This document shows positions 1 through 64,000 of a stretch of 64,000 bases of DNA, in pieces. Numbering within the stretch: position 1 is the first letter of the stretch; each line of letters opens with the position of its first letter. The position numbers were made by a program, and so were the translations under genes. The DNA is from Alphaproteobacteria bacterium (lineage in GTDB: Bacteria; Pseudomonadota; Alphaproteobacteria; Rs-D84). The notes under the pieces are model-generated. The model worked only from the letters and a program-made list of their open reading frames with translations, was not told where the DNA came from and did not search any database. The stretch lies in NCBI GenBank assembly GCA_017618175.1, contig JAFZUT010000018.1:29759-93758 (forward strand), written 5' to 3'.

Positions 1-1
1 G

Positions 2-334
2 GCGGATGTGTGGACATTGGAAAAAACCGGTGTGTTTAATGGTCGGTATCATATCTTGGGTGGTTTGTTGTCGGGTGTTGCCGGTATCACGCCCGGGGAT
101 TTGAACATAGGGAATTTACCGCAACGCATAATTGATGAAAAAATAAATGAAATAATTTTTGCTTTGCCAAATACCGTCGAAGGCAAAACGACCCAGCAGT
201 ATATTATCTCAACATTAACGAACGCGAATGTTAAATTTACAGAATTGGCGTCCGGCGTACCGTTGGGTGGTGATTTGGATTACATAGATGACGGCACTCT
301 GTCTTTGGCATTTGGGGGGCGGCGCGCATTATGA
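2..334 (+). CDS. recR: Recombination protein RecR, C-terminal part (5' end outside window)
   Basis: ORF is open to the window start. It shows the Toprim-type RecR C-terminus (GRYHILGG, EGKTTQQYI, GVPLGGDLDYIDDGTL). Its stop overlaps the rsmA ATG. Confidence 0.85.
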   Translation, partial: ADVWTLEKTGVFNGRYHILGGLLSGVAGITPGDLNIGNLPQRIIDEKINEIIFALPNTVEGKTTQQYIISTLTNANVKFTELASGVPLGGDLDYIDDGTLSLAFGGRRAL

Positions 335-1158
335 TGGATAAATTGCAATCTTTGCCACCGGTTTCACAAATGATGCGTGATGCGGGATTAGAACCCAAAA
401 AACAATTTGGCCAGAATTTTTTGTTTGATTTGAATTTGACCGGTCGCATCGCGCGCAGTGTTCCCGATGTTGAAAATTCCACGATTATCGAGGTTGGCCC
501 GGGTCCGGGTGGCCTTTCGCGTGCATTGCTGACCGTTGGTGCGCGCAAACTGATTGCGATTGAAAAAGATAAAACCACCGAACCAATTTTATCGCAAATT
601 GTTGCGGCGGCGGCCGGGCGGTTCAACGTCATTTACGATGATGCGTTGCGCGTAGATATGAAAAAAATTGCGGGTGGAAAATTTTCCATCTGTGCGAATT
701 TGCCGTACAATGTCGGCACAGAATTATTGATAAATTGGTTGCATGATATTGCGCGTGGTGTGCCGATAACATCTATGACGTTGATGTTTCAACGCGAAGT
801 GGCGGAACGCATTGTCGCACGCAAGGCGGACGCGCAATACGGACGATTAAGTGTGTTGACCGCTTTGGTTGCAGATGCAAAAATTTTGTTTGGTGTTCCA
901 TCGACCGCATTTGTTCCGCGCCCGCGCGTTGAAAGTGCGGTTGTGCAAATTATTCCAAATGCAACCAAGATAAAAAATATTGATGATATTGGCGCGTTGG
1001 AAAACCTTACGGCGCGATTGTTTGGAATGCGGCGTAAAATGATACGCGGAATAATGCGTGATGTTGATTGGGCATATTTTGGTTTGACCGGAACCGAACG
1101 TGCCGAAGATTTAACGCCGGAAAAATTTTTAGAAATTTCTAAAAAACTGGTTGCATAG
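331..1158 (+). CDS. rsmA: 16S rRNA (adenine1518/1519-N6)-dimethyltransferase
   Basis: 275-aa ORF with the KsgA/Dim1 N-terminus (FGQNFL) and the SAM-binding motif EVGPGPGGLS. Confidence 0.93.
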   Translation: MMDKLQSLPPVSQMMRDAGLEPKKQFGQNFLFDLNLTGRIARSVPDVENSTIIEVGPGPGGLSRALLTVGARKLIAIEKDKTTEPILSQIVAAAAGRFNVIYDDALRVDMKKIAGGKFSICANLPYNVGTELLINWLHDIARGVPITSMTLMFQREVAERIVARKADAQYGRLSVLTALVADAKILFGVPSTAFVPRPRVESAVVQIIPNATKIKNIDDIGALENLTARLFGMRRKMIRGIMRDVDWAYFGLTGTERAEDLTPEKFLEISKKLVA

Positions 1159-1208
1159 GTTACATATTTTTTTGCTATAATAACCCTGAGTTATTTTAGG
1201 GGAGAGAG

Positions 1209-2918
1209 ATGTCTTTATCTGTGTTGATATTTTTTTCAATGTTATTTGTGTTGGTGTTTTTGTTGCGCACACTGCGCATTGGCGCAATAGTTGCGTTTTT
1301 AGTGGCGGGTATAATTTCCGGACCGTTTGTTTTGGATTTGTTCCAAGTAAATTCCACATGGACATTTTTGGGTGATTTAGGAATTTTATTCTTGTGGTTT
1401 AACATTGGTTTGGAAATAAATATGAAACGCCTGTGGAAAATGCGGCGAACAATCTTTGGTTTCGGTGCGGCCCAGGTTTTAATGGTCGCGGTAATGTTGT
1501 TTCCAATCTTGGTTGGGATAACAACGTGGTCAATAATGGGCGTGATAACAATTTCATTGTTGTTGGCAATGTCCAGCACATCCGAAGACTTGCAATTATT
1601 GACAGACAGAAATCAATTAAACACGGTTATGGGACATCAAACATTTTCGATATTATTGTTCCAAGATTTGTTATCAATTCCGTTGTTGGCAATGTTACCC
1701 GTGTTCGCGGGGCGTTCATTAAACTTTGGTGCAACAGTCATAGACGTTGTTGTCACTTCTGTTGCGTTGATTTGCGGTGTGGTTGTTGTTGGGCGTTTCG
1801 TGTTGAACCCACTGATGCGGCGCGTATCAAAATTAAAATCACGTGAAGCATTCTTATTGGTGGTAATGTTAAATATCGCGCTGTGGGCGGTGTTTATGGA
1901 TTTGATGGGGTTGCCGGTGGGATTGGGGGCGTTCTTGGCCGGTATGTTAATGTCGGAAACAATATACAATCACCAAGTGCGCGCAGAAATTGGACCGTAT
2001 GCATTATTGTTCTTGTCATTATTCTTTGTGTCATTGGGTATGGGATTAAATTTGGATGTATTGTTGGCAAATTGGTACATCGTTGTTTTGGGTATGGTCG
2101 CGTTGGTCTTAATCAAATTTGCGGCACTGTTTATGGTTGCGCGTGTTCGCAATATTCCATTGCATGATGCGCGCCTTATTGCATTGGTGTTAAGCCAAGG
2201 CGGCGAATTTGCATTGTTGATGTTCCAAACAATGAAGACCAGTGGTATTTCGGCCATCCCCCCCGCACACCAAGAAATTTTAACGGCGATAATAATATTA
2301 TCTATGGTATCAACACCGTTCTTGTTGGCAATTCACGATCGGATTATGCGTTCTACAAAATGGTTCACACGTGCACGCACCCGGCAATTGAACGGTGGTG
2401 GCAACAATGTTCAACCAGAAGTCATAATTTGTGGATTTGGGCGTGTTGGTCAAATTATTGCATACGTGTTGGGAACGCGCAAGATACCATACGTCGCGCT
2501 TGATTTAGATGTAAATGCAATTATGATGGGGCGCGAACACGGGTATAATGTTTTCTATGGCGACAGCACGAATTCCAGTGTTCTGCGTGATTTTGGTTTA
2601 GCATCGCGGCGCGTGCGTGCGGTTGTTGTCGCGTTGGATAATGCAAGCACGGCGCGCAACGCGGTTTTAAGTGTACGCGGTGTCGCCCCGCGCGTAAAAA
2701 TATTTGCACGTGCGCGCAATTTAACCGAAACACGTGAATTATTAAAAGACGGTGTTCAAGAGGCATGGCCCGAAACCATAGAATCTTCGTTGATGTTGGC
2801 GCGTGGCGTTTTGGGTCAATTGGGTATTTCGGATGGTGTTATATCAAGTATGTTGGATGAAATGCGCAGTGAAAATTACGCAGAACTGGATAACGCCATC
2901 ACCGACAGAAATAATTAA
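1209..2918 (+). CDS. CPA2-family monovalent cation:proton antiporter with C-terminal RCK/TrkA-N domain (KefB/KefC-like)
   Basis: 569 aa. A multi-TM N-terminal half is followed by a Rossmann motif ICGFGRVGQ. RBS GGGGAGAGA lies upstream. Confidence 0.8.
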   Translation: MSLSVLIFFSMLFVLVFLLRTLRIGAIVAFLVAGIISGPFVLDLFQVNSTWTFLGDLGILFLWFNIGLEINMKRLWKMRRTIFGFGAAQVLMVAVMLFPILVGITTWSIMGVITISLLLAMSSTSEDLQLLTDRNQLNTVMGHQTFSILLFQDLLSIPLLAMLPVFAGRSLNFGATVIDVVVTSVALICGVVVVGRFVLNPLMRRVSKLKSREAFLLVVMLNIALWAVFMDLMGLPVGLGAFLAGMLMSETIYNHQVRAEIGPYALLFLSLFFVSLGMGLNLDVLLANWYIVVLGMVALVLIKFAALFMVARVRNIPLHDARLIALVLSQGGEFALLMFQTMKTSGISAIPPAHQEILTAIIILSMVSTPFLLAIHDRIMRSTKWFTRARTRQLNGGGNNVQPEVIICGFGRVGQIIAYVLGTRKIPYVALDLDVNAIMMGREHGYNVFYGDSTNSSVLRDFGLASRRVRAVVVALDNASTARNAVLSVRGVAPRVKIFARARNLTETRELLKDGVQEAWPETIESSLMLARGVLGQLGISDGVISSMLDEMRSENYAELDNAITDRNN

Positions 2919-2919
2919 A

Positions 2920-2942
2920 AAATGCCCAATTGGGCATTTTTA
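2920..2942 (+). terminator. Rho-independent terminator
   Basis: Hairpin ATGCCCAATTGGGCAT followed by a T-run, directly after the stop codon. Confidence 0.7.
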
Positions 2943-2999
2943 TGTTTGATTTTGCGCACTTATACTGCTATATTGACCCCATATTAAAAAGGAAATAAA

Positions 3000-3530
3000 A
3001 TGAACAGAAAGTCAAAGATTTTTGCCGGCATTTTTGGTGTGATTTTATTGGACCAAATTGCCAAGGGAATACTTTTGTTTCTAATCACCGGTTCGGCGTT
3101 TGTGTTTGGTCCCGCTTGGTCGGTTGTTCCGGTACCATACTTGATGGCACGCGTAACAAATTTCTTTAATATTGTTTTCACTTGGAATCCGGGAACGGCG
3201 TTTTCAATGTTTCGAAGCCTGGGTGATAATGCGCCGTTGATAATGATTATTGCAACGGGCGTGATAATTGCATTGTTGATTTATTATTTGTTGCGGCGTG
3301 CGCGGGAATATGAGGTTGCACCTTTGGTGTTGATTGTTGGCGGTGCACTGGGTAATTTAATTGATAGAATTCGTTTTGGCGCAGTGATCGATTTCTTGGA
3401 TTTTCATATTGGGGCAATTCATTGGCCGGCGTTTAATGTTGCCGACATGTTTATAACGATTGGTGTGTTGTTTTATATTTTGAATTGGTGGTTGGCGCGC
3501 CGCAAATGTTTGAAAAATGTTAGGGGGTAA
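3000..3530 (+). CDS. lspA: Lipoprotein signal peptidase II
   Basis: 176 aa, 4 TM segments, LspA motifs (FTWNPGTAFS, FNVADMFITIG). Confidence 0.9.
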   Translation: MNRKSKIFAGIFGVILLDQIAKGILLFLITGSAFVFGPAWSVVPVPYLMARVTNFFNIVFTWNPGTAFSMFRSLGDNAPLIMIIATGVIIALLIYYLLRRAREYEVAPLVLIVGGALGNLIDRIRFGAVIDFLDFHIGAIHWPAFNVADMFITIGVLFYILNWWLARRKCLKNVRG

Positions 3531-3534
3531 TTTA

Positions 3535-5124
3535 ATGGTAAAATATTTAGATAATAATTCTGGCTTTAATATGTGGAACGCGAATAAAACCGCATCGTCC
3601 AATGATAAACCGAAATCACGCTTGGGTAATTTTTTATGGTGGGGAATTTTGTTTTTGGGAACTTGGTGGTTGTTCAGTATGTGGAACGCACCGAAAAATG
3701 TTCCCGTACCAACAGATACCGAAAGTGCGATTATTGCGACCGATGTTTCAAATGTACCGGCGCATGAAATATCTGGGAATAAAATTACGGCAAATGCGCA
3801 GGGATTGCGCGTTTCAAATATAGCACTGAATGATTTTGCGGCTTCGGCCAAGGCGGATGATAATGCGTGTGTCACACTTTTGGGTGGTGATGGCGATTTT
3901 ATCGAAGTCGGCCTGAACGCCACCGGCACAACCGCACCCGATGCGAAAACCGTATGGCAAGATACCGGCGATACAATGCGTTGGCGTAACGTGGATGGTG
4001 TTGTATTCACGCGTTCAATCACGGTTGATGGATATTTAATAACGGTGACGGATACGGTTGAAAATAAGACCAAACATGAAATTTCTTTTGCGCCGTATGC
4101 GCGAATCGTGCGTGGTGACAAATCAAATTCTGCGGGTGTTGCAACCGGTGCAATCACGAACAGCAATTCCAAGGTTCACTATGTTGATTGGAATAAAATG
4201 TCTAAAAAGTCATATGCATATTCCACAACAAATGGATTTGTCGGTTTTGCAGACCAATATTGGGAAACAATTGCGGCCGTTCAATCACCTGATCAAACAA
4301 TACGCGCAAAATCCATTGGAAATAAATATATGACGGACGCGTCCGCGGCGGCGATTCGTGTTGCACCAAATGATACCGGTGTGTTCACAACAACAATTTT
4401 TGCCGGTCCGCGTGACCAACGTGTATTGGACGCGGCCGCAACAACAATCGGCGGGCTGGATGAAACCATAGATTATGGTTGGTTTTGGTTCTTGGCACGA
4501 CCAATGTTGTGGGCATTAAATATTTTGAATTCGTTTGTTATGAATTATGGTGTCGCAATAATTTTATTGACGATATTGTTGCGGTTATTGATGTGGCCAT
4601 TGACGCGCAAGTCATACACTTCATCAATTGCGATGCAGAAAATGCAACCAGAATTGCAACGTATCCAAAAACTTTACGCAAATGACAAAGCGCGCCTGCA
4701 ATTGGAAATGATGAATCTGTACAAAACACACAAGACTTCACCAATGTCTGGGTGTTTGCCGATGCTGATTCAAATCCCGATTTTCTTTGCATTGTACAAG
4801 GCGTTATTGGTATCGGTGCAAATGCGAAATGCGCATTTCCTTTGGATAAATGATTTGGCGGCGATGGACCCGTATTTCATATTGCCGATTTTGATGGGCG
4901 CGACAATGTGGTTGCAACAATATATACAATCGGGCCGTATGCGTAAAGATGCACCGAAAAATGATGCGATGGCGGCAACGGCACGTATGATGAAATGGTT
5001 GCCGATAATATTTGCGGTTATGTTTGCGTGGATGCCGGCGGGGTTGGTCCTGTATTGGACGGTTTCAAATATGTTCGGTATATTGCAAACATATATAATA
5101 AAAAAACAGTTAAATAAAAAATAA
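3535..5124 (+). CDS. yidC: Membrane protein insertase YidC
   Basis: The ORF track starts at 3517, but the ATG at 3535 has a GGGGG RBS and avoids overlap with lspA. N-terminal TM, large periplasmic domain, conserved C-terminal insertase core (MQKMQPELQ, PMLIQIPIFFALY). Confidence 0.93.
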   Translation: MVKYLDNNSGFNMWNANKTASSNDKPKSRLGNFLWWGILFLGTWWLFSMWNAPKNVPVPTDTESAIIATDVSNVPAHEISGNKITANAQGLRVSNIALNDFAASAKADDNACVTLLGGDGDFIEVGLNATGTTAPDAKTVWQDTGDTMRWRNVDGVVFTRSITVDGYLITVTDTVENKTKHEISFAPYARIVRGDKSNSAGVATGAITNSNSKVHYVDWNKMSKKSYAYSTTNGFVGFADQYWETIAAVQSPDQTIRAKSIGNKYMTDASAAAIRVAPNDTGVFTTTIFAGPRDQRVLDAAATTIGGLDETIDYGWFWFLARPMLWALNILNSFVMNYGVAIILLTILLRLLMWPLTRKSYTSSIAMQKMQPELQRIQKLYANDKARLQLEMMNLYKTHKTSPMSGCLPMLIQIPIFFALYKALLVSVQMRNAHFLWINDLAAMDPYFILPILMGATMWLQQYIQSGRMRKDAPKNDAMAATARMMKWLPIIFAVMFAWMPAGLVLYWTVSNMFGILQTYIIKKQLNKK

Positions 5125-5128
5125 AAAA

Positions 5129-5153
5129 ATCCCCACGTTTGTGGGGATTTTTT
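5129..5153. terminator. Bidirectional terminator between convergent yidC and the 112-aa ORF
   Basis: Hairpin ATCCCCACGTTTGTGGGGAT flanked by an A-run and a T-run. Confidence 0.7.
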
Positions 5154-5490
5154 AATCGCATAATTTTTTGTACAATGCATCGGGTGTTTGTATAAACGGT
5201 GCGTGCATACCAATTGCGCGCTTTGCCATATCAACGCAAGTCCACGCGTTGCGGGGATTAAAACCCGAATTTATTTCGCACGGCACATAAACAAATCGCC
5301 ACCCATATCGCCCCAGTATTCGTATATCGCGCGTGTGAATAAAAATTTCTGCCACGTTTTTATGTGATGAAAATTGATACATAATAAAACCATTTTTATC
5401 ACGCACCAAAACGGCGCAGTGTTTGAAATGCCTGCAAAATATATTTGGTAAAACTTTACTGGATTTCGGTGCAAACGCAATTATAACCAT
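5152..5490 (-). CDS. Hypothetical protein (112 aa)
   Basis: Lies 11 nt downstream of the preceding minus-strand ORF, so probably the same operon. No family recognised. The His...Cys arrangement (FKHCAVLV ... WTCVDMAKRAIG) only faintly resembles permuted papain-like amidases. Confidence 0.5.
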   Translation of the reverse strand: MVIIAFAPKSSKVLPNIFCRHFKHCAVLVRDKNGFIMYQFSSHKNVAEIFIHTRDIRILGRYGWRFVYVPCEINSGFNPRNAWTCVDMAKRAIGMHAPFIQTPDALYKKLCD

Positions 5491-5501
5491 CTTATTCTCC
5501 T

Positions 5502-5846
5502 TTATTCAATCCAACCTTTTTCGCGGGCGGCCGCATCCAAAGTATTCATCGCCGTATTCCAAATTGCGGCGGCGTGATTTTCCCGCCATATATATTGATG
5601 CGGCGCGCGCCGGCGATCACCAAATTCTTTCATAACGGCCAATTGGGCATCGTTCAGTTTCCCAGATAAATACAGTTTTGTAATCAATGTTTCAACGTCA
5701 ACCAATTCGCACACACGCCGCGTAGATGCCCGTCCATTGTTTTGCCCTATATCATTTCGCACCGATTTAGAATATAAAAACCAGAACCAAATTTGTTCTG
5801 CGTTTTGAAATTTTTCGGGTGTATAATTTGCTTGTATTTCCGTCAT
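5502..5846 (-). CDS. Hypothetical protein (114 aa)
   Basis: ORF with a good RBS (AAGGAG). No family recognised. Confidence 0.5.
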   Translation of the reverse strand: MTEIQANYTPEKFQNAEQIWFWFLYSKSVRNDIGQNNGRASTRRVCELVDVETLITKLYLSGKLNDAQLAVMKEFGDRRRAPHQYIWRENHAAAIWNTAMNTLDAAAREKGWIE

Positions 5847-6008
5847 AATCTTTTCTCCTTGGTTTTTTTGACGTTCTCAATTTTTTATATATTATGTAAT
5901 TGACCAAAATAAACAATTACAACCAACAATTGAATACAAGCCCAGATTTACGATTCGTTTAGGATTTTATTCTTATGTGTTGCGAATCGCATACATCAAT
6001 CGTTTTGT

Positions 6009-6032
6009 AAAAAAAAGGCGCAAAAATGCGCC
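6009..6032 (-). terminator. Second tandem terminator downstream of the virB10-like gene
   Basis: GGCGCA-AAAA-TGCGCC hairpin followed by a T-run on the minus strand. Confidence 0.55.
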
Positions 6033-6093
6033 ACAAATATTTTGGTCGTGAAAAAAACAACGGAATTCTATGTCATATTAAATCCTTTTGGTT

Positions 6094-6118
6094 AAAAAAA
6101 ACCGCCATAAGTGGCGGT
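6094..6118 (-). terminator. Rho-independent terminator ending the virB8-B9-B10-like operon
   Basis: ACCGCCACTTATGGCGGT hairpin followed by T8 on the minus strand, about 20 nt after the stop. Confidence 0.75.
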
Positions 6119-6138
6119 TTATGTTTTCGGTTTTGTCA

Positions 6139-8553
6139 CTATAACTCAATCGGCGGGAAACAATCACCACCCGCATCCGGACAGCAATTGAAACCTTGGT
6201 CACCCATATCGGTGTATGTTTCCCCCGGACAGCATCCATTCGCATCCGGTGCCGCCCCACCATCACACGTCACAACCGAGGTGCTTTGTGTTGTGGTGGA
6301 TGAACCAGACGAAGAAGTTTTCTTGAACGGATTTTGAATTGAACCATCGTCGTTATATTTCAATCCCAAAACCTGTTCATTATATGCCTGGGAACCTTGT
6401 GGGGTTTTGGTTGCCATCTGTTGTTGCTGGTTTTCAAACACCGCCTTTTGTTTTGCATTATTTATCGCATCATATGTCCCCATCGAACGGCAATAGAAAT
6501 CAACAGTATTGAAATTATAACCCCGCCGTTCCATTTCCGTTTTTTCATCGATGTCCGCCATATATGCCCCGGTTTCTTTACCATTAGTATCTTTAACAGG
6601 GGTGCAAAATTCACTTATATTTGCGACCAACATTGAACGAACCTGACCAATCAATTCTTCTGTCTTGGATGGATCTGTTTCCGTAAAGTCATCTTCTTTG
6701 CCATCACGCTTTGGTGAATCCGGATAAGGCAATATTGCGCATCTGCGTGTATCGCCATTGTCTTGACCACAGGTCACAAACAAATCAACAGGTGAAAACA
6801 CCGTGATACGTGTACCGGCGGCGATTGAAAAAGGCGGTGTGGTGTTATCCATTAAATCCACCAATAATTTTGTGGCAACATTGTTCCACGCGGTAATAAT
6901 CTCGTTTTTGGCCAATTCAGATGAACGCACGGTGCCGGTCTGCACAACCGTGTTGTTATCCAAGTCAATTTGATTCACAAATGCATCAGATATAGGTGCA
7001 ATCATATTCACGGCCGCCGGTACAATTGCGGTCAACATCGGCATAACAAATTGTTGCAGATAATCGGTGCTGCCGTGACCGGGAACGCCTTTGCGTCCCT
7101 GGGAATCAGCGGCAAACGGCTGTTTTTTATTATCTGTAAAGTTAAATTCCACACCATCGGGGCGAATAAACTGGTACCATTTTATTTCCATACGACCAAC
7201 CGCCTTGTACGGGCCGGGCAATTCGCCCGTCACATATCCCAACATCAATGTTCCGGTTGGAATAATAACCGTACGACCATTGTCGGAATAAACATTACGG
7301 TCAACCGTTGCGCGTACCGGCAAACCACTTTGCAATAATTTAGAATCTGCCTGAATATCCGATACAATTGTTGCCGGAATCGGTTTATATTGACGCAGAA
7401 CAAAACTGCGGTCATATGGACGTGTTCCAACAACACCTTTATCATTATCGTATCCAGTAAATTCAGTTGTCTTTTTGCGCGGTTTTAACCTAACACCCGG
7501 TTGACGTGCCCCCGGCATAGATGCCAATTGTGAAGCCAACATATCCATATTATCAATTTGTTCCGCACGGGTGACGGTGTGACGCGTTGATGTGCCGCCA
7601 CCAAGCCGGGGCAGGCGGTCCGTCACAACAAAACGTATGTGTTCTGCGTCCGATCCAATTTTGCGTGTTGGATTATTTATGTCCATAATATAACCCGTGT
7701 CTGCATTATACATTCCGGTCGGCGTGTCACAGTTCGTATCAGAAAACGGGTGATAATAATACGCGCCCCCCATTGGTTTTATCCAACCACTTTGAATACC
7801 GGCGGTGTTATATGCCGGAAACGCAAAGTCCGAACAATTATTTTTGAACATATTGCGCGGCACGGCAACCGGTGCATTGTATGTGGGTTCATTAAAACTG
7901 ATTGGTGCCGCAATATTGTTCAGGTCATCTTGAAAATCCGTATCGTAAGCCCAATCATCAATTAAAGGTTCCGGTTCTGGCTCCGGCTCTGGTTCTGGGG
8001 CGGGCGCATCCGTACGTGACATTGGTTTTTCGCGCGCCCCGATAACCAGTGTAATAGCCTTGGGGTTATCAACTTCGGCACCGGTTTCAAACGCACTCCA
8101 CGTAATTGCGACATTTGCGTCAGTGGTGTTAATTGGGTGTTCTGGTTGATATTTAATATTTATGACGCACGGGGCATTTTCTTCGATAATGGTCTGGTCA
8201 TTTTTACATGTTTCGGTTGCAGAAATTCCAACGGCATCATTTGTATCGCCTTCGACCCGCACAACAACATTTGTAATCTGAACGCGCGTATTTGCAGAAA
8301 CAAAAAATTCTGTTTCGCGAACTTCACCCACCACCGTATCAGACCAATCGACCGGCGCATCGGGCGTAATAATCAATTCCGGTGTGGCCGGCAAAGAATT
8401 CGGGTCAATCACAACGCGTTGTGCCTTGCGATTTCCAACCAATATCATCAGTAACACAACCACGATAATAATTGCCGCCGCCAACAATATCCATTGAACA
8501 TATTGTGGCGTAGTTTTGCGAAACTCCGAAAATTGTTCACCGATTTTACTCAT
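6139..8553 (-). CDS. virB10: VirB10/TrbI-like type IV secretion core protein, enlarged (804 aa) with extra N-terminal, proline-rich and Cys-rich C-terminal regions
   Basis: N-terminal TM (WILLAAAIIIVVVLLMILV) and a (PE)n linker (APAPEPEPEPEPEP). VirB10/TrbI-type beta-barrel region at about aa 385-592 (LPVRATVDRNVYSDNGRTVIIPTGTLMLGY...RMEIKWYQFIRPDGVEF...AGTRITVFSPVDL). A further 212 aa follow, ending CDGGAAPDANGCCPGETYTDMGDQGFNCCPDAGGDC. Confidence 0.8.
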   Translation of the reverse strand: MSKIGEQFSEFRKTTPQYVQWILLAAAIIIVVVLLMILVGNRKAQRVVIDPNSLPATPELIITPDAPVDWSDTVVGEVRETEFFVSANTRVQITNVVVRVEGDTNDAVGISATETCKNDQTIIEENAPCVINIKYQPEHPINTTDANVAITWSAFETGAEVDNPKAITLVIGAREKPMSRTDAPAPEPEPEPEPEPLIDDWAYDTDFQDDLNNIAAPISFNEPTYNAPVAVPRNMFKNNCSDFAFPAYNTAGIQSGWIKPMGGAYYYHPFSDTNCDTPTGMYNADTGYIMDINNPTRKIGSDAEHIRFVVTDRLPRLGGGTSTRHTVTRAEQIDNMDMLASQLASMPGARQPGVRLKPRKKTTEFTGYDNDKGVVGTRPYDRSFVLRQYKPIPATIVSDIQADSKLLQSGLPVRATVDRNVYSDNGRTVIIPTGTLMLGYVTGELPGPYKAVGRMEIKWYQFIRPDGVEFNFTDNKKQPFAADSQGRKGVPGHGSTDYLQQFVMPMLTAIVPAAVNMIAPISDAFVNQIDLDNNTVVQTGTVRSSELAKNEIITAWNNVATKLLVDLMDNTTPPFSIAAGTRITVFSPVDLFVTCGQDNGDTRRCAILPYPDSPKRDGKEDDFTETDPSKTEELIGQVRSMLVANISEFCTPVKDTNGKETGAYMADIDEKTEMERRGYNFNTVDFYCRSMGTYDAINNAKQKAVFENQQQQMATKTPQGSQAYNEQVLGLKYNDDGSIQNPFKKTSSSGSSTTTQSTSVVTCDGGAAPDANGCCPGETYTDMGDQGFNCCPDAGGDCFPPIEL

Positions 8554-8577
8554 AATGACCCACCGTATTTTTGCGTA

Positions 8578-10131
8578 CTATTGAATACGAACCACTTGGC
8601 AACTGGCACCACTGAACTTTAACAATTGGTCGCAAAGTTTTTGTGCCGTATCAATATCCGGCATAGGCCCAATGCGCAACCGATACAAACGTGCCGCCGA
8701 AGATGTCGCGCCCAATTCGCCGACACCCTGTTCATCAACCGCATAAAATACGCTGTCTTTATATTTGGTCAGCAATCCTTGACCATCATTGCCACTGAAA
8801 CGCGCCATCAAATCTGCCCAGTAATCGTCCAATGCCTTGACACTGGTGTCTGATTTTAACTCGACCGCAACACCGCCTTGGTTCGTGGTAATAAGCGGAA
8901 TATTAGATTGCGGTAAATATGCCCCCGCCGTATTGCGCACCGTTGGCAACATGGTCATGCCGTTTGATGTTCCGCCGGTCGGCGTTCCATACATATTCAT
9001 CATAATTGCCCCCGATGTTGCCGCCGGCATATTCATTTGCACGCCATTTGTGGCCGGCATAGTGTTGTTTATATATGTTGGTGTCGTTGTGTAATTACCA
9101 TAACCGTTTTGAATTGCAACCTGGTCCGCGGTGTACAGGACGTTGTTCAACGATTGTCCCGACAACATACTTTGCGCAACATTCGCCTCGGCCAAGGCCA
9201 TAACACTTGCGGTGTCGGCAATCAAGAACGGTTTAGAACGTTTTTTGATACAAACAATGCGTTGACCACTGCGCAGAACCATATCGCCAACGGCCTCGAC
9301 AATCAACAACCGTCCGTCTTCGCCATCTGTGCGGAAACCAACCGGCGATTCGCCACCTTCGACCAACAACGATACAACCGGGCGTTGGGTCATAGAAATA
9401 ACTTTGTCGCCGAAATCAATATATGTAAACACCCGGTCGCGCCACACGCGTTCCGGCGCAATCACATAATCATCCGGGTTTGGAACAAATATATCTAAAT
9501 CAAAACGAAATTCGGACGGGTCAATTTTCATTGTTTTAATCCAATCATAATCTTCGCCGTCAACACCAATGGTTCCGCTTTTTGCCGGTGTCTTTTTGAA
9601 TATGGAATTCATGGCCCCACCGGTTTGTGCACCCGCAACGGCCATAGACGCCGGCAACCGTGCGCCACCATCCAATACAACATCAACCTGGGAATATGTG
9701 ATTTCCGATGCGTTTGACGGTTCGCTGCGCAGATAGAAAGTATAAACATTCCCAGATTTCCCCGTCACAATCAGGTTTGTATCGGAACCCATATTATCGG
9801 CCGCGGGCGTAATATACATTGTGCGACCACCCTGGGTTGCGTCAATGGAAAAGAATCCGTCATTGCCGACGATGGCCTCTTCTATTTGTTCGCCAACCGG
9901 TAAATTCACCATGGTCACCATACCATTGCGCAATTTAACCGGTAACACGGTTCCCGCATCCCAAGATAATTGGGCATATCCGGGTTTAATACTGCCCGAT
10001 GCCATATTTGCATTTGGGTTGTCCCATGCACCTTGGACGCCATAGTTCACCGCACGTGCGTCAAACGCAACAAACGCGACAATCGCGCCGATTAAAGATA
10101 TCTTTCCCGCAAATGATTTTAACAGTGTCAT
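8578..10131 (-). CDS. virB9: VirB9/CagX/TrbG-like type IV secretion core protein fused to a C-terminal SPOR-like domain
   Basis: Signal peptide. VirB9 N-domain pattern (VKLRNGMVTMVNLPVGEQIEEAIVGN...TNLIVTGKSGNVYTFYLRS) and C-domain pattern (PERVWRDRVFTYIDFGD...LLIVEAVGDMVLRSGQRIVCIKK). A Met/Asn/Thr/Gly-rich linker leads to the last ~99 aa, which match the SPOR pattern (LYRLRIGPMPDIDTAQKLCDQLLKFSGASCQVVRI). Confidence 0.8.
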   Translation of the reverse strand: MTLLKSFAGKISLIGAIVAFVAFDARAVNYGVQGAWDNPNANMASGSIKPGYAQLSWDAGTVLPVKLRNGMVTMVNLPVGEQIEEAIVGNDGFFSIDATQGGRTMYITPAADNMGSDTNLIVTGKSGNVYTFYLRSEPSNASEITYSQVDVVLDGGARLPASMAVAGAQTGGAMNSIFKKTPAKSGTIGVDGEDYDWIKTMKIDPSEFRFDLDIFVPNPDDYVIAPERVWRDRVFTYIDFGDKVISMTQRPVVSLLVEGGESPVGFRTDGEDGRLLIVEAVGDMVLRSGQRIVCIKKRSKPFLIADTASVMALAEANVAQSMLSGQSLNNVLYTADQVAIQNGYGNYTTTPTYINNTMPATNGVQMNMPAATSGAIMMNMYGTPTGGTSNGMTMLPTVRNTAGAYLPQSNIPLITTNQGGVAVELKSDTSVKALDDYWADLMARFSGNDGQGLLTKYKDSVFYAVDEQGVGELGATSSAARLYRLRIGPMPDIDTAQKLCDQLLKFSGASCQVVRIQ

Positions 10132-10158
10132 ATTTCCTTTCCCTTTTGCCTTTCATAT

Positions 10159-10818
10159 TTACTGTTTATACACCGTATCCAGTGGATCTCCACCACCTTC
10201 GACCGTATACCGCGAAACTTTGACCCCCAATGGGTTGTTCAAACGTTCCGCCCATTTAATTTGTGCATCATCCGTCATAGTAATTCCAATCAGGATTGTA
10301 TAATCTTTTTTGTCGGTTTGTCCATTATTATCTGAGCAATAATATTCAAATTTTACCGTGTATTGGTTGTCGCGTAATTGCATTGGCCGACCGCGGAAAT
10401 TCACGACACAGTTAAATGCAACATCGGGATAATCACTCATAATCGCCTGGTACAGTCCCGTTTTCTGGAACGCTTTGTATACATCTGGTGTGGACCATGC
10501 GGCAACGACGCCGTTGCTGCTACCCCATTTTTGCCGCATTATCGACATATTTTGTTCAATCTCATTGCGCGCACGCACATATTCCATAACAAATGCCTGG
10601 CGATAAGCCTCAAGATTTTCGTCATTTGGTGGCAATTCAGTAATTTGAATAACCGATGCACCTTCGGGTTTTGACGTTATAAAGAACACTTCCGGCCGGT
10701 TCAGCGGAAACATTTTTTCCAATGTCATAAACATTACAAACAACACAACCACGCACCCGGCGAACACAAAAACAAGCAATCTTGATAATAAAACCGGCGG
10801 TTCTATGCGGTTTTGCAC
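10159..10818 (-). CDS. virB8: VirB8-like type IV secretion inner-membrane protein
   Basis: 219 aa, single N-terminal TM, then a VirB8-type periplasmic domain (AFVMEYVRARNEIE ... NNPLGVKVSRYTVE, compare the canonical NPLGFxVTSYR ending). Confidence 0.75.
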   Translation of the reverse strand: MQNRIEPPVLLSRLLVFVFAGCVVVLFVMFMTLEKMFPLNRPEVFFITSKPEGASVIQITELPPNDENLEAYRQAFVMEYVRARNEIEQNMSIMRQKWGSSNGVVAAWSTPDVYKAFQKTGLYQAIMSDYPDVAFNCVVNFRGRPMQLRDNQYTVKFEYYCSDNNGQTDKKDYTILIGITMTDDAQIKWAERLNNPLGVKVSRYTVEGGGDPLDTVYKQ

Positions 10819-10947
10819 GGCACAATTCTCCCTTTACTTAAAACGATTGTAGAAAAATATTTACACCCAATGCAAGTGTTTTTTTAGTGATTTGTGCGAG
10901 TATTTGTTGTCAACAAAAAACGAATGCAATTCATTACATCCATAACA

Positions 10948-10978
10948 CCGCGCCATCACAATTTTTGTGATGGCGCGG
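10948..10978 (-). terminator. Strong hairpin terminator after the 199-aa secreted-protein gene
   Basis: CCGCGCCATCACAA-TTT-TTGTGATGGCGCGG perfect inverted repeat, about 25 nt downstream of the stop at 11004. Confidence 0.65.
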
Positions 10979-11003
10979 ATGGTATGAACAGAATTGTCGG
11001 ATT

Positions 11004-11603
11004 TTACGTTAACGGCGTATAGCACTTATTATTGCCGCACGCGCCACTGCAACAAGATTCGTTTTCGCTGCAATATTCGCCATCAACTTTACAATTACTT
11101 GCCTTGCCGCTTGGACGGCTGCTGTCGAATCCATCGGGTCCATAAACGATGCGTCCATGCAAGTTCCACAATAAACAATTACCGGATTCATCCGCGTCAA
11201 AACAATTTGCATAAACGGCGGTTGTTTCCGTCATTTCCGGCAAATTGTCCACCGTACTGGATATTTCATCCATCTCGTTATATAAATCATCCATAGCCGG
11301 AACAATATCACCCGCGGTCACCAGGTCCCCTTCGTGGCCTGAGACAACACCGCCGTTTTCATCGTCATAGCCTGTTTCAAAATCAAAAATCCCACGTTCA
11401 CCGATTACACCGTTACCGGTCGTTGTATATGTGACAACGGTTTCACCGGGGGTTGATGCGTTTGTTCCCGCCGCAGGTATTTTATTTTGTTTCAATGCAT
11501 CTTGGGCATCTACATAATCTTTGGATGTAACCGTGGAACTTGTTGCAAATGCGTTTAATGCTAAAACGGATGCGATTGCACCAATGAATAATGCCTGTCT
11601 CAT
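11004..11603 (-). CDS. Secreted protein (199 aa) with DYVD...KQxKI N-terminal motif, NCLLWNL motif and knottin-pattern Cys tail
   Basis: The ORF track starts at 11768, but the ATG at 11603 has RBS AAAGGGAGG and yields a signal peptide (MRQALFIGAIASVLALNAFA). Paralogous to 25848..26360. C-terminus is CKVDGEYCSENESCCSGACGNNKC. Confidence 0.75.
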   Translation of the reverse strand: MRQALFIGAIASVLALNAFATSSTVTSKDYVDAQDALKQNKIPAAGTNASTPGETVVTYTTTGNGVIGERGIFDFETGYDDENGGVVSGHEGDLVTAGDIVPAMDDLYNEMDEISSTVDNLPEMTETTAVYANCFDADESGNCLLWNLHGRIVYGPDGFDSSRPSGKASNCKVDGEYCSENESCCSGACGNNKCYTPLT

Positions 11604-11757
11604 AATATTCCTCCCTTTTTCCTTGTCGTCATCCCGATATAAATCGGGATCCCTTCTTTTTTCCTGATTTATAGTGTAACAAAAAGGTACCTTTTTTGTG
11701 ACCAGGTACCTTATTTTGTAAGTAATTGATTTTACTGAATCGCATTTTCTAAAAAAA

Positions 11758-11791
11758 GTGATGGACAAAAACGTACGTTTTTGACCATCAC
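11758..11791 (-). terminator. 34-nt near-perfect palindrome followed by T7 on the minus strand (terminator or attenuator in the leader of the 11603 gene)
   Basis: GTGATGGACAAAAACGT/ACGTTTTTGACCATCAC with one mismatch. The T-run follows on the minus strand. Confidence 0.5.
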
Positions 11792-11825
11792 AACTAAAAA
11801 ATTATGAACTTTTTAAAAATTTTAT

Positions 11826-11930
11826 TATCGGGCGGAACGCTAACACCGGGCCATGGCACCGCAACGCGGTGACTGGCGCAGTCTCGGCATAGCAATTGTA
11901 AAATTGCGAAGACGGATAACCATTGCCAAA
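11826..11930 (-). promoter_or_regulatory. Candidate structured RNA element (three adjacent hairpins closed by an outer stem)
   Basis: GC-rich island in an AT-rich spacer. Hairpins are GCAATT-TTAC-AATTGC, GACTG-CGC-CAGTC and CACCGC-GTT-GCGGTG. Possible closing pairing GTTATC/GATAAT. No known riboswitch class recognised. Confidence 0.3.
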
Positions 11931-11937
11931 AAAACAC

Positions 11938-11966
11938 TTGCGCCATATTTACAAAATATTTATAAT
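11938..11966 (+). promoter_or_regulatory. Sigma70-like promoter for tRNA-Trp-secE-nusG
   Basis: TTGCGC, a 17-nt spacer, then TATAAT, about 100 nt upstream of tRNA-Trp. Confidence 0.5.
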
Positions 11967-12067
11967 ATTTGCGCTTGATTTTCCGATAAACTGTGCTAAT
12001 CTTTACCGGAATATTGGGTGTGCGTTCGAACCAAATGCGCGGAAATGCGCGGGTTTGTCGTGGATAC

Positions 12068-12141
12068 AGGGGCATGGTTCAATGGTAGAACATCGGTCTC
12101 CAAAACCGCAGATGAGGGTTCGATTCCTTCTGCCCCTGCCA
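12068..12141 (+). tRNA. trnW: tRNA-Trp (anticodon CCA)
   Basis: 74-nt cloverleaf folded by hand. Anticodon loop CTCCAAA, T-loop TTCGATT, encoded CCA. Sits in the canonical position upstream of secE. Confidence 0.9.
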
Positions 12142-12197
12142 TAAAAAATGGGGTGGATGCACACCGAATGTTAAAAACAAAGGAAATTGGTGCGTCA

Positions 12198-12377
12198 ATG
12201 AAAAAAATAATGGATTTTATACGTGGGGTGCGGGCCGAATGGTTCAAAATTGTTTGGCCAACCCGGGCCGAGGTTGTACGCGCAACCATCATGATTCTGG
12301 TGTTTTCCGGTCTTGCCGCACTGTTTTTCTTTGTAGTGGACAGCATTTTAAACGCACTTGTTGGGTGGATTTTCTAA
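12198..12377 (+). CDS. secE: Preprotein translocase subunit SecE
   Basis: 59 aa with a single C-terminal TM. Position between tRNA-Trp and nusG fits. The longer track ORF (12018) would overlap the tRNA. Confidence 0.85.
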   Translation: MKKIMDFIRGVRAEWFKIVWPTRAEVVRATIMILVFSGLAALFFFVVDSILNALVGWIF

Positions 12378-12402
12378 CGTAGGTTTGCCAAAGGGAATGA
12401 TA

Positions 12403-12936
12403 ATGGAAGATAAAATGCAATGGTTTGTTGTAAATGTTCATACAGGTTGTGAAGATAAAGTTGCACGTAACCTGCGTGAACAGATTGATAAACGCCGCCT
12501 GAACGCGTATTTTGGTGAAATTTTGGTGCCAACACGCGAAGTGACGGAAATCAAGGCCGGCAAACGTGTTAAAACCGAAAAGAAGTTTTTCCCGGGGTAT
12601 ATCGTTGTTCAAATGGTTATGAATAACGAAACGTTTTCGTTGGTCAAATTAATGCCCCAGGTTGTAATGTTCCTTGGGGCGCGCCAAAAACCGGTCGCGG
12701 TCAGTGAAGAAGAAGCGCGCCGTTTGTTGAAACAGGTAGAAGAGGGCAGCACCGTCCCAGATGATATGGTGTACGAAGTTGGCCAAGAAGTTCACGTTAT
12801 CGATGGACCGTTTGCAAACTTTAATGGTGTTGTGTCTGATGTTGATAATGTAAAGCAAAAAATGACCGTCACGATTTTGGTATTTGGTCGTGAAACCAGT
12901 GTTTCGCTGGATTTTGAACAGGTCGAACGAGTTTAA
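12403..12936 (+). CDS. nusG: Transcription termination/antitermination factor NusG
   Basis: NGN domain start (WFVVNVHTGCEDKV) and KOW motif (GQEVHVIDGPFANFNGVV). RBS AAGGGA. The start could instead be 12397. Confidence 0.92.
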   Translation: MEDKMQWFVVNVHTGCEDKVARNLREQIDKRRLNAYFGEILVPTREVTEIKAGKRVKTEKKFFPGYIVVQMVMNNETFSLVKLMPQVVMFLGARQKPVAVSEEEARRLLKQVEEGSTVPDDMVYEVGQEVHVIDGPFANFNGVVSDVDNVKQKMTVTILVFGRETSVSLDFEQVERV

Positions 12937-13039
12937 CCGATTTTGAAAAATCGGCGGGCGTGTGAGATGCACGCAAAAACAAACCGTGGAAGATGCGCCA
13001 CATCGCACCACGAATCCAAAAACAAAAAAAGGATGAGAA

Positions 13040-13471
13040 ATGGCAAAAAAAGAGTTGAAGGGGATTGTGAAATTGGTTGTCCCCGCAAAACAGGCAAATC
13101 CTGCGCCACCGATTGGGCCGGCGTTGGGTGCGGCGGGTGTGAATATCGCCGAATTCTGCAAACAATTTAATGATAAAACGTCTGATAAAGAACCGGGTAT
13201 GCCGATTCCGTGCATTATCACCGTCTATACGGACCGCAGTTTCGAATTTATTATGAAATTGCCACCGGTTTCTTACTATATTAAAAAGGCGTTGAAATTA
13301 AAAATTGGTTCGCATAAACCGGGTCGTGACTTTGTTGGTACAATAACCAAGGCACAAATCAAGGAAATTGCGGAAAACAAAATGCCGGACTTGAATTGCT
13401 CTACCATTGAATCTGCGATGAACATTGTTGCGGGTCAATGCCGTTCAATGGGCGTAAAGGTGGAGGAATAA
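13040..13471 (+). CDS. rplK: 50S ribosomal protein L11
   Basis: 143 aa with the conserved [16 protein letters not shown] motif. Confidence 0.97.
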
Positions 13472-13474
13472 GCC

Positions 13475-14149
13475 ATGAAAATTACGAAAAGACAAAAAAC
13501 ATGGGCGGAATTGGATACCGCAAAAACATATTCTTTTGCCGATGCAATCGAAGCGTTGCGTCCATATGCGTCCAAGAAATTTGATGAAACGTTGGAAATT
13601 GCGGTTCGGTTGAGCATTGATGTGACCAAGGCCGATCAAAATATTCGCGGAATGTTGTCTTTGCCGAATGGCACGGGCAAAAAGGTTCGCGTTGCCGTGT
13701 TTACTAATGACAAGACCGAAGAAGCCAAAAAGGCCGGTGCAGATGTTATTGGTGGCGAAGATTTAATCGAAAAAGTTGCGGCGGGTCAAATTGACTTTGA
13801 CCGTGTTATTGCGACACCGGATATGATGCCGAAAATGTCCAAGGTTGCACGTGTTCTGGGACCAAAAGGTTTGATGCCGAATCCAAAATTGGGAACGGTC
13901 ACAAACGATGTCGCGGCGGCGGTGAAAACGGCCAAGGCGGGTCAAATCGAATATCGTGCAGAAAAGAACGGTATCATTCATGCAGGCATTGGTAAAATGT
14001 CGTTTTCAACCGAAAAATTGGTCGAAAATGCAAATGCATTGGTCGAACAATTGAAAAAGGTTAAACCGGCATCGACCAAGGGTCAATATATCTTGGGTAT
14101 TGCGGTTGCAACAACCCAAGGTCCGGGTCTGCAAATCGATGCAAAATAA
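13475..14149 (+). CDS. rplA: 50S ribosomal protein L1
   Basis: 224 aa, L1 family, synteny with rplK. Confidence 0.97.
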   Translation: MKITKRQKTWAELDTAKTYSFADAIEALRPYASKKFDETLEIAVRLSIDVTKADQNIRGMLSLPNGTGKKVRVAVFTNDKTEEAKKAGADVIGGEDLIEKVAAGQIDFDRVIATPDMMPKMSKVARVLGPKGLMPNPKLGTVTNDVAAAVKTAKAGQIEYRAEKNGIIHAGIGKMSFSTEKLVENANALVEQLKKVKPASTKGQYILGIAVATTQGPGLQIDAK

Positions 14150-14355
14150 TAAATGTGGTTTATGGCGCGTGTTATAAACCACGAACAAGATTTCTGTCCG
14201 AGACTGATGGTGCAGTAAAACGCTTAATTTCCATCATAGACAAAGAAAAATTCTTTGGGACGGAAAATGGTCCCATCCCGGGCAAAACCGGATGGAAAGT
14301 TTAACAAAGGTTGGTTTATGTGTTCGCATATAAACCAAGAAGTAAGGGTAAAAAG
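14150..14355 (+). promoter_or_regulatory. rplJ leader (probable L10 autoregulatory leader region)
   Basis: 206-nt untranslated spacer with hairpins (for example GTGGTTTAT...ATAAACCAC) in the position of the L10 leader. Assignment is by position only. Confidence 0.35.
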
Positions 14356-14835
14356 ATGAAACGCGAAGAAAAGTCAAACTTGATTTCTGCGTTGCAGTCG
14401 TCTCTTCAAGATGCGAACGGCGTTTTTGTCGTTGAAAACCACGGGCTTACCGTGAAAGAAATGGAAGGTTTGCGCAATGAATTGCGTCCTTTGGTTTCGG
14501 TTTTCAAAGTTGTCAAAAATCGTTTGATGAAATTGGCGTTGCAAGACACCGATTTCGCGCCTGTGTCTGATTTGATGAAGCGCCCGACCGCGGTTGCCGT
14601 TGCAACCGATGGATTGGCGGTGACCAAGGTTTTGGTCAAATTCGCCGAAGAACATCCAAACCTTACCATCGTTGGTGGTAAAATGGAGGCGGGTGTTTTG
14701 GGTGTGGACGACATTGTGCAATTATCCAAGCTTCCGTCACTGTTGGAAATTCGTGGTCAAATCGCGCGTATCTTGGTCGAACCGGGTTCGCGCCTTGCAC
14801 GTGTTTCATCAGAGTATGGAAAAAAGAATCAATAA
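14356..14835 (+). CDS. rplJ: 50S ribosomal protein L10
   Basis: An internal ATG of track ORF 14311 gives the typical ~160-aa L10 (MKREEKSNLISALQ...). Confidence 0.93.
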   Translation: MKREEKSNLISALQSSLQDANGVFVVENHGLTVKEMEGLRNELRPLVSVFKVVKNRLMKLALQDTDFAPVSDLMKRPTAVAVATDGLAVTKVLVKFAEEHPNLTIVGGKMEAGVLGVDDIVQLSKLPSLLEIRGQIARILVEPGSRLARVSSEYGKKNQ

Positions 14836-14872
14836 ACATCGGGAATAATTTCCGATAAAAAGGAGTAAAAAC

Positions 14873-15238
14873 ATGGCAGACATTCAAAAATTAGTTGAAG
14901 AATTGTCAAAATTGACCGTCTTGGAAGCAGTCGAATTGTCCAAGGCGTTGGAAGAAACATGGGGCGTTAGCGCGGCCGCTGCGGTTGCCGTTGCTGCGGG
15001 TCCTGCGGCCGCTGCCGCCGAAGAAAAGACCGAATTTGATGTTGTGTTGACCGATATCGGCGCAAACAAATTGGCGGTTATCAAGGCAGTCAAAGATATC
15101 ACAGGTTTGGGATTGGGTGAAGCCAAAGCTTTGGTTGAATCCGCACCAAAGGCCGTGAAAGAAGCCGTTGCAAAAGATGAAGCCGAAAAAATGAAGGCCA
15201 CCATCGAAGCAGCCGGTGCAAAAGTGGAATTGAAATAA
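14873..15238 (+). CDS. rplL: 50S ribosomal protein L7/L12
   Basis: 121 aa. Ala-rich hinge and conserved C-terminal domain ([24 protein letters not shown]). Confidence 0.97.
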
Positions 15239-15273
15239 TTATTCCAACCCGAACCGATATGGTTCAAAAATGT

Positions 15274-15332
15274 GTCACGGTTTTCCGTGACGCGTCCATG
15301 CCCGCCCAATGAGATAAATCATTAGGGCGGGC
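15274..15332 (+). terminator. Hairpins in the rplL-rpoB spacer (partial terminator/attenuator)
   Basis: GTCACGGTTTTCCGTGAC and GCCCGCCC...GGGCGGGC hairpins. A known attenuator lies at this position in other bacteria. Confidence 0.5.
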
Positions 15333-15399
15333 AATGGGCGTAAAAAAGTATACGCAATAGTTTCGTTTGCAAAACACATAAAAAAAAGGATTAAAACCC

Positions 15400-18300
15400 A
15401 TGGCAGTCATCCAGAAACTTAGAAAATCTTTTGGTAAAAGTTTTTTGCAAACTCCGCTTCCTGATTTAATAGAAATTCAATACAACTCCTATCGGGACTT
15501 CTTGCAGGCCGATGTTGCACCCCAAAATCGCAAAAATATGGGGTTGCAAAGTGTATTCACTTCTATGTTCCCAATCAAGGATTATGCGGGGGCCGCCGAA
15601 TTGGAATTTGTGGAATATAATTTGGAAAAACCTGCGTACAATGTGAAAGAATGCCTTGCACGCAAAATGACATATTCCAGCAAATTAAAATTAAAACTAA
15701 GATTGATTTTATGGGATGTCGCCGAAGACGGTAAAAAGTCTTTGCGTGATATCAAAGAACAAGAAATCTTTATGGGCGAAGTGCCGTTGATGACCGAACG
15801 CGGCAGTTTTATCGCATCGGGCGTGGAACGTGTTATCGTTTCACAAATGCATCGCGCCCAAGGTGTGGTTTTCGCAACAACCAAAGAAGCCAAAGTCGCC
15901 GGAAATCCTATTACGTATACCGCGCGTATCATCCCGGAACACGGTTCTTGGATTGATTTTGAAGAATCCAAGGGGATCATTTATGTTCGTATTGATCGCC
16001 GCCGCAAAGTACCGGCAACTGTGCTGTTGCGCTGTCTGCCGTGTGCGGAAGACGAAAAGAAATGGATTGCCGAACCACGCAAGACCACAATTCGCGGAAT
16101 GACAGATACAGAAATATTGTCTGTATTTTATAAACGCATCCCGTTAAAGACAAACGGCAAAATGTGGGTCGGCCAAACATCTGTATTTGAAGGTTTGGAC
16201 AAATATCGTTTGAATTATGATTTAATCAATCCCAAAGACAAAAAAGAATTGGCATCCAAGGGTGACCGTTTGAACGCAAAACGTTTGAACAAGATTGTCA
16301 CCGCGTCCAAGGAATTCGGTATTTTACCGGATGCGTTGGTTGGCGAATACTTGTTTGACCCAATTATGTCGGGTAATGACGTTATTTATCCGGTTGGTAC
16401 CGAAATCACCGAAGAGGTTTTGGCGGATATCGAAAAATTGGGTATCAAAGAAATATCTTTGATTTCGATTGATAACACAACAATAACCGCACATATGCGG
16501 AATACCCTTGTTGCGGATAAAACAACAAATCGTGAAGATGCATTGATTGAAATCTATAACATCATCCGTCCGGGTGAACGTCCAACGCTTGAGGCCGCAA
16601 TTAACTTGTTCCTGCGTCAAGGTTTTGAATCTGCATATTATGATTTGTCGCCGGTTGGTCGTTTCAAAATGAACAAGCGTTTGAAAATCGATTCTGGAAA
16701 AAAACCGGAAGATGAACGTTTATTGACCAAAAATGATTTCTTGGCGGTGTTGAAAACTTTGACCAACATTATCGACCACAAAGATACGATTGATGATATT
16801 GATAATTTGTCAAATCGTCGTGTTCGCACCGTTGGCGAATTGTTGGAACAAAATTTCCGTACCGGTATGGTTCGTATTGAACGTTTGGTTCGTGAAAGTT
16901 TGTCTTCACCGAATATTGCAACAATGCAACCCCAAGATGTTGTCAATGTAAATCCGTTGATGTCTTTGGTTGCAGAATTCTTGGGAACAAGTCAGTTGTC
17001 CCAATTTATGGACGCGTACAATCCGTTGTCTGAATTGGAACACAAACGTCGTATTTCTGCATTGGGTCCCGGTGGATTGAACCGTGAACGTGCCGGCATC
17101 GATGTCCGCGACGTTCATCCAACACACTATGGTCGTTTATGCCCAATTAACACACCCGAAGGCGCAAACATTGGTTTGATTAACCACCTTGCATCCTATG
17201 CGCGTGTGAACCCATACGGATTTATCGAAACGCCGTACTATGTTGTCGAAAAAAGTAAAATCACCGACAAAATGGTTTATTTGACCGCGGATGAAGAATT
17301 GGGCCATAAAATTGCCCAAGGTAACACCCCGACAAATGACAAAGGTGTTTTGACCGAAGAATTGGTTACGGCACGTGTTGACGGTGAATTTACCCGTGTT
17401 CCGCGTGAAGAAATCGACCTTATTGACGTCGAACCGCGCCAGGTTGTGTCCATTTCAACGGGACTTATTCCGTTCGTTGAAAACGACGACGCAAACCGTG
17501 CTTTGATGGGTTCAAATATGCAACGCCAGGCCGTTCCATTGATGCGTGTTCAAACGCCATTGGTTGGAACCGGCATTGAACGCGAAGTTGCACGTGATTC
17601 ACGTACCGGCAAGGTTGCAAAACACAGCGGTATTGTTGAATCTGCGGACGCAAAACGTATTGTGGTCAAATGTATGAACAGCCGCAATGTCGTGACCGGT
17701 GTTGATATTTACAATTTGGAAAAATATGAACGTTCAAACAACGACACAATTTTGCACCAAAAACCGTTGGTCAAGGCCGGCGACCGTATTTCTGCGGGTG
17801 ATATTATCGCAGACGGTTCGTCAATGAACTATGGTGAATTGGCGTTGGGTCGCAACGTGTTGGTGGCGTTTGTGCCGTGGCGTGGTTATAACTATGAAGA
17901 TTCTATTGTTATTTCCGAACGCATTTCCCGTGACGATGTTTATACATCTGTAAAAATCGTTGAAAAGGAAATCAAGGTTCGTGATACACAGTTAGGACCG
18001 GAAAGTTTGACACGCGACATTCCAAACGTTAGTGAAGAAGCATTAAAGAATTTGGATGAATCCGGTATTATCTATATCGGTGCGCGCGTGAAACAGGGCG
18101 ACATTTTGGTTGGTCACGTTTCGCCAAAATCTGAAACATTGCTTACCCCCGAAGAAGCGCTGTTGCGTAACATCTTTGGTGAAAAAGCGTTGAATGTCAA
18201 AGATACATCGTTGCGCGTTGGGCCGAACGAAGAAGGTACAGTTATCGGTGTGAACATCTTGACACGTCACGGTGTTAAAAAAGACGAACGCACCCAGATG

Positions 18301-19536
18301 ATTGAATTGGAAAAGATTGAAAAAATCAATAAAGACCGTGATGAAGAAATCCTTATTATCGAAAAGGGTTTCGCAGACCAGGTTTTCCAAATCGCCGAAG
18401 GTTATACAATCGAATCTGGCACCGGCAGTTTGAAACCATTCATTGGTAAAAAATTGACGGGCGAAGTGTTCGAAGGTATTAAACCGGTCGATGTTAAAAA
18501 ATTGGTCGTTTCTAACAAAGAAGCCCAGGCCAAGATTGATGAATTGCGTGAACAACATATCATTAAACTGAAACAGTTGAATGAAAATGCCGATCGCGAA
18601 ATTGAAAAGGCAACCGAAAGTAATTCTTTGAATGCGGGTGTCTTGAAAGAAGTCAAGGTCTATATCGCCCACAAGATGAAATTGCAACCGGGTGATAAAA
18701 TGGCGGGTCGTCACGGAAACAAGGGTATCGTTTCCCGCGTTGTTCCAATCGAAGATATGCCACATATGGAAGATGGAACCCCGGTCGACATCGTGCTGAA
18801 TCCGTTGGGTGTGCCAAGTCGTATGAACTTTGGGCAAATTTTGGAAACGCACCTTGGTATGGCGGCACGCAGCTTGGGTGAACAAATCGGTGCGGTTTTG
18901 GATGAAGTCAAACAAAAACGCGCGGTGACCGATGATTTGCGCGCGATTATGGGCAAGATTTATGGTAAAGAAACCGCCGAAAAATTGGCCAAAATGACAG
19001 ATACCGAGGTTCGCGCACATGCGGCGTTGTTGCGTGATGGTGTTCCAATGGCAACTCCGACATTTGACGGTGCAACCCCCGAAGATGTCCGCCGTATGCT
19101 GAAATTGGCAAAGTTGCCGGAAACCGGTCAATTCACACTGTATGACGGTGTGACGGGTGAAAAATTTGCTCGCCCGGTGACGGTTGGTGTTATGTATATG
19201 TTGAAATTGCACCACTTTGTCGATGAAAAGATTCACGCACGTTCCACCGCAAGTTATTCGTTGGTGACCCAGCAACCTTTGTCAGGTAAGGCGCATATGG
19301 GTGGTCAACGTTTGGGTGAAATGGAAGTTTGGGCGTTAGAGGCACACGGTGCCGCACACCTGTTGCGTGAAATGTTAACGGTGAAATCCGATGATATTAC
19401 CGGCCGAAACAAGATGTATGAAGCCATCATTTCGGGCAGTGATGATATTCAAACCGGAACACCCGAGGCATTTAATGTGTTCGTTCGCGAACTGCGCGGA
19501 TTGGGGTTGGCGATGACGCCAAAGAAGATTGATTAG
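15400..19536 (+). CDS. rpoB: DNA-directed RNA polymerase subunit beta
   Basis: 1378-aa ORF with full-length RpoB conservation. Confidence 0.99.
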   Translation: MAVIQKLRKSFGKSFLQTPLPDLIEIQYNSYRDFLQADVAPQNRKNMGLQSVFTSMFPIKDYAGAAELEFVEYNLEKPAYNVKECLARKMTYSSKLKLKLRLILWDVAEDGKKSLRDIKEQEIFMGEVPLMTERGSFIASGVERVIVSQMHRAQGVVFATTKEAKVAGNPITYTARIIPEHGSWIDFEESKGIIYVRIDRRRKVPATVLLRCLPCAEDEKKWIAEPRKTTIRGMTDTEILSVFYKRIPLKTNGKMWVGQTSVFEGLDKYRLNYDLINPKDKKELASKGDRLNAKRLNKIVTASKEFGILPDALVGEYLFDPIMSGNDVIYPVGTEITEEVLADIEKLGIKEISLISIDNTTITAHMRNTLVADKTTNREDALIEIYNIIRPGERPTLEAAINLFLRQGFESAYYDLSPVGRFKMNKRLKIDSGKKPEDERLLTKNDFLAVLKTLTNIIDHKDTIDDIDNLSNRRVRTVGELLEQNFRTGMVRIERLVRESLSSPNIATMQPQDVVNVNPLMSLVAEFLGTSQLSQFMDAYNPLSELEHKRRISALGPGGLNRERAGIDVRDVHPTHYGRLCPINTPEGANIGLINHLASYARVNPYGFIETPYYVVEKSKITDKMVYLTADEELGHKIAQGNTPTNDKGVLTEELVTARVDGEFTRVPREEIDLIDVEPRQVVSISTGLIPFVENDDANRALMGSNMQRQAVPLMRVQTPLVGTGIEREVARDSRTGKVAKHSGIVESADAKRIVVKCMNSRNVVTGVDIYNLEKYERSNNDTILHQKPLVKAGDRISAGDIIADGSSMNYGELALGRNVLVAFVPWRGYNYEDSIVISERISRDDVYTSVKIVEKEIKVRDTQLGPESLTRDIPNVSEEALKNLDESGIIYIGARVKQGDILVGHVSPKSETLLTPEEALLRNIFGEKALNVKDTSLRVGPNEEGTVIGVNILTRHGVKKDERTQMIELEKIEKINKDRDEEILIIEKGFADQVFQIAEGYTIESGTGSLKPFIGKKLTGEVFEGIKPVDVKKLVVSNKEAQAKIDELREQHIIKLKQLNENADREIEKATESNSLNAGVLKEVKVYIAHKMKLQPGDKMAGRHGNKGIVSRVVPIEDMPHMEDGTPVDIVLNPLGVPSRMNFGQILETHLGMAARSLGEQIGAVLDEVKQKRAVTDDLRAIMGKIYGKETAEKLAKMTDTEVRAHAALLRDGVPMATPTFDGATPEDVRRMLKLAKLPETGQFTLYDGVTGEKFARPVTVGVMYMLKLHHFVDEKIHARSTASYSLVTQQPLSGKAHMGGQRLGEMEVWALEAHGAAHLLREMLTVKSDDITGRNKMYEAIISGSDDIQTGTPEAFNVFVRELRGLGLAMTPKKID

Positions 19537-19619
19537 TGGATAGTGTAAGTGGTTAGTGGTTGGTAATTTTTACCAACCACGGCCAACACTAACACTAAAC
19601 ACTAACACTAAACACTAAG
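19533..19619. repeat. TTAGTG(G)/CACTAA(A) short tandem repeats forming a long imperfect inverted repeat in the rpoB-rpoC spacer
   Basis: TTAGTGG ATAGTG TAAGTGG TTAGTGG TTGGTAA-TTTTT-ACCAACCAC..CACTAA CACTAAA CACTAA CACTAAA CACTAAG, running up to the rpoC RBS. Confidence 0.85.
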
Positions 19620-19635
19620 TAAGGAGCTTAGAAAA

Positions 19636-22600
19636 ATGGCAAATATGTTGCAAAAGATATTTGGACAAATTGAAACCAGGGAACAATTTGATGCGTTGCG
19701 TGTGACAATTGCGTCACCCGAAGAAATTCTTTCTTGGTCCCATGGCGAGGTGACAAAACCGGAAACCATAAACTATCATTCTTTGAAACCGGAAACCGAT
19801 GGGTTGTTCTGCCAGAAAATTTTTGGACCTGTCAAAGATTATGAATGCGCATGCGGAAAATATAAAAGAATCAAATTCCGCGGTGTTATCTGTGAACGTT
19901 GCGGGGTCGAGGTTGGTTCTTCTTCGGTTCGCCGTGAACGTATGGGACACATTAAATTGGCGATGCCGGTTGCGCACACATGGTTTTTGCGTGAAGGTAA
20001 AATCGCAACATTGTTAAATAACCTGTCGCAAAAGAAATTGGACCAAGTTGTATCTTATGATGCCTATATCGTTATTGAACCGGGTTTAACAAATTTGAAA
20101 CAATACGATGTCATCAGTGAAGATGAATATCGCGCCGCGGTCGAAGAATTTGGACCGGATGCATTCCGCGTGGGTATTGGTGCCGAAGGTGTTCGCAGCA
20201 TTATTGCAAACCTTGATATGGGCGATGAAAGAACACGTCTGCGTGCGGAATTGGCCGAAACAAAATCCGAAGCAAAACGCAAGGCGATTATCAAACAATT
20301 GAAATTGGTCGAAGCGTTCTTGGATTCTAAAACCGAACCGGCGTGGATGTTGCCGGATATTATCCCGGTTATTCCACCAGATATGCGCCCCCTTGTCACA
20401 CTGGATGCGGGACATGTTGCGGCGTCTGATTTGAACGATTTATATCGTCGCGTTATTATCCGTAACAATCGTTTGAAACGATTTATGGAAATGCATGCAC
20501 CGGAAATTATCATCCGCAATGAAAAGCGTATGTTACAAGAAGCGGTTGATTCCTTGTTCGATAATGAACACAAGGCACGTCCGATGGTTTCACAAAACCG
20601 CAGACCGCTTAAATCTTTGTCGGGGTCATTGCGTGGTAAATCCGGTCGTTTCCGTATGAATATGTTGGGTAAACGTGTGGATTATTCGGGCCGCAGTGTT
20701 ATTGTGTCTGGTCCGTCATTAAAAATGCACCAGGTCGGTTTGCCCAAGGCAATGGCGTTGGAATTGTTCAAACCGTTCGTGTTTGCGCGCCTTATGGCGG
20801 GTGATTATGCCAACACATTAAAGACCGCGCGTAAAATGGTTGAAAACGGCGAAGATATTGTTTGGGAAATCTTGGAAAAGGTTATTCATGAACATCCGGT
20901 CTTGTTGAACCGTGCGCCGTCTTTGCACCGTTTGTCATTGTTGGCGTTTGAACCGGTTTTGATTGAAGGCAAGGCCATTCGTCTGCACCCGTTGGTATGT
21001 AAGGGATTTAACGCCGACTTTGACGGTGACCAGATGGCTGTGCACGTGCCGATTTCATTAGAGGCACAATTAGAAGCACGCACATTGATGTTATCAACAA
21101 ATAACATTTTGTCGCCGGCAAATGGGGAACCTATGACGGTGCCTTCGCAAGACATGGTTTTGGGTATTTACTATATTTCTTTGATAAACGGTGAACATAC
21201 CGAAAAATCACCGCGTTTCAGTGGAATGGACGAAGTCGAATTGGCGTTGGAAAACAAAACAATCACTTTGCATACACCAATTGTCGCACGCATCAATGGC
21301 AAAAATTACAAAACAACCGCCGGTCGTATGATTATTGGTCAGTTATTGCCGAAATCGGAAAATATGCCGTTTGATTTGGTGAACAAGGTTATGGGTCAGC
21401 CGGAAATTAAAAAATTATTGTCCACCACTTACGAACGTTGTGGCGATAAAGCAATGATTATGTTGGCCGATGCTTTGAAGAATACCGGATTTGAACAGGC
21501 GGCACGCAGTGGTATTTCCATTGGGTTTGACGATGTTGTTATTCCAGAAGAAAAAGAAAAGATGATTGCCGATGCAGAAAAGTCCGCGGCGGATATCGAA
21601 GAACAATATCAAAACGGTTTGTTGTCATCGGGTGAACGTTACAACAAATTGATTGACATGTGGCAAAGAACCACAGACAACCTTGGAAAAATGGCATATG
21701 CCGCGTTGGGTCGGTCAACCGGGGATGATTGGAATTCTATTTATATGATGGCGGATTCCAAGGCACGTGGTTCGAAAAACCAGATTCAACAGTTGGCGGG
21801 TATGCGTGGTATGATGCAGAAGCCCGATGGTTCGATTATCGAAGTTCCAATTATTTCAAACTTTAAGGAAGGTTTGACAATGGCGGAATACTTTACATCA
21901 ACCCACGGTGCGCGTAAAGGTTTGTCTGATACCGCGTTGAAAACGGCCCAGGCGGGTTATTTGACACGTCGTTTGGTCGATTTGGCGTTGAACACCGTTA
22001 TTACCGAACACGATTGCGGAACAACCGAATATATTACCGCAAAACCGGTGTACCAAGGCAGCACACTGTCCGTGCCATTGGGCGATGTCGTTTTGGGTCG
22101 TACCGCGGCGCATGATATTATTCACCCAATTACCAAGGAAGTTATCGTGCCGGCCGGCGAATTGATTACCAAGGTTGCCGCACGTCAAATTAATGAATCT
22201 GGACTGCCAAGCGTTGATGTTCGCAGCGTTTTGACATGTTGCAGTGATGGGTTGTGCGCAAAATGCTATGGTATGGATTTGTCACGTCAGTCTTTGGTCC
22301 ATGTTGGCGAAGCGGTCGGTGTTGTTGCCGGTCAATCCATTGGTGAACCGGGTACTCAGTTGACGTTGCGTACTTTCCACATTGGTGGTATTGCGTCCGG
22401 CGGTGCCGAAAGTCATTATATTGAAGCCCCAGTTGCCGGTAAAATCAAATTATCCGGTATAAACACAATCAAAAATTCTGCGGGTCGTGTGGTCGTTTTG
22501 TCGCGTAATGGGAAAATTGCGGTTACATCACCCAAGGGCGAAGAATTGTTCAGTTGCGGTTTGCCATATGCGTCTATGTTGATTGTCAACGACGGCGATA

Positions 22601-23745
22601 CGGTTGAAAAGGGTGCCAAGGTTGCAGAATGGGATCCGTATTCCAACACGATTATCGCGGAAAAAGACGGTATTGTGAAGTTTAATGATTTGGTTGAAAA
22701 CGTTTCTTTCCAAGAAGAAGTCGATTCTACAACCGGTATCATTTCCCGCAAGGTTATCAATTGGAAAACAAACACCAAAAAGGCGATGCAACCGGCAATT
22801 CGTTTGGTAAATGAAAACGGCGATGTATTGTCGTTGGGTGGCAAAAAGGTTGCTGAATACCTGTTGCCAATACATTCTGTTTTGAATGTTGCAGACGGTG
22901 CAACCGTTGCGGCGGGCGATATTTTGGCGCGCATTCCGGTCCAGGCGAAACGTACGGGCGATATTACGGGTGGTTTGCCACGCGTAGAAGAATTGTTAGA
23001 GGTTCGCCGTCCTGCGAATCCTGCGTTGTTGGCGGAAATTGATGGAACGGTTGAATTGGAAGATGCAAAATCCAAAATCATCGTTCGCATTGAACCAGAC
23101 GATGGAACCGCACCGGTTGAATACGCGGTACCAAAGGGAACCAACCTTTTGGTGCGCAGCGGTGATGTTGTTAAAAAGGCCGATAAATTGGTCGATGGTG
23201 ATCCGGTTCCGCAAGATATCTTGCGCATATTGGGTCAAAAGGCATTGGCAACATTTATGGTCGAACAAATTCAACAGGTTTATCGCCTTCAGGGTGTGTC
23301 CATCAACGACAAGCATATTGAAATCTTGATTCGTGAAATGACACGTCGTGTTGAAATCACAGACCCGGGTGACACAGGATTCCTTATGGGACATGTTGTT
23401 GACCGTGTTGATTTCGAAGAAGAAAATGCACGCGTTGTTCATGACGGTGGTCGTCCGGCGGTTGCGTCCCAGGTTTTGGTTGGACTTACCCGCGCGTCAC
23501 TTACCACACGTTCGTTCATTTCCAACGCATCGTTCCAACAAACCACCAAGGTTTTGGTTGATGCGGCAATCAATGGTTCGACCGATAAATTGGTTGGTAT
23601 AAACGAAAACTTGATTGTTGGTCGTTTGATACCGATTGGAACCGGTGCATATGTCCGTCGCGTTCGTGAAATTGCGCGGGCCGAAGAAAAGGCAGAAAAA
23701 TTGGCACGCGAAGGTGGTGATCATCAACAATTGTTGGATTTGTAA
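19636..23745 (+). CDS. rpoC: DNA-directed RNA polymerase subunit beta'
   Basis: 1369-aa ORF with the NADFDGD catalytic motif and Zn-binding Cys cluster. RBS AAGGAG. Confidence 0.99.
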   Translation: MANMLQKIFGQIETREQFDALRVTIASPEEILSWSHGEVTKPETINYHSLKPETDGLFCQKIFGPVKDYECACGKYKRIKFRGVICERCGVEVGSSSVRRERMGHIKLAMPVAHTWFLREGKIATLLNNLSQKKLDQVVSYDAYIVIEPGLTNLKQYDVISEDEYRAAVEEFGPDAFRVGIGAEGVRSIIANLDMGDERTRLRAELAETKSEAKRKAIIKQLKLVEAFLDSKTEPAWMLPDIIPVIPPDMRPLVTLDAGHVAASDLNDLYRRVIIRNNRLKRFMEMHAPEIIIRNEKRMLQEAVDSLFDNEHKARPMVSQNRRPLKSLSGSLRGKSGRFRMNMLGKRVDYSGRSVIVSGPSLKMHQVGLPKAMALELFKPFVFARLMAGDYANTLKTARKMVENGEDIVWEILEKVIHEHPVLLNRAPSLHRLSLLAFEPVLIEGKAIRLHPLVCKGFNADFDGDQMAVHVPISLEAQLEARTLMLSTNNILSPANGEPMTVPSQDMVLGIYYISLINGEHTEKSPRFSGMDEVELALENKTITLHTPIVARINGKNYKTTAGRMIIGQLLPKSENMPFDLVNKVMGQPEIKKLLSTTYERCGDKAMIMLADALKNTGFEQAARSGISIGFDDVVIPEEKEKMIADAEKSAADIEEQYQNGLLSSGERYNKLIDMWQRTTDNLGKMAYAALGRSTGDDWNSIYMMADSKARGSKNQIQQLAGMRGMMQKPDGSIIEVPIISNFKEGLTMAEYFTSTHGARKGLSDTALKTAQAGYLTRRLVDLALNTVITEHDCGTTEYITAKPVYQGSTLSVPLGDVVLGRTAAHDIIHPITKEVIVPAGELITKVAARQINESGLPSVDVRSVLTCCSDGLCAKCYGMDLSRQSLVHVGEAVGVVAGQSIGEPGTQLTLRTFHIGGIASGGAESHYIEAPVAGKIKLSGINTIKNSAGRVVVLSRNGKIAVTSPKGEELFSCGLPYASMLIVNDGDTVEKGAKVAEWDPYSNTIIAEKDGIVKFNDLVENVSFQEEVDSTTGIISRKVINWKTNTKKAMQPAIRLVNENGDVLSLGGKKVAEYLLPIHSVLNVADGATVAAGDILARIPVQAKRTGDITGGLPRVEELLEVRRPANPALLAEIDGTVELEDAKSKIIVRIEPDDGTAPVEYAVPKGTNLLVRSGDVVKKADKLVDGDPVPQDILRILGQKALATFMVEQIQQVYRLQGVSINDKHIEILIREMTRRVEITDPGDTGFLMGHVVDRVDFEEENARVVHDGGRPAVASQVLVGLTRASLTTRSFISNASFQQTTKVLVDAAINGSTDKLVGINENLIVGRLIPIGTGAYVRRVREIARAEEKAEKLAREGGDHQQLLDL

Positions 23746-23781
23746 AATTAAATGCCGGTCGGGTAACACGACCGGCACATA

Positions 23782-24186
23782 ATGCCCATGAACGAAAAAC
23801 CTGCAATCTTTTGTGACATAGACGGTGTGGTCAGTAAAAAGTGGGCCATTGCCGATTATGACCGCTTTGGTGAACCAAACGACAATATGATACGAATTTT
23901 GGAAACATTGGGCCGTGATTTTACAATCGTGTTCATAACCGGTCGGTGGGCAATGGGCCAGGCGAAGGTTGATGCGTTCATAGATAATCTTTTGCCGAAC
24001 ATTAAAAAATTAGTGTTTTGCAAACCGCACGATTATCCGGGTACAACGGCGGAATATAAATTGGCGAAAATAAAAGATTTGGAATCGAACGGTTACAAAT
24101 TCTATATGGGTTTGGACGACCATAGCGCGGTAATTGGATTGATGCACAACCACGGTATGTTTGTCGCCAAGGTGATATCGGATTAA
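23782..24186 (+). CDS. Small HAD-superfamily phosphatase-like protein
   Basis: 134 aa with the DxDGV nucleophile motif (FCDIDGVV), FITGR and a late DD motif. Resembles PNK-phosphatase/NT5C-type HAD proteins. Confidence 0.55.
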   Translation: MPMNEKPAIFCDIDGVVSKKWAIADYDRFGEPNDNMIRILETLGRDFTIVFITGRWAMGQAKVDAFIDNLLPNIKKLVFCKPHDYPGTTAEYKLAKIKDLESNGYKFYMGLDDHSAVIGLMHNHGMFVAKVISD

Positions 24187-24252
24187 ACTTTTTCTTGCAA
24201 AAATTCGATATTATAATAAAATGAACGGAAGAAAATAAAAAAGGATAGCAAA

Positions 24253-24402
24253 ATGGCAGTTCCAAGAAGTAAAACAAGTAAAGCACGCAGCGCGCAACGT
24301 CGTTCACACGATGCGTTGGCAACAATGCCGTGCGGCGTATGCAAAACATGCGGTGAAAAGAAACGTCCGCATCATGTATGCCCTGCATGTGGTGCAAAAT
24401 AA
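24253..24402 (+). CDS. rpmF: 50S ribosomal protein L32
   Basis: 49-aa ORF below the track cutoff: MAVPRSKTSKARSAQRRSHDAL...CGEKKRPHHVCPACG. Canonical position upstream of plsX. Confidence 0.9.
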   Translation: MAVPRSKTSKARSAQRRSHDALATMPCGVCKTCGEKKRPHHVCPACGAK

Positions 24403-24420
24403 CAACTGAAACAATATGTC

Positions 24421-24456
24421 CGCAGATACGGCGCGGTCGCGCCTGTCTGCGTTTTT
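24421..24456 (+). terminator. Hairpin plus T5 between rpmF and plsX (attenuator/terminator)
   Basis: CGCAGATACGGCGC-GGTC-GCGCCTGTCTGCG followed by TTTTT. Confidence 0.55.
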
Positions 24457-24465
24457 AGTGCCAAA

Positions 24466-25524
24466 ATGGAAAACGATAAAAAAATTATTGCGATTGATGC
24501 GATGGGGGGCGACAAAGGCCCCGCCGCGGTTCTTGGTGGCATAAATCAGTTTTTATATCAACACAACGAATCCGGTGTGTATTTTCACATATTTGGCGAT
24601 GAAAAACGTTTGCGCAAAATGTTGGCGCGTTATCCGCGTGTCGCGCGTAATTCCACCGTTATAAATGCGCCGGGTGTGATTCGTATGACGGACAAGATTC
24701 GCGATGTTATTCGTCATGCCCAAGATACATCTATGTATATGGCAATCAAAGATGTTCGCGAAGGCAACGCGTCTGCGGTGGTCAGTGCGGGCAACACCGG
24801 CGTTTTAATGTCACTTGCAAAATTGGCGTTAAAGACGGTTGATGGAATTTCACGCCCGGCAATAACGACAATGTTGCCGTCGGGTGCGGGTGATTCCCGT
24901 GTGGTCGTGTTGGATTTGGGTGCAAATGTCAAATGTGATGCCGGCGATTTGTTTGACTTTGCGATTCTGGGTGGTGTTTATGCCGAGGTTATCGGGAAAA
25001 TGCCACGCCCGAAACTTGGTGTATTAAATATCGGCGAGGAGACCACCAAGGGCAACGAAACATTACAACAGATAAACAATTTACTGACCGCGCACCGCGA
25101 TGAATTGCCTTATGAATACCTTGGGTTTGTTGAACCCACAGATATCAGTGCCGGCCGGGTCCAGGTTGTCGTGACGGATGGTTTCACCGGAAACATTGTT
25201 TTGAAAACGGTCGAAGGAACCGCGAAACTTATCAAACGCGTAATCAGTGAAAATATGAAAAAATCGTGGCTGGCCATAATTGGTGCGTTTTTCTTGGTGC
25301 ACGTTTTCAAACGCCTTAAACATAAAATTGACCCGCGTTCATATGCCGGGGCGACATTTTTGGGATTAAAGGGTTTTGCGGTTAAAACGCATGGCAATTC
25401 GGATGCATTGGCATTTGCAAATGCAATTCAATACGCGGCGGATTTGGCCAAGAACGATTTGAACGATATAATCCGCACGCGTGCGGCGAACATGGCCCCC
25501 ATCCGCGCCGAATTACAAGAATAA
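24466..25524 (+). CDS. plsX: Phosphate acyltransferase PlsX
   Basis: 352 aa with full-length PlsX similarity (IAIDAMGGDKGP, SAGNTG, TDGFTGNIVLK). Confidence 0.95.
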   Translation: MENDKKIIAIDAMGGDKGPAAVLGGINQFLYQHNESGVYFHIFGDEKRLRKMLARYPRVARNSTVINAPGVIRMTDKIRDVIRHAQDTSMYMAIKDVREGNASAVVSAGNTGVLMSLAKLALKTVDGISRPAITTMLPSGAGDSRVVVLDLGANVKCDAGDLFDFAILGGVYAEVIGKMPRPKLGVLNIGEETTKGNETLQQINNLLTAHRDELPYEYLGFVEPTDISAGRVQVVVTDGFTGNIVLKTVEGTAKLIKRVISENMKKSWLAIIGAFFLVHVFKRLKHKIDPRSYAGATFLGLKGFAVKTHGNSDALAFANAIQYAADLAKNDLNDIIRTRAANMAPIRAELQE

Positions 25525-25558
25525 TTATTGTCGTATTTGGTATTTTTATAAAAAACGC

Positions 25559-25588
25559 TTGCATTAAAAATCATATTTTTGATAAAAT
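25559..25588 (+). promoter_or_regulatory. Candidate extended -10 promoter for the 170-aa secreted-protein gene
   Basis: TTGCAT, an 18-nt spacer, then TGATAAAAT (TGn + TAAAAT). Confidence 0.35.
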
Positions 25589-25594
25589 TACAGT

Positions 25595-25847
25595 TGAATC
25601 GAATGGGAATTCGTTTCGGGACCTTCAAAAGTCCATATTTCCCGGTGCCTGATGGACATCGTAATTCCGCGATAATTCCGTTTTTTGGCACCGAAAGAAT
25701 TATCCCCGACCGAGTGCGGTTCGGGGTGCCGGCGAAATATACAACAGGCATTGCCGAAATTCGTCGGGATCGTTGGAAATATGATTTTTGAACACCCCGA
25801 CCGTCATTTCCATTGACGGTTATTTATTTGAAACAAAGAGGGGAAAT
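25595..25847 (+). promoter_or_regulatory. Long (~250 nt) structured 5' leader
   Basis: Nested pairings: GGCACC...GGTGCC encloses CCCCGACC-GAGTGC-GGTTCGGGG. Also GAATCGAATGGGAATTCGTTTC, plus hairpin ACCGTCA-TTTCCAT-TGACGGT just before the RBS. Confidence 0.3.
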
Positions 25848-26360
25848 ATGAGTAAAGTTTTATTATTCGGGCTAATCGCATCGGTTTTAACAATCAACGC
25901 ATTTGCCGATCCGGTCACAATCACGACCCAAGATTATGTTGATACCACGGTCGCCACCAAACAAGATAAAATATCCGCCCATGGTACGGTTAGTATTGGA
26001 AACGTTTCTGCCTATGGGCTTCCTGATTCTGTTATAACCGACACCGATACAGACGGTGTTGTCGCAAAACGGGTTATTATGTATGGTGCCGGTCCGTGGT
26101 ACGTTACAACCGACTATATGGGCAATGCTCTTAAACAAGGCGTACTTTTGACGCAAAACTCGATTAAGAGTATGGCGAACACTATGGGGTACAGTGACGA
26201 TGATTTGGACAAGGCATTGGTTTCCGCCGGTGTGATAAATGATGCCTTTCGTAAAACGAACGAGACAATATTAAATAGACAACTTAAAAAAGTCTGTGTT
26301 CAATGGATTGAAAATGTGGCCGAAACCGATGCAAATTGTTTGTTGTGGAATTTACCGTAA
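25848..26360 (+). CDS. Secreted protein (170 aa), paralogue of 11004..11603 (DYVD...KQDKI and NCLLWNL motifs)
   Basis: An internal ATG with RBS AGAGGGG gives the signal peptide MSKVLLFGLIASVLTINAFA. Shares TxDYVDxxxAxKQxKI and the C-terminal NCLLWNL with the 199-aa protein. Confidence 0.75.
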   Translation: MSKVLLFGLIASVLTINAFADPVTITTQDYVDTTVATKQDKISAHGTVSIGNVSAYGLPDSVITDTDTDGVVAKRVIMYGAGPWYVTTDYMGNALKQGVLLTQNSIKSMANTMGYSDDDLDKALVSAGVINDAFRKTNETILNRQLKKVCVQWIENVAETDANCLLWNLP

Positions 26361-26380
26361 ATAGCAAATTTCTTATAAAA

Positions 26381-26406
26381 ACACCGGCGGGAAACCGCCG
26401 ATGTTT
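26381..26406 (+). terminator. Rho-independent terminator
   Basis: CGGCGG-GAAA-CCGCCG hairpin followed by a T-run. Confidence 0.65.
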
Positions 26407-26463
26407 TTACCATCGCCCACTTTCGCGCGTTGCACTTCGGTGGACAGGGCCTGACGAAAGTGA

Positions 26464-26604
26464 CCGTCATCCCGTGCTTTTTCTTCGTCATCCCGGCGAA
26501 TGCCGGGATCTCTTCGTTATCAGGTGAGACTGAAAAGATACCGCCCTATATCACCCACAAAAATGCAGCTCATTTTTGCGGGACCCGATGTGGCGGTATG
26601 ACGG
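26464..26604. repeat. MITE-like nested palindromic repeat, copy 1 (~140 bp)
   Basis: Termini CCGTCATCCCGTG ... GGCGGTATGACGG. Internal modules GTCATCCCGGCGAATGCCGGGATCTCTTCG and CACCCACAAAAATGCAGCTCATTTTTGCGGGACCCGA are shared with 33695..33834. Confidence 0.8.
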
Positions 26605-26633
26605 TGTTATGATAATTACTAATACAAAAATAC

Positions 26634-26657
26634 ATATCGGCGGTTACCCGCCGATAT
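26634..26657 (-). terminator. Terminator of the 111-aa minus-strand gene
   Basis: ATATCGGCGG-GTAA-CCGCCGATAT followed by a T-rich tract on the minus strand. Confidence 0.6.
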
Positions 26658-26706
26658 GCTCTCCTTCCTTCCGGAAACCGGAAACTGTTTGTTTGTGTGT
26701 AAAAAA

Positions 26707-27042
26707 TTATGCCGCCATTGCCACGGTGTTTTCAGATTTGCCTTCTTCGGCGTCCATAATCCGCTTGGCTTCGGCAAAGACCATTTCTTTCACACGCAAC
26801 GCCAATTCTTTCGTGTCCAGCGATTCCGCCGCAACATCGAAATTATCGGTACGAATTTGCAATGAAACATAGGCGCCGACCAAAGAAGTGCGTGGCAAAT
26901 CTTCGATTGAACGTGGCGCGTTGTTGTGACCGATTTGCAATTCATCGCTAAGCGATATTATCTGTCGGTCGGCATTGACCCACACGGTTGTGCTTAACAC
27001 TTTGTGCAGGGCAATCATGATTTCTTTGATGTTTTTTGGCAT
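26707..27042 (-). CDS. Hypothetical protein (111 aa)
   Basis: Strong RBS (AGGAGGGA), its own terminator, no signal peptide, no family recognised. Confidence 0.6.
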   Translation of the reverse strand: MPKNIKEIMIALHKVLSTTVWVNADRQIISLSDELQIGHNNAPRSIEDLPRTSLVGAYVSLQIRTDNFDVAAESLDTKELALRVKEMVFAEAKRIMDAEEGKSENTVAMAA

Positions 27043-27090
27043 GTGGCGTTCCCTCCTTTCTGGGCGTTGTCAAAAATTCAAAGCAGTTTT

Positions 27091-27113
27091 TGTATTTACA
27101 CGATGTATTTACA
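27091..27113. promoter_or_regulatory. Operator-like duplicated 10-bp palindrome
   Basis: TGTATTTACA-CGA-TGTATTTACA lies ~50-70 nt upstream of the 26707..27042 start. Each unit is TGTA-N2-TACA. Confidence 0.35.
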
Positions 27114-27302
27114 AATCACTGAATCAAATTTTTTGGTTGTTCCTTGTTTTTCCCAGAAAACCGCGTTTTCCTTAGATTTCTGGGCTTTTTTGTTTTGGTC
27201 CCTTTGTCTATACACGGATGATAGAACAAAAACGAATCGATGGTCAAGAGAAAAAATGAAAAAAATTAAAAAAAATTTTATTTTTTGAAAAAGTCTTTGC
27301 AA

Positions 27303-28886
27303 TTACACGAATTTTTCAGGGATGATTTTGGTCATTTTTTTGAATATGCGTCTAAAAATTGTTGTGTCGGGGTCACGGGTGTACACACGTGGTTTTGTAT
27401 CCCCGGTTCTGCGCCCGGTCCATATTGTTTTATCGCCGTCTGTGGTCACGTGCCAAGATGTCTGGGTGTCGCGCATAATCATATCACGCACGCGCGCCGC
27501 GAATTCTGGGCTTTCAAATATCGCTACATTTTCTGTATTGTAATATGCGCTGCGTGGGTCCAGGTTAAAACTGCCTATCCACGAAATTTTGTCATCAAAA
27601 ACAATTGTTTTACTGTGCATAACCGAAAAGCACGATGGTTTGTTCAGGTGTCTGCGCCGTCCACCGCGCAAATTTTCCGCCGACAACATAAATTCATACA
27701 CGTCCGCACCGCCATTTATTAAATCGCGCCGATAATTTTCCCATTTTCCAAAGACGGTTGGCGCATTTGTTGATGCCAAAGAATTTGTAACAATGGTTAT
27801 ATGAACGCCGGCCTTTTGTTCGTTTTGCATCAATTTCATTCCGCCAATTCCCGGCACAAAATATGCCGCAGACACATACACACTGTGTCGGGTTTCGCGC
27901 CAAAGCCGGTTTAATGCCAACATAATTTCACCACGATATCGTTCTTTGCGTTCCATCGGCATTTCGACTTTTTCCGGTGGGTCTGCAATAAATCGACCGT
28001 GTCCCCAACAAAAATCGAACAGTTTATTTTTGAATTCGTATATCACCAAAGATATAATTTTATTATATCGGCGAACGCTTTCGTTACTGGTCCGTTCTAA
28101 TTCGGCAAAATTCCGTTCAAATTTGTTCATTGCGCAACGCGATTTAGCCTTTGGAATAACGAACGCAGGTACCGCCAAGTGATGCATCCAATATTTATTA
28201 AAACTGTCCGCGGCGCCACGCGTGATTTCGCCCAAGAACAAAACGTCTGTGTCGGAAAAATTTGATGCATCATCGGGCATAAAATAATTACTGCCCACAT
28301 TGCGACCGCCGGTAATCAACGCGACATTATCAACAATGAACAGTTTATTATGCATCCGCGAATTCAACCGGTTAAAATCCATCAATATCTGGGGATAGTA
28401 CAAAATGCGCGACCGATTTTTGACGGCATTAAAGATTTTCACTTCTATATTTGGATGTTGGTTCAGTAAAATTACATCTGCGATATCGGAACGTGTGCCA
28501 TAATCGTCAATCAGTATGCGCACCTTGACCCCGCGGTCGGCGGCATTTTTAAGTTCCCCAATTAAAATTCGCGAAGAAAAATCATTACTGTAAATATATG
28601 TTTGAATGTCAATGGTTTTTGTTGCCATACGCGCAAATGCGGCGCGAATGACAAACGCAGACAGGCCGTCTTCAATCAGTGTTGCGCCACTAACATTTTT
28701 CGATTGATTTAATTCAGTTTCATATTGTTTGGCAATTGGCGTCTGCATCGGGTCATATTCCGCATCCGCTGCGACAATTTTTGGGTTATATGTTGCCAAA
28801 CGTTTGTCGCGCAAACTGGTTGGGATGGTTGTGCAACCAACAAACGGCAACGCCAATAATAACCAAGAAAAATTACTCAAAGCCAT
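27303..28886 (-). CDS. Phospholipase D-family lipoprotein (two HKD motifs; ClsC/PLD-like)
   Basis: Lipobox signal (LLLALPFVGC). HKD motifs HNKLFIVDNVALITGGRN and HSKTIVFDDKISWIGSFN. Confidence 0.85.
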   Translation of the reverse strand: MALSNFSWLLLALPFVGCTTIPTSLRDKRLATYNPKIVAADAEYDPMQTPIAKQYETELNQSKNVSGATLIEDGLSAFVIRAAFARMATKTIDIQTYIYSNDFSSRILIGELKNAADRGVKVRILIDDYGTRSDIADVILLNQHPNIEVKIFNAVKNRSRILYYPQILMDFNRLNSRMHNKLFIVDNVALITGGRNVGSNYFMPDDASNFSDTDVLFLGEITRGAADSFNKYWMHHLAVPAFVIPKAKSRCAMNKFERNFAELERTSNESVRRYNKIISLVIYEFKNKLFDFCWGHGRFIADPPEKVEMPMERKERYRGEIMLALNRLWRETRHSVYVSAAYFVPGIGGMKLMQNEQKAGVHITIVTNSLASTNAPTVFGKWENYRRDLINGGADVYEFMLSAENLRGGRRRHLNKPSCFSVMHSKTIVFDDKISWIGSFNLDPRSAYYNTENVAIFESPEFAARVRDMIMRDTQTSWHVTTDGDKTIWTGRRTGDTKPRVYTRDPDTTIFRRIFKKMTKIIPEKFV

Positions 28887-28988
28887 ACGAACATTATACC
28901 GTCCCCATCACATTTAGCAAGTCAAATCAGCGTGAAAAAAATCCCAACACAGATAAAATTCATTTCATCCGTGTTTTTCACTTGCGTT

Positions 28989-29014
28989 GATAATCGTGAT
29001 AATGATAAAATAAT
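28989..29014. promoter_or_regulatory. Fur-box-like GATAAT hexamer array
   Basis: GATAAT-CGT-GATAAT-GATAAA-ATAAT lies 25-50 nt upstream of the 29039 start. GATAATGATAA matches the first 11 nt of the classical Fur consensus. Confidence 0.35.
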
Positions 29015-29038
29015 ACGGAACGGAAGGAAGATTTTACA

Positions 29039-32000
29039 ATGAAAAGACTTGCTATATTTATTGGTGGCCTGCTTGTGTTGCCCGCATTTGCTGAGGTTGC
29101 ACCTGTTTTATATGAAGATATTGAATACGCGGATGTTGTGTATGATGAATACGGCAATCCGGTGTATTACACCGATTATACGGACGCGGATTTAACCCCG
29201 GAAATGGACGAAAATGTGACGATGCCTTCTGTTCCTGCGTCACGCAGTGGATCCGCATCGCGTGCAAACACTAACCGCACAACAATCGGTCGAACGGTAC
29301 CCACAACCAATGCGGGTGCGGCCACGGGTCGTGCGTCTGCGGCAAATTCGTCACGTGTGGTGGCGGCGCGTACAACATCGAATTCTTCCCCACGTTCAAA
29401 CACCAATTCGCGCAGTGTTTCATCGCGTACAACATCAACCACGGCAACGCGCACAACAACCGATACAGATGCCACGCGGGCGGCGGCAACCCGTGCAACG
29501 GGCGGGGCGGGGCGTACCGCAACATCAACCCGCACAGGCGCATCCGGTGGTGCGACGGTGGCACGAACAACAACATCGCGTAATGCGACATCATCGCGCA
29601 CGGCAACGACCGGTGCACGTGTAAATCGTGCATCGACCAACGCGGCGGTGGGGGTGACCGGCAATGTTATATCTGCTGCGCCCATCCGGGTAACCACGGC
29701 CAGCGGCACAACAAACGCGGATTACCTTACCGACAGTGGCCAAAGATTATATAACGCAAACGGTGCACGTGTCAGTGTTGCGAACCGTGTTCCAACAATT
29801 CGTATGTCATCGGTCAGTGGCATTTCCACCGATACCACATCGGTCAGTGCGACCACCCCCGCAGAAATGGACGAATTGGCGGAATTAACCGATTATTGCA
29901 AGGCCCAATATGCGGCGTGCATGGATAATTATTGTAACGTCTTGGACGACAACCAAGGCCGTTGCAGTTGCAGTGCCAATATTAAAAATTATGCCAAGGC
30001 CGAGGCCGCATTGAAACAGGCAACCGAAGAATTGCAAGAGGTTGCACAAAAGATTCAATACATTGGTTTGTCCGCGCGCGAGGTTGAAACCCTGTTCACC
30101 CAGACCGAGGCGGAATTGAAAATGCAATCCACCACCGATACCAGTCAGTTAAAGACCAGTCTGGACAAGATAAAAGATATGATTATCGAGGTTCAATCCG
30201 GCAACGCATCATCTTCGAATTCGTCTTTCCTTTCGTTTGATTTATCGGGTCTGTTGGACTTTACTATTGACAGCACCGGTTTTGATTTATCTTCGTTCTT
30301 GGGTGGTTTTGGCACGAATTCAAACGGTATCAATAACCAACGCGGCGAAGAATTGTTCAAAACCGCAACAAATCGTTGCAAGGCGAACGTCTTAAAGGCC
30401 TGCACGGCCCAGGGTGTTGACGGTTCATTGGTTACGAACGCGTATGATTTAGAAATTGACCGCGAATGTATCGCCTATGAACGCAGCCTGAACGATTCCA
30501 ACGACCAAATGGTTGCAACGGTGCGCAACGCCAAAAGCGTTCTGCAAAAGGCGCGCCTGTTGGTGGAACAATCGAAAAACGAATACGATATGCGCGGATG
30601 CATAAACGCACTTGATTCCTGTATGCAGGATGAATACGTTTGCGGCACGGATTATGAAAAGTGCCTTGATCCGTCCGGCCGCTATATCGTGAACGGCGAA
30701 ATAGTTATTGGTACCGACCCGGGTCGCGCGGTGAATGGCATTGGAGACGCCACAAATGCCACGGGTGTGTTGGACGGCGATATATGCAGTATGAATTTGT
30801 ATAACGTTTGGAATTATGGTTCATCCACGGCGGGCCAAACAACGGCCGGTTGCAAAAACGCATGGAACAGTTACAGCCTGAACGGTTCCAACAATGGTAA
30901 TTTGGCGGATTATATAAACACAACCGTGACGGCAACTGCGGCCAAGAACGGCGGTTTGGGTATGTCTGAATTTATCCAAAACAAAATCGGTTATGTTGAT
31001 GGCGACAAAAATTATGGTATGTGCATATCGGTGCTGAATAAATGCCAAGATTACACATACACCGGCAAGGGTTCTTCGCGTAAATATAACCCCGTGAACG
31101 AGGTTGTAAAACAATACTTGGATCGTATGTTGATTCAAATCAAGGCAAAGCAAGACCAAATCTTGGCGGAACACGCGGAAAGTTGTATAACGGACGTGAC
31201 AACATGCCTGTCCCAGAACAATTATCCGTTTGATGAGGCATCAACGAACCAGGTTCAGGCGAATATCGCAATCAACGCGTGCCGTTCAACAATCGTGACA
31301 TGTATGTCGGTGAATGGTTATTCGGTTGAAAACCCGACCCCATCTGATTTATCACGTTGGATTTGTGGTATTACCACCGGCAGTGTCGATTGCATCCCAA
31401 ATTCCGGCGGCGGTTCCGGGGGGGGTGAGACAACAACCTATACAGTTACATACAATTGCAACGGTGGAACTGGGACGGCACCGGCGTCACAAACGGTTCA
31501 ATATAACACTCAATTCATGACACGTGCCAACACATGTACCAAACCGAGTGCAAGTCAAACGTTTGATGGGTGGCTTGTGGGAAGTACGTCATCTGATAGT
31601 GTTGTTTGGCTTGCAAATAGGACATATACATACAATTATCAATCTGATAAAACACTTTATGCGCGTTGGACTACGGTGACGGGTTCTTGCACTCCAACGA
31701 CACTTGGAAATTGTAACGAAACAACGTGCGGAAGTTTGGGGGGAAATTACATATGGTGTACTACCGGGTCTAGCAGACCGTCTTGTAAATTAAGAACAGA
31801 TTGTCCGGCCGCATGCAGCGCGACCAATTTGCCGGCATGCGACAGTGATGAGTGTGGGTTGTACAATGGTAATTGGTGCGCATCGGGAACAACGATTAAC
31901 TTCTCATGCAGTGATACTGCAGGTGCCTGTTGTTTGGGCAATCCAACCGGTTGCACGCGCAATCAGTGTGATGCCCTGAATTATAAATGGTGTGTCCAAA

Positions 32001-32200
32001 GAACTGGCGATACACCCAAGTGTACGAGTCAGTCATATCAAGTGGAATGTTGTGTTGGTTCTGTCGCGGGTTGCGCACGCGAGCCGGATTGTATCGCCGT
32101 TGGTGGAACGTGGAATGGGACCAGTTGCAGTGGCAGTGGAGATGATGGTAGGTACCAATATAATACGATAGAAATTGAAGGTGCGGAAGTAAATCCATAA
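29039..32200 (+). CDS. Large secreted multidomain Cys-rich protein (1053 aa)
   Basis: Signal peptide (LLVLPAFAEV). Arg/Ser/Thr/Ala-rich low-complexity region at about aa 66-215. Long helical region with six C-x6-7-C motifs. One Listeria-Bacteroides (InlB B-repeat) type domain at aa 800-878 (YTVTYNCNGGTG...FDGW...TLYARW). Four tandem 4-Cys modules at aa 884-1030. Confidence 0.8.
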   Translation: MKRLAIFIGGLLVLPAFAEVAPVLYEDIEYADVVYDEYGNPVYYTDYTDADLTPEMDENVTMPSVPASRSGSASRANTNRTTIGRTVPTTNAGAATGRASAANSSRVVAARTTSNSSPRSNTNSRSVSSRTTSTTATRTTTDTDATRAAATRATGGAGRTATSTRTGASGGATVARTTTSRNATSSRTATTGARVNRASTNAAVGVTGNVISAAPIRVTTASGTTNADYLTDSGQRLYNANGARVSVANRVPTIRMSSVSGISTDTTSVSATTPAEMDELAELTDYCKAQYAACMDNYCNVLDDNQGRCSCSANIKNYAKAEAALKQATEELQEVAQKIQYIGLSAREVETLFTQTEAELKMQSTTDTSQLKTSLDKIKDMIIEVQSGNASSSNSSFLSFDLSGLLDFTIDSTGFDLSSFLGGFGTNSNGINNQRGEELFKTATNRCKANVLKACTAQGVDGSLVTNAYDLEIDRECIAYERSLNDSNDQMVATVRNAKSVLQKARLLVEQSKNEYDMRGCINALDSCMQDEYVCGTDYEKCLDPSGRYIVNGEIVIGTDPGRAVNGIGDATNATGVLDGDICSMNLYNVWNYGSSTAGQTTAGCKNAWNSYSLNGSNNGNLADYINTTVTATAAKNGGLGMSEFIQNKIGYVDGDKNYGMCISVLNKCQDYTYTGKGSSRKYNPVNEVVKQYLDRMLIQIKAKQDQILAEHAESCITDVTTCLSQNNYPFDEASTNQVQANIAINACRSTIVTCMSVNGYSVENPTPSDLSRWICGITTGSVDCIPNSGGGSGGGETTTYTVTYNCNGGTGTAPASQTVQYNTQFMTRANTCTKPSASQTFDGWLVGSTSSDSVVWLANRTYTYNYQSDKTLYARWTTVTGSCTPTTLGNCNETTCGSLGGNYIWCTTGSSRPSCKLRTDCPAACSATNLPACDSDECGLYNGNWCASGTTINFSCSDTAGACCLGNPTGCTRNQCDALNYKWCVQRTGDTPKCTSQSYQVECCVGSVAGCAREPDCIAVGGTWNGTSCSGSGDDGRYQYNTIEIEGAEVNP

Positions 32201-32221
32201 AATATTACGAGGGATGATAAT

Positions 32222-33658
32222 ATGAAGAAATTTTTGACATGTGCGTTATGTTTTATGCCGTCTATTGCCGGTGCGGTGACTTTGTATTACACTCCGGGCC
32301 GTGAATGTCCCGGTTTGTACTTGAATTCTGCTGAAATCGGTTGCCCGGCGGATTCCCTGCGTGTGACACAATTAAATGTGACATCCCGTGCAGACGCAGA
32401 TTTTACTGGATATAATGTTGGCAATGTTGAAATTGTAGATTCCACCGGCAATATTAAATCAAACGCGGTTGAAACATTGGCCGCCGCAGCCGCAGCCGGC
32501 AATACTGTTTCCAAAGTCACCGGAAATTACGAATGCCAAACCGGCGCCCGGGAAAACAGCAACGGTGTGTGTGTCAATGCACTGTCTTTGGACACATCCA
32601 CATCTGAAAATATCGCATATATTGATTGGGAATCTTTGGTGAATAACACAAATCTTGATTCTGGTTACGAAATAGATCCCAATCAAATAAAAGATGATGG
32701 CGGCAAAGGCTGCTATTACGACAGGGATTTCGATATAGTGATTCATTGGTGCCCAAAAAATTATTCCGCAATTGATTATTCATATGGTGGTGCACATATT
32801 GCATACGGAAATAATCCCGTTGATTGGTCCGCTTTGCCATGCAATCAATCGACCGAGACATATCATTATCATTGGAACGGGGGAACATCTCTTGGAACAT
32901 ATACCAAAAATGGTGTTACACAAACTGAACTGGTGTTTCCATCTGCACTGGGTTGGTCTCCGCGCGGTTTGTATATTGTGGGTTATCCGGAATTCAAACC
33001 GAACGACAGTTCGTTTAATAACATTCCGTATTATTCGTTGCTTAAAACAATTGCAGATAATTTGGTGACAGAACAAAGTACGACGTGGGGACGTGCACGT
33101 TTGGGTTTACCTTTTAATCAGGCAAATGTCACCGATAGAATAATATTAAACAACACTGTGAATGGTTATGGCGACGCAAATGCAAATTGGCAGATTTGGA
33201 CGTGCCGTGGCGATGTGCAAACTGTTCATATGTATGCGGCATGGGCGCGTGATTGTGCCCCAGGTGATAGCAGCGCAACATGCACACGTCAAATTCAACG
33301 TCATGGTTTATCAAATCCGGACAAAGGCGACACCATGTATTACACATCGTGCACCAGTGGCACGCTTTCCGGCGATGGCACATATAACCCGTCTTGCGGC
33401 GAATGTTCGGCGACAAATTTAGGTCAATGTAGTAAAAAAGACTGCGTATTTTCGAACGCACATTGGTGTGTGGTTGGTGGTACGGAACAATGTGTGGCCC
33501 AAGGCGCATCCGCCAGAAGTTGTTGCGTTGACGATTTTACCGGCTGTGACAGCAAGGGTTGCGGCCTGATGGGTGGCACATGGGATGACACGACATTGAC
33601 ATGTACAGGCAATGACGGTGATGGTGACACCGGAGACGAAAGTCAAGAGGGTGCATAA
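32222..33658 (+). CDS. Secreted Cys-rich protein (478 aa) sharing the C-terminal 4-Cys module
   Basis: Starts 21 nt after the previous gene with RBS GAGGGA. Signal peptide present. The C-terminus carries two copies of the same module (CSATNLGQCSKKDCVFSNAHWCVVGGTEQC, CCVDDFTGCDSKGCGLMGGTWDDTTLTC) and an acidic tail. Confidence 0.8.
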   Translation: MKKFLTCALCFMPSIAGAVTLYYTPGRECPGLYLNSAEIGCPADSLRVTQLNVTSRADADFTGYNVGNVEIVDSTGNIKSNAVETLAAAAAAGNTVSKVTGNYECQTGARENSNGVCVNALSLDTSTSENIAYIDWESLVNNTNLDSGYEIDPNQIKDDGGKGCYYDRDFDIVIHWCPKNYSAIDYSYGGAHIAYGNNPVDWSALPCNQSTETYHYHWNGGTSLGTYTKNGVTQTELVFPSALGWSPRGLYIVGYPEFKPNDSSFNNIPYYSLLKTIADNLVTEQSTTWGRARLGLPFNQANVTDRIILNNTVNGYGDANANWQIWTCRGDVQTVHMYAAWARDCAPGDSSATCTRQIQRHGLSNPDKGDTMYYTSCTSGTLSGDGTYNPSCGECSATNLGQCSKKDCVFSNAHWCVVGGTEQCVAQGASARSCCVDDFTGCDSKGCGLMGGTWDDTTLTCTGNDGDGDTGDESQEGA

Positions 33659-33664
33659 AAAATT

Positions 33665-33690
33665 AAAAACGGGTGTTGCCCCGTTTTTTT
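33665..33690 (+). terminator. Terminator after the two-gene Cys-rich operon
   Basis: A-run, short CGGG...CCCG hairpin, then T7. Confidence 0.5.
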
Positions 33691-33694
33691 ATAT

Positions 33695-33834
33695 CGTCAT
33701 CCCGGCGCAAGAACCCGTCATACCGCCGAAAGGCGGTATCTCTTCAGTATCGCCTAATAACGAAGAGATCCCGTGTCAAAGTCACCCACAAAAATGCAAC
33801 GCATTTTTGCGGGACCCGACGCACGGGATGACGG
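33695..33834. repeat. MITE-like nested palindromic repeat, copy 2 (~140 bp)
   Basis: The right module CACCCACAAAAATGCAACGCATTTTTGCGGGACCCGA has the same orientation as copy 1. The central ~42-nt module (GGCGGTATCTCTTCAG...CGAAGAGATCCCG) is the reverse complement of the copy-1 module. Terminus CACGGGATGACGG complements the copy-1 left terminus. Confidence 0.8.
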
Positions 33835-33841
33835 AATAAAT

Positions 33842-34177
33842 TTAATGATGTGCGATTATATGTGCCGCAATCCCGGCGATTGTTAAAACCGTGATGATTA
33901 TCAAAATAATCTTTTGCGTGTGGTGGTGGTGTGTTTCGCCACAGTGTTCGCAATCACATTCTTGATTATGAAAATACAAAATCCACGACAGCGCCAACAT
34001 TACCCCGGAAAATATAAACAACCATATTTCCGCGCGTTCGGGAATAATTTTATGGTCGGCAAAATCCGGTGCCACCATACCAATAATACCCAACACCACC
34101 GGCAATACACAGCAAAACAGGTGCGGTAATATGCCCGCCAAAATTCCAATACCAATCGCATGATTTTTTTTCTTCAT
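33842..34177 (-). CDS. Small membrane protein with CC and CxCxxC/His-rich motifs (putative metal-binding or transport)
   Basis: 111 aa, 3-4 TM. Motifs HLFCCVLP (as in MerT/MerC-type transporters) and ECDCEHCGETHHHH. Confidence 0.55.
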   Translation of the reverse strand: MKKKNHAIGIGILAGILPHLFCCVLPVVLGIIGMVAPDFADHKIIPERAEIWLFIFSGVMLALSWILYFHNQECDCEHCGETHHHHTQKIILIIITVLTIAGIAAHIIAHH

Positions 34178-34196
34178 CTTATCACCATTTTTTTCT

Positions 34197-34272
34197 TGGT
34201 ATCCCCAGCCGGAATCGAACCAGCATCTAATTCTTAGGAGGAACTTGTTCTATCCAATTGAACTATGGGGAC
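34197..34272 (-). tRNA. tRNA-Arg (anticodon CCT)
   Basis: 76-nt cloverleaf folded by hand. Anticodon loop CTCCTAA, T-loop TTCGATT, encoded CCA. Confidence 0.88.
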
Positions 34273-34364
34273 ACGATGCGCATTTATTTTAACCCCAGAT
34301 TTTGATATTGCAAGTTATATTAAAACCTGTATAATACCAAGGCACGAAAATATAAGGAATTTAT

Positions 34365-35303
34365 ATGGGAAACAAACTTGTTGGATACGGTTCTTATTTG
34401 CCGGCGCGCGTGATGACCAATGCTGATTTTGAACGCGTGATGGATACAACCGACCAATGGATTGTCGAACGCACAGGAATTCATTCTCGGCAATTTGCGG
34501 CCGCCGATGAAACGGTTGCCGATATGGCGGCAAATGCGGCGCGCGCGGCGTTGAAAAATGCGAATTTGACAATTGATGATATTGATATGGTAATTGTCGC
34601 AACGACTACGCCGGAATTGGATTTCCCATCTGTCGCGGTTCAAGTGACCGGTATGTTGGGCGCAACGAAAAATATGCCTGCGTTCGATGTGCGTGGCGCG
34701 TGCACCGGGTTTATATATGCGTTGCATTGCGCGCGCGGGTTCTTTGCGGCGGGCATACACGAACGCATAATGGTTGTTGGCGCAGAAAAAATGTCGCGAT
34801 TTATCGATATGACCGACCGTTCAACGGCTGTTCTGTTTGGTGATGGCGCGGGCGCGTTGATTTTTGAACGTTCCACGTCCAGTTATTCTGGGATAATTGA
34901 TACCGTCGTTATGGCGGACGGGAAAAAGTTTGAAATGCTGCACGGGTCACCGGACCACAAAATTATTATGAATGGACCAGAAACATATAAAATGGCGGTG
35001 TCACTGATGCCGGACGCCGCGCGATATATTATGGAACACGCCGGAATCACCCAAGATGATATAGACTGGATTGTGCCGCACCAGGCGAACATTCGTATAA
35101 TTCAATCGTGCGCGGCGCGCCTTGGGTTTCCAATGGAAAAGATTTTAATAACTGTTGACCGGCACGCGAATACGTCCGGTGCATCAGGCGCATTGGCGTT
35201 GGCGTACGCGTTCGATAATAAAATAATAAAACACGGACAATTGGTTTTGTATCCTGCGTTCGGCAGTGGCCTGACCTGGGGTGCGACACTTATAAGAGTA
35301 TAA
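34365..35303 (+). CDS. fabH: 3-oxoacyl-ACP synthase III
   Basis: 312 aa. Active-site region ACTGFIYAL and HQANIRI motif. Confidence 0.95.
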   Translation: MGNKLVGYGSYLPARVMTNADFERVMDTTDQWIVERTGIHSRQFAAADETVADMAANAARAALKNANLTIDDIDMVIVATTTPELDFPSVAVQVTGMLGATKNMPAFDVRGACTGFIYALHCARGFFAAGIHERIMVVGAEKMSRFIDMTDRSTAVLFGDGAGALIFERSTSSYSGIIDTVVMADGKKFEMLHGSPDHKIIMNGPETYKMAVSLMPDAARYIMEHAGITQDDIDWIVPHQANIRIIQSCAARLGFPMEKILITVDRHANTSGASGALALAYAFDNKIIKHGQLVLYPAFGSGLTWGATLIRV

Positions 35304-35322
35304 ACAAAAAGGGGTAAAAGAA

Positions 35323-35610
35323 ATGGCAACAATAACAAGAAGTAAATTGGCAAAAGATGTGCGCGATGAATTTGGGTTCACAACGGCGCAATCAACACGG
35401 TTGGTCGATGCAATTTTCGATGAAATCTGTGAAAGCTTGATTAGGGGTGAAGAGGTTAAATTCGCCGGTTTCGGCACGTTCAAGATTTTGGATAAATCTG
35501 CGCGTGTGGCACGCAATCCAAAAACAGGTGAAACCGCAATTGTTTCTGCACGCCGTGTCGCGGCATTCCGTCCGTCTAATGAATTTCGCGAACGCGTTTC
35601 CAAGAAATAA
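35323..35610 (+). CDS. ihfA: Integration host factor subunit alpha
   Basis: 95 aa HU/IHF family (GFGTFKILDKSARVARNPKTGE). The fabH-ihfA synteny is typical of alphaproteobacteria. Confidence 0.88.
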   Translation: MATITRSKLAKDVRDEFGFTTAQSTRLVDAIFDEICESLIRGEEVKFAGFGTFKILDKSARVARNPKTGETAIVSARRVAAFRPSNEFRERVSKK

Positions 35611-35634
35611 TTGTAAATGTGAAATTGTATTAGT

Positions 35635-35662
35635 GCGGGCGCAGATTTGCGCCCGTGTTTAT
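35635..35662 (+). terminator. Rho-independent terminator after ihfA
   Basis: GGGCGCA...TGCGCCC hairpin followed by a T-rich tract. Confidence 0.6.
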
Positions 35663-35829
35663 TCTTGACCGTATTATTGGTCGTATGATAAAATAAAACT
35701 GAAAACAAGCAAAGCTTGGTTCAATATTACTTCGGCCTATATGAAACATACACAAGCATATCTTTTATTTATGTTGATGTGATTTTGACCCGAAATAAAT
35801 TTATTCTAAATAATAAAAGGGAAATTAGT

Positions 35830-36843
35830 ATGTTTCATAAAAGTTTGCCGTTGGCGGTATGCCTGGGGGTTGTGTTTGAAGTTGGTGTTGCGTTTGGTGC
35901 GGCATCATTACGGACCGGTCCGGTAAAAAGTTCCATTGATGCATCGGGTGCGGTCAAACGCGGGGGAATTTTACGGACATCCAATGTTCAGTCATTATCT
36001 GGTAAATCATCGATGGCGGTGTCCGCGCCAGATTTGAATTCTACGGCACGTTTAGCCACCGTTTCGGTTGGAACACCAAATAATTTTAACAAGTCTGTGT
36101 CCAGTAAAATGCCAAGTATGACAACCGGCGATTCGGATAAAATTCAAGAATTAAATTCGCGTATAGATTTGTTGGAAAATAATCAAGACAAGGTATTATC
36201 GGATATCGATTTAATCAAAACCGAGATAGCAGATAATGCCAATGACATTTATAACAAAACAGAAATCGATAAATTCATTCCAACGGCCAGTGCAGATGGC
36301 GATAATATGACATGGACCGATACAAAAGGTAATTTCCTTATTTATCCATTGCTTTTTTTTAATCGTGTTTCTGAATATAATTCTCCGCAATTGGTTAACC
36401 GTTATGTATATCGTACGAATACCGCCGAACCGCAAATTTATGCGTATGTCAATCGATTCTGTAATGGCGAAACAGAATGGTGGTGCTATATATCGGGGAA
36501 TATAGAAATATTGGAAAACGGCAACAGAGAATTTGTACTTGTTCAAAGGTTCCCCGGTTATGGTTTTATGTATTCGTTTATCCAAGAATATAATGGTCGA
36601 ACATGGCTGACCAGTAATTTTTATACCAATGAACAAAATCCTGCGGAATATATAAGGACCGCCGTTTGCGAAGACAGACCAGAGGCCGATTGTTATGTAT
36701 CTGCGGTTTTTAACATGTTGGAAATAAATAATAATATAAGCCCGGGTTTGGGTGAATACGCCGCACGTTATCAAGTAAATGTTATGTCTGCAATTGAAAA
36801 GGCATCTGGAAAACCGCGTACCGTTTACCAGGCGTTAATGTAA
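35830..36843 (+). CDS. Secreted hypothetical protein (337 aa)
   Basis: An internal ATG with RBS AAAGGGAAA gives a signal peptide (MFHKSLPLAVCLGVVFEVGVAFG). Short coiled-coil segment and two Cys pairs. No family recognised. Confidence 0.65.
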   Translation: MFHKSLPLAVCLGVVFEVGVAFGAASLRTGPVKSSIDASGAVKRGGILRTSNVQSLSGKSSMAVSAPDLNSTARLATVSVGTPNNFNKSVSSKMPSMTTGDSDKIQELNSRIDLLENNQDKVLSDIDLIKTEIADNANDIYNKTEIDKFIPTASADGDNMTWTDTKGNFLIYPLLFFNRVSEYNSPQLVNRYVYRTNTAEPQIYAYVNRFCNGETEWWCYISGNIEILENGNREFVLVQRFPGYGFMYSFIQEYNGRTWLTSNFYTNEQNPAEYIRTAVCEDRPEADCYVSAVFNMLEINNNISPGLGEYAARYQVNVMSAIEKASGKPRTVYQALM

Positions 36844-36845
36844 AT

Positions 36846-36873
36846 AAAAACGGTTGCGATGGCAACCGTTTTT
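36846..36873. terminator. Bidirectional terminator (convergent genes)
   Basis: AAAAACGGTTGCGATGGCAACCGTTTTT. Confidence 0.7.
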
Positions 36874-36875
36874 CT

Positions 36876-38864
36876 TTACCACAACTTTACGCGTTTTTCT
36901 GGTGCGACATACAATTTGTTTTTGGGGCCAACACCAAAGGCATCGTACCACGCATCAATGTGCGGCAATATGCCGTTTACGCGCCAACGATTCAACGAAT
37001 GTTCGTTGGTTTTCGTTTGAACCAAAACTTGTTCGGGGCGTATTGTTCCAGCCCACGCACCCGCGTACGCAATAAAGAACCGCATATCGGGCGTAAAGTT
37101 TTGCGTCGTTTCAGATTTGCGACCAAAATTTTTATATGCTGTGTACGCAATCGTCACGCCGCCATAATCCGCCAAATTTTCACCCAATGTAAATTCTCCG
37201 TTTGCATGGGTGTTTGGCGCAACCAAAATGTTATCAAAGAATTTTCTCATCACATTTGCACGCGCATTGAATGCATCTGCATCCGCGGGTGTCCACCAAT
37301 CGCGCATATTACCGTCTTTATCAAAGTGGCGGCCCATATCGTCAAATCCGTGTGTCATTTCGTGACCAATAATTGCGCCAATTGCGCCATAGTTAAATGC
37401 ATCATCCGCATCCATATCAAAGAACGGTGGTTGCAATATACCCGCCGGGAAACAAATTTCATTTGTAGATGGATCATAGTATGCATTGATTTCGTGTGCG
37501 TTCATATACCAAATGCTGTCGTCTTTTTCGTGACCGATTTTTTCCATCCAAAAATCATCTTCGAATTTTGCAACGCGCATCATATTTTCAAACAAACTTT
37601 CGTTTTTATCCAAATTCAGTTTTGAATAATCACGCCATTTATCCGGATATCCAATCTTGGCACGGAACGCGTTCAGTTTTTCAATTGCGCGTCCGCGCGT
37701 GTCCGCCGACATCCAGTCCAGTTTTTCGATTCGAATTTTGTACGCACGGCGCAGGTTTTCAACCAATTGTTCCATACGTTTTTTTGCGTCCGCCGGAAAA
37801 TATTTTTCAACATACAACCGTCCAATTTCTTCACCGATTGTTCCGTTCAATGTTGCCACCGCGCGTTTCCAACGTGGTTTCTTTTCTTTTTGCCCAGACA
37901 TAGTGTGGTTAAAGAAATCAAAAGATATATCATATGTTTTGTCATCCAAAAATGCATCCGCCGATAAAATCACACGATATTTCAAATAAGACTTTAGTAA
38001 ATCTAAATCTGTATCATTTATGATTTTTATCGATTCACGTATCGCGTCCGGTTGCCCAACATTAAGAAAATCCGCCGCGGTTGCACCACGGACATCAAAA
38101 TATTTTTCCCAATCAAATCCGGCAAAGTCACGCATAAATTCATCACGTGACATTTTGTGATAGTTTGCATGTGGGTCGCGCAAAACTTCTTTGGTGTGGA
38201 AAGATTTGGCCATACGTTCTTCCATTGCATAAATTTTTTTTGCATCCGCCTGCACCCCAAAATTTTTGAGTTGCGATGCAATAAATTCAATATACTTTTT
38301 ACGAATTTCCACCGTGCGTGCATCTTCATCAAAATAATAATCCCGCGAAAGCCCGATGCCACCTTGGTGTATGTTGTAAAGATAATGTTCGCTGTCGCGT
38401 TCATCTAATGCGACTGCATCACCCCAAAATGAAGAAATAAAGCCGTGTATCTTGCCCAAATATTCCGGCAATTCAGATTTAGATTTTATTGCGTCAATTT
38501 CATCAAAATATTTCTTTACAGGTGTGATGCCGTCCGCGTTCAAACGCGATTCATCCATTGTTATTTTATACAGCATTCCAATTTTACCACCATCATTTTC
38601 GGCAATTTCACGAACGCGATTCAAATTGGTATCATGCAAAATATCAAACACGCCATATCGCGTGTAATCATCCGGAATCGGGTTCGCACGCCGCCAACGC
38701 AATGTCGCATAATCAAAAAAGTCATCCGCCGGATTGACCAATGTTTCAATGCTGTTTATATCAATACCTGTGTTCATTTTTTTGCCCCCTTTGAATTGTA
38801 TTGCAAATATTATTGCCGCCATTACGGCAATAATACCCAAAATATTTAACAACGTATGTCGCAT
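36876..38864 (-). CDS. pepO: M13-family zinc metalloendopeptidase (PepO / endothelin-converting-enzyme-like)
   Basis: 662 aa. N-terminal anchor, HEMTHGFDD (HExxH) and GENLADYGG motifs. Confidence 0.9.
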   Translation of the reverse strand: MRHTLLNILGIIAVMAAIIFAIQFKGGKKMNTGIDINSIETLVNPADDFFDYATLRWRRANPIPDDYTRYGVFDILHDTNLNRVREIAENDGGKIGMLYKITMDESRLNADGITPVKKYFDEIDAIKSKSELPEYLGKIHGFISSFWGDAVALDERDSEHYLYNIHQGGIGLSRDYYFDEDARTVEIRKKYIEFIASQLKNFGVQADAKKIYAMEERMAKSFHTKEVLRDPHANYHKMSRDEFMRDFAGFDWEKYFDVRGATAADFLNVGQPDAIRESIKIINDTDLDLLKSYLKYRVILSADAFLDDKTYDISFDFFNHTMSGQKEKKPRWKRAVATLNGTIGEEIGRLYVEKYFPADAKKRMEQLVENLRRAYKIRIEKLDWMSADTRGRAIEKLNAFRAKIGYPDKWRDYSKLNLDKNESLFENMMRVAKFEDDFWMEKIGHEKDDSIWYMNAHEINAYYDPSTNEICFPAGILQPPFFDMDADDAFNYGAIGAIIGHEMTHGFDDMGRHFDKDGNMRDWWTPADADAFNARANVMRKFFDNILVAPNTHANGEFTLGENLADYGGVTIAYTAYKNFGRKSETTQNFTPDMRFFIAYAGAWAGTIRPEQVLVQTKTNEHSLNRWRVNGILPHIDAWYDAFGVGPKNKLYVAPEKRVKLW

Positions 38865-38865
38865 T

Positions 38866-39921
38866 TTATTTCACCAATTTTTCTATTAAATTATCCAAGA
38901 CCAAAATTCCCGCATCTGTGGCACGCATTCGGTCGCCAGAAAACATTAGCACATCATTGTGTGATTTTGCAAATTCTATATTTAATATTTTTTTTAATTC
39001 TGGGTCTGTGCGTACCCCGCGCATTGTGCGCATTCCTGTGATAACACGTTCAATCGCGCGTGCATCATTTGACATTGGTTTGAACATTTTTCCACCACCC
39101 AATTCTTCGTACCAAGTGGCGTCTAAAAATATACGTCCCGCCGCACCATTGCCAATGCCAATATATGGTTCACCATCCCAAACGTTTTGGTTGTGACGAC
39201 ATTCAAATCCATCTTGGGCATAGTTTGAAACTTCGTAACGTGGCAATTTCAAATTGTTTTGAATTGCAATGTACATTTCCGCCATTGTGTCGTTTGTTGG
39301 CATATCAAGGTTCATTTTGCCAAATGGCGTATTCGGTTCTATTGTCAATTCGTACAAAGAACAATGTGTAATTCCAATACGATTTATTTCGTCACATATT
39401 TTGATAACATCGTCCACGCTTTCGCCCGGCAAACCATATATAAAATCGGCCGACACGCGAATGCCGCGGCGCATACCATTATCAATCAGTTGGCGTGCAT
39501 CATACGCATTATGAATTCGCCCCAAGAATTTCAATTTTTCATCATCCAGCGATTGCGCACCAACCGACATTCGATTTACACCCGCCGCACAAAATTCGCC
39601 AAGTTTTTTGTTATCCAATGTTCCCGGGTTAGCTTCGATGGTGATTTCTGCATACGGGGCGACATCGAAATGTTTGTAAATTGCGTCCATAATTGTGGCA
39701 AATTTTTTGGGTGGCATCAATGACGGTGTTCCGCCACCAAAAAATACGGTTGGCACAGAAATTCGCCCCAAAATGCCGGAAAAATGTCCAATTTCATCAA
39801 TGATTCTGTCCGTATATGTGTCCCAATCGGGTGCGCGCAACGCACGCGAGAAAAATGCGCAATACCGGCACTTGGCCACACAGAACGGAACGTGAATATA
39901 AATATTATGGGGCGTATTCAT
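38866..39921 (-). CDS. hemW: Radical SAM heme chaperone HemW / HemN-like protein
   Basis: 351 aa with YIHVPFCVAKCRYCAF (CxxxCxxC radical-SAM motif). Size is typical of HemW rather than HemN. Confidence 0.85.
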   Translation of the reverse strand: MNTPHNIYIHVPFCVAKCRYCAFFSRALRAPDWDTYTDRIIDEIGHFSGILGRISVPTVFFGGGTPSLMPPKKFATIMDAIYKHFDVAPYAEITIEANPGTLDNKKLGEFCAAGVNRMSVGAQSLDDEKLKFLGRIHNAYDARQLIDNGMRRGIRVSADFIYGLPGESVDDVIKICDEINRIGITHCSLYELTIEPNTPFGKMNLDMPTNDTMAEMYIAIQNNLKLPRYEVSNYAQDGFECRHNQNVWDGEPYIGIGNGAAGRIFLDATWYEELGGGKMFKPMSNDARAIERVITGMRTMRGVRTDPELKKILNIEFAKSHNDVLMFSGDRMRATDAGILVLDNLIEKLVK

Positions 39922-40014
39922 ATCGCAAATATATTACAACCCTTTTGTACGGTGGCAAGTGATAAATTGCTTTCTCTGTTATAAATTTTGTGATATAATA
40001 CCCCAAGAAAAGGA

Positions 40015-41568
40015 ATGAGAAAGGCGTTAGTTTCGTTTTTGCCGGCAATTTTACTTCATTTTGTGGCCGTTGGGTCAAATGAAGGGGTGCCGGTTTATTA
40101 TCAAAAAGACAAGGCCGCAACATCTAATCAGTTAAATTATGGCGAATACGCGGACAAAGGATATACCAAATACGTCGGTACATCTGGTTCCAAACAGGTG
40201 GTCGGCACACGAACATACACATATCGTAATGAACGCACAAAAACCCAGGATATCCCAACATATATCGATGGTATGACATATACAAATTCTGGGGCGATGA
40301 CGGTGAACGGTGTTGCGACATCAATGGAACTTGAACGCAGAACACACATTTATGCCGGATATTCGCGGCGGTTTGCAGACTTTGAATTTCAAACGGGTGT
40401 AAATTCTATTCTTGAATGGGATGATATGGTTTTTAACGAGGTCAATGTTGGTGCCCGTCATGTATTTTCTTTGCACAATTTTGATTTGTTTGCGTTTGGT
40501 GAATACACATATGGCGATATGTCCCACGGTGGGCTGTCTATGGATTATGATTTGGAACCGTATGATTGGAATACGCCGAACGATGGAATTTTCACTATAT
40601 CTATGGGTGACCAATCCGGGCGTTCGCATCATTTGCGTTTCGGCATTGGGGCGCACCACGTGTGGGATATCGGCGGGTGGAAATTTTCACCGGTTATCGG
40701 TTATGAAATTTTCAAGCACGATTTGAAAATGTCCGATCACCTGTATCCTAACCAGGGTGTATACCTGCCATTGATGACCAGTGGTGGCGAATATGTATAT
40801 GGTGATGCCGAAGGAAACTATTTTTCTATGCCGACCAATGTCACACCACCCGATAATTGGTACCAGGTTTGTATGGGCCCCGAAGATATGCGTGTCGTGA
40901 ACCAATCCACCGGCAGCGCGATTGGTGGGTACGTGACGGGTTATGGAAACTTGTTGACCACGATGGAATATGACCCAAGTTGGGGTATTGTGCCGTGGGG
41001 CGTACCCGAAGGTGATTGCGTTATCATCGGTGGTGACGGCCCGATTAAGGTTGGTGGTGTGACGCACATTTACAACACAACGTGGAGTGGTTTCTATTTC
41101 GGGTTAGAGGTGGAAAAGCAAATGACGCTTGCGGATAAATTGCGTTTCTATTTCCAGGTCGGTTTGCCCAAGTATTCATCCGAAGGCATTTGGCCGAACC
41201 GTACCGATTGGCAACAAAGCCCAAGTTTCTTGGACGAAGGCAGCAACGGATCGTATTCTTATGCCGCGGAAATGGAATATGACCTGCGGTTGTCATCGCG
41301 TTTGCAATTGGCGTTAAAGGTTGACACAAATCTGTTCCATGTGGGCAAGATTCCGGGAAAACTGTATATTGCCGAATACACAGATTTCGTGTATGACGAA
41401 AATGGTCAATTGGTGGTATATGAAGGTATAGATCCAATAACGGGCGAAACGGTTCTGTATCCAGAATTAAATCAGGTTGCCGCCCATACCGAACACATCA
41501 GCAATTCTTTGAAACAGGCAACCTGGCAATCATTTGGATTGCACATAGGATTTAAATACGCATTTTAA
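40015..41568 (+). CDS. Outer-membrane beta-barrel protein (517 aa)
   Basis: Hydrophobic N-terminus, alternating beta-strand pattern rich in Tyr/Gly, aromatic C-terminus ...GFKYAF. Confidence 0.6.
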   Translation: MRKALVSFLPAILLHFVAVGSNEGVPVYYQKDKAATSNQLNYGEYADKGYTKYVGTSGSKQVVGTRTYTYRNERTKTQDIPTYIDGMTYTNSGAMTVNGVATSMELERRTHIYAGYSRRFADFEFQTGVNSILEWDDMVFNEVNVGARHVFSLHNFDLFAFGEYTYGDMSHGGLSMDYDLEPYDWNTPNDGIFTISMGDQSGRSHHLRFGIGAHHVWDIGGWKFSPVIGYEIFKHDLKMSDHLYPNQGVYLPLMTSGGEYVYGDAEGNYFSMPTNVTPPDNWYQVCMGPEDMRVVNQSTGSAIGGYVTGYGNLLTTMEYDPSWGIVPWGVPEGDCVIIGGDGPIKVGGVTHIYNTTWSGFYFGLEVEKQMTLADKLRFYFQVGLPKYSSEGIWPNRTDWQQSPSFLDEGSNGSYSYAAEMEYDLRLSSRLQLALKVDTNLFHVGKIPGKLYIAEYTDFVYDENGQLVVYEGIDPITGETVLYPELNQVAAHTEHISNSLKQATWQSFGLHIGFKYAF

Positions 41569-41577
41569 TGGGGGTAA

Positions 41578-42609
41578 ATGATGCGGCGCGTTTCGGCGTT
41601 TTTCGCACTTTTGTTGGTTTGCGGACCGGCCTTGGCCGATGTTGGTGCGTTTGATATGACGCGATGGGATTCTGTTATTGCCGATATTCGCACACGTGCG
41701 GCGGCCAAGAATATTTCGGCGGATACAATAAACGCCACCGTACGCAATCCGGCGTTTGTTCCGTCCATTGTTAAAAGCGATAAGAATCAAAGTGAATTCA
41801 AATTGACACTGGACGAATACCTGGCGCGGACAGTAAATTCGACGCGTGTTACGCGTGGCCGTCAAATGCGTGCAAAATATCCAACGATGTTAAATCGGGT
41901 CGAAAGTATTTACGGTTTGCCACCGCACGTTATTTTGGCATTTTGGGGAATGGAATCAAACTATGGCGAAGTGAAGGCACGCCACCGGTTGGTGGATGCG
42001 TTTTTTACGCTGATTTATGATGGGCGGCGCGAAAAATTCTTTACCGACCAATTGTTGGCATTGATGAAAATCGCAGACGACAATAAATTAGATATCAATA
42101 ATATTCGTGGCAGTTGGGCCGGCGCCATGGGGCATTTCCAATTTATTCCAACAACACTTGCGATGTATGGTGTTGATGGCAATGATGACGGTCGTGTCGA
42201 TATTATCGACAGTGTTGGTGACGCGATGGCCAGTGCCGGCAATTACCTGAACAAATTGGGGTGGAATAAAAACGAACGCATTGTGCGGCGCGTTGTTTTG
42301 CCGGCGGATTTTGATACATCCCTTTTGGACGGCAAAACCAAAAAGACACTGACCGAATGGTCAAAATATGGAATTCTAAATGCTGATGGTGGGCCGATTC
42401 CCACGGGAAATATGGTTGCGGGATTGGTGGCGGATGTTGCAAATTTGCCGACCAATGCGGCGGATGATTTTGCCCCCGATGCCGATGTTGCGCCACAACC
42501 GGTTATTACCGCATATTTAACATACCCGAATTTCTATCGCATTAAAAAGTGGAACAATTCGAACTGGTACGCAATCGCCATTGCCGAACTGTCCGATAAA
42601 TTGAAATAA
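41578..42609 (+). CDS. mltB: Lytic murein transglycosylase (MltB/SLT_2 family)
   Basis: Signal peptide. Catalytic region FWGMESNYG and GAMGHFQFIPTT. Confidence 0.85.
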   Translation: MMRRVSAFFALLLVCGPALADVGAFDMTRWDSVIADIRTRAAAKNISADTINATVRNPAFVPSIVKSDKNQSEFKLTLDEYLARTVNSTRVTRGRQMRAKYPTMLNRVESIYGLPPHVILAFWGMESNYGEVKARHRLVDAFFTLIYDGRREKFFTDQLLALMKIADDNKLDINNIRGSWAGAMGHFQFIPTTLAMYGVDGNDDGRVDIIDSVGDAMASAGNYLNKLGWNKNERIVRRVVLPADFDTSLLDGKTKKTLTEWSKYGILNADGGPIPTGNMVAGLVADVANLPTNAADDFAPDADVAPQPVITAYLTYPNFYRIKKWNNSNWYAIAIAELSDKLK

Positions 42610-42703
42610 ATTTTCCAATATTTATCAAAATAAAAAAGATTGCGCGGACTTGCAATGTTTGGTATTCTTTGTACAATGTTATTGAAAACCAAGGGGTTAT
42701 TTT

Positions 42704-43657
42704 ATGGCTATCAAGGTTCGTGATTTCGAAGTTCGCCTTACGCGGAACAAAGAAGAACGCCGTATGGTGCGCAATCTGCGCTATGACGTTTTTGTCACTG
42801 AAGAAGGCGCATCCGCGACGGATGAACAACACGAATTGCACGAAGAATTTGATGAATTTGATAAATACGCGGACTATATGGCGGTGTTTCATAACGGAAA
42901 AATCGTTGGCACGTACAGGATTATAGATAAGCGGGCCGCGGATAAAATGGGCGGCTTCTATACCGAAACAGAATTTAATATTTCCAAGATTAAAAAGGCA
43001 TCGGACAATATCGCCGAAATGTCGCGTGCCTGTGTCGCACGCGAATATCGTGAAAATGCGTTGGTTATGCGTATGTTGTGGGCGGGACTAAGTGAATATG
43101 TTTTACGCCGGCGTATCGCGGTTCTGTTCGGCGTGGCGTCTTGGGTTGGACAAAAGCCCGTAGAATCGGCCCAGGCAATATCATATCTGTATTACAATCA
43201 TTTGTCGCCACTGCGTTTGCGCGCACGCGTGATACCGGAAAACTTTGCCGACGGTGCAGACCCGCGTATGTCGAAAATGAACATATTGCCACGCGCATTT
43301 GTTGATGAAGAAATGGCAAAAAAACAAATGACACCACTTATCAAGGGATACCTGCGTATGGGTGCCACATTTGGCCAGGGTGTGTTTATTGATAAACCAT
43401 TTAACACGTACGATGTTTTCGTTATGATGCAGTCTAAAAATATGGATGCCGCGTATCAAAAACATTTCTATGGTCGTGCAAATGCGTTGGATCATTTGGA
43501 TGTTAAACCGCACCCGATGCAGACATTGGGGAAAATTATGCTGATGCCGATTACGGGGCCATTGAATATGTTGGGGGCGTTCTTTGAATTCTTGCTGCGT
43601 GAAGATGCGGCGGATGCGGAATTTATTGATGAACCTGCAAACGAGACCGAGGATTAA
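42704..43657 (+). CDS. olsB: GNAT-type N-acyltransferase, OlsB-like (ornithine lipid synthesis step 1)
   Basis: 317 aa, hemolysin-like/OlsB-type N-terminus (RNLRYDVFVTEEG). Followed 1 nt later by a PlsC-type acyltransferase. Confidence 0.6.
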   Translation: MAIKVRDFEVRLTRNKEERRMVRNLRYDVFVTEEGASATDEQHELHEEFDEFDKYADYMAVFHNGKIVGTYRIIDKRAADKMGGFYTETEFNISKIKKASDNIAEMSRACVAREYRENALVMRMLWAGLSEYVLRRRIAVLFGVASWVGQKPVESAQAISYLYYNHLSPLRLRARVIPENFADGADPRMSKMNILPRAFVDEEMAKKQMTPLIKGYLRMGATFGQGVFIDKPFNTYDVFVMMQSKNMDAAYQKHFYGRANALDHLDVKPHPMQTLGKIMLMPITGPLNMLGAFFEFLLREDAADAEFIDEPANETED

Positions 43658-43658
43658 G

Positions 43659-44486
43659 ATGTCGCATACTTGCAAACAGAATTTTTTTAACACAATAACC
43701 GGAACATCGCGGTTCGTGGCGTTTTGGATAATGGTTTTGATTCAATTGCCGATTATAATTTTGTTGCCTTCGCGGTCGCGGATTTCGGTAAAATATATGG
43801 CGGTGTTTATGAAAATCTTGCTGATTTTGGCAAGTATCAAGATTGTAAAACATGGAACCATTTCTAAAAAACGTCCGTTATTGGTTGCGGGTAATCACAT
43901 ATCGGTTTTTGAAATTGCGACTTTCCCGGTAATGTTCGGGGGCAGTTTTATTTCCAAAAACGATGTCCGTAATTGGCCTTTGGTTGGATATATCGCGAAT
44001 AAGTTTGGTGTCGTGTTTATTGACCGTCGGCCATCCCACGCGATGGATGCATTAAAATTGGTTCAAGACGAAATAGCCAAGATTACATATCCGTTGTATA
44101 TCTTTCCCGAAGGTACAACGACCAACGGTGCATATGTCAAAGAGTTCAAAAGCAGTCTGTTCAATGTTGCCGAAGGTACCGATGTCACGGTTCAACCGGT
44201 TGTGACGCGTTATTGTTATCATGATGGCACGCCAATTGCGGATGAAGATTTGGCGGAACACTTTGCATATTTTGATAATGCGAAACAAACCCAGGGCCCA
44301 CGGTGTTCGCGTGAACGCAGTGCGTTTGGTCAAATTTTTCACGTAATGGTTTTGGGCGGTTTCCGCGTAGATGTATATATGTTGCCGCCACCACCCCTTG
44401 GGGGTATGGACAGAAAACAAATGGCAGAAACAATGCACAAAATAATTTCAGATAAATATATGGAAACCAAGGATTTAAAAAAATGA
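43659..44486 (+). CDS. olsA: Lyso-ornithine lipid O-acyltransferase / PlsC-family acyltransferase
   Basis: An internal ATG directly after the olsB stop. N-terminal TM, acyltransferase boxes AGNHISVFE and IFPEGTTTNG. Confidence 0.6.
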   Translation: MSHTCKQNFFNTITGTSRFVAFWIMVLIQLPIIILLPSRSRISVKYMAVFMKILLILASIKIVKHGTISKKRPLLVAGNHISVFEIATFPVMFGGSFISKNDVRNWPLVGYIANKFGVVFIDRRPSHAMDALKLVQDEIAKITYPLYIFPEGTTTNGAYVKEFKSSLFNVAEGTDVTVQPVVTRYCYHDGTPIADEDLAEHFAYFDNAKQTQGPRCSRERSAFGQIFHVMVLGGFRVDVYMLPPPPLGGMDRKQMAETMHKIISDKYMETKDLKK

Positions 44487-45763
44487 AAATTGAAAATTTA
44501 TGTGTTCGGCGTTTAATCGGTGATGTCGCCGGCGCAACAACACGCGGTCATAAAATTGCGGTCAAAGGTGGATACATTTACCAAACTTTCCAGGGCGGTT
44601 ATACTTTGACCCCGTTGGGTTGGCGTGTTGTTCACAAAATTGAAAATATTATTCGCGATGAAATGGATAAAATTGACGGCCAAGAAATTTTGATGCCGGT
44701 TGTTTGCACGGCCGACCTGTGGCGGGAAACGGGCCGTTATGATGCGATGGCGGTATTGGCAAAATTCAAAGGCAGTTCCGGCGCAGACTATGTAATATGT
44801 CCAACACACGAAGAAGTTGTGACGGATTATGCGCGCTCGGTAATAAGTTCTTATCGCCAATTGCCGTTTATGTTGTACCAAATTCAAACAAAGTTTCGTG
44901 ATGAATTGCGTGTGCGCGCCGGTTTGATAAGAACACGTGAATTTATTATGAAAGACGGTTATTCTTTCCACGAAACCCAAGAGGATTTGGAACACTATTA
45001 CAAACTTTGTTTTGATGCGTATTACAGAATATTCCGTCGTTGCGGATTAAAGAACTTTATTGACGTAATGTCGTCCACTGGGGATATGGGTGGTGCGGTT
45101 GCCCACGAATTCCAATTGGTAAACGAAATGGGTGAAGACACGCTGTATGTGTGTGATTGTGGATTCCGCGCAAACAAAGAATTGGAAGATACGGATTCCA
45201 CCAATTGTCCAAAGTGCGGTGGCAAGATGAAAAAGATTCGCGGTATTGAAATTGGGAACATATTCCAATTGGGTAAGAAATACACGGAATCTATGCATAT
45301 GACATACACGGCGGCGGATGGTACCGAAAAAACGCCGATTATGGGTTGCTATGGTATTGGGGTTGGTCGCACAATGGCGGCAATCTTGGAAGAAAGTGCG
45401 GACGATAACGGACCGGTTTGGAATATGGAAACCGCGCCTTTTGCGGTCGAAGTAATCGGTTTGGCCGATAAAGAAAACAAAACTTTCGAATTGGCCGAAA
45501 AAATCTATAACGATTTGCACGCGGCGGGGGTTGAGGTTTTGTTGGATAATCGTGACGCGCGCGCGGGTGAAAAATTTGCAGATGCAGATTTGATTGCGGC
45601 GCCAATTCGTCTAATCGTTTCACAAAAGAACCTGGACAAAAATGTCATAGAAGTTAAATATCGTGTGAACGATATTGATACATCAAAGATGCCAAATTCT
45701 TTTGATATTAAAACATGTGTTGATGATACGATAAAGACAATCCAAAAACTTTTACATAAGTAA
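44483..45763 (+). CDS. proS: Prolyl-tRNA synthetase, short form lacking the INS editing domain
   Basis: Class II motifs (FRDELRVRAGLIRTREF, GIEIGNIFQLGKKY, GCYGIGVGR) and an anticodon-binding domain. Start overlaps the olsA stop (ATGA). Confidence 0.9.
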   Translation: MKIENLCVRRLIGDVAGATTRGHKIAVKGGYIYQTFQGGYTLTPLGWRVVHKIENIIRDEMDKIDGQEILMPVVCTADLWRETGRYDAMAVLAKFKGSSGADYVICPTHEEVVTDYARSVISSYRQLPFMLYQIQTKFRDELRVRAGLIRTREFIMKDGYSFHETQEDLEHYYKLCFDAYYRIFRRCGLKNFIDVMSSTGDMGGAVAHEFQLVNEMGEDTLYVCDCGFRANKELEDTDSTNCPKCGGKMKKIRGIEIGNIFQLGKKYTESMHMTYTAADGTEKTPIMGCYGIGVGRTMAAILEESADDNGPVWNMETAPFAVEVIGLADKENKTFELAEKIYNDLHAAGVEVLLDNRDARAGEKFADADLIAAPIRLIVSQKNLDKNVIEVKYRVNDIDTSKMPNSFDIKTCVDDTIKTIQKLLHK

Positions 45764-45767
45764 AAAG

Positions 45768-45792
45768 AACGGATGCGATTGCATCCGTTTTT
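45768..45792 (+). terminator. Rho-independent terminator after proS
   Basis: GAACGGATGCGATTGCATCCGTTTTTT. Confidence 0.75.
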
Positions 45793-45795
45793 TAT

Positions 45796-45826
45796 ACTAA
45801 CACTAACCACTAACACTAATCACTAA
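45796..45826. repeat. CACTAA short tandem repeat (5 units)
   Basis: ACTAA CACTAA CCACTAA CACTAA TCACTAA lies between the proS terminator and an extended -10 element (TGCTATAAT at 45831-45839) upstream of ldh. Confidence 0.85.
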
Positions 45827-45859
45827 AATGTGCTATAATGTTTCCAACAGGAGATCGAT

Positions 45860-46789
45860 ATGAAGATAGCAATTATTGGTGTTGGTTCGGTTGGTTCGGC
45901 CGTTGCAACGGCGGTGAAAAATACCGGTCTGGTTCATGAAATCGTTTTATATGACCGTGACGGTATTCGCGCACGTGCCGCCGCCGAAGATTTAGGCCAT
46001 GCCGCCGCATTCGGTTTTGATGTTAAAATTTCTGCGGCGAATAATTATCGTGGAATTCGTGGTTCAGACATAGTTATTATTTCTGCCGGCGCAAATCAAA
46101 AACCGGGCGAAACCCGCACAGATTTATTACAAAACAATGCCGAAGTTATTCGCGATATTGTGCCACGTGTTATGGCGAATGTTGACCCGAAACGTGTCAT
46201 TTTGATTTTGGTCACAAATCCATTAGACGTTATGGTTATGTTGGCACAAAGTCTTTCTAAGTTGCCACCGTCACGCGTAATTGGAACGGGAACAATGTTG
46301 GACACGGCGCGTTTGCGTACGATATTGTCGCGTGGATTGAACGTATCGCCACAATCAATTCATTCTTATGTTTTGGGCGAACACGGCGACAGCAGCGTTA
46401 TTGATTGGTCGTCCATCACGGTTGGTGGATTGTCTTTGGAAGATTTTTGTCACCAATCCAAGATAACAATGACCACCGCCACGCGCGAAACAATTGAATA
46501 TCGTGTCCGCAATGCCGCGTATGAAATTATTCGCGGACGTGGCGCAACATGGGATGGTATTGGTGCCGCGGTTTCTGATTTGTTGAAATGCATTATAAAT
46601 GATGAACACAGGATATTGACGGTGTCCATTGTTGCCGGTACCGGCGCGCACACGTGTGCAATGTCTTTGCCACGCGTTGTTGGAAATAACGGGGTCGTTA
46701 TGACTTTGATGCCGAAAATGTCATCGACCGAATCGGCCATGCTGCGGCGCAGTGGAAAAATAATTCAAAAGAATTTTTCACGTGTTTAA
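45860..46789 (+). CDS. ldh: L-lactate dehydrogenase-type NAD-dependent 2-hydroxyacid dehydrogenase
   Basis: GVGSVGS NAD motif, the GEHGDS LDH signature, and Gln in the GANQKPGETR specificity position (MDHs have Arg). Confidence 0.75.
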   Translation: MKIAIIGVGSVGSAVATAVKNTGLVHEIVLYDRDGIRARAAAEDLGHAAAFGFDVKISAANNYRGIRGSDIVIISAGANQKPGETRTDLLQNNAEVIRDIVPRVMANVDPKRVILILVTNPLDVMVMLAQSLSKLPPSRVIGTGTMLDTARLRTILSRGLNVSPQSIHSYVLGEHGDSSVIDWSSITVGGLSLEDFCHQSKITMTTATRETIEYRVRNAAYEIIRGRGATWDGIGAAVSDLLKCIINDEHRILTVSIVAGTGAHTCAMSLPRVVGNNGVVMTLMPKMSSTESAMLRRSGKIIQKNFSRV

Positions 46790-46882
46790 TGGTGGCGGGG
46801 AAAATATCCCCGCCTTTTGGCAAACATTCATATTTATGCACGCGCATTCGCGTGCTATTTTTTTATCAAAAGGAAAACAAAA

Positions 46883-47185
46883 ATGCAAAATGATATAGAA
46901 TACGAAGAATTACAAAACAGTCACGGATTTTGCGCGCGTCGTGGAAACGTGCAAATTGGTGAAATAGATATTGCGATTGTTGGTGGAAATCGACTTATTA
47001 TTGAACATACGCACATAGATGATGAATACGATGGTGGCGATGTGTGTAAAAACCTGGTTCAATGTGTTGTGGAATTTGCGCGTAGAACAGGTCGCAAAAT
47101 TTTATGCCTGTGTCCACGCGCGCAATCCGTATTTAATAAATATCCAGAATTTGATGACGTACGCCTTATACAAATGGTAAAATAA
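46883..47185 (+). CDS. Small GNAT-like acetyltransferase-fold protein (YjdJ-like)
   Basis: 100 aa from an internal ATG. C-terminal pattern ARRTGRKILCLCPRAQSVFNKYPEFDDV is typical of this family. Confidence 0.55.
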   Translation: MQNDIEYEELQNSHGFCARRGNVQIGEIDIAIVGGNRLIIEHTHIDDEYDGGDVCKNLVQCVVEFARRTGRKILCLCPRAQSVFNKYPEFDDVRLIQMVK

Positions 47186-47211
47186 AGATGCGGACATTTG
47201 CCCGCATTTTT

Positions 47212-47799
47212 TTATTCGATATTCATATTATCGATTACAAATTTCCAATCTATTAAACCATTCAAAAACACATCGACAAAATCTGCACGTCTATTTTGAT
47301 AATCTAAATAATATGCGTGTTCCCATAAATCCAAAGTCAATATTGGTTTTTTGCCGTGTGCAATGGGCGTGTCTGCATTTTTTGTCGCAATAATTTCGAA
47401 TCTTTTATTATCATATGTCAACCAAACCCAGCCCGATCCAAAAACATCATTGGCGACAGATTTGAATTTTTCTTTGAATTCGGCCGCGCCACCAAATGCA
47501 TCTGATATTAAATCGGGAATCAAATTATTTCCGCGTCCCAAACAATTGAAAAAGAATTCATGATTAAAGACCTGGGCCGCGTTATTAAATATTTTTTGTG
47601 CGGACGCATCGCGTGCCGAATTCACAATTATTTCGCGCAAATCCATATCTGCATATTTTGTGTCTGCAATCAGTTTATTTAGGTTGGCAATATATGTCGC
47701 CAAATGCTTATCGTGATGCAATCGCACGGTTTCAACCGACATAATGGGAACCAAATCTGTTTCGCGAAAAGGCAATGGAAAATCATTTAGGTTAAACAT
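47212..47799 (-). CDS. sodB: Fe/Mn superoxide dismutase
   Basis: 195 aa from an internal ATG with RBS AAAGGAG. Motifs LHHDKHLATY and DLWEHAYYLDYQNRR. Confidence 0.93.
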   Translation of the reverse strand: MFNLNDFPLPFRETDLVPIMSVETVRLHHDKHLATYIANLNKLIADTKYADMDLREIIVNSARDASAQKIFNNAAQVFNHEFFFNCLGRGNNLIPDLISDAFGGAAEFKEKFKSVANDVFGSGWVWLTYDNKRFEIIATKNADTPIAHGKKPILTLDLWEHAYYLDYQNRRADFVDVFLNGLIDWKFVIDNMNIE

Positions 47800-47884
47800 A
47801 TCTTTAACTCCTTTTGAAAAATATTGTACAGAATAAAATTTTTGCCGCCACAGGAAAAATAGTTTAATTTTTTTCAAAAACAAC

Positions 47885-47914
47885 TTGCACCGATGCATAT
47901 GTTATTTCTATAAT
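47885..47914 (+). promoter_or_regulatory. Sigma70-like promoter
   Basis: TTGCAC, an 18-nt spacer, then TATAAT, 27 nt upstream of the 47941 ATG (RBS AAAGGAG). Confidence 0.5.
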
Positions 47915-47940
47915 CAAGAAAAATTACAAAAGGAGAAAAA

Positions 47941-48531
47941 ATGAAAAAAATATCTATGTTTGGGGCATTGATTGGTGCGTTATTTGGGGTGACCGCATAC
48001 GCGGCGGATATCACCGTTTATTATTCGCCAACATGTCCGCATTGTCATCATGCACGCGATTTTATTTCTAATAATTTAATTTATGAATATCCGGAATTGA
48101 ATGTGACCATGGTCAATGTTATGGAATCTGCAAATCGTCCGGAATTTATGGACACATTGAAGAAATGCGAATACGAATCGGGCGGCGTTCCGGTTTTGGT
48201 TATCGGTGAAAAATGTTTCCAAGGTTACGCGGATTCTATGGCGGATGATTTGCGTGCCGCGGTCGAGGCCGATATGACGGACGCGGCCAAATCCATCGCG
48301 GCGGAAAATAAAAAGGCGATTGAGGCGGATGCAGACGCGTTCAAGCGGGTGCACGAAGACAGGCTAAATGCAATTGTCGAACGCGAAATCAAAAGCGCCG
48401 ATGATGACGCGCAAAAAAAAAATAGAACGGTAAATAAAAAATCGAACGATAGTTGGGTTTTCTATGTAATCTTGGTCGTGTTGGTTTTGGGATTGGGATT
48501 CGTGTTAACGCGTAAAGGCAACAAAAAATAA
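47941..48531 (+). CDS. Exported thioredoxin-fold protein (CPHC) with C-terminal membrane anchor
   Basis: Signal peptide, YYSPTCPHCHHARDF redox motif, charged linker, terminal TM (WVFYVILVVLVLGLGFVL). Confidence 0.6.
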   Translation: MKKISMFGALIGALFGVTAYAADITVYYSPTCPHCHHARDFISNNLIYEYPELNVTMVNVMESANRPEFMDTLKKCEYESGGVPVLVIGEKCFQGYADSMADDLRAAVEADMTDAAKSIAAENKKAIEADADAFKRVHEDRLNAIVEREIKSADDDAQKKNRTVNKKSNDSWVFYVILVVLVLGLGFVLTRKGNKK

Positions 48532-48544
48532 TGGATAATAGGCT

Positions 48545-49306
48545 ATGTTTAATTTAACTGGACTTGATTATATTTACATCGGCGTATTGTTGGCATCAAC
48601 AGTATGGGCGACAATTCGTGGCGGAATTTACGAAACCGTTGCCACACTGTCGTGGGTTGTGGCGGCGGTGACGGCGCGTTTTGTGTCGCCTTGGTTGGAT
48701 GGATTGTTGCAATCTTGGTTTGGGCTTACCGAATCAACGGTTGGAACATTGGTCGCGTCATATTTTATTGTGTTCTTTGTGATATTGTTGATTGCCGGAT
48801 TCTTTAACCAGAAACTGCGCGACAGAATTCAAGACAGTGTGATGAATGTCACCGATCATACACTGGGGGTGATATTCGGCATTGTTCGTGGCGTCATTGT
48901 TATGGGCGTGGCATATTGGGTTGCATTGTGGTATTATTCGGATGCCCCGCGTATGCCGCATTGGATAGAAGATGCGCGCACACGTCCAATTATGCAAATG
49001 ACCGCGGTTAAATTGGATGAATGGTTTGTCCCGGGACCGGAAAACAAATTGTTGCAACGTGATGTCGCGGGTTCGCGTGAATCGAAAAAGATTTTTGATA
49101 ACCTGATTAATCCACGGGTTGTTGACGGTGAAAATACGGCAACACAAAATAATGCCGCAAATCCATCGCCGAAGCCAAATGAAGAAACCGGTTATAAAAA
49201 TTCTGAACGCAGCGCATTGGAAAATCAATTACTGCAAATAGAAAGCGTTGCAAACGCGGTTGACCGGCACGAAAAAGAACGCGCCAAACAAGAAAACAAA
49301 GAATAA
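48545..49306 (+). CDS. cvpA: CvpA-family membrane protein
   Basis: Four N-terminal TM segments in the CvpA/colicin V production pattern, plus a hydrophilic tail. Confidence 0.7.
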   Translation: MFNLTGLDYIYIGVLLASTVWATIRGGIYETVATLSWVVAAVTARFVSPWLDGLLQSWFGLTESTVGTLVASYFIVFFVILLIAGFFNQKLRDRIQDSVMNVTDHTLGVIFGIVRGVIVMGVAYWVALWYYSDAPRMPHWIEDARTRPIMQMTAVKLDEWFVPGPENKLLQRDVAGSRESKKIFDNLINPRVVDGENTATQNNAANPSPKPNEETGYKNSERSALENQLLQIESVANAVDRHEKERAKQENKE

Positions 49307-49314
49307 ATTAAAAA

Positions 49315-49339
49315 CGGAATCAAATGATTCCGTTTTTTT
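49315..49339 (+). terminator. Rho-independent terminator
   Basis: CGGAATC-AAAT-GATTCCG followed by T7. Confidence 0.75.
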
Positions 49340-49344
49340 AATTC

Positions 49345-49420
49345 TGGTGCCGGTTATCGGACTTGAACCAATGACCTACTGATTACAAATCAGCCGCTCT
49401 ACCAACTGAGCTAAACCGGC
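49345..49420 (-). tRNA. tRNA-Thr (anticodon TGT)
   Basis: 76-nt cloverleaf folded by hand. Anticodon loop TTTGTAA, T-loop TTCAAGT, encoded CCA. Confidence 0.88.
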
Positions 49421-49523
49421 AATGCCACATAATTATACATATGCCCGGAATCAAAGCAAGCAAAAATTTGCCAGAATTAAAATAAATCTTGAAAATGCCG
49501 TCCGGCAGGCTAGTATTACCCAT

Positions 49524-50768
49524 ATGATTAAATTACCTGAACTTTTGGCGCCGGCGGGGACGTTGGACGCATTCAAAACCGCAATTCTGTATGGTGCGGA
49601 TGCTATCTATGCCGGATTGCCCGGGTTTTCTATGCGCGCGCGTGCGAAAATTACAACCGAAGAAGTCCGTACCGGGGTTGAATTGGCACATGCCGCCGGT
49701 CGCAAAGTTTATTTGGCATTCAACCTGTTTGCACACGACCGCGAATACGCGAATATGCCCCGTGTATCCGAAACCATACGATATTTGAATCCGGATGCGT
49801 TGATTGTGGCCGACCCGGGTGTTTTAATGTGGGTACGCGAACACCATCCCGATATGCCAATTCATATTTCAACCCAGGCGAACATTTGTTCGGGCGCATC
49901 TGTAAAGTTTTGGCAAAACGCGGGGGCGTCACTGTGCGTGTTGGCGCGTGAAGTTTCGCACGCGGAATTTGCCGCGATTCGTCGCACATGTCCAGATATA
50001 AAACTGGAAATCTTTGTACACGGTGCAATGTGCATGGCGTATTCTGGTCGGTGTTTGTTGTCGAACTTTATAACGGGCCGGCCGGCAAATCGTGGTGCGT
50101 GTGCGCAACTGTGTCGGTGGAAATACGATGTTATCCTGCGCGAATGCGAATCGGGAATAGAAATGCCAATTACCGAGGATGAACGTGGTGCGTATATTAT
50201 GAATTCGCGTGATTTATGTTTAATGCCACGTTTAGCCGAGGTTTTAGAATCCGCCCCGGATTCATTAAAAATAGAAGGCCGTAACCGCAGCGAATATTAC
50301 GTGGGCAGTGTTGTTCACGCGTATCGTTGTGCAATGGATGCATATGCGCGCGACCCGGAAAATTTTGACCCGACAAAATATATGGAAATGTTAAATGTTT
50401 TGGAATCGCGCGGTTATACAACGGCGTTCTTTGATGGACCGGTTCCACCCGATGCACACAATTACGATACGGCCCGTTCGGTGTCCGCCTATCATGCGGC
50501 GGGTGTTGTCACCGCGGTGGATGGCGACGGTGTCACAATGGAATTGCGTAATGAAATTAGGGCCGGCGAAGAAATAAACTTTGTTTTGCCGAACGCAGTT
50601 GATGTTGTGACGGTTCACATTGAGAAAATAATAAATGCCCGCGATGGTGCGGTGCAGCCAAAAATGTCTGCGGGTCAAAATAATGCAATAAAAATTCCGC
50701 GAAAATGGTTCCCCGCGGAGAATGTAAATAAAATATCGCCATACATTTTGGCATATAAACGGAAATAG
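49524..50768 (+). CDS. Peptidase U32 family protein
   Basis: An internal ATG avoids overlap with tRNA-Thr. N-terminus ELLAPAGTLDAFKTAILYGADAIYAG is typical of U32. Conserved Cys cluster present. Confidence 0.8.
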   Translation: MIKLPELLAPAGTLDAFKTAILYGADAIYAGLPGFSMRARAKITTEEVRTGVELAHAAGRKVYLAFNLFAHDREYANMPRVSETIRYLNPDALIVADPGVLMWVREHHPDMPIHISTQANICSGASVKFWQNAGASLCVLAREVSHAEFAAIRRTCPDIKLEIFVHGAMCMAYSGRCLLSNFITGRPANRGACAQLCRWKYDVILRECESGIEMPITEDERGAYIMNSRDLCLMPRLAEVLESAPDSLKIEGRNRSEYYVGSVVHAYRCAMDAYARDPENFDPTKYMEMLNVLESRGYTTAFFDGPVPPDAHNYDTARSVSAYHAAGVVTAVDGDGVTMELRNEIRAGEEINFVLPNAVDVVTVHIEKIINARDGAVQPKMSAGQNNAIKIPRKWFPAENVNKISPYILAYKRK

Positions 50769-50770
50769 TT

Positions 50771-51307
50771 TTATTTGCCTTTCTGTTGTAAAATGTATTT
50801 CTTGTACGCTTTTTCAAACGAACGCGGTTTGCTAAAATCAACCACGATATCTTCCGGTTGATTTTCCACCCAATTATAGAAATTTTTGCCGACCGGTTTG
50901 TCAATCGGTTTGCATACAATCAACACTTCACCACCAATAACAGATTGAATTGCGTTTTGCAAATTTTGGGTTTCTTGTTTTACTTTGTCCGATGCGGCCG
51001 TGACAATTGCCGGGTTTGATTCAATTGTGTTAAAGCGTTCTTTGGCGGTCATCATTTTTTTTATTTCACCCTTACGATGCGACATAAAAAAACGTTTCAA
51101 ATAATCCAGTGCCACATTTGATTGGTCTGATTTCAGTATATCAGATATTTTGAACAGCGCGTTGTACCAAGATGTCCCAAGACTCATATTTTGGGCCTGG
51201 CCTTCGGCGACCAACGCTTCGTACAATGACATATACGCGTTTCCAAGTTTTATTTTGGAATAACTGTCAAGTTTTACCTGGGGTTGAGCATCTTTTTGTG
51301 AACTCAT
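50771..51307 (-). CDS. Hypothetical protein (178 aa)
   Basis: Clean ORF with no signal peptide. No family recognised. Confidence 0.5.
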   Translation of the reverse strand: MSSQKDAQPQVKLDSYSKIKLGNAYMSLYEALVAEGQAQNMSLGTSWYNALFKISDILKSDQSNVALDYLKRFFMSHRKGEIKKMMTAKERFNTIESNPAIVTAASDKVKQETQNLQNAIQSVIGGEVLIVCKPIDKPVGKNFYNWVENQPEDIVVDFSKPRSFEKAYKKYILQQKGK

Positions 51308-51546
51308 AGATACACCTCTTTACTATGATTACCACCATTTCTTATAACGATATAATAAAATGGTGTTTTTTGTCAAGGCTTGTTCAATTGCATTATTGTT
51401 TTGACTTTATTCCCACATTGCGTCATCATATTATGGTTATATTCTCGGTATGCGCTGTTGCCAAGAATGGGCGGTGCAGGGGTATAATACCAATCTTGCC
51501 AATAATGGGGGTTGGTGGTGAACAAAATAAACATAAGGAAAATTTT

Positions 51547-52539
51547 ATGAAAAAAATCATTAGTTTGGCGGTCGCGTCTGCGGCGATTACAACGTCTGCG
51601 ATGGCTGCGAATATGGAAAATCCGTTGTTTTTACCATCGGCCGGTGATGTGTATTCAAAAACATCAATCGGTTTGATGTACAAGATCACAGATTCCACCG
51701 ATAACCAAGAATTACGTAACCATGATGGCGAAGTCGAATTCCCAATTTGGCGCCCGGTTCAAGAATTGGGTGTTGGTATCACCGATCGTTGGGCGGTTCA
51801 CGGTGCCATCGGGTACACATATGATGGTGACATTGACCGCAAAGGTTTTCACCTTGGACGTTTGGGAACAACGTACCGCGTGATTAAATCTTTGGATGGT
51901 TATGTATGGGATTTATATGGTGATTTGCATATGGGTGGTATCGAAAAGATGAAGGGTTCTTTGAATATGGTGTCCCCGGGTAAATTTGTGTTTAATTACG
52001 ACAATTATTCAAATGGTCGTTGGGGGGCACATGTTGGAACAAAGTTCGGTCGTACTTGGTCGAATTTAACCGCCAGCATTTTTGGTGAAGTATTGCGCAC
52101 ATGGGGCAACCATAACAATGAAATCAATGTTTCCGAATTGGCCGCAATGTTGCCCGGGTTGCCGGACAAATTGTCGGTTGATATAAAATCCACGTGGGAG
52201 GTTAATGCCGGTGCGAACATATTCTATCAAATGACTAATCGTTGGTCTGGCGGTTTAGGTTTCCAATATAAATATCACGCAACCAACGGATTGGAAGGCG
52301 TTTATACCGATTTACCGGCCGCGATTGCACCGACCGTTGAAGGTATGTTGGCGGAATACAAAGATATGAAAGATCATTTTAACGAATATGCGATTACTTT
52401 GACGCTGGCGTATCAATTGCGTGACGGTGCCCAGGTTGCATGGTATATCGAAGATACACTGGATACCGGTGCGCGTTTGTCGGCAAATACGACGGATGTC
52501 AAGATTGAAACAGGGTTCCGTGTGAACTTTTTGTTCTAA
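51547..52539 (+). CDS. Outer-membrane beta-barrel protein (330 aa)
   Basis: An internal ATG with RBS AAGGAAA gives the signal peptide MKKIISLAVASAAITTSAMA. Ends ...GFRVNFLF. Confidence 0.7.
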   Translation: MKKIISLAVASAAITTSAMAANMENPLFLPSAGDVYSKTSIGLMYKITDSTDNQELRNHDGEVEFPIWRPVQELGVGITDRWAVHGAIGYTYDGDIDRKGFHLGRLGTTYRVIKSLDGYVWDLYGDLHMGGIEKMKGSLNMVSPGKFVFNYDNYSNGRWGAHVGTKFGRTWSNLTASIFGEVLRTWGNHNNEINVSELAAMLPGLPDKLSVDIKSTWEVNAGANIFYQMTNRWSGGLGFQYKYHATNGLEGVYTDLPAAIAPTVEGMLAEYKDMKDHFNEYAITLTLAYQLRDGAQVAWYIEDTLDTGARLSANTTDVKIETGFRVNFLF

Positions 52540-52651
52540 TTTTTGATTTGATGGGAATAAAACGGGTCCAATTTGGACCCGTTTTATATTAAACGCTTTT
52601 TTTAATGTCTTTTTTATGATATAATACTCCAAGAAAGGTAAGAAAAAGAGA

Positions 52652-53758
52652 ATGAGAAAAATCAAGGTTTCTGCCGCTTTTATGGGGTTTTCTATTGTCG
52701 CGATGGGTGCGGCCGGTGCCGCCTATCCGGTGTACCAGCAACAGTATCAACAACAATATTCACGTGACGTAAATTATCAACGGACCGGTGTTGTCCAGTT
52801 GCCTGCGACAAATAGCACGGTTTTGACGGTGAATTCTGCGGTTGCGGCGCAACCAACACGTGTGACCGGGGCTTTGCCAAAGGTTGGCGCGGCGGCGACC
52901 GCGGCGGGACGTCAATATTATCAACCGGCGGATTATGATCGCTTAGCCGATAGTGGTTTATATGTTGGTATTTCTGCGGCCTATGCCGCCAGTATATCGG
53001 GCAGTATTCATGCAGATTATTCGGGCGAAAAAGATGCCTATGTTGTTCCGGGTGCATTTGCGTCTGCGGATTTTGATACAGATACCGTTATACCGCTTCA
53101 GGTTTCGGTTGGTGCGGCATTAAATAACGATTTTCGTGTAGATTTTTCTTATACGCGTTATTCGGGCCTTGGGTATCCGGATAATGTAATGACGGCGGAT
53201 TATACCGGTGCGGCAAATATAAGCGCATCGGTCGAAGGTGGCGCCATAACCGCAAATACAACAATGTTGAATTTGTATTATAATCTGGATTCTTATACCG
53301 GTTATTTGGCGGGCGGTTCTTTGCGGCCATATATCGGTGTTGGTGTCGGTATTTCATTGAATACTATTTCCGATTATGTTGTTTATGATGACACGTATTA
53401 TAAAATCATCGAAGATTTGGGTACAACAATTGGTAATGCGGGCAAATTGACGGGTATATCGGATGTTTACGCGTATCATAATGGTGGCACGAACGAACAA
53501 TTGGCATTTATGGTCGAAGGTGGTATAACGACCGACCTTGGCGGTGGAATCAAGATGGATTTCTTTGCGCGGTATGCAAACCTGGGCAAGGTTAAAACAT
53601 CGGGCAGTATCGTTTTATCTCAAACCGAATGGTTGTCTGATGGGTACGGTGGCGAAGTTATGGCGGACTATGACAGTGTATTTCATTATACCAATTGGTA
53701 TGAAAGCGGCCGTCTTTCTATGATTGATGTTGGTGCGCGTTTAAGATTACAATTCTAA
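52652..53758 (+). CDS. Outer-membrane beta-barrel protein (368 aa, Omp25/31-like)
   Basis: Signal peptide, Gln/Tyr-rich N-terminal extension, beta-barrel region ending ...GARLRLQF. Confidence 0.65.
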   Translation: MRKIKVSAAFMGFSIVAMGAAGAAYPVYQQQYQQQYSRDVNYQRTGVVQLPATNSTVLTVNSAVAAQPTRVTGALPKVGAAATAAGRQYYQPADYDRLADSGLYVGISAAYAASISGSIHADYSGEKDAYVVPGAFASADFDTDTVIPLQVSVGAALNNDFRVDFSYTRYSGLGYPDNVMTADYTGAANISASVEGGAITANTTMLNLYYNLDSYTGYLAGGSLRPYIGVGVGISLNTISDYVVYDDTYYKIIEDLGTTIGNAGKLTGISDVYAYHNGGTNEQLAFMVEGGITTDLGGGIKMDFFARYANLGKVKTSGSIVLSQTEWLSDGYGGEVMADYDSVFHYTNWYESGRLSMIDVGARLRLQF

Positions 53759-53785
53759 GGTTCACCGTAACAGGAGAGAGTGCGG

Positions 53786-55471
53786 ATGAAAAGAAACAAA
53801 GTAGTTTTTTATTCTCTTTTGGGTGCGATTGTTGCCGGTCACGCGTTTGCAGGCATTCGTGTTGGGAACATATCACGGAATTATGCCGGAACGTATAAAA
53901 ATGTGGTTGGATTGGAACAACAATATTACAATTCTATTGCCGATACCACGGCCGATACCATCGTTGACCAGTCTTTGCCCGTGCCGGTTGCAAACCAAGA
54001 ATTGGCGGATAAAATCCGCAACGGCACGGACGAGAACACAAATCTTGAAACATTAAATACGTGTGCAATGATTTACCCCGATGGCGAATTTGTTTGGGAT
54101 AAACCGACACTTGGCCGTGGTGCCGGCGGTTCGCCGACATGTGTTGCCGTTGTTGAAATTCGTGCAATTGGCGCAAACGGAAGTGCAGAATATCGCACCG
54201 TGGCGCGCGGAAAATTGGCGGCGGGCGATATTGTAAATTGCAACATATCGGATTTTCCAACCGCGACATACCTGCCGGATATTACCAGTGTTGTATTCCC
54301 GGCGGACAGCGCCCCGACACGCGAAGATGTTATTCGTGTTTTGAACGAAGAACAAAAAAACAAGGCCGGATTAAAAATTGCGGCGGCAACCGTTGCGGCG
54401 GGCATTGCGGGAAATATGGTCGGTAAATCAGAAATCGGCAGCGACAGTTTGTTCGGCACGAACAGTGAGAAATTAAAATCCACTGCGGCGGGTGCGGCGA
54501 TTGGTGCGGCATTGATGACGGCCAGTACTTATTCAGGCAAAGTTGCGGGCGATGTAATATTGCATACGGGTGTAAATGCGGCGGCGGGTGGCATTGTGGG
54601 TAATATGATGGCGACCGGCGATGCGGTTCTGCGCGTGGAAAAATGCGTTGATGGCGGCGTTGAAACGACATGCCTTTGGGGAAATTTGCAAAAAACGGAT
54701 TCCAACGTTCCTACCGATAAAAAGTATTACTACAGTCCGGACAAGGGTGATGGCATCATAGTATGCAACACGGACAACAAAGAATGTAAATACGATGGAA
54801 CATTGGTGTTTAAGCATATTGATGATGCATCCGGCAAAAAATTCACATTGGCGGACTTTGTGGGCAAAGAATCCAGGGTCGTTTTAACCGGTACAACCAG
54901 TTATACGTTAAATGAAGATGACCCAAACAATAAAGAAATGCGGGAAACCTCGGGTTCCGGTGCATATTATCGTGCCACGGTTGCAAAACGCGCGGGCGCA
55001 CCATCGGCGGCGGTAATTGTTGGGTTCAAAGATTCTGCGTTCGGTATCAAAGCCAAAGATTGGTACAATTGGCGCAGCGCGAATGGTTCATCTGCGCGGA
55101 TTTGTTTGCGTGATTCACGCGGAAATCCGTATAATTGCGGCGATAAAATCGATGTCGAAGATCAAAATGCCGATAAGACGGTGGTATATGATATAAACGA
55201 CTTTAACCCGATTAAGTTAGAGGCCGATGATGGCGGTGTCGTTGATTTTTCAAACAAGGCACGTCTTGGGTCAACATTAAAGGGTGCAGGTGTCGGCGGC
55301 GCATTGGGCGGGTTTGCCGGATACCAAGGCGCGCAAAGTGATATAGAAGACCGCTTTGTCCAGGCAACACGTGAATACAACGATTCGTTGGAAAAATTCT
55401 ATTGCGGCACGGGCCGAAAGTTCCTGTCGTTCTATAATGACGAAGTAATAATCCCAACAATGAAGAAATAA
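53786..55471 (+). CDS. Secreted protein with glycine-zipper segments (561 aa)
   Basis: Signal peptide (FYSLLGAIVAGHAFA). Three Gly/Ala-rich segments (AATVAAGIAGNMVG, AAGAAIGAALM...AAAGGIVGNMMATG, GAGVGGALGGFAGYQG). No family recognised. Confidence 0.6.
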   Translation: MKRNKVVFYSLLGAIVAGHAFAGIRVGNISRNYAGTYKNVVGLEQQYYNSIADTTADTIVDQSLPVPVANQELADKIRNGTDENTNLETLNTCAMIYPDGEFVWDKPTLGRGAGGSPTCVAVVEIRAIGANGSAEYRTVARGKLAAGDIVNCNISDFPTATYLPDITSVVFPADSAPTREDVIRVLNEEQKNKAGLKIAAATVAAGIAGNMVGKSEIGSDSLFGTNSEKLKSTAAGAAIGAALMTASTYSGKVAGDVILHTGVNAAAGGIVGNMMATGDAVLRVEKCVDGGVETTCLWGNLQKTDSNVPTDKKYYYSPDKGDGIIVCNTDNKECKYDGTLVFKHIDDASGKKFTLADFVGKESRVVLTGTTSYTLNEDDPNNKEMRETSGSGAYYRATVAKRAGAPSAAVIVGFKDSAFGIKAKDWYNWRSANGSSARICLRDSRGNPYNCGDKIDVEDQNADKTVVYDINDFNPIKLEADDGGVVDFSNKARLGSTLKGAGVGGALGGFAGYQGAQSDIEDRFVQATREYNDSLEKFYCGTGRKFLSFYNDEVIIPTMKK

Positions 55472-55474
55472 AAA

Positions 55475-55497
55475 ACGGTTGCGATTGCAACCGTTTT
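55475..55497 (+). terminator. Rho-independent terminator
   Basis: ACGGTTGCGATTGCAACCGT followed by T5. Almost identical to the hairpin at 36846. Confidence 0.75.
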
Positions 55498-55737
55498 TGA
55501 TTATAATATTCCTGCACGGTTGACACCGTTGCGGGGTTTGAAAAGCCCCTAGAGAATTAAACTCCAGCATTGGTTGGAGGATTGCGAATATATTGAATAA
55601 GCAATACTGTATCTCTACAGCTTTTCAACCTCCAACCGTCAATTCGTCATTGACGGTATTTTTATTCCCCTTCACATTGTGAAAGGGGGGACCGGCGGAG
55701 CCGGTGGGGTAGATATAACAGCAAAGGAGGTAAAAAA

Positions 55738-55950
55738 ATGGTTGTTTTGGTTGATGCAAAATATTTTGGGAATATATTGTGCTGCGCACGCAAACACCAA
55801 AATATGAAAACAAAAGATTTGGCAAAAATGTTTCGTATATCTGTTAGACAATGGCACAGGTATGAACGCGGCAAAGAACCCATTCCGGAAAATATTTTAA
55901 TGGCAATATTTCATCGTGGTTTTTGTATGTTGCAATGCAAGATGAATTAA
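55738..55950 (+). CDS. Small XRE/Cro-family helix-turn-helix regulator (70 aa)
   Basis: RBS AAAGGAGG. HTH segment KTKDLAKMFRISVRQWHRYERGKEPIP. Confidence 0.6.
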   Translation: MVVLVDAKYFGNILCCARKHQNMKTKDLAKMFRISVRQWHRYERGKEPIPENILMAIFHRGFCMLQCKMN

Positions 55951-55971
55951 AAACGGCGCAATGCGCCGTTT

Positions 55972-56010
55972 TACTAACCACTAACATTAGCCACTACCCA
56001 CTTAGTGTGG
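55972..56010. repeat. Degenerate CACTAA/TTAGTG repeat
   Basis: ACTAA CCACTAA CATTAG CCACTA CCCACTTAG lies between a terminator hairpin and the rpmG stop, and overlaps that stop. Confidence 0.7.
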
Positions 56011-56175
56011 CATTTTCGCTTCGGTCATTTCAACGTGTTTACGCAATTTCGGGTCGTATTTACGACGTTTAACCTTGCCCGTGGCGGTTTTATTATTTTT
56101 TGACACAGTGTAAAAATAACCGGTTTCTTTGTTTTCCAGTTTGATAATTTCTTTGCTGCCTTTCTTAGATGCCAT
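56002..56175 (-). CDS. rpmG: 50S ribosomal protein L33
   Basis: 57-aa ORF below the track cutoff: MASKKGSKEIIKLENKETGYFYTVSKNNKTATGKVKRRKYDPKLRKHVEMTEAK. Confidence 0.88.
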   Translation of the reverse strand: MASKKGSKEIIKLENKETGYFYTVSKNNKTATGKVKRRKYDPKLRKHVEMTEAKMPH

Positions 56176-56270
56176 TTTATTTGCCTTTTTTATTTGTACT
56201 GCACGCGATTCTAGGTTATTTTTTACTGGAAATCAAGTCTTTTTTATCATAACATTGTCTGCACATAATT

Positions 56271-56355
56271 GGGCCCGTGGCGAAATTGGTAGACGCGATG
56301 GATTTAGGTTCCATTGGGGAAACCTGTGGGGGTTCAAATCCCCCCGGGCCCACCA
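56271..56355 (+). tRNA. tRNA-Leu (anticodon TAG)
   Basis: 85-nt class II tRNA folded by hand. GGGCCCG acceptor, GCGAAATTGGTAGAC D-region, anticodon loop TTTAGGT, long variable arm, GGGGGTTCAAATCCCCC T-arm, CCA. Confidence 0.88.
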
Positions 56356-56405
56356 CCGAAAATTGTTATCGCGTACAATCAAGTACGCGATTAAAATTTT
56401 TGAGT

Positions 56406-56600
56406 GCCGCGCCGTAGCATTGTTCGAATCAAGGGAAATATATTTCATAATTAGCGGCGAAGGCGGGCAAAATTCCAGATTACTTTAATGCCGCGCCGTT
56501 CCGCTTTCACTTCGTTACAGCGAGATTATGCATAAATGGCGCCTGTGCCACAAAGCCTTGGCGCAGTGGCAAGGGCGGACAAAATTCCAAATATTTTAAT
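56406..56600 (+). repeat. Two degenerate tandem units (84 and 111 nt) downstream of tRNA-Leu
   Basis: Both units start GCCGCGCCGT and end GGCGG(G/A)CAAAATTCCA(G/A)AT(T/A)(A/T)(C/T)TTTAAT. Confidence 0.55.
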
Positions 56601-56743
56601 ACACCGGGTAATCGCGCAATGGCCCATCCGGTCGCGACAGTCCCGATTTCACTCCACATCCCGCAGTTGCCAAGGTTGAAATACAAATCAAAAATAATAA
56701 AACCTTTCTCATACCGTAAATTATACCATACATTGTCGTGTTG

Positions 56744-57247
56744 TCAAACGTGGCACGCGGCAAACAAATTCCATTCTTGGGTTCGGCGACGGATTAGGCC
56801 CGGCATCACACGTCCGCCCGATTTATTCCATGCCAACCACGACGATTTCAAATCCGGGTATATCGAACTTTTGAAATTCGGCTTATTTATATATTTTACA
56901 ACGGTCGAGTTTGCAAAATTCTTTGCACCAATGTTGTATGCAAAAATCACCAACGCATCATATTGATTCTGGGTCAATGGCACAGTGATATTATTTCGCA
57001 CTGCGCGTTCCGCCCCGGCGATATCCGCGCGCAATAATTCGGTCGCGCATGTCTCGGTAATGCCACCGGAAAAATTTTCACCCGGTTTTATTAAATGTCC
57101 ATAACCAATCGTTGCCCCGTGTGGCAATGACACGTTGATGTCCACGGACCGGCCGGTTTTATCGTCATAGACAATGTGTTTGTCACCTTTTTTGACACAG
57201 CCTTCTAATTGTTTTAATAATTCGATTCCGTTATTGCTGAATTTCAT
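56744..57247 (-). CDS. Phage-type lysozyme (glycoside hydrolase family 24)
   Basis: 167 aa. LKQLEG (catalytic Glu region), YDDKTGR...TIGYGH, LTQNQYDALVIFAYNIG, GLIRRRTQE. Confidence 0.85.
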   Translation of the reverse strand: MKFSNNGIELLKQLEGCVKKGDKHIVYDDKTGRSVDINVSLPHGATIGYGHLIKPGENFSGGITETCATELLRADIAGAERAVRNNITVPLTQNQYDALVIFAYNIGAKNFANSTVVKYINKPNFKSSIYPDLKSSWLAWNKSGGRVMPGLIRRRTQEWNLFAACHV

Positions 57248-57393
57248 AATTTTCCCCGTAAATAAAAAAACGGTGGCAAAACACCACCAATTGAATGGTC
57301 ACATTATATCACAAAACGCGATAAAAATCAATATGCAATAATTGACAAAGGCGTTTAAATTGCTAAAATACGCGCAATAATAAAGGGTAAAAA

Positions 57394-57720
57394 ATGAAAA
57401 GACCAACACCATATAAAATTGAAAAAGAAAAACAAGAAACATACAAATTAAATGTTCAAAATTTGATTAATTTGATTCCGAATGCGACTGTGGCAAAACA
57501 GGTTGCCCCAGAAGAATTTCAGACATCCACCAAACATCCAATCAAATGGAGTATCGACAACAGTTATGCGATTTATTCTTCACGGTTTGTCTATACGATT
57601 GCAAACGACGGTACCGAAAATTTTCAGTTTTTTATGAAACCGCAAGATTACAAAGAATTTGTGGCGGCGTGTGAACAACGCCGTGCCGAATTGTTCGGAC
57701 GAAAAAACAAAAGCAAATAA
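57394..57720 (+). CDS. Hypothetical protein (108 aa)
   Basis: ORF followed by a hairpin terminator (CAACCACCATTTGGTGGTCG). No family recognised. Confidence 0.5.
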   Translation: MKRPTPYKIEKEKQETYKLNVQNLINLIPNATVAKQVAPEEFQTSTKHPIKWSIDNSYAIYSSRFVYTIANDGTENFQFFMKPQDYKEFVAACEQRRAELFGRKNKSK

Positions 57721-57878
57721 TAAAACAACCACCATTTGGTGGTCGTTTTATTTAACCGATTCACACGCCAACGGGACACTCGATTTGTGGTGGTCTGGGA
57801 AAAAAATATTAAGTTTTTTTAAGACATGTTTTGCAATTTATTATAAATTATGTCATACTTTCCCCAAGAGGGAACGAC

Positions 57879-58427
57879 ATGCAAAAAAACAACAAAACAT
57901 CTGTGATTGCCAATGAAAAAATTGATAATTCAAAACTGATTAAGGCCAGTAAAATTATGCTGGATTTACAGCAAGAGTTAAAAAAATATATCAATAAAGG
58001 TTATGGACCGTTTTTGGCCGCTGTTTATGATTCAAACGGAAATCTTGTCGCCAAGGCCGCCAATAATGTCGTGGATAAATCTTGCAGTAATAATCACGCC
58101 GAAATAAACGCGATAAAGTTAGCGGAAAAGAAACTGGGGACTTATGATTTATCGCCGTATGATTTAAGTATATATGTGACATCTGAACCGTGTATGATGT
58201 GCCTGGGGGCAATTATGTGGTCCGGGATAAAGGCGATTTATTACGGGGTTCCATCTGAACGTGTCACAAAAATCACTGGATTTGACGAAGGTTTCAAACC
58301 AAATTGGTATAATGAATTCAAAAAACGTGGCATAACCGTTTATGGCCAAATTGAAACGGATGCGGGCGAACAAGTTCTAAAAGATTATGTGGTACTTGGT
58401 CATACCGTTTATAAACCAAAGAGATAA
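57879..58427 (+). CDS. CDA-fold nucleoside/nucleotide deaminase (TadA/guanine-deaminase-like)
   Basis: An internal ATG with RBS AGAGGGA. Zinc motifs NHAEINAI and SEPCMMCLGAI. Confidence 0.75.
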   Translation: MQKNNKTSVIANEKIDNSKLIKASKIMLDLQQELKKYINKGYGPFLAAVYDSNGNLVAKAANNVVDKSCSNNHAEINAIKLAEKKLGTYDLSPYDLSIYVTSEPCMMCLGAIMWSGIKAIYYGVPSERVTKITGFDEGFKPNWYNEFKKRGITVYGQIETDAGEQVLKDYVVLGHTVYKPKR

Positions 58428-58614
58428 TTATTCTGGCAGAATGCCCTGTGCAATTCACGAGTTGATTTTATGCGTGATTTGTGGCTGTTTGGGAAAGAAT
58501 TAAGGTGTTTTTGAATCAACAAATTTAATTCTTATGTTTAAATTTTGCAAAACAGTTAATATCACGAAAACTTCGTTTTCAAACGGCACTGTCGTGCCGT
58601 TGACACTCTTGCGC

Positions 58615-58692
58615 AATCCGAGTGGGGCATTTAGGCAAAAATAAAAAATACCCAAACGGGTATTTTTGATTTTTGGCAGCCCCACTCGGATT
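58615..58692. repeat. 78-nt extended palindromic element
   Basis: AATCCGAGTGGGGC...GCCCCACTCGGATT arms enclose AGGCAAAAATAAAAAATACCC-AAAC-GGGTATTTTTGATTTTTGGCAG. Confidence 0.7.
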
Positions 58693-58792
58693 TCGCTCGC
58701 TCGGCACAAAGTGCCGGCTGCGCGGCATTCGTGACGCATCGCGATAAATCGCTCTGCTACTCATTGTGAACCGCGGTTCAAACCGGTGGGGC

Positions 58793-58843
58793 GCAGGCAA
58801 AATAAAACGACCACCGTTTTGGTGGTCTTTTTATTTTGGCAGC
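58793..58843. repeat. Related 51-nt palindromic element
   Basis: GCAGGCAAAATAAAACGACCACC-GTTT-TGGTGGTCTTTTTATTTTGGCAGC. Shares the GGCAAAA(A)TAAAA / TTTTGGCAGCCC flanks with 58615..58692. Confidence 0.7.
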
Positions 58844-59168
58844 CCAAGACCTTACAAATTTGAACCGGTTTATGGAACAAACTATAAATATCGCGGAATC
58901 CCTAATGGATGTGGATTTTGCACTTTATGCCCGATACAAACACACACAAACGCAAACCCCACAAAACCAAATAAATATAATCCAGAACAATATTCTAACC
59001 AGGGATGATAACAAGGGTATAGATGGGATATAAAGGTCAAGATAATACCCCTAACATGAACCATAACTTAATGGCATGTGGTGTAAAGAAAAGCATTCTT
59101 TTATCCTGTGCGTCTGATTCTAATCCGATGCACATGGGGGTGGTGGGGGATAAGGTTTGTTTAAGCGC

Positions 59169-59984
59169 TTATAATTTGTATCCGAGTTTCTTCATTTCTG
59201 TTTTCCAGTTTTTTACCGAACAAAAATGTTCATTGCCGAATTCGGATATATCGCTTTTTATACTACTTATGATTTCTGAATATGACATTTTCCTAGAGTG
59301 TGCATATATATTGGCCGAGAAATAATCACCAACAGCAGCCGCCAAATTGGCTGCTTGCATAGGGCTAAAATTAATCTGATGTTCATACCAACCTCCCTGT
59401 TCTTTCAACAAATTGGTGTATTCTTGTTCGTATAGTATTTTGCAATCAACCAATTGTGTCGCCATATTCCTAGTGTTGTCTTGAACTTTTTCCATGCAAG
59501 CCGCATATTCTGTTGTGGTTGTCTTGTCATTCTTTTTACACCCATTATCAGAATTAAAGTATTTGACCCATTTCTTAAAATCATCGTCTGTTTTTATTGG
59601 ACTGTTTTTTGGCAAAAAGCGTTTATAATCAAAAGTCACTTCGTATTGTGTATGATTCCGGCGATATATTATACAATCATCGGAATCGTAAAATTCTGAA
59701 CCGTTAAATTTCTTTTCCATACACCCAAATTCAGTCCCAGGAACCGAAACACTTAATTCATTATAGCATTCTTGTGACTGCCTATCGAAAATAGGTATCC
59801 CACTTTTGTTCAGAGCATATTCATCGCATTGGCCATTGACGGCATTATACGCCTTTATTATATCGATTGGGTCTGTGGATACCTCTAAATCGCTTGCAAA
59901 CTTTTCTGCATTTTGTATTTTGGTTTGTGTCGTTGCACAAGCCGATAAAATAAAGCACATAGATACGATTAGTATTTTTTTCAT
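59169..59984 (-). CDS. Lipoprotein, hypothetical (271 aa)
   Basis: RBS AAGGAG. Lipobox MKKILIVSMCFILSAC. Cys-rich mature part. Confidence 0.65.
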   Translation of the reverse strand: MKKILIVSMCFILSACATTQTKIQNAEKFASDLEVSTDPIDIIKAYNAVNGQCDEYALNKSGIPIFDRQSQECYNELSVSVPGTEFGCMEKKFNGSEFYDSDDCIIYRRNHTQYEVTFDYKRFLPKNSPIKTDDDFKKWVKYFNSDNGCKKNDKTTTTEYAACMEKVQDNTRNMATQLVDCKILYEQEYTNLLKEQGGWYEHQINFSPMQAANLAAAVGDYFSANIYAHSRKMSYSEIISSIKSDISEFGNEHFCSVKNWKTEMKKLGYKL

Positions 59985-60003
59985 TTTTTACTCCTTTGTT
60001 TTT

Positions 60004-60648
60004 TTATTCTGCACATGCGGCAACCGCATTTCGCATTTTTGTCATGATGCTAACGGTCATTTGTTGTTTTTCTTTGGTATTCGCCATCCAACCATAACCC
60101 GGAAAGAATTGCCCATAACTTTTTAATGCTTTGAATTCGGCTTCAGACAAATGCGACATATAATTATCAACCACACACAAACATTCGACTTCGCTTTTAC
60201 CAAATGTTGATTGACAAGAATTTGTTAAATGCGCCAATTTGCTTAAATACAAAACATTATCTTGTTGCCATATGGCGGGACACAAAGCATCGACCCCTGC
60301 CTTTTCACTGGCCGCAACAAACCTTTCATTAAAGTTCGGATCGGCGCATTGGAAACTGCCTAAACCGTCAATGACTTTAGCAGCGGCTATAATGGTTTCG
60401 TCTGATTTTTGGTTTGAACAAAAATACGCACCCCAAAAACAAAAAGCATTGATATTATTATACCCGTCTGAATTAAGTGTCTTAACAAATGTCGGCATAT
60501 TCCCAAGAACACATTTGCAAACATTCTGATGAAAAGCCCGAAAAGTTATTACACTTTTTACTAGTGGTGATTGTTGCTTTTTGTTTTCGTTTTGGTCACA
60601 TGCACACAACACACATAGCAAGCCCAAAGCGCACAATAATTTTTTCAC
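60004..60648 (-). CDS. Lipoprotein, hypothetical (214 aa, GTG start)
   Basis: A GTG at 60648 preceded by AAAGGGGA gives VKKLLCALGLLCVLCAC (lipobox). Lies 19 nt upstream of the next lipoprotein gene. Confidence 0.55.
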   Translation of the reverse strand: MKKLLCALGLLCVLCACDQNENKKQQSPLVKSVITFRAFHQNVCKCVLGNMPTFVKTLNSDGYNNINAFCFWGAYFCSNQKSDETIIAAAKVIDGLGSFQCADPNFNERFVAASEKAGVDALCPAIWQQDNVLYLSKLAHLTNSCQSTFGKSEVECLCVVDNYMSHLSEAEFKALKSYGQFFPGYGWMANTKEKQQMTVSIMTKMRNAVAACAE

Positions 60649-60731
60649 ATTTCCCCTTTTTATTAAATAAAATCGACCGCCAAAAGATTGACGGTCGGGG
60701 AGTTGATAAATCACCTTGTTAAGGATTTCGC

Positions 60732-60866
60732 GGGTTTCGGGTTGCCCCTATTGTATAACCACGACTCCCCGGCCATGCGGGGAAATCAACGGTGCGAAAA
60801 ACACCGAGATAATAGATTACGATGCTTTCGCACCGAACAAGGTAGGCTTATCACAGCCCCGAACCC
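60732..60866. other. GC-rich ~135-nt element with a three-stem fold (possible structured RNA, strand unknown)
   Basis: Perfect 9-bp stem GGTGCGAAA...TTTCGCACC. Hairpin TCCCCG-GCCATG-CGGGGA. Outer pairing GGGTTTCGGG / CCCCGAACCC. No ORF. Confidence 0.3.
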
Positions 60867-61134
60867 AATCTCTTGGATTCATTGAAAACTTTACAGAGAA
60901 ACATGAAAAAAGTCAAAATATAAATTGTCTGCGCTGGTTTTATATTTGATGTGCGACAATCGCATTGTCGTGCCCGACGTCGCAATGTTTTGTTTTTCGG
61001 CATACCGACTATTCCAAAACCAAGACATCGCGTGTCGAGGCAAAATAACACTATTTACGAATCGATTATGTTTTAACGCAACCATGTCAACATACCAGAA
61101 AACCGACAAAAACAAAAAAATATGCATCAATGGC

Positions 61135-61163
61135 TTGACATTTTATCGTTTTTTAATTATAAT
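61135..61163 (+). promoter_or_regulatory. Consensus sigma70 promoter
   Basis: TTGACA, a 17-nt spacer, then TATAAT (perfect hexamers), reading toward the TTATGAT array and the 257-aa ORF. Confidence 0.6.
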
Positions 61164-61210
61164 AAAAATCGTTCAAAACCACGGTCACAAAGGAGTTGCG
61201 AGGATTTTAA

Positions 61211-61370
61211 GATGACAATTTATGATTCGGCTTTTATGATTCGTTGATTGATTTCTTATTAGCCCCCATTCTACCCATTGTGACTATATTATGATCGTGC
61301 TCTTTATGAGCATTTTTTTATGATTCGGGTTTATGACAACCTTTTATGATCCCCCTTTTATGATTTGCAT
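61211..61370 (+). repeat. Iteron-like array of TTATGA(T/C/G) motifs (8-9 copies in 160 nt)
   Basis: GATGACA, TTTATGATTCGG, TTTATGATTCG, TTATGATCG, TTTATGAGC, TTTATGATTCGGG, TTTATGACA, TTTATGATCC, TTTATGATTT at irregular 10-40 nt spacing. Confidence 0.7.
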
Positions 61371-61529
61371 CTGTTTGTTTCCACGCACGCAATTTTATTG
61401 CGTTCATTTTGTCTTTTTTTGTCTGCGGACTTGACTCGACAAGTGGACGAGAGCAACAATCCTGACACAAAATGACTTGTGGTGGGCAAGTGTTGCGAAT
61501 TTTGCGAAAAAAAAATAAAGGAGTAAAAG

Positions 61530-62303
61530 ATGCAAAATTCAAATTATGTAAACATTGAAAAAATATCACAAGAAACCAACGCATTTTTCGATGCGTTCGC
61601 AACCAGTGCCAAACAGATTGATTGGTTCAATCTTAATAGGCATATATCCGGCATCGGCGACTTCTTACCGGGCAACATACAACATGTGCTAAAAGAATGG
61701 GCAACCCGGGGGCTGATTCATGTGGCCTCCGGACAGGCAATGTCCATTCGTGATACCGCGATGTTAAGTGTGCTGACCGTGCTAAAAAAGCGCGGTCTTT
61801 CTTTATCTGCACTGCGACAAATACGAGACGCATTGAATTTGCCAATGTATGATAACTGTTCGGTGTTAGAATTCGCCACATTACTATGTCGCAATTTAGC
61901 ATTAGAACAACCGGATGCCGACAAAATGCCATACTTGGTTATTGATGGCGAAAATCGCATTACATTAGCATTGAAACGCGACATGAACAAAATCATTACA
62001 GACCCGGATATAAACACATATTCACATATCATACTGAATGCTATGCAGATATTCAATGAATGCGATGTGGTGCTAAAAATCAACGAATCCAGGATGGGTG
62101 AATTTGTGGATATACCAACAAACATTGCCAACAAACTATATGACCCTGGGGTTAAAAAACTGAATATCGATAAAACAGCAAACCGCATCCATACAGTATC
62201 AGATGGTGGCACAAGCCCAAACTATGGGGAACGCACAATCAAATACCAAAATGGGCGCGAGGTTTTTAATGAGGTCAAATCAACGGAGGTCTTGTATGAA
62301 TAA
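61530..62303 (+). CDS. Hypothetical protein (257 aa), possible DNA-binding or replication/regulatory protein of the element
   Basis: RBS AAAGGAG. No family recognised. Sits directly downstream of the iteron-like array and upstream of the recombinase. Confidence 0.55.
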   Translation: MQNSNYVNIEKISQETNAFFDAFATSAKQIDWFNLNRHISGIGDFLPGNIQHVLKEWATRGLIHVASGQAMSIRDTAMLSVLTVLKKRGLSLSALRQIRDALNLPMYDNCSVLEFATLLCRNLALEQPDADKMPYLVIDGENRITLALKRDMNKIITDPDINTYSHIILNAMQIFNECDVVLKINESRMGEFVDIPTNIANKLYDPGVKKLNIDKTANRIHTVSDGGTSPNYGERTIKYQNGREVFNEVKSTEVLYE

Positions 62304-62604
62304 AATACGCCATATAAACATGCTGAGAATAACTATCGAACAAATCGAAATTATTACCAGCGCAAATGAACAACTTTGTTTTAGTGACTGGACAAACCAG
62401 AGCCAAAACGCAACCAAAAAGGTGTTGCGATGGCTTTATTGTCAATCACTGAGGCAAAGCGCATTTTAGGTTCTACAAACATGCCAATAGAACAATTACA
62501 GGGAATCCTGCAACTGATTGAAGAGTATGCGTGGATAATATGCGAACAAATATAAACTAACCCCGGGTGTTTCGGCATCCGGGACAAAACTTAAAGGGAA
62601 AAAT

Positions 62605-64000
62605 ATGAAAAAATATATACCAACCAAAGAAAAACCAATTGAAACATTGTGTCTATGCCGTGTTTCATCAGATAAACAAGCAAAGAAAGAAACTATCATG
62701 TCGCAAAAACAAGCATGTTTGGACTATGCGAAAAACAACGGCTTTGTTATAGACAGATTTTTTTATGAAGATGGTGTGTCTGGGTGGAAAACCGACCGAC
62801 CAGGGCTCGACATGATGGCGGAATATATAACACAAGAACAGAAAAACAAAAGAATAAGGGTCTTGTTCTTTGATATGTCGCGATTGTCGCGCAATTTAGA
62901 AGTGTTTAGCCGGTTTGAAAACTTGGTTATAAAATACGATATTGAGTTGCTGACGGTCACCGGTGGAAAGACCGCAAACAATGCTGCAGGTCGCTTTATG
63001 CGCGGATTTGATGTTTTGCGTGCCCAAATGTTTAGCGATGAATTATCGGAAACTACAATTGCAAAAATGCGGTCACAAATGCAAATGGGATATTACCCAT
63101 TAAATCCACCAGTGGGGTTAAAACGGGTAAAGGATGAACACAAAAAGGTCATATTAGTGCCGGATGAGCCAAAGGCCACATTGATACGGCAAGCGTTTGA
63201 AAAATATGCCTCGGGCGAATTGGCGACCAAACATGCGGTTGCAGATTTCTTAAATTCGCATGATGTGTGGAATGGGCGCAATATAACCGATACTTTGGCC
63301 AATGATATTTTGCACAATGTTGTTTATACCGGCATATTTGCTTATGACCCTTGGGGAATACCGCTCCAGGAGTGGAAAATTACCAAAATAATACCAATGG
63401 AATTGTTTGATGCAGTTCAAGCCCGATTAGATAAAAGTGGTTATAAATCATACAAATCCACTATTGGCGATGATTTTCCACTGAGACACGAGATATTTTG
63501 TGAACATTGCGGTCATCCATTAACTGGATATTACGCCAAAAGCGGCACCAAGGCATGTAAACATCCATATTACAGGTGCCATAACAAAGACTGTGAATTT
63601 CACAAGAAATCTATACGCAGAAACATTATTGAAAGGGCTTTTGTTGAAAAACTGCACACAGTAAAGGCCACAGATAAGTTCCTTGATTTATGCTGTGCTA
63701 TGATTGCCAAGATAGGCAAAATTAGGGAAAACGAAATAACCAGCGCAAACAACAAGACAAACGATAAGATAACGGCCATAAAGCAACGGATATCTGGAAT
63801 TACTGCGCTGGTTATGGATGCTATGGCAAGTGGAGATACAGATTTGGCCAACATATACCAGGGGCAAATTAAAGAACTAAATGCCAACAAGCAGGCATTG
63901 GAAAAACAATTGGAAAGCAACACCATATCCAATGTTGCCGAAAAATTTCGAACCGCCATTGAAAACGGACGCGAATTTTTCAAACGACCGGATTTACTGT
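62605..64000 (+). CDS. Large serine recombinase (integrase), 3' end outside window
   Basis: Open frame from the ATG at 62605 (RBS AAAGGGAAA) to the window end. Not in the ORF track because it has no stop. Resolvase catalytic motif LCRVSSDKQ, recombinase domain, Zn-ribbon CEHCGHPL...YYRCHNKDC, then coiled coil. Confidence 0.85.
   Translation, partial: MKKYIPTKEKPIETLCLCRVSSDKQAKKETIMSQKQACLDYAKNNGFVIDRFFYEDGVSGWKTDRPGLDMMAEYITQEQKNKRIRVLFFDMSRLSRNLEVFSRFENLVIKYDIELLTVTGGKTANNAAGRFMRGFDVLRAQMFSDELSETTIAKMRSQMQMGYYPLNPPVGLKRVKDEHKKVILVPDEPKATLIRQAFEKYASGELATKHAVADFLNSHDVWNGRNITDTLANDILHNVVYTGIFAYDPWGIPLQEWKITKIIPMELFDAVQARLDKSGYKSYKSTIGDDFPLRHEIFCEHCGHPLTGYYAKSGTKACKHPYYRCHNKDCEFHKKSIRRNIIERAFVEKLHTVKATDKFLDLCCAMIAKIGKIRENEITSANNKTNDKITAIKQRISGITALVMDAMASGDTDLANIYQGQIKELNANKQALEKQLESNTISNVAEKFRTAIENGREFFKRPDLL

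Follow-up and report, generated by a model that had tools for sequence, protein, structure and literature searches.

Among the components of type IV secretion systems (T4SSs), only VirB4 is ubiquitous (PMC4027160). [quoted passage not shown] T4SSs need not be encoded at a single locus. For instance, the rvh system is broken into islets that together hold virB3, two copies of virB4, five of virB6, virB7, two each of virB8 and virB9, virB10, virB11 and virD4; the full ATPase set is kept, and the duplications of B4, B8, B9 and B6 are hallmarks of the system (PMC2653234). The ComB system of Helicobacter pylori works without VirB11, VirD4 and VirB5, and its genes are split between loci, with comB8, comB9 and comB10 together (PMC12857230). 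The Cag system of H. pylori is an effector system encoded on a pathogenicity island, with CagE (VirB4), Cag-alpha and Cag-beta, and in its CagV/CagX/CagY core the VirB10 homologue is greatly enlarged by additional domains or repeats. In Rickettsiales, virB8-virB9-virB10-virB11-virD4 are usually contiguous.

Here we describe a 64 kb stretch of DNA (the window) in which three consecutive genes specify the scaffold with which a T4SS-derived machine spans the periplasm; the machine has a fixed place in the core chromosome of its clade. In the literature searched, a stand-alone B8-B9-B10 unit is undescribed. Rvh is inherited vertically on the chromosome of reduced-genome, host-dependent Alphaproteobacteria (PMC2653234); the present unit, too, is chromosomal and vertically inherited, in Alphaproteobacteria that probably have small genomes and depend on a partner. 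Only one islet is visible, there are no duplicates at the locus, and after B10 come a terminator and an unrelated gene instead of B11 and D4. The likeness to ComB is functional and architectural only. The NCBIfam ComB10 model nearly equals the VirB10 model on the 804-aa protein, yet its 58.7 bits compare with a cut-off of 300, and neither ComB2-4 nor ComB6-7 was found at the locus, which leaves the unit outside the ComB equivalogs; ComB proteins also lack the SPOR, Ig-like and Cys-rich additions found here. The enlargement of VirB10 recalls Cag, both in this family and in the sister lineage considered below, but CagY shows no sequence relationship to the present protein beyond the TrbI domain.

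A three-gene operon at a fixed chromosomal site

The locus had been singled out from its sequence as a VirB8-VirB9-VirB10-like operon, neighboured by yidC, two small unknown ORFs and a secreted Cys-rich protein and closed by a terminator on each side. ORF calling across the window places three consecutive minus-strand genes at 10159-10818, 8578-10131 and 6139-8553, and a profile search bears out all three family assignments: Pfam VirB8 for the 219-aa product of the first (E 2.7e-15, 57 bits against a cut-off of 23), Pfam CagX for the 517-aa product of the second (E 2e-20, 74 bits against 34) and Pfam TrbI for the 804-aa product of the third (E 6e-16, 59 bits against 35). The proteins are thus homologues of VirB8, CagX/VirB9 and TrbI/VirB10, all above the Pfam thresholds; the NCBIfam names agree, at scores below the NCBIfam equivalog cut-offs. 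The neighbours are likewise those predicted, the two small ORFs encoding 112 and 114 aa. With gaps of only 27 and 24 bp between them and a Shine-Dalgarno sequence, AAGGGAG, 8 nt 5' of the GTG start, the genes form a single operon. Of the two terminators, the downstream one stands: 19 nt past the virB10 stop, at 6099-6120, the minus strand (6120 to 6099) forms a 9-bp GC-rich stem with five GC pairs and a 4-nt loop, followed by TTTTTT, and closes the operon. The upstream one is only plausible. A strong minus-strand hairpin at 10948-10978, between the upstream Cys-rich gene and virB8, folds at -33.6 kcal/mol (z = -7.3), but no U-tract directly follows it and the terminator scan does not list it; it is probably the terminator of the Cys-rich gene, marking the 5' limit of the operon.

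On one side the operon has yidC, on the other secE-nusG-rplKAJL-rpoBC. Two relatives, with 62% and 46% VirB10 identity, keep the order secE-nusG-rplKAJL-rpoB, B8-B9-B10, a 114-aa ORF and yidC-lspA, and across 80 metagenome loci (867 kb) the position is the same wherever contigs reach far enough (flanking nusG recovered in 48, rplK in 42 and yidC in 35, counts limited by contig ends). Database clusters with the ORFs intact and at full length number in the hundreds and extend down to a VirB10 identity of 46%. Against the closest relatives dN/dS is 0.06-0.15, the VirB8-like protein included, and best-hit identity across loci is higher for VirB9 (65-91%) than for YidC (54-90%) or LspA (47-91%). 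The unit is vertically inherited and under strong purifying selection at a fixed site in the core chromosome.

The host clade consists of uncultured gut Alphaproteobacteria, probably of the reduced-genome order Rs-D84 ('Ca. Enterousia'-like); one relative is labelled 'Rickettsiales bacterium' by its NCBI submitter. Rs-D84 genomes are smaller than 1 Mb and without biosynthetic pathways, and dependence on a partner is presumed; the only paper that we found on their metabolism makes no mention of a T4SS (PMC12306168).

Architecture of the encoded proteins

The VirB8-like protein (10159-10818, minus strand) is a bitopic inner-membrane protein with a cytoplasmic tail of about 8-10 residues, one transmembrane helix and an NTF2-like periplasmic domain that ends in an NPLG motif. 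Weak sequence matches to the Bartonella VirB8/TrwG crystal structures include the motif NPLGxxV. In solved T4SSs the NTF2-like domain of VirB8 forms the 'arches'. The locus therefore has the arches and inner-membrane-complex component of a VirB/VirD4-type T4SS, albeit with an unusually short cytoplasmic tail; this short N-terminus, its start right after the ribosome-binding site, is kept in about 70 loci.

The VirB9-like protein (8578-10131) begins with a signal peptide and has the pair of beta-sandwich domains from which the I- and O-layers of outer-membrane core complexes are made. Its CagX region, residues 54-297 (9241-9972, minus strand), is nearly invariant across the family. The AF2 model of the N-terminal domain superposes on that of R388 TrwF/VirB9 (TM 0.80, rmsd 2.1 A); further matches are Xanthomonas VirB9, DotH, TraK and CagX. 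A low-complexity linker then leads to a C-terminal SPOR domain at residues about 420-517 (8581-8874, minus strand; 23.3 bits against a Pfam cut-off of 21). Its predicted fold is the RNP-like beta-alpha-beta-beta-alpha-beta arrangement (pLDDT 67-80), which gives the tail both the sequence profile and the predicted fold of a SPOR protein. The domain is kept on VirB9 in the focal, an intermediate (L015) and the sister (L011, L017) lineages, with 27.7 bits in the sister protein. Since the sister lineage, which has VirB7, two VirB8 copies and VirB11, also has VirB9-SPOR, the fusion is older than the three-gene unit.

The VirB10-like protein starts with a short cytoplasmic helix, crosses the inner membrane and leads on to a TrbI barrel bearing two antenna-like helices, with additions on either side of the barrel. 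Residues 1-17 (cytoplasmic helix) and 18-40 (transmembrane helix) occupy 8434-8553 on the minus strand; AF2 places helices at residues 4-14 and 17-40, and in alignment A1 P16 and W21 are invariant and R12 nearly so (at least 90%), with a hydrophobic stretch next. Residues 55-175 (8029-8391, minus strand) are modelled as an Ig-like (ASH/PapD-like) beta-sandwich with two conserved Cys (pLDDT 80-88), for which Foldseek returns the PapD-like domain of HYDIN, the SPD-2 domain of CEP192 and Ig-like adhesin domains. Beyond a PEPEPEP linker, conservation and AF2 delimit a beta-hairpin domain at residues 239-318 (CSDFAFPGYN...GWIKP...KIGSD; 7600-7839, minus strand) with two invariant Cys, a mean pairwise identity of 64% and a pLDDT of about 80; judged by eye, it may resemble the G-x-V-x-D-x-x-G-x-x-IG repeats of the giant sister VirB10. 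The TrbI barrel itself, residues 379-595 (6769-7419, minus strand), is predicted to contain two long antenna-like helices, residues 498-532 and 544-569, and mean pairwise identity reaches 85% in the domain and 90% in the antenna segment. Profile comparison with the PDB gives CagY (E 3e-7) as the best match among solved structures, and Foldseek finds TrwE/VirB10, CagY, TraF and ComB10. The remaining ~200 residues, 596-804 (6142-6768, minus strand), form a C-terminal extension that alignment A1 marks as specific to the focal family. It has no Pfam match but 10 conserved Cys, and its terminal module, GCCPGETYTDMGxQGFNCCPDAGGDCFPPI, is 76% conserved and recurs in the separate small secreted proteins P0292 (three copies) and P0308.

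Judged by Pfam, fold matches and the predicted pair of antenna-like helices, these VirB9 and VirB10 homologues should be able to form an outer-membrane core complex. The predicted single-protein folds match solved VirB9 and VirB10/CagY structures. The original prediction that both core proteins carry extra domains was also correct: SPOR in VirB9, and the Ig-like domain, the disulfide domain and the Cys-rich tail in VirB10.

The search for other T4SS genes

The locus had further been described as isolated, with no VirB4, VirB11, VirD4, VirB6 or VirB2 homologue in the 64 kb, and Pfam together with tblastn upholds this. Precomputed Pfam matches on called genes up to about 60.8 kb of the window include nothing T4SS-related outside B8-B9-B10; Pfam on ten unannotated ORFs, two of them at 59.2-60.7 kb, detects none of the missing genes; and tblastn of the whole window with a full plasmid T4SS gene set matches only B8, B9 and B10. 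VirB3 is likewise missing from the window, although small divergent VirB2 or VirB3 proteins could escape these tests. The unannotated genes include no polytopic VirB6-like protein. Nor do the called genes include a relaxase or T4CP domain, by which a conjugative element would be recognized.

The wider loci give the same result. In no focal-type locus was VirB4, VirB11, VirD4, VirB2 or VirB3 found closer than 10 kb to the unit, and the window, the 80 metagenome loci and the loci of more distant relatives yielded neither a T4SS ATPase nor a pilin, a VirB3, a VirB6 or a coupling protein. VirB4 in particular was found neither in the window nor within +/-10 kb in the 80 loci and other relatives, by precomputed Pfam or by tblastn with a Pfam-confirmed VirB4, and VirB5 neither in the window nor in focal-type loci. 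A locus-level search for VirB7 by lipobox plus the motif PC[AGS]C (as in KKSPCAC) finds the lipoprotein in sister loci and on the Microvirga plasmid but in neither the window nor any focal locus, and no small ORF can be fitted into the gap upstream of virB8. A search that started from the sister VirB11 filled up with sister-lineage proteins at >=70% identity and gave no contig or accession overlap with the focal MAGs.

From plasmid T4SS to three genes

The nearest canonical homologues found are the plasmid P-type T4SSs of Microvirga sp. VF16 (pMVF16-3), Sphingosinicella BN140058 and Erythrobacter aureus. Plasmid-type VirB9 is 34-40% identical to the focal protein (34% in Microvirga), and Microvirga VirB10 and VirB8 are 26% and 25% identical to theirs. 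The Microvirga-type plasmid shares the B8-B9-B10 order and has a long VirB9 (550 aa). However, its VirB9 tail is not recognized as SPOR, its 590-aa VirB10 lacks the cysteine-rich tail, and its cluster, on a plasmid rather than in the core chromosome, is complete, with B2, B3, B4, B7-B11, D4 and a MobA relaxase; the 58-aa VirB7 lipoprotein has no counterpart at the focal locus.

The sister lineage of gut Alphaproteobacteria is exemplified by MAG BRZ_CI__bin89 (CALXWZ01) and GCA_045605805.1. Its unit and the focal one are both chromosomal and adjoin ribosomal or housekeeping genes, VirB4 and VirD4 are missing within 10 kb of either, and both VirB9 proteins end in SPOR, with 42% identity in the core and 34% in SPOR; the TrbI domains are 31-35% identical. 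Unlike the focal unit, the sister cluster has VirB11 directly 3' of VirB10, a VirB7 lipoprotein with the KKSPCAC motif, two VirB8 copies and five secreted helical proteins, each about 255-295 aa long, together with an adjoining Cys-rich protein whose N-terminus is pilin-like. The sister VirB10 is a giant of 2,100-2,300 aa with a long repeat array, against 804 aa here. Near its start lies a weak precomputed Pfam ASH match, and hhalign of the two VirB10 proteins returns the TrbI match only, with none for the focal Ig-like domain. The three-gene unit is the reduced end of a series that leads from the complete plasmid T4SS of Microvirga type through the chromosomal sister cluster to B8-B9-B10.

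Islet of a split system or scaffold on its own

The reading that we favour, which we hold to be about evenly poised between true and false, is that the unit forms a single islet of a split T4SS, with at least the VirB4 ATPase, together with VirB3 and VirB6, encoded elsewhere in the genome. VirB9 and VirB10 would form a ring whose antenna helices make an outer-membrane pore; the SPOR domain would pin the ring to peptidoglycan, and the Ig-like and disulfide-rich VirB10 modules might line or decorate its periplasmic or surface side. Such a machine could move macromolecules, by DNA uptake or by exchange with a partner cell, for an organism unable to make its own building blocks. The sister cluster is central to the argument: it includes VirB11, yet neither VirB4 nor VirD4 is present within 10 kb, which means that its partners must be encoded elsewhere, and T4SS gene dispersal is therefore already likely in the wider clade. 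The ubiquity of VirB4 (PMC4027160) points the same way. So do the persistence of VirB8, an arches and inner-membrane-complex protein, the precedents of rvh (PMC2653234) and ComB (PMC12857230), and the sequence conservation of the VirB10 cytoplasmic helix. Several observations pull against it. Relative to the sister, losses from the focal locus extend to VirB11, VirB7, the second VirB8 and the secreted helical-protein array, and for a small genome deletion is a simpler account than relocation time after time. Throughout the lineage only about 8-10 residues are left of the VirB8 tail, the part that touches VirB4 in R388 (PMC12624023), and to this are added the empty searches in the window, the 80 loci and the loci of distant relatives, and the silence of the Rs-D84 metabolism paper (PMC12306168).

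Less probable, though a serious contender, is that all T4SS ATPase and pilus genes have been lost and VirB8-VirB9-VirB10 kept as an exapted envelope-spanning complex. It might serve as a SPOR-pinned link or passive conduit joining inner and outer membrane or, alternatively, as a platform showing the Cys-rich VirB10 tail on the cell surface for partner-cell contact. The stepwise loss relative to the sister, the short VirB8 tail and the lack of any motor or pilin gene within 10 kb of the unit count here in favour, as do the 90% conserved antenna segment and the conserved, family-specific, disulfide-rich VirB10 extension, whose terminal module is shared with other secreted proteins. The genomes are probably below 1 Mb, where dispensable genes tend to be lost, and a T4SS is unreported for Rs-D84 (PMC12306168). 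Against this, motor absence is established locally, for the window and the loci, and the presence of VirB8 and of a conserved cytoplasmic helix in VirB10 suggests a partner in the inner membrane or the cytoplasm. The sister clade, moreover, points to T4SS gene dispersal in these genomes. We know of no VirB4-less, ATPase-free derivative of a T4SS. The original prediction saw in the extra domains a sign of a remodelled scaffold rather than a classical conjugation or effector system. That the unit is not a conjugation module holds, given its fixed core-chromosome position, vertical descent, strong purifying selection and lack of a relaxase, but the argument from the extra domains fails: SPOR on VirB9, and possibly the N-terminal Ig-like domain of VirB10, also occur in the sister cluster with its VirB7, second VirB8 and VirB11, and so give no sign of motor loss. 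Slightly more doubtful is the fully specified version, a T4SS stripped to VirB8-B9-B10 with no VirB4, VirB11 or VirD4 genome-wide, acting as a SPOR-pinned, VirB10-tail-capped, ATPase-independent conduit or contact device; if true, it would be the first T4SS core complex exapted on its own.

That the unit is instead a decaying, now functionless remnant of a chromosomal T4SS or integrated conjugative element is close to refuted: motors and other subunits are indeed missing from the locus, but the intact ORFs, the low dN/dS, the 85% identity of the TrbI domain and the fixed core-genome site with its own ribosome-binding site and terminator all speak against decay. Still less credible is that the assembly picked up a piece of a mobile conjugative element (ICE or plasmid), for although the closest canonical relatives found are plasmid T4SSs and the window does contain a probable mobile island, universal housekeeping genes flank the unit on both sides with an order kept throughout the clade, it adjoins neither a relaxase nor an integrase nor a coupling protein, neither patchy presence among close relatives nor flanking attachment sites were seen, and its GC content (0.42-0.48) and that of the remaining window (0.39-0.47) overlap, one block at 0.477 excepted. 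The probable island lies at 56-64 kb of the window, 45 kb from the unit and unrelated to it.

Identity and organization of the operon

The original prediction of VirB8-, VirB9- and VirB10-like genes in a row holds: consecutive minus-strand ORFs occupy exactly 6139-10818, and all three products, when searched with profile HMMs, score above the Pfam curated cut-offs. The VirB8-like protein (219 aa; 10159-10818, minus strand) matches Pfam VirB8 at E 2.7e-15, the VirB9-like protein (517 aa; 8578-10131, minus strand) matches CagX/VirB9 at E 2e-20 and carries a C-terminal SPOR domain (23.3 bits vs a cut-off of 21), and the VirB10-like protein (804 aa; 6139-8553, minus strand) matches TrbI/VirB10 at E 6e-16. 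NCBIfam names agree with Pfam at scores far under the equivalog cut-offs, marking the three as distant family members.

Structural comparison supports these identities. H. pylori CagY was the sole solved relative found by sequence with the VirB10-family profile, R388 TrwF was matched weakly by the VirB9 profile, and VirB8 could be aligned to Bartonella VirB8/TrwG crystal structures, NPLG motif included. Whole-protein AF2 models are low-confidence (mean pLDDT 55 and 47); single domains are confident, and only those named here were used. The VirB9 N-terminal domain superposes on the R388 VirB9 NTD (TM 0.80, 2.1 A), with further fold matches to Xanthomonas VirB9, DotH, TraK and CagX, and modeled VirB9 residues 420-517 show the SPOR-type succession beta-alpha-beta-beta-alpha-beta. 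For VirB10, fold matches are to TrwE/VirB10, CagY, TraF and ComB10, and for its residues 55-175 to PapD-like/ASH Ig folds.

The genes are separated by gaps of only 27 and 24 bp, and an RBS (AAGGGAG) lies 5' of the virB8 GTG start. The VirB8 start falls directly after the RBS in ~70 loci, which limits the cytoplasmic tail to ~8-10 residues. Terminators had been proposed on both sides; the downstream one is a canonical intrinsic terminator (6120-6099, after virB10), whereas the upstream candidate at 10948-10978, a hairpin of very high stability (-33.6 kcal/mol, z = -7.3), has no adjacent U-tract. The search for a sigma-70 promoter 5' of virB8 returned a -10-like TACAAT with a poor -35, and so no promoter is claimed.

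VirB10 architecture

The family alignment, with mean pairwise identities per domain, divides VirB10 into a conserved cytoplasmic helix (residues 1-17; 51% identity), a TM helix (18-40; 54%), an Ig-like domain with two Cys (55-175; 36%), a PEPEPEP linker (176-238; 29%), a beta-hairpin domain with two invariant Cys (239-318; 64%) and a variable linker (319-378; 27%). Beyond these lie the TrbI barrel (379-595; 85%), inside which the antenna helices (495-570) reach 90%, a C-terminal extension (596-760; 41%) and the terminal module GCCPGETYTDMGxQGFNCCPDAGGDCFPPI (761-804; 76%). Fourteen Cys are conserved, with an even number in every segment, a sequence pattern that points to disulfides and an oxidising compartment. 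The last 44 residues (6142-6273, minus strand) form a small Cys-rich module present in one copy in the window, which recurs in unrelated small secreted or lipoprotein-like database proteins (P0292, P0308 and P0295), tandemly triplicated in P0292 and 81% identical in P0308.

A vertically inherited core-genome unit

The 804-aa VirB10 has ~900 database relatives, the best 120 of which are all ~800 aa, 46-100% identical and from MAGs labeled 'Alphaproteobacteria bacterium'; VirB9 is conserved more highly, at 70-99% identity among its best 120 matches. Relatives with VirB10 identities of 62% and 46% retain the same gene order and housekeeping flanks. Among 80 more metagenome loci, sampled from rumen, human gut and other sources, the arrangement is seen again in each case where the contig extends far enough; contigs of 935, 851, 697, 590 and 558 kb are among them. 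All three genes have dN/dS values of 0.06-0.15 vs their closest relatives, and best-hit identity across the 80 loci is higher for VirB9 (65-91%) than for YidC (54-90%) or LspA (47-91%). The three-gene unit is a core-genome operon inherited vertically, rather than a mobile element or a relic.

Gut Alphaproteobacteria of the order Rs-D84 ('Ca. Enterousia') have genomes of <1 Mb, lack biosynthetic pathways and are presumed to depend on partner cells (PMC12306168). In several assemblies the unit lies on first-ranked contigs of 0.56-0.94 Mb, which fits these genome sizes and a probable placement of its hosts in Rs-D84. The paper describing Rs-D84 does not mention a T4SS (PMC12306168), and our literature searches found nothing linking RF32, Rs-D84 or Enterousia to T4SSs, no VirB9-SPOR fusion, and no description of a ~800-aa VirB10 that combines an Ig-like domain with a shared Cys-rich module. 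What is new here is a chromosomally fixed, accessorised VirB8-VirB9-VirB10 unit, undescribed in the literature searched.

Related loci

An intermediate lineage (locus L015) encodes a VirB10 of the same architecture, 33% identical to the focal protein, in the order mutS, a 57-aa lipoprotein, VirB8, VirB9 with a SPOR-like end, VirB10, two small genes (one product with a signal peptide, the other with an N-terminal hydrophobic helix) and thrS. No ATPase is present at this locus, and VirB11 is absent after VirB10 in two further distant members. The 57-aa lipoprotein (L015 5543-5716) is unlike KKSPCAC-type VirB7, and a conserved ~120-aa secreted protein follows the intermediate unit (L015 10466-11247; L012 3029-3388), 35% identical between two lineages; both may be lineage-specific subunits.

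In the sister lineage of gut Alphaproteobacteria, rplQ and a gene for a Cys-rich protein whose N-terminus is pilin-like precede the chromosomal cluster, in which five secreted helical proteins are followed by VirB8, a 59-aa VirB7 lipoprotein, a second VirB8, a 575-aa VirB9-SPOR, a VirB10 of 2,100-2,300 aa and VirB11. The focal locus differs from it in having no VirB11, VirB7 or helical paralogues and one VirB8 fewer. Identity between sister and focal VirB9 is 42% over the core and 34% over SPOR; the SPOR fusion is thus older than the three-gene unit and is found alongside VirB11. When the focal VirB10 profile was aligned to the giant sister protein with hhalign, the TrbI domain alone was matched; N-terminal similarity between the two is thus suggested by fold matches and a weak Pfam match. 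A 922-aa VirB10 (database protein P0293) was considered as an intermediate form and proved to be a fragment on a 2.8-kb contig. Directly upstream of the sister cluster in L013 lies a 732-aa protein (7446-9644) whose N-terminus resembles a type IV prepilin (GRSMVEMLGVLAVIGVLS) and which carries many Cys-rich repeats.

The nearest canonical system found is the complete plasmid T4SS of Microvirga sp. VF16 (VirB2, VirB3, VirB4, VirB7-VirB11, VirD4 and MobA), whose VirB4 was confirmed by Pfam; the focal VirB9 has matches in just 19 plasmid records.

Proposed assembly and possible location of motors

In solved T4SSs, VirB7, VirB9 and VirB10 build the outer-membrane core complex, the periplasmic domains of VirB8 form arches together with parts of VirB10, and VirB4 is attached via the VirB8 tails and the cytoplasmic segment of VirB10 (PMC12624023). 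By these roles, the focal operon encodes the arches together with a core ring that lacks VirB7. We envisage a ring whose antenna helices would form an outer-membrane pore, which SPOR would tie to peptidoglycan, and which the Ig-like and disulfide-rich modules would decorate.

The absence of motor, pilin and coupling-protein genes from the 64 kb was upheld by domain search and tblastn. No T4SS-related domain was found among the called genes up to ~60.8 kb of the window or in ten unannotated ORFs, no VirB6-like polytopic protein was seen among the unannotated proteins, and whole-window tblastn with the complete plasmid T4SS set matched VirB8, VirB9 and VirB10 and nothing else. The reading we favor, with confidence that is evenly balanced, is that the unit may be one islet of a split system whose motors are encoded elsewhere in the genome. 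Precedents exist in rvh (PMC2653234) and in ComB, which works on VirB4 alone, without VirB11, VirD4 or VirB5 (PMC12857230). Dispersal of T4SS genes also appears likely in the wider clade: no VirB4 was found within 10 kb of the sister cluster, with rplQ and the Cys-rich pilin-like gene upstream, and since VirB11 docks on VirB4 (PMC12624023), the sister partners must be encoded elsewhere. A search with sister VirB11 was saturated, its best 120 matches all being sister-lineage proteins at least 70% identical. Within that saturated search, the sole size match between contigs of VirB11 matches and the VirB9/VirB10 lists was a chance 1,966-bp value, and NCBI accessions of nine VirB11 and eight focal VirB10 entries never fell in one MAG block.

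A less probable though serious alternative is that the VirB8-VirB9-VirB10 complex has been kept without motors, for which stepwise gene losses, the truncated VirB8 tail and the small genomes all speak, but of which we know of no precedent.

Should the split-system reading prove correct, this would be a new chromosomal T4SS, vertically inherited in a widespread uncultured lineage of the rumen, the human gut and probably the termite gut, whose members presumably live at the expense of other cells. Paralleling the rvh system of Rickettsiales, it would be the prime candidate for obtaining DNA or metabolites or for attaching to a partner. Were motors absent, a VirB8-VirB9-VirB10 sub-assembly could be retained and remodeled by itself, which bears on how core complexes assemble and what they can do without energy input. 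Either way, the VirB9-SPOR fusion and the ~800-aa VirB10 offer concrete handles for structural work.

Neighboring genes

The window comes from a 268,889-bp ruminant-gut metagenome scaffold. Gene order bore out the predicted neighbors (yidC, two small unknown ORFs and a secreted Cys-rich protein), running recR-ksgA-Na/H exchanger-lspA-yidC, two unknowns (112 and 114 aa), virB10-virB9-virB8, the secreted protein, tRNA-Trp and secE-nusG-rplKAJL-rpoBC. The two unknown cytoplasmic proteins between virB10 and yidC (114 aa, 5502-5846; 112 aa, 5152-5490; both minus strand) were recovered in 45/80 and 42/80 related loci, respectively. For the 114-aa protein, a dN/dS of ~0.03 indicates very strong constraint, and Pfam, NCBIfam, PHROG and PDB gave no match; considered as a VirB11 remnant, the protein showed no similarity to VirB11.

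The virB8-adjoining secreted protein (11004-11603, minus strand) is 199 or 296 aa long, ends in a knottin-like Cys-rich tail and is missing in some relatives. Directly behind its signal peptide lies a motif, T-(S/T)-(K/Q)-(D/N)-Y-V-D ... K-Q-(D/N)-(K/V)-I, common to a secreted protein at ~25850-26360 (plus strand) and to a 296-aa protein of the related locus L005 (6671-7561). Further along, at 29039-33658 (plus strand), a 1,053-aa protein with a weak Flg_new match only is followed by a 478-aa secreted protein without a family match; both are the kind of large unknown surface protein noted for Rs-D84 genomes (PMC12306168). Just beyond the window start, in locus L001 (18834-19952), a PBP5-type D-Ala-D-Ala carboxypeptidase adjoining recR also has a SPOR domain, weak by precomputed Pfam in L001, L002 and L008 and unmarked in L005-L007, and SPOR fusions may therefore be a habit of the lineage.

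At the far end, 56271-64000 is probably a mobile island. GC falls to 39-40% after tRNA-Leu (56271-56355), and the genes there encode a phage-type lysozyme (56744-57247), two Cys-rich lipoproteins (59169-60714) and a 257-aa protein (61530-62303), the last of which occurs on 14 contigs and adjoins a large serine recombinase on another contig (L099).

What the first reader, a model, noticed from the sequence alone, without database searches (positions are those of the whole stretch)
6142..6777. VirB10 homologue carries a 212-aa C-terminal extension ending in a double-CC cysteine tail
Canonical VirB10 ends shortly after the beta-barrel (here ...AGTRITVFSPVDL, about aa 592). This protein continues for 212 residues with scattered Cys, a Ser/Thr-rich linker (SSSGSSTTTQSTS) and a terminal CDGGAAPDANGCCPGETYTDMGDQGFNCCPDAGGDC. 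That tail contains two CCP doublets and is loosely granulin-like. The N-terminal half also has ~340 extra residues, including a beta-rich segment (aa 45-175) before the PEPEPEP linker. Because the VirB10 C-terminal domain forms the outer-membrane cap, the extension may be surface-exposed. It shares Cys-rich chemistry with the other secreted proteins in this window.
Basis: partly seen in the sequence, partly recalled or inferred. Interest (0 to 1): 0.65.

Follow-up and report, generated by a model that had tools for sequence, protein, structure and literature searches.

The report
VirB10 with conserved cysteine-rich C-terminal tail
A secretion-machine protein (VirB10) of an uncultured, small-genome gut bacterium carries a real, strongly conserved 212-residue cysteine-rich tail that is standard in its whole lineage, most likely sits in the periplasm rather than on the cell surface, and ends in a previously undescribed 45-residue six-cysteine module that the same bacteria attach to several other envelope proteins.

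Summary
ORF 6139-8553 (-) encodes an 804-aa VirB10/TrbI homologue whose family domain ends near aa 592. A further 212 aa follow (nt 6142-6777).

The tail is not an artefact:
- Four independent metagenome assemblies show no indel in the ORF.
- All 80 related loci fetched keep one uninterrupted ORF.
- dN/dS of the tail is 0.04-0.14.
- Ten cysteines are conserved (nine invariant, C650 near-invariant), and total Cys per protein is always even (14, 16 or 18) in 96 homologues.

The extension is therefore standard in the lineage (Ca. Enterousia / order Rs-D84, gut and rumen MAGs with genomes under about 1 Mb). It has no Pfam, NCBIfam or PDB relative. The granulin resemblance is not significant.

New here: the last 45 aa (C-x10-CC-x14-CC-x6-C ... 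CFPPI) are a promiscuous lineage-specific module. It also ends a ~700-aa bitopic coiled-coil protein, secreted proteins with 1-3 copies, and ~80-aa membrane-anchored miniproteins.

VirB10 topology, strong purifying selection and an exported CPHC (DsbA-type) oxidoreductase in the same window point to a disulfide-bonded periplasmic appendage of the outer-membrane core complex. Surface exposure is unsupported, and the function is inferred, not shown.

Verdict: new variant of a known kind, of moderate interest.

The parts
6139..8553 (-). Whole virB10 homologue, 804 aa plus stop (stop codon at 6139-6141)
   Evidence: ORF list. Pfam TrbI and NCBIfam VirB10 hits. Foldseek matches to the VirB10 C-terminal domains of CagY, X. 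citri VirB10, TrwE, TraF and ComB10, E 2e-9 to 3e-6.
8437..8505 (-). N-terminal transmembrane helix (aa 17-39), the inner-membrane anchor
   Evidence: Hydrophobic stretch WILLAAAIIIVVVLLMILVG. Predicted helix 17-39.
8029..8391 (-). N1: lineage-specific beta-sandwich domain (aa 55-175) with conserved C116 and C129
   Evidence: AF2 pLDDT around 85-90, all-beta. Foldseek hits to Ig-like/PapD-like domains at E about 1e-4. Cysteines invariant in the 96-sequence alignment A2; C116 near-invariant in the 20-sequence alignment A1.
7594..7848 (-). N2: second conserved beta-rich periplasmic domain (aa 236-320) with conserved C240 and C275. It follows the PEPEPEPEP linker (aa 176-235, nt 7849-8028).
   Evidence: Alignment conservation 0.74, 18 invariant columns. 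Strands predicted.
6778..7419 (-). Canonical TrbI/VirB10 beta-barrel domain (aa 379-592), including the two long antenna helices (aa 497-523 and 545-569, nt 6847-7065)
   Evidence: Pfam and NCBIfam. Foldseek. Most conserved region: 0.90, 110 of 214 columns invariant.
6724..6777 (-). Start of the extension: short hairpin TCGQDNGDTRRCA with invariant C595 and C605 (aa 593-610)
   Evidence: Invariant Cys pair. Two short strands predicted.
6319..6723 (-). Extension body (aa 611-745). It comprises a variable acidic segment (611-630), an alpha/beta subdomain with GQVRS, C650, C688 and FYCRS..Y.AINNAKQ, and the conserved YNEQVLGLKYN.DG.IQNPF motif.
   Evidence: AF2 C-terminal-only model, pLDDT 88-93 for aa about 648-687. 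C688 invariant; C650 invariant in A1 but not in the 96-sequence A2. Found only in ~800-aa VirB10s or their fragments among 1.8 billion representatives. No PDB fold match.
6277..6318 (-). Ser/Thr-rich low-complexity linker (aa 746-759)
   Evidence: Least conserved part: 0.30, dN/dS 0.17-0.53, pLDDT below 50.
6142..6276 (-). Terminal six-Cys module (aa 760-804): C763-x10-C774C775-x14-C790C791-x6-C798-FPPIEL
   Evidence: Conservation 0.85, 16 of 45 columns invariant. dN/dS 0.04-0.08. The same module is found at the C-terminus of three other protein architectures. Spacing is exactly 10/14/6 in 93 of 141 modules.
8578..10131 (-). virB9 homologue (CagX domain) with a C-terminal SPOR domain, directly upstream. 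This is context, the partner of VirB10 in the core complex.
   Evidence: Pfam CagX 2e-20 and SPOR 8e-5. Synteny present in 79 of 80 loci.
10159..10818 (-). virB8 homologue (context)
   Evidence: Pfam VirB8 2.7e-15. Present in 76 of 80 loci.
47941..48531 (+). Exported thioredoxin-fold protein with a CPHC active-site motif and a C-terminal membrane anchor. It is a candidate periplasmic disulfide oxidase and supports disulfide formation in the tail.
   Evidence: Pfam Glutaredoxin 4.7e-6. The translation shows signal peptide MKKISMFGALIGALFGVTAYA followed by YYSPTCPHCHH.

Best explanation
The 212 residues are a genuine, translated, lineage-wide C-terminal appendage of VirB10 in Ca. Enterousia / order Rs-D84.

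It has three parts:
- a disulfide-clamped hairpin plus an alpha/beta subdomain (aa 593-745, four conserved Cys);
- a flexible Ser/Thr linker;
- a 45-residue six-Cys module.

The chain leaves the VirB10 beta-barrel on the periplasmic side of the outer membrane. I therefore infer that the appendage stays in the periplasm and is oxidised to five disulfides. With 14 copies expected per machine, it would decorate or brace the outer-membrane core complex.

The terminal module is a portable envelope domain. The same bacteria place it at the C-terminal end of other inner-membrane-anchored or secreted proteins. The most likely job is a protein-protein or protein-envelope contact to a partner common to all these proteins, possibly filling a stabilising role like that of VirB7-type accessory subunits elsewhere.

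Shown: existence, conservation, selection, domain limits, module promiscuity, and absence of known homologues.
Inferred: periplasmic location, disulfide bonding, and a docking or bracing function.
For: Real and conserved:
- 120 listed full-length homologues of about 780-855 aa.
- 80 of 80 loci keep an uninterrupted ORF including the module.
- There is no indel in four independent assemblies.
- dN/dS is 0.04-0.14 for the tail and 0.04-0.08 for the module.

Disulfides:
- Ten conserved Cys in the tail: nine invariant, C650 invariant in A1 only.
- Cys per protein is 14, 16 or 18, never odd, in 96 homologues.
- Mature module-bearing proteins of the other families also have even counts.
- An exported CPHC thioredoxin-fold protein is encoded in the same window.

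Periplasmic location:
- The VirB10 fold with two antenna helices is confirmed.
- In solved complexes only the inter-helix loop is extracellular (PMC6536674).
- The module also occurs right after the membrane anchor of ~80-aa proteins, and after a TM plus Pro-rich spacer in ~700-aa bitopic proteins.

Portable module:
- 191 representative hits.
- Four architectures.
- Stereotyped spacing.
- VirB10 and the miniprotein occur in the same MAG (L051 and L084).
Against: - No experimental or structural datum places the tail.
- AF2 confidence for the whole chain is low (pTM 0.34), and no inter-domain packing could be read.
- No coordinates were available to derive a disulfide map.
- The organisms are strict gut anaerobes reported to lack respiratory chains (PMC12306168). 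It is therefore unclear how a DsbA-like protein would be re-oxidised.
- No partner for the module was identified.
- The other module-bearing genes are not linked to T4SS genes. They lie next to gcrA or in a MacB/FtsX-ABC operon, so the module's role may have nothing specific to do with secretion.
- Whether the lineage has VirB4, VirB11 and VirD4 at all was not determined.
Confidence: 0.5

Rival explanations
1. Surface-exposed tip. The tail passes through or around the VirB10 outer-membrane pore and displays the Cys-rich module outside the cell as an adhesin or contact sensor.
For: The VirB10 domain forms the outer-membrane cap (Foldseek hits to outer-membrane core complex structures). A long flexible Ser/Thr linker precedes the module. 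These reduced-genome bacteria probably depend on partners (PMC12306168). Disulfide-rich minidomains are typical of extracellular proteins.
Against: The chain after the second antenna helix returns to the periplasm in all solved VirB10 structures. Fourteen 212-aa tails would have to cross a 35-45 A pore. The module is among the most conserved parts (0.85; dN/dS 0.04-0.08), with no sign of the diversification usual for exposed gut-bacterial surface parts. The identical module sits about 10-15 residues from an inner-membrane anchor in ~80-aa proteins.
Confidence: 0.12
2. The cysteines bind metal (a Zn or Fe-S type knuckle) rather than forming disulfides. The tail would then be a metal-stabilised or redox-sensing domain.
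For: One source labels a module-only fragment 'uncharacterized Zn-finger protein' (P0136). The habitat is highly reducing, and the lineage is reported to lack respiratory chains that normally recycle DsbB.
Against: All module contexts are extracytoplasmic: after signal peptides or TM anchors. Adjacent CC doublets are poor metal-chelating geometry but typical of laddered disulfides (own knowledge). Cys counts are strictly even and gained in pairs. An exported CPHC oxidoreductase is present. No His or Asp ligand pattern is conserved beyond the Cys.
Confidence: 0.12
3. The terminal module is a sorting, export or processing tag, so the tail (or just the module) is cleaved off or handed to another machine. 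One candidate is the MacB/FtsX-type ABC system encoded next to the module-only proteins.
For: The module ends within 0-5 residues of the C-terminus in nearly all of about 150 proteins, with an invariant CFPP[ILM] end. Families C and D are encoded in an operon with a MacB_PCD/FtsX permease and an ABC ATPase. A low-complexity linker precedes the module.
Against: Internal tandem copies exist (P0129, P0139). There is no hydrophobic helix plus basic tail as in known C-terminal sorting signals. The ABC operon looks like housekeeping Lol-type genes and may be linked only by chance. No protease or sortase-like gene is seen beside virB10.
Confidence: 0.1
4. Artefact: a frameshift or mis-assembly fused virB10 to a downstream gene.
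For: None found.
Against: 80 of 80 related loci have one continuous ORF. Four independent assemblies agree, with no indel in 6139-8553. Purifying selection runs across the junction. No stand-alone homologue of aa 593-745 exists outside VirB10 or obvious fragments.
Confidence: 0.01

Closest known systems
Canonical VirB10/TrbI (A. tumefaciens VirB10, pKM101 TraF, R388 TrwE, X. citri VirB10)
   Same: It has an N-terminal TM anchor, a Pro-rich spacer, a C-terminal beta-barrel with a two-helix antenna, and virB8-virB9-virB10 gene order.
   Different: Those proteins end within about 10 residues of the barrel. This one adds 212 conserved residues after it and two extra folded domains (N1, N2) before it. 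Sequence similarity to solved members is weak (best PDB E 5e-7, to CagY).
CagY (H. pylori) and DotG (Legionella): VirB10 homologues with large lineage-specific additions
   Same: They show that the VirB10 scaffold tolerates big lineage-specific domains that remodel the core complex. CagY is the best PDB sequence and fold match.
   Different: Their additions are N-terminal or middle repeat regions, and the VirB10 domain is at the extreme C-terminus (own knowledge). Here the addition follows the barrel and is disulfide-rich.
C-terminal extensions of X. citri X-T4SS VirB7 (N0 domain) and VirB8 (AQGP-rich)
   Same: They are lineage-specific C-terminal add-ons to core T4SS subunits that sit in the periplasm, and their roles are partly unknown (PMC6536674).
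   Different: They occur on different subunits, have no sequence relation to this tail, and are not cysteine-rich.
Granulin/epithelin module
   Same: It is a small Cys-rich unit with adjacent CC doublets and a predicted beta-hairpin. Granulin peptides appear among the weak Foldseek hits (1g26, 2jyu).
TonB/TolA-type architecture
   Same: The layout is a TM anchor, a Pro/Glu-rich periplasm-spanning spacer and a small C-terminal contact domain. This holds for VirB10 itself and for the ~700-aa module-bearing family B.
   Different: There is no sequence or profile similarity to TonB or TolA C-terminal domains. The analogy is architectural only and rests on own knowledge.

Membership tests
VirB10/TrbI (PF03743; NF038091) | TrbI domain scoring above the curated threshold | tested here: met
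   Pfam 59.2 bits against a gathering score of 35, aa 387-586. The NCBIfam VirB10 equivalog_domain scores only 63.8 against 220, so the protein is a divergent member.
VirB10/TrbI (PF03743; NF038091) | Beta-barrel fold with a two-helix antenna projection | tested here: met
   AF2 helices 497-523 and 545-569 lie inside the barrel region. Foldseek probability is 1.00 to 6x6k_AY, 6gyb_C, 7o3j_A, 3jqo and 2bhv.
VirB10/TrbI (PF03743; NF038091) | Bitopic topology: short cytoplasmic N-terminus, one TM helix, Pro-rich periplasmic spacer | tested here: met
   Hydrophobic aa 17-39 and PAPEPEPEPEPEP at about aa 183-196.
VirB10/TrbI (PF03743; NF038091) | Encoded with virB8 and virB9 | tested here: met
   virB8 at 10159-10818 and virB9 at 8578-10131 lie directly upstream. 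Conserved in 76-79 of 80 loci.
VirB10/TrbI (PF03743; NF038091) | Part of a complete T4SS with VirB4, VirB11 and VirD4 ATPases, forming a 14-mer core complex | not tested
   No ATPase genes appear among the window ORFs scanned.
Granulin (PF00396) | 12-Cys motif with four CC doublets, matching the family profile | tested here: not met
   The module has 6 Cys and two doublets with spacing 10/14/6. There is no Pfam hit at E<=0.1.
Granulin (PF00396) | Stacked beta-hairpin fold | tested here: inconclusive
Known C-terminal sorting signals (PEP-CTERM, GlyGly-CTERM, LPXTG, T9SS CTD) | Signature motif followed by a hydrophobic helix and basic residues, or an ~80-aa beta-sandwich CTD, with a cognate sorting enzyme | tested here: not met
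   The tail ends ...GGDCFPPIEL with no hydrophobic stretch. There are no Pfam or NCBIfam hits. No sortase-like neighbour was found.
Disulfide-rich periplasmic minidomain (a generic class, not a curated family) | Extracytoplasmic location, an even number of conserved Cys, and an oxidising system present | tested here: met
   Every context is after a signal peptide or TM anchor. Cys counts are 14, 16 or 18 only. An exported CPHC protein is encoded in the window. Actual disulfides are not testable with these tools.

The most novel reading that the evidence does not exclude
The 45-residue C-x10-CC-x14-CC-x6-C ... CFPP[ILM] unit is a new envelope 'docking' domain family specific to reduced-genome gut Alphaproteobacteria (Rs-D84). 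Through it, several otherwise unrelated inner-membrane-anchored machines are tethered to one common outer-envelope receptor or to each other. These machines are the T4SS core via VirB10, a ~700-aa coiled-coil bitopic protein, and miniproteins and multi-module secreted proteins of a MacB/FtsX-ABC operon. On this reading VirB10's tail is the T4SS's connector into a lineage-specific envelope-organising network that replaces missing accessory subunits such as VirB7.
Probability: 0.2. Interest if true: 0.7.

Novelty: new variant of a known kind. Interest (0 to 1): 0.45.

Why it matters
VirB10 is the subunit that spans both membranes and gates type IV secretion. Characterised versions vary at the N-terminus but end with the barrel. 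This finding is a conserved, folded, disulfide-rich domain appended after the barrel in a whole order of uncultured gut and rumen bacteria with genomes under about 1 Mb. It points to a differently built outer-membrane core complex in organisms that probably live off partners.

The terminal six-Cys module is an unannotated domain family with no Pfam or NCBIfam model. It is reused on at least four protein architectures. Defining it would improve annotation of hundreds of 'hypothetical' envelope proteins in these MAGs and give a handle for finding its binding partner. The finding does not by itself open a long-standing question.

Tried and rejected
- Pfam and NCBIfam scans of the 212-aa tail and of module-bearing proteins gave no family.
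- A PDB profile search with the 96-sequence alignment matched only the VirB10 region (CagY, ComB10).
- A regex and HMM search for the module in other ORFs of the window and in 80 related loci found it only in VirB10.
- The 254-aa ORF upstream of virB8 is not a VirB8 paralogue (BLASTP E=0.49). It is present in only 5 of 80 loci, so it is not a conserved VirB7 substitute.
- The gene context of module families B, C and D showed no T4SS linkage.
- No RNA-seq runs could be listed for the gene.
- Literature searches for T4SS in Rs-D84/RF32 and for VirB10 C-terminal extensions found nothing relevant.
- The first dN/dS script timed out in MAFFT and was rerun on 9 sequences.
- The position of msfGFP in the X. 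citri VirB10-msfGFP chimera could not be established from the papers read. It is therefore not used as evidence.
Full report
**1. What is there**

ORF 6139..8553 on the minus strand encodes 804 aa. Three profile matches define the VirB10 domain:
- Pfam TrbI (PF03743) matches aa 387-586 at 59.2 bits, against a gathering score of 35, reaching profile position 181 of 188.
- NCBIfam VirB10 matches aa 381-591.
- NCBIfam ComB10 matches aa 387-599.

Nucleotides 6142-6777 are exactly the remaining 212 codons. All quoted sequence strings are present.

The genes directly upstream on the same strand are a VirB9/CagX homologue with a C-terminal SPOR domain (8578-10131) and a VirB8 homologue (10159-10818). 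The cluster sits between nusG/rplA/rpoBC on one side and yidC/lspA on the other. No ATPase gene (virB4, virB11, virD4) was found among the window ORFs I scanned.

**2. Is it real?**

A search of 5.8 billion proteins returned 897 hits. The 120 best are almost all 775-855 aa long and cover 95-100% of the query at 46-84% identity.

A scan of species-representative genomes found 247 relatives. The best 80 (45-96% identity) match residues 1 to about 802 in nearly every case. They come from 'Candidatus Enterousia' and unnamed Alphaproteobacteria MAGs from goat, cattle, yak, deer, sheep, chicken and human gut. The nearest is a goat-reticulum MAG at 96%.

In every one of the 80 loci the terminal module lies in one uninterrupted ORF. 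79 of these are longer than 700 aa, and one is cut by a contig end. Contigs from four independent gut-metagenome runs in two studies cover 6000-8700 with no insertion or deletion inside the ORF. The only indel is at 6050, beyond the stop codon.

Pairwise Nei-Gojobori dN/dS between the window and loci L001, L002, L003, L005 and L008 gave:

| Region | dN/dS |
|---|---|
| Whole extension | 0.04-0.14 |
| Last 45 residues | 0.04-0.08 |
| TrbI domain | about 0.02 |
| Ser/Thr linker | 0.17-0.53 |

A frameshift or fusion artefact is excluded.

**3. Anatomy of the tail**

From a 96-sequence alignment the tail has five segments:
- **aa 593-610:** a hairpin with invariant C595 and C605.
- **aa 611-630:** a variable acidic stretch.
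- **aa 631-745:** a conserved alpha/beta body with GQVRS, C650, C688, FYCRS..Y.AINNAKQ, and then YNEQVLGLKYN.DG.IQNPF.
- **aa 746-759:** a poorly conserved Ser/Thr linker.
- **aa 760-804:** C763-x10-C774C775-x14-C790C791-x6-C798-FPPIEL. Its mean majority-residue frequency is 0.85, second only to the TrbI domain at 0.90.

Total cysteines per protein are 14 (52 sequences), 16 (22 sequences) or 18 (22 sequences), never an odd number. The extra cysteines in some sublineages are gained in pairs inside the tail.

AlphaFold2 on the full alignment gave a mean pLDDT of 63 and pTM of 0.34. The individual domains are better defined:
- an N-terminal beta-sandwich (aa 60-174, pLDDT 85-90);
- the barrel with two long antenna helices (497-523 and 545-569);
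- an alpha/beta unit in the tail;
- a beta-hairpin in the terminal module (778-782 and 788-792; pLDDT 70-83).

A tail-only model gave pLDDT 88-93 for aa about 648-687.

**4. Comparison with known structures and families**

The full model matches VirB10 C-terminal domains in solved core complexes: CagY 6x6k, X. citri 6gyb_C, TrwE 7o3j, TraF 3jqo, ComB10 2bhv and F TraB 7spc. E-values run from 2e-9 to 2e-5. The N1 domain matches Ig-like/PapD-like sandwiches at about 1e-4.

**5. The unexpected part: the last 45 residues are a portable module**

I ran phmmer with the 212-aa tail against 1.84 billion cluster representatives. It gave 191 hits. The body of the tail (aa 593-745) is found only in ~800-aa VirB10 proteins or their fragments. 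The last ~45 residues also hit the extreme C-terminus of many other proteins.

HMM-based sorting gives four architectures:

| Family | Architecture |
|---|---|
| A | VirB10 |
| B | ~680-850-aa proteins: conserved cytoplasmic N-domain, coiled coil, one TM helix, ~200-aa Pro/Glu/Val-rich spacer, then the module |
| C | 170-280-aa proteins: signal peptide, conserved Cys-containing N-domain, and 1-3 modules |
| D | ~70-130-aa proteins: an N-terminal membrane anchor and one module |

- In almost all cases the module ends 0-5 residues from the C-terminus.
- The spacing is exactly 10/14/6 in 93 of 141 modules.
- A profile search of the 5.8-billion set found 221 further members. All lack Pfam domains, and those that carry a name are nearly all labelled Alphaproteobacteria MAGs.
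- Family B is encoded next to gcrA.
- Families C and D are adjacent genes in a conserved operon with a lipoprotein, a MacB_PCD/FtsX permease, an ABC ATPase and two TM-anchored Cys proteins.
- One such operon (L084) is from the same MAG as VirB10 locus L051.

The module is thus a general envelope domain of this lineage, not a T4SS-specific one. Within the window it occurs only in VirB10. The other Cys-rich secreted proteins of the window are unrelated to it.

**6. Where is the tail, and what does it do?**

In solved VirB10 complexes the two antenna helices cross the outer membrane, and only the loop between them is extracellular (PMC6536674). The chain that follows the second helix completes the barrel below the membrane, so the extension begins in the periplasm. 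This is an inference from established structures.

Supporting points:
- Every other carrier of the module presents it on the periplasmic side of an inner-membrane anchor or after a signal peptide.
- In family D only about 10-15 residues separate the anchor from the module, so it cannot reach the surface there.
- The module is under strong purifying selection rather than diversifying.
- Cysteine counts are strictly even.
- The window itself encodes an exported thioredoxin-fold protein with the DsbA-type CPHC motif and a C-terminal anchor (47941-48531).

I therefore favour a disulfide-bonded (five bonds) periplasmic appendage. It would be present in as many copies as VirB10 has in the core complex. 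It would brace or decorate the O-layer, and its terminal module would contact a partner shared with the other module-bearing envelope proteins.

The VirB9 partner has also acquired an extra envelope-binding domain (SPOR). This fits a lineage-specific remodelling of how the core complex is fixed in the cell wall. No conserved VirB7-like gene is seen at the locus. The ORF upstream of virB8 is present in only 5 of 80 loci.

Confidence in the individual steps:
- Real conserved domain: about 0.97.
- Periplasmic and disulfide-bonded: about 0.7.
- Docking or bracing function: about 0.4.

**7. Caveats**

- No coordinates were available, so no disulfide map or domain packing could be read.
- The organisms are anaerobes with reduced genomes that reportedly lack respiratory chains (PMC12306168). 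How the CPHC protein would be re-oxidised is therefore open, and a metal-binding alternative cannot be excluded.
- Completeness of the T4SS in this lineage is unknown.
- No transcript data could be found.
- No paper in the searchable library describes a T4SS in Rs-D84/RF32 or a C-terminal VirB10 extension.

**8. Verdict**

The extension is the norm in its lineage. This is a new variant of a known kind, VirB10 with a novel C-terminal domain pair. The added finding is an undescribed, promiscuous six-Cys envelope module. Interest is moderate (0.45).

Noticed in passing
window 8578-10131 (-): The VirB9/CagX homologue carries a C-terminal SPOR (peptidoglycan-binding) domain (aa 475-515, E 8e-5) after a long Gly/Thr/Asn/Met-rich spacer. 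This is unusual for VirB9 and is conserved with the locus in 79 of 80 relatives.
   Followed up: partly
window 11004-11603 (-) (ORF listed as 11004-11768): This is a secreted ~199-aa protein (signal peptide MRQALFIGAIASVLALNAFA) directly upstream of virB8. It ends in CKVDGEYCSENESCCSGACGNNKCYTPLT, a C-C-CC-C-C inhibitor-cystine-knot-like spacing. It has only a weak sub-threshold Pfam UPF0506 hit (E 0.004) and is present in only 5 of 80 related loci.
   Followed up: partly
window 47941-48531 (+): This is an exported thioredoxin/glutaredoxin-fold protein with a signal peptide, the DsbA-type CPHC motif and a C-terminal TM anchor. It is a candidate periplasmic disulfide oxidase in an anaerobe said to lack respiratory chains.
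   Followed up: partly
window 29039-32200 (+) and 32222-33658 (+): Two adjacent signal-peptide proteins are very rich in cysteine: 1053 aa with 46 Cys, and 478 aa with 24 Cys. The first has only a weak Listeria-Bacteroides repeat (Flg_new) hit. Neither contains the VirB10 tail module.
   Followed up: partly
window 5502-5846 (-) and 5152-5490 (-): Two small ORFs (114 and 112 aa, no Pfam hit) lie immediately downstream of virB10 on the same strand. They are conserved in 77 and 75 of 80 related loci, so they may belong to the same operon in place of the virB11/virD4 genes that follow virB10 in Rickettsiales-type clusters.
   Followed up: partly
L083-L086 (about 2900-9100), L087, L088: A conserved operon runs: lipoprotein (446 aa), MacB_PCD/FtsX permease, ABC ATPase, 234-247-aa TM-anchored Cys protein, secreted protein with 1-3 six-Cys modules, ~80-aa TM-plus-module miniprotein, then a 278-aa paralogue. 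Two different carriers of the VirB10 tail module sit side by side in it.
   Followed up: partly
L081 8001-10220, L082: This ~740-aa module-bearing 'family B' protein has a conserved cytoplasmic N-domain, a coiled coil, a TM helix and a Pro/Glu/Val-rich spacer. It is encoded next to the cell-cycle regulator gcrA, has no Pfam hit, and shows a TonB/TolA-like layout.
   Followed up: no
window 6922-6984 (-) (aa 524-544): The loop between the two antenna helices (…FVNQIDLDNNTVVQ…) would be the only extracellular part of VirB10. It is invariant across 96 homologues, whereas this loop is described as variable in other T4SSs (PMC6536674).
   Followed up: no
window 56744-57247 (-), 57831-58427 (+), 40015-41568 (+): These ORFs are a phage-type lysozyme, a MafB19-like/cytidine deaminase-fold protein, and a homologue of the Protochlamydia outer-membrane protein (Pom). 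They lie in the lower-GC part of the window (about 0.39-0.40 after 56 kb).
   Followed up: no

Follow-up and report, generated by a model that had tools for sequence, protein, structure and literature searches.

A VirB9 homologue that ends in a SPOR-family domain is encoded in the 64-kb stretch of DNA analyzed here (the window); the analysis bore this fusion out, and it proved to be highly conserved and frequent in metagenomes. The role that we favor, to which sequence comparison and structural modeling lead us to assign a probability of roughly 0.55, is that the added domain would tie a type IV secretion system (T4SS) to the cell wall as a peptidoglycan tether, perhaps located at septa or poles. 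Descriptions of T4SS core complexes usually show free-standing rings of VirB7/9/10, and little is understood of how VirB-type complexes are fixed in the cell wall or positioned with respect to it. If VirB9 does carry a wall-binding module, this would represent a simple mechanism for both anchoring and positioning, parallel to that of the AMIN domains of PilQ.

Domain architecture of the VirB9 homologue

From the N to the C terminus, the 517-aa protein can be divided into a signal peptide, the VirB9 domains, a helical segment that is conserved, a linker of variable sequence rich in T, N, G and M, and a C-terminal domain of 102 aa:

8578..10131 (-), VirB9-SPOR gene, complete, 517 aa and stop codon (ORF list; Pfam CagX and SPOR)
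10051..10131 (-), predicted Sec signal peptide, aa 1-27, MTLLKSFAGKISLIGAIVAFVAFDARA followed by VNY (read from the sequence)
9241..9972 (-), VirB9/CagX region with the N- and C-terminal VirB9 domains, aa 54-297 (Pfam PF03524)
9109..9231 (-), predicted-helical conserved segment after the VirB9 C-terminal domain, aa 301-341 (AF2, conservation)
8887..9108 (-), flexible low-complexity linker rich in T, N, G, M and P, aa 342-415, 74 aa (composition, alignment, pLDDT)
8581..8886 (-), SPOR-family C-terminal domain, aa 416-517 (Pfam, AF2, Foldseek, dN/dS)

The interval 8581..8877 (-), which the original prediction had taken as the C-terminal end of a VirB9 homologue, translates exactly to aa 419-517 of this ORF (GGVAVELKSD...CQVVRIQ), identical to the sequence quoted there. 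The signal peptide has no lipobox Cys, so the protein is predicted to be soluble in the periplasm or associated with the outer membrane. That both VirB9 domains are present, as had been proposed, agrees with the Pfam CagX/VirB9 profile PF03524, which matches aa 54-297 with an E-value of 2e-20 (73.9 bits against a cutoff of 34.2) over positions 5-197 of 198, and with a confident beta-sandwich at aa 52-153 in the AF2 full-length model. This model, with an overall pLDDT of 51 and poor quality for the VirB9 C-terminal domain and the linker, served for domain boundaries only. Relatives share 97% identity in the VirB9 C-terminal domain (aa 196-300), where dN/dS is 0.008, and Cys294 at the end of this domain is invariant in a 50-sequence alignment.

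The linker of approximately 110 aa that had been described between the VirB9 and C-terminal domains holds only in its second part. Residues 342-415 are indeed of low complexity (T14, N10, G9, M8, P7), with a pLDDT below 50 in AF2, 51% identity, many indels (19 insertion columns) and a dN/dS of 0.15, whereas aa 301-341 are conserved (mean identity among relatives 85%, dN/dS 0.036) and predicted to be helical, with helices placed by AF2 at 309-321 and 330-341 at low confidence. Within the 64-kb window, a second copy of the SPOR-like domain was looked for and not found. A gene-fusion or assembly artefact was ruled out, as the uninterrupted ORF is present in 80/80 independent genomes.

Identity of the C-terminal domain

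The C-terminal ~100 aa are a SPOR-family domain on the basis of profile score and predicted fold. In the context of the full protein, Pfam SPOR (PF05036) matches aa 475-515 with 23.3 bits against a gathering cutoff of 21, and the isolated 99 aa (aa 419-517), for which SPOR similarity had been proposed from sequence pattern, score 27.0 bits (E 5.6e-6); the significant alignment is limited to the second half of the profile, positions 34/36-76. Among 25 divergent homologous tails, with 20-39% pairwise identity, 16 match Pfam SPOR independently at E<=0.01 and match no other family, and one relative (P0277) scores 23.1 bits. The N-terminal half of the domain has diverged past Pfam detection and contains insertions, with 102 aa compared to the 76 positions of the profile.

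When PDB chains were searched with the C-terminal domain, both by sequence and by profile, no SPOR chain came up and the matches were noise only, so a comparison of folds was required. The AF2 model of the domain (pLDDT 77, pTM 0.69) has the beta-alpha-beta-beta-alpha-beta topology expected of a SPOR fold, with beta1 at 421-428, alpha1 at 431-445, a short helix at 455-460, beta2 at 461-467, beta3 at 481-490, alpha2 at 493-507 and beta4 at 512-515. Ranks 1 and 2 in Foldseek are SPOR domains of RlpA (6i09_A and 6i05; probability 1.00, TM 0.72/0.63 normalized by target), one of the two entries being a complex with denuded glycan, and the E-value is modest (1.4e-3); the SPOR domain of DedD was also matched (probability 0.98), while generic ferredoxin-like folds reached a TM of 0.25-0.38. 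The beta3-alpha2 signature 'h-R-h-R-h-G-P ... A ... L' aligns with FtsN, CwlC and RlpA, and the beta1 motif 'hxh[E/Q]hG[S/A]' mirrors the SPOR motif 'V-Q-x-G-[AS]-F'. Given the Glu or Asp in place of the beta1 Gln (see below), we speak of a divergent SPOR-family member and do not assert the canonical specificity for denuded glycan.

Distribution and conservation

The first search yielded 1010 clusters at E<=0.001, and the 120 listed matches cover at least 94% of the query. Scanning of genomes found the fusion in 290 species representatives, the 80 best of which, as retrieved, belong to Candidatus Enterousia or are similar MAGs from gut or rumen, and in all of these 80 genomes the match is full-length through residue 517; retention in the lineage is universal. 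A search with more distant fusions as queries gave 1548 clusters, with the domain present in all 112 newly retrieved proteins, and a second large set of uncultured Alphaproteobacteria has the fusion too. The SPOR domain is at the extreme C-terminus in 270/272 domain matches and in every Enterousia-like protein retrieved, and it is under strong purifying selection, with a dN/dS of 0.037 (linker 0.15). Hundreds of species thus share the fusion, in a gut and rumen lineage that is abundant but uncultured, has genomes of ~0.9 Mb and lacks respiration and standard nutrient transporters (PMC12306168). The host of the gene studied here is likewise an uncultured organism.

The suggestion that such a fusion had not been described among VirB9 proteins stands as far as the searchable literature is concerned, where no paper mentions it, but the architecture is common, as the 290 genomes attest, and some database entries carry precomputed PF05036 and PF03524 matches together; the fusion is visible there and unnamed, since relatives are called "TrbG/VirB9" only. 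Searching 72,556 plasmids by tblastn with the domain gave no match. A word-indexed search with the 95-aa domain alignment returned 4 weak matches only and, having missed the family itself, is uninformative on the spread of this subtype. In approximately 24 long VirB9 representatives that are more distant, the C-terminal tail is of another kind; it also ends in C-x10-C and has no Pfam SPOR match, and hhalign relates only its last 34 aa to the SPOR-like domain (93% probability); these tails are possibly related, and they were left out of the SPOR-fusion count.

Gene neighborhood

The gene sits between homologues of VirB8 and VirB10:

10159..10818 (-), VirB8 homologue, directly upstream, same orientation (Pfam VirB8, E 2.7e-15; syntenic in 79/80 loci)
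6139..8553 (-), VirB10/TrbI homologue, 804 aa, directly downstream; contains a PE repeat, and its C-terminal tail is Cys-rich (Pfam TrbI, E 6e-16; syntenic in 80/80 loci)

In most of 80 related loci, the VirB8-VirB9-VirB10 block lies between nusG and yidC. The window contains a single virB8, no virB11 or virD4 adjoining virB10, and no VirB7-like lipoprotein (searched as a lipobox with P[ILV]NK). NCBIfam matches of the VirB10 homologue to VirB10 and ComB10 fall far under their cutoffs, and the VirB9 homologue itself scores 46.8 bits against TIGR02781, which does not reach the equivalog cutoff of 217.7. By these profile scores, the protein is a distant VirB9-family member and not a P-type conjugative equivalog. 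Its annotation in databases, "P-type conjugative transfer protein", is over-specific and conceals that there is an extra domain and that the system is chromosomal and non-conjugative. No cell-wall amidase genes were found among the window ORFs scanned; the peptidoglycan-remodeling enzymes in the window are an MltB-like SLT_2 protein (41578-42609) and a lysozyme-like protein (56744-57247), whose presence in this organism speaks for a wall-directed role of the domain.

Putative glycan-binding residues and cysteines

Positions that correspond to the glycan contacts of characterized SPOR domains, together with a pair of cysteines, are the following:

8860..8862 (-), Glu424 in beta1, where characterized SPOR domains have the Gln that contacts glycan, FtsN Q251 and RlpA Q270 (hhalign against FtsN, CwlC and RlpA)
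8674..8682 (-), Arg484-Leu-Arg486 on beta3, equivalent to the basic patch of RlpA R309/R311 and FtsN R285 (alignments)
8599..8634 (-), Cys500 in alpha2 and Cys511 at the start of beta4, an invariant pair (alignments)

According to hhalign, the hallmark beta1 Gln of SPOR domains is absent from this domain, with Glu424 in its place, and across about 270 family members the position is E or D, with Q in one representative only. This Gln is a functional hallmark of SPOR domains and lies outside the definition of the family. In RlpA it forms hydrogen bonds with MurNAc and GlcNAc, the Gln of SPOR beta1 (RlpA Q270, FtsN Q251, DamX Q351) contacting the lactyl group of the former and the N-acetyl group of the latter, and its equivalents matter for the septal localization of FtsN and DamX (PMC6895207). 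A carboxylate at position 424 would not donate these hydrogen bonds and would face the lactyl carboxylate. Also absent is the aromatic residue that follows 'GA' (RlpA F274). The idea of the original prediction that the domain binds denuded glycan and could target the complex to septa or poles is weakened by the family-wide replacement of Gln with Glu or Asp.

The Arg patch, on the other hand, is kept. The basic patch on the sheet of SPOR domains comprises R302, R309 and R311 in RlpA and R285 in FtsN, and R309/R311 of RlpA bind the lactyl carboxylate of MurNAc (PMC6895207). Here, the aligned counterpart of 'LHRVRLGP' in RlpA and of 'GWNRVVIGP' in FtsN is 'LYRLRIGP', which equates R484 with R309 and R285, and R486 with R311, and both residues are invariant in the 50-sequence alignment. 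As for the cysteines, Cys500 and Cys511 are the sole invariant columns both across the 25 divergent tails and across two further alignments (A4 and A6), and likely form an intradomain disulfide. Cys511 aligns with FtsN C312, and the pair as such differs from that of FtsN.

Proposed role and alternative explanations

In the scenario that we favor, the gene would supply the VirB9 subunit to a T4SS that is chromosomal and vertically inherited, in a rumen or gut Candidatus Enterousia. After export through the signal peptide, the two VirB9 domains would build the outer-membrane core complex with VirB10, as is expected from the family. From the VirB9 C-terminal domain under the outer membrane, the chain would continue through the helical segment and the ~74-aa flexible linker, whose length would let the disulfide-stapled SPOR-family domain extend as far as the peptidoglycan. 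As a dozen or more copies of VirB9 form the ring of the core complex, the secretion machine would gain a multivalent tether to the sacculus of its own cell, which would stabilize the machine. If the preference of SPOR domains for amidase-processed glycan is kept, assembly might also be biased to division sites and, hence, to new poles.

The alternative that survives best is that a descendant of SPOR was repurposed, does not bind denuded glycan, and instead provides protein-protein contacts within the T4SS (either as an extra periplasmic ring or by docking to VirB8, VirB10 or another partner) or recognizes some other polymer of the envelope, for example glycan that is N-deacetylated or modified in another way. 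We regard this as possible, albeit doubtful. The change from Q to E/D, with its single exception, would be in line with it, as would the insertions and divergence in the N-terminal half and a family-specific Cys pair unlike that of FtsN. Among the distant long VirB9s, moreover, proteins such as that of a Microvirga megaplasmid have lost the Pfam SPOR signal and preserve just the final beta-alpha-beta and its Cys pair, a pattern that hints at selection for a feature besides the canonical binding face. In simulations cited in PMC6895207, N-deacetylated glycan was rejected because it could not bond to the Gln, so this position plausibly tunes specificity. Nonetheless, beta3 still carries the Arg-x-Arg patch for the lactyl carboxylate, a long disordered linker is more easily reconciled with a tether to something diffuse, like the wall, than with a fixed ring, neither a partner nor a co-varying neighbor was identified, and identity between SPOR domains is below 20% anyway (bioRxiv 10.1101/2022.07.01.498525).

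A more elaborate proposal, which we find unlikely and put forward tentatively, combines the replaced Gln, the kept Arg patch and the new disulfide into a SPOR module of altered specificity. Such a module could read the maturation state or chemistry of the cell's own peptidoglycan, be it the wall of the septum and new pole or a modified glycan that canonical SPOR domains reject, and would thereby pre-install a lineage-core T4SS at division sites of these genome-reduced gut Alphaproteobacteria, without a dedicated VirB1-type hydrolase. If true, it would be the first example of a T4SS with the positional cue built into the core channel subunit itself. A natural and strongly conserved Gln-to-Glu/Asp variant could, in any event, show how SPOR specificity is tuned.

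It is improbable that the C-terminal extension is threaded to the cell surface, where the SPOR-like domain would act as a T4SS adhesin for glycans of a gut partner or prey cell (exposed peptidoglycan or related GlcNAc polymers). The T/N/G/P-rich linker does resemble extracellular linkers, a disulfide-stapled domain would suit an oxidizing exterior, and surface exposure of the VirB9 C-terminal domain has reportedly been proposed for TraO of pKM101. Core-complex structures, however, place VirB9 under the outer membrane, and our analysis gave no sign of export across it. The reduced genome, with neither respiration nor standard nutrient transporters, suggests dependence on other cells (PMC12306168), but all characterized SPOR domains work in the periplasm or wall of the cell that produces them (PMC6895207).

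Finally, that the domain is a generic ferredoxin-like beta-alpha-beta-beta-alpha-beta fold with a marginal false-positive Pfam match, as a score just 2-6 bits over threshold on half of the profile, the negative PDB searches and the many ferredoxin-like folds in the Foldseek list (E ~1e-2) might suggest, is hardly credible given 16 independent divergent homologues that match SPOR and no other family, two best structural matches that are both SPOR with TM clearly above all non-SPOR folds, the beta3-alpha2 signature shared with FtsN, CwlC and RlpA, and a SPOR-like beta1 motif that in one family member does have the Q.

Comparison with known systems

Like the SPOR domains (PF05036) of FtsN, DamX, DedD, RlpA and CwlC, that of the VirB9 homologue scores above the profile threshold and has a predicted RNP-like fold, with RlpA as the best match, as well as the Arg-x-Arg basic patch on beta3 and a probable periplasmic disulfide involving the equivalent of FtsN C312. 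It differs from characterized members in the Glu/Asp that replaces the beta1 Gln, in the missing aromatic after G-A/S, and in the extra loops and short helix that bring it to 102 aa; compared to FtsN, the disulfide partner is in alpha2 and not in beta1. It is also carried by a secretion channel subunit rather than by a divisome protein, an amidase or a lytic transglycosylase. With canonical VirB9/TrbG/TraO/CagX proteins (PF03524, TIGR02781) the homologue shares a signal peptide, both VirB9 domains and the flanking virB8 and virB10; these proteins, however, end soon after the C-terminal domain (tail-less relatives have ~250-350 aa), while the fusion adds ~215 aa and is chromosomal and syntenic, not located on a plasmid or ICE.

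The Rickettsiales vir homologue (rvh) T4SS is also chromosomal and vertically inherited in genome-reduced Alphaproteobacteria. The order of its islet C, B8a-B7-B8b-B9b-B10-B11 (PMC2653234), is not that of the window but is matched by a related lineage (L081/L082), in which the genes encode VirB8, a small 66-aa lipoprotein, VirB8, VirB9, VirB10 and VirB11. Tandem polytopic VirB6 paralogues follow virB4 in rvh, whereas none of the five ORFs that follow VirB4 in L081 matches Pfam VirB6/TrbL, and each has one N-terminal hydrophobic segment at most; an rvh-like classification, although the islet C order fits the related lineage, was dropped when this test for a polytopic VirB6 array failed. The description of rvh names no SPOR tail on RvhB9 (PMC2653234).

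The principle of tying an outer-membrane complex to the sacculus is found in other secretion systems. In the T2SS, GspB/OutB anchors the secretin to peptidoglycan (PMC9239104). GspB/OutB is a separate accessory protein with another peptidoglycan-binding fold, as is DotK, while the module described here lies within a core subunit and belongs to the SPOR family. DotK is an OmpA-like lipoprotein of the Legionella Dot/Icm core complex that acts as a wall anchor.

A further parallel is PilQ, the secretin of the type IVa pilus, which also combines an outer-membrane channel subunit with a peptidoglycan-binding module of the division toolkit, in this case N-terminal AMIN domains. These recruit the machine to septal and polar peptidoglycan, a form of pre-installation that uses no dedicated wall hydrolases (PMC5285504, PMC10653833). 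Although the two differ in machine (T4aP versus T4SS), subunit (secretin versus VirB9), module (AMIN versus SPOR) and its placement (N-terminal versus C-terminal on a long linker), PilQ sets a precedent for wall anchoring and division-site recruitment by a channel subunit, and by analogy the SPOR tail of VirB9 may do the same for a T4SS.

Results

The gene for VirB9-SPOR is flanked by VirB8 and VirB10/TrbI homologues, all three on one strand, and translation of its last 99 codons is identical to the tail sequence quoted in the original prediction.

8578..10131, minus strand: VirB9-SPOR ORF, 517 aa (ORF list)
8581..8877, minus strand: last 99 codons of that ORF (translation)
aa 54-297: CagX/VirB9 match (Pfam, E 2e-20)
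aa 301-341: conserved helical segment, predicted helices (AlphaFold model and alignment)
aa 342-415: T/N/G/M/P-rich stretch, 74 aa, variable in sequence and length
aa 475-515: SPOR match (Pfam, 23.3 bits versus a gathering score of 21)
10159..10818, minus strand: VirB8 homologue (Pfam)
6139..8553, minus strand: VirB10/TrbI homologue, 804 aa (Pfam)

By inspection, VirB9-SPOR begins with a predicted Sec signal peptide that has A-R-A as its cleavage motif and lacks a lipobox. The linker of about 110 aa first proposed holds for its 74-aa low-complexity part, but not for aa 301-341, which are conserved and predicted to be helical. The VirB10 homologue carries a (PE)n repeat and, past its TrbI domain, a Cys-rich C-terminal tail (..CDGGAAPDANGCCPGETYTDMGDQGFNCCPDAGGDCF..). 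The T4SS cluster is set within the core chromosome, with yidC on one side and tRNA-Trp, a nusG homologue and long ORFs at 15400-23745 (presumably rpoB and rpoC, judging by size and position) on the other.

That the tail is a SPOR domain, as originally suggested, is supported by four lines of evidence from sequence profile and predicted fold, all in agreement. The isolated tail scored 27.0 bits against Pfam SPOR (E 5.6e-6), above the curated cutoff, and among 25 divergent VirB9 relatives with a homologous tail (pairwise identity 20-39%), 16 tails matched SPOR independently at E<=0.01 while none matched another family. Modelled by AlphaFold from a 29-sequence alignment (pLDDT 77, pTM 0.69), aa 412-517 have the predicted order beta-alpha-(short helix)-beta-beta-alpha-beta, and in a Foldseek search of the PDB with this model ranks 1 and 2 went to crystal structures of RlpA SPOR from Pseudomonas aeruginosa, one of them holding denuded glycan (probability 1.00; TM 0.72 and 0.63 per target length). 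The DedD SPOR domain was also matched (probability 0.98), and the remaining matches were generic ferredoxin-like proteins (TM 0.25-0.38). Sequence-only searches of the PDB with the tail were negative, which is unsurprising because SPOR family members share <20% identity (bioRxiv 10.1101/2022.07.01.498525).

A search with the full-length protein returned 1010 database clusters at E<=0.001, and the 120 listed had >=94% query coverage and >=70% identity. Scanning one genome per GTDB species gave 290 matching genomes; the best 80 were MAGs from rumen or gut, many of them under the name Candidatus Enterousia, and in all 80 the match extends through residue 517. The same fusion in 80 independent genomes rules out a fusion or assembly artefact, and the architecture noted in the original prediction is confirmed. 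Exhaustive searching of 1.84 billion representatives gave 480 matching proteins, among which tail-bearing VirB9s were the closest relatives (34 of the top 150, the tail always at the extreme C-terminus). Searching from distant fusions yielded 1548 clusters, made up of proteins of 500-660 aa whose sources are uncultured Alphaproteobacteria; each of the 112 proteins newly retrieved there has a SPOR-family domain, and about a fifth already bear precomputed PF05036+PF03524 labels. Such labels under-report SPOR, as the representative VirB9 homologue P0277 is unlabelled yet scores 23.1 bits, and a word-indexed search for homologues, run with the 95-aa alignment of the domain, gave only 4 weak matches, missing thousands of true members that full-length queries found. 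None of the PLSDB plasmids searched has the domain. Source names are limited to "TrbG/VirB9 family P-type conjugative transfer protein" or "ComB9", and full-text searches for SPOR with VirB9 or type IV secretion found no paper describing the fusion. The architecture is undescribed in the searchable literature, yet abundant and partly machine-labelled in databases.

A group of distant long VirB9s (P0159 and about 23 other representatives; for example NZ_CP069357.1 678511-680160, on the 731-kb Microvirga sp. VF16 megaplasmid) has a different, Ala/Pro-rich extension with an invariant C-x10-C end. Pfam SPOR did not match these proteins, and hhalign gave 93% probability for a relation between the last 34 aa of their tail and the SPOR-like family; the SPOR-like tail may have degenerated into this one or descended from it.

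The order nusG .. virB8-virB9-virB10-orf114-orf112 .. yidC is conserved in ~60-70 of 80 related loci, and the T4SS is therefore vertically inherited and chromosomal. VirB9 is better conserved than its neighbours. Compared with the window protein, relatives average an identity of 0.97 in the C-terminal VirB9 domain, 0.86 in SPOR, 0.81 in the N-terminal domain and 0.51 in the linker; the corresponding dN/dS values (Nei-Gojobori, 381 pairs) are 0.008, 0.037, 0.053 and 0.151, and are rough because dS is near saturation. Enterousia genomes are about 0.75-1.0 Mb, without TCA cycle and respiration (PMC12306168).

Other window ORFs were as follows.

11004-11768, minus strand: 254-aa ORF upstream of virB8, with a seemingly hydrophobic, signal-like stretch and a Cys-rich C-terminus resembling knottins or conotoxins (weak Pfam matches only)
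5502-5846 and 5152-5490, minus strand: small ORFs (114 and 112 aa) that follow virB10 directly
40015-41568, plus strand: 517-aa protein, Protochlamydia outer membrane protein family (Pom), E 1.8e-9
29039-32200, plus strand: 1053-aa protein, weak Listeria-Bacteroides repeat match
41578-42609, plus strand: MltB-like lytic transglycosylase (SLT_2, E 5e-89)
56744-57247, minus strand: phage-lysozyme-family protein

The 254-aa ORF was detectable in only 6/80 related loci, so this slot beside the T4SS genes is hypervariable. The 114- and 112-aa ORFs, conserved in 70/80 loci and unmatched in Pfam and NCBIfam, may be unrecognised T4SS-associated proteins. The Pom-family and 1053-aa products may lie on the surface of a bacterium that depends on a host or partner. 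With its MltB-like and phage-lysozyme-family genes, this reduced genome has enzymes for peptidoglycan turnover; the scanned ORFs of the window included no amidase.

VirB8, VirB9 and VirB10 of the window all fall far under the NCBIfam equivalog cutoffs. In a related lineage with the same fusion (GCA_017507765.1, locus L081), the cluster runs VirB4, five unannotated ORFs, VirB8, a 66-aa lipoprotein, VirB8, VirB9-SPOR, a 2831-aa VirB10 and VirB11.

L081 11614-20109: VirB10, 2831 aa, with at least 19 beta-flower repeats (Bflower_2, Bflower, DUF3659) preceding the TrbI domain
L081 9031-9231: lipoprotein, 66 aa, between two VirB8 paralogues, with lipobox LAVSC and an extra Cys-x-Cys

In its second half, the cluster matches islet C of the Rickettsia rvh system (PMC2653234), where the lipoprotein position is the VirB7 slot; however, the five ORFs after VirB4 are not polytopic VirB6-like proteins, and we therefore note the resemblance in gene order and do not file the system as rvh. 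The lipoprotein lacks a P[ILV]NK motif, and no counterpart was found beside the window virB8.

Discussion

In the VirB9 family, the C-terminal domain lies under the outer membrane, at the edge of the core complex. From there, the C-terminal extension (helical segment, disordered linker of ~74 residues, small fold of a putatively wall-binding kind) has the build expected of a tether reaching down to the peptidoglycan layer, and a ring with at least twelve or so VirB9 subunits would make that tether multivalent. The function that we consider best supported is a link between the core complex and the sacculus of the same cell, to which we give a probability of roughly 55%; a peptidoglycan tether is a reasonable proposal, complicated by a changed hallmark residue.

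Profile alignment to reference sequences obtained through PDB searches (FtsN and CwlC SPOR verified, RlpA recovered in part) is confident in the beta3-alpha2 half, where "RLYRLRIGP.." falls on "GWNRVVIGP.." and "LHRVRLGP"; on this alignment R484 and R486 correspond to the basic patch RlpA R309/R311 (FtsN R285), whose ligand in RlpA is the lactyl carboxylate of MurNAc (PMC6895207). When the local alignment was relaxed (72 columns, E 4.7e-5, probability 68%), "VAVELKSD" fell on "WMVQCGSF", and Glu424 thereby took the position of FtsN Q251 and RlpA Q270, the one side chain called "highly conserved" among SPOR domains, which hydrogen-bonds the MurNAc lactyl and GlcNAc N-acetyl groups (PMC6895207). 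The position is E or D across 120 Enterousia-like proteins, the 112 of the second set and the representatives, with Q in a single member that reads "IAVQLG" and so supports the register. The aromatic equivalent of RlpA F274 is missing, and the only columns invariant in every alignment are C500 (alpha2) and C511 (before beta4), the latter aligned with FtsN C312, with a partner not equivalent to FtsN C252. Given these departures, we treat the tail as a divergent SPOR-family member and assume no canonical ligand specificity.

The main rival takes the Gln-to-Glu/Asp change as the mark of a repurposed domain, recognising a different glycan chemistry or serving as a protein-protein module, and we consider it a tentative alternative. 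Display of the domain at the surface as an adhesin is improbable, and a false SPOR assignment slightly more so.

Sacculus anchoring could plausibly extend to division-site or pole targeting, on the model of SPOR proteins and of PilQ, whose AMIN domains bring the pilus machine to peptidoglycan at septa and poles and make pre-installation possible without dedicated hydrolases (PMC5285504, PMC10653833). The fusion joins a known core subunit to a known wall-binding module, on a principle familiar from other envelope machines.
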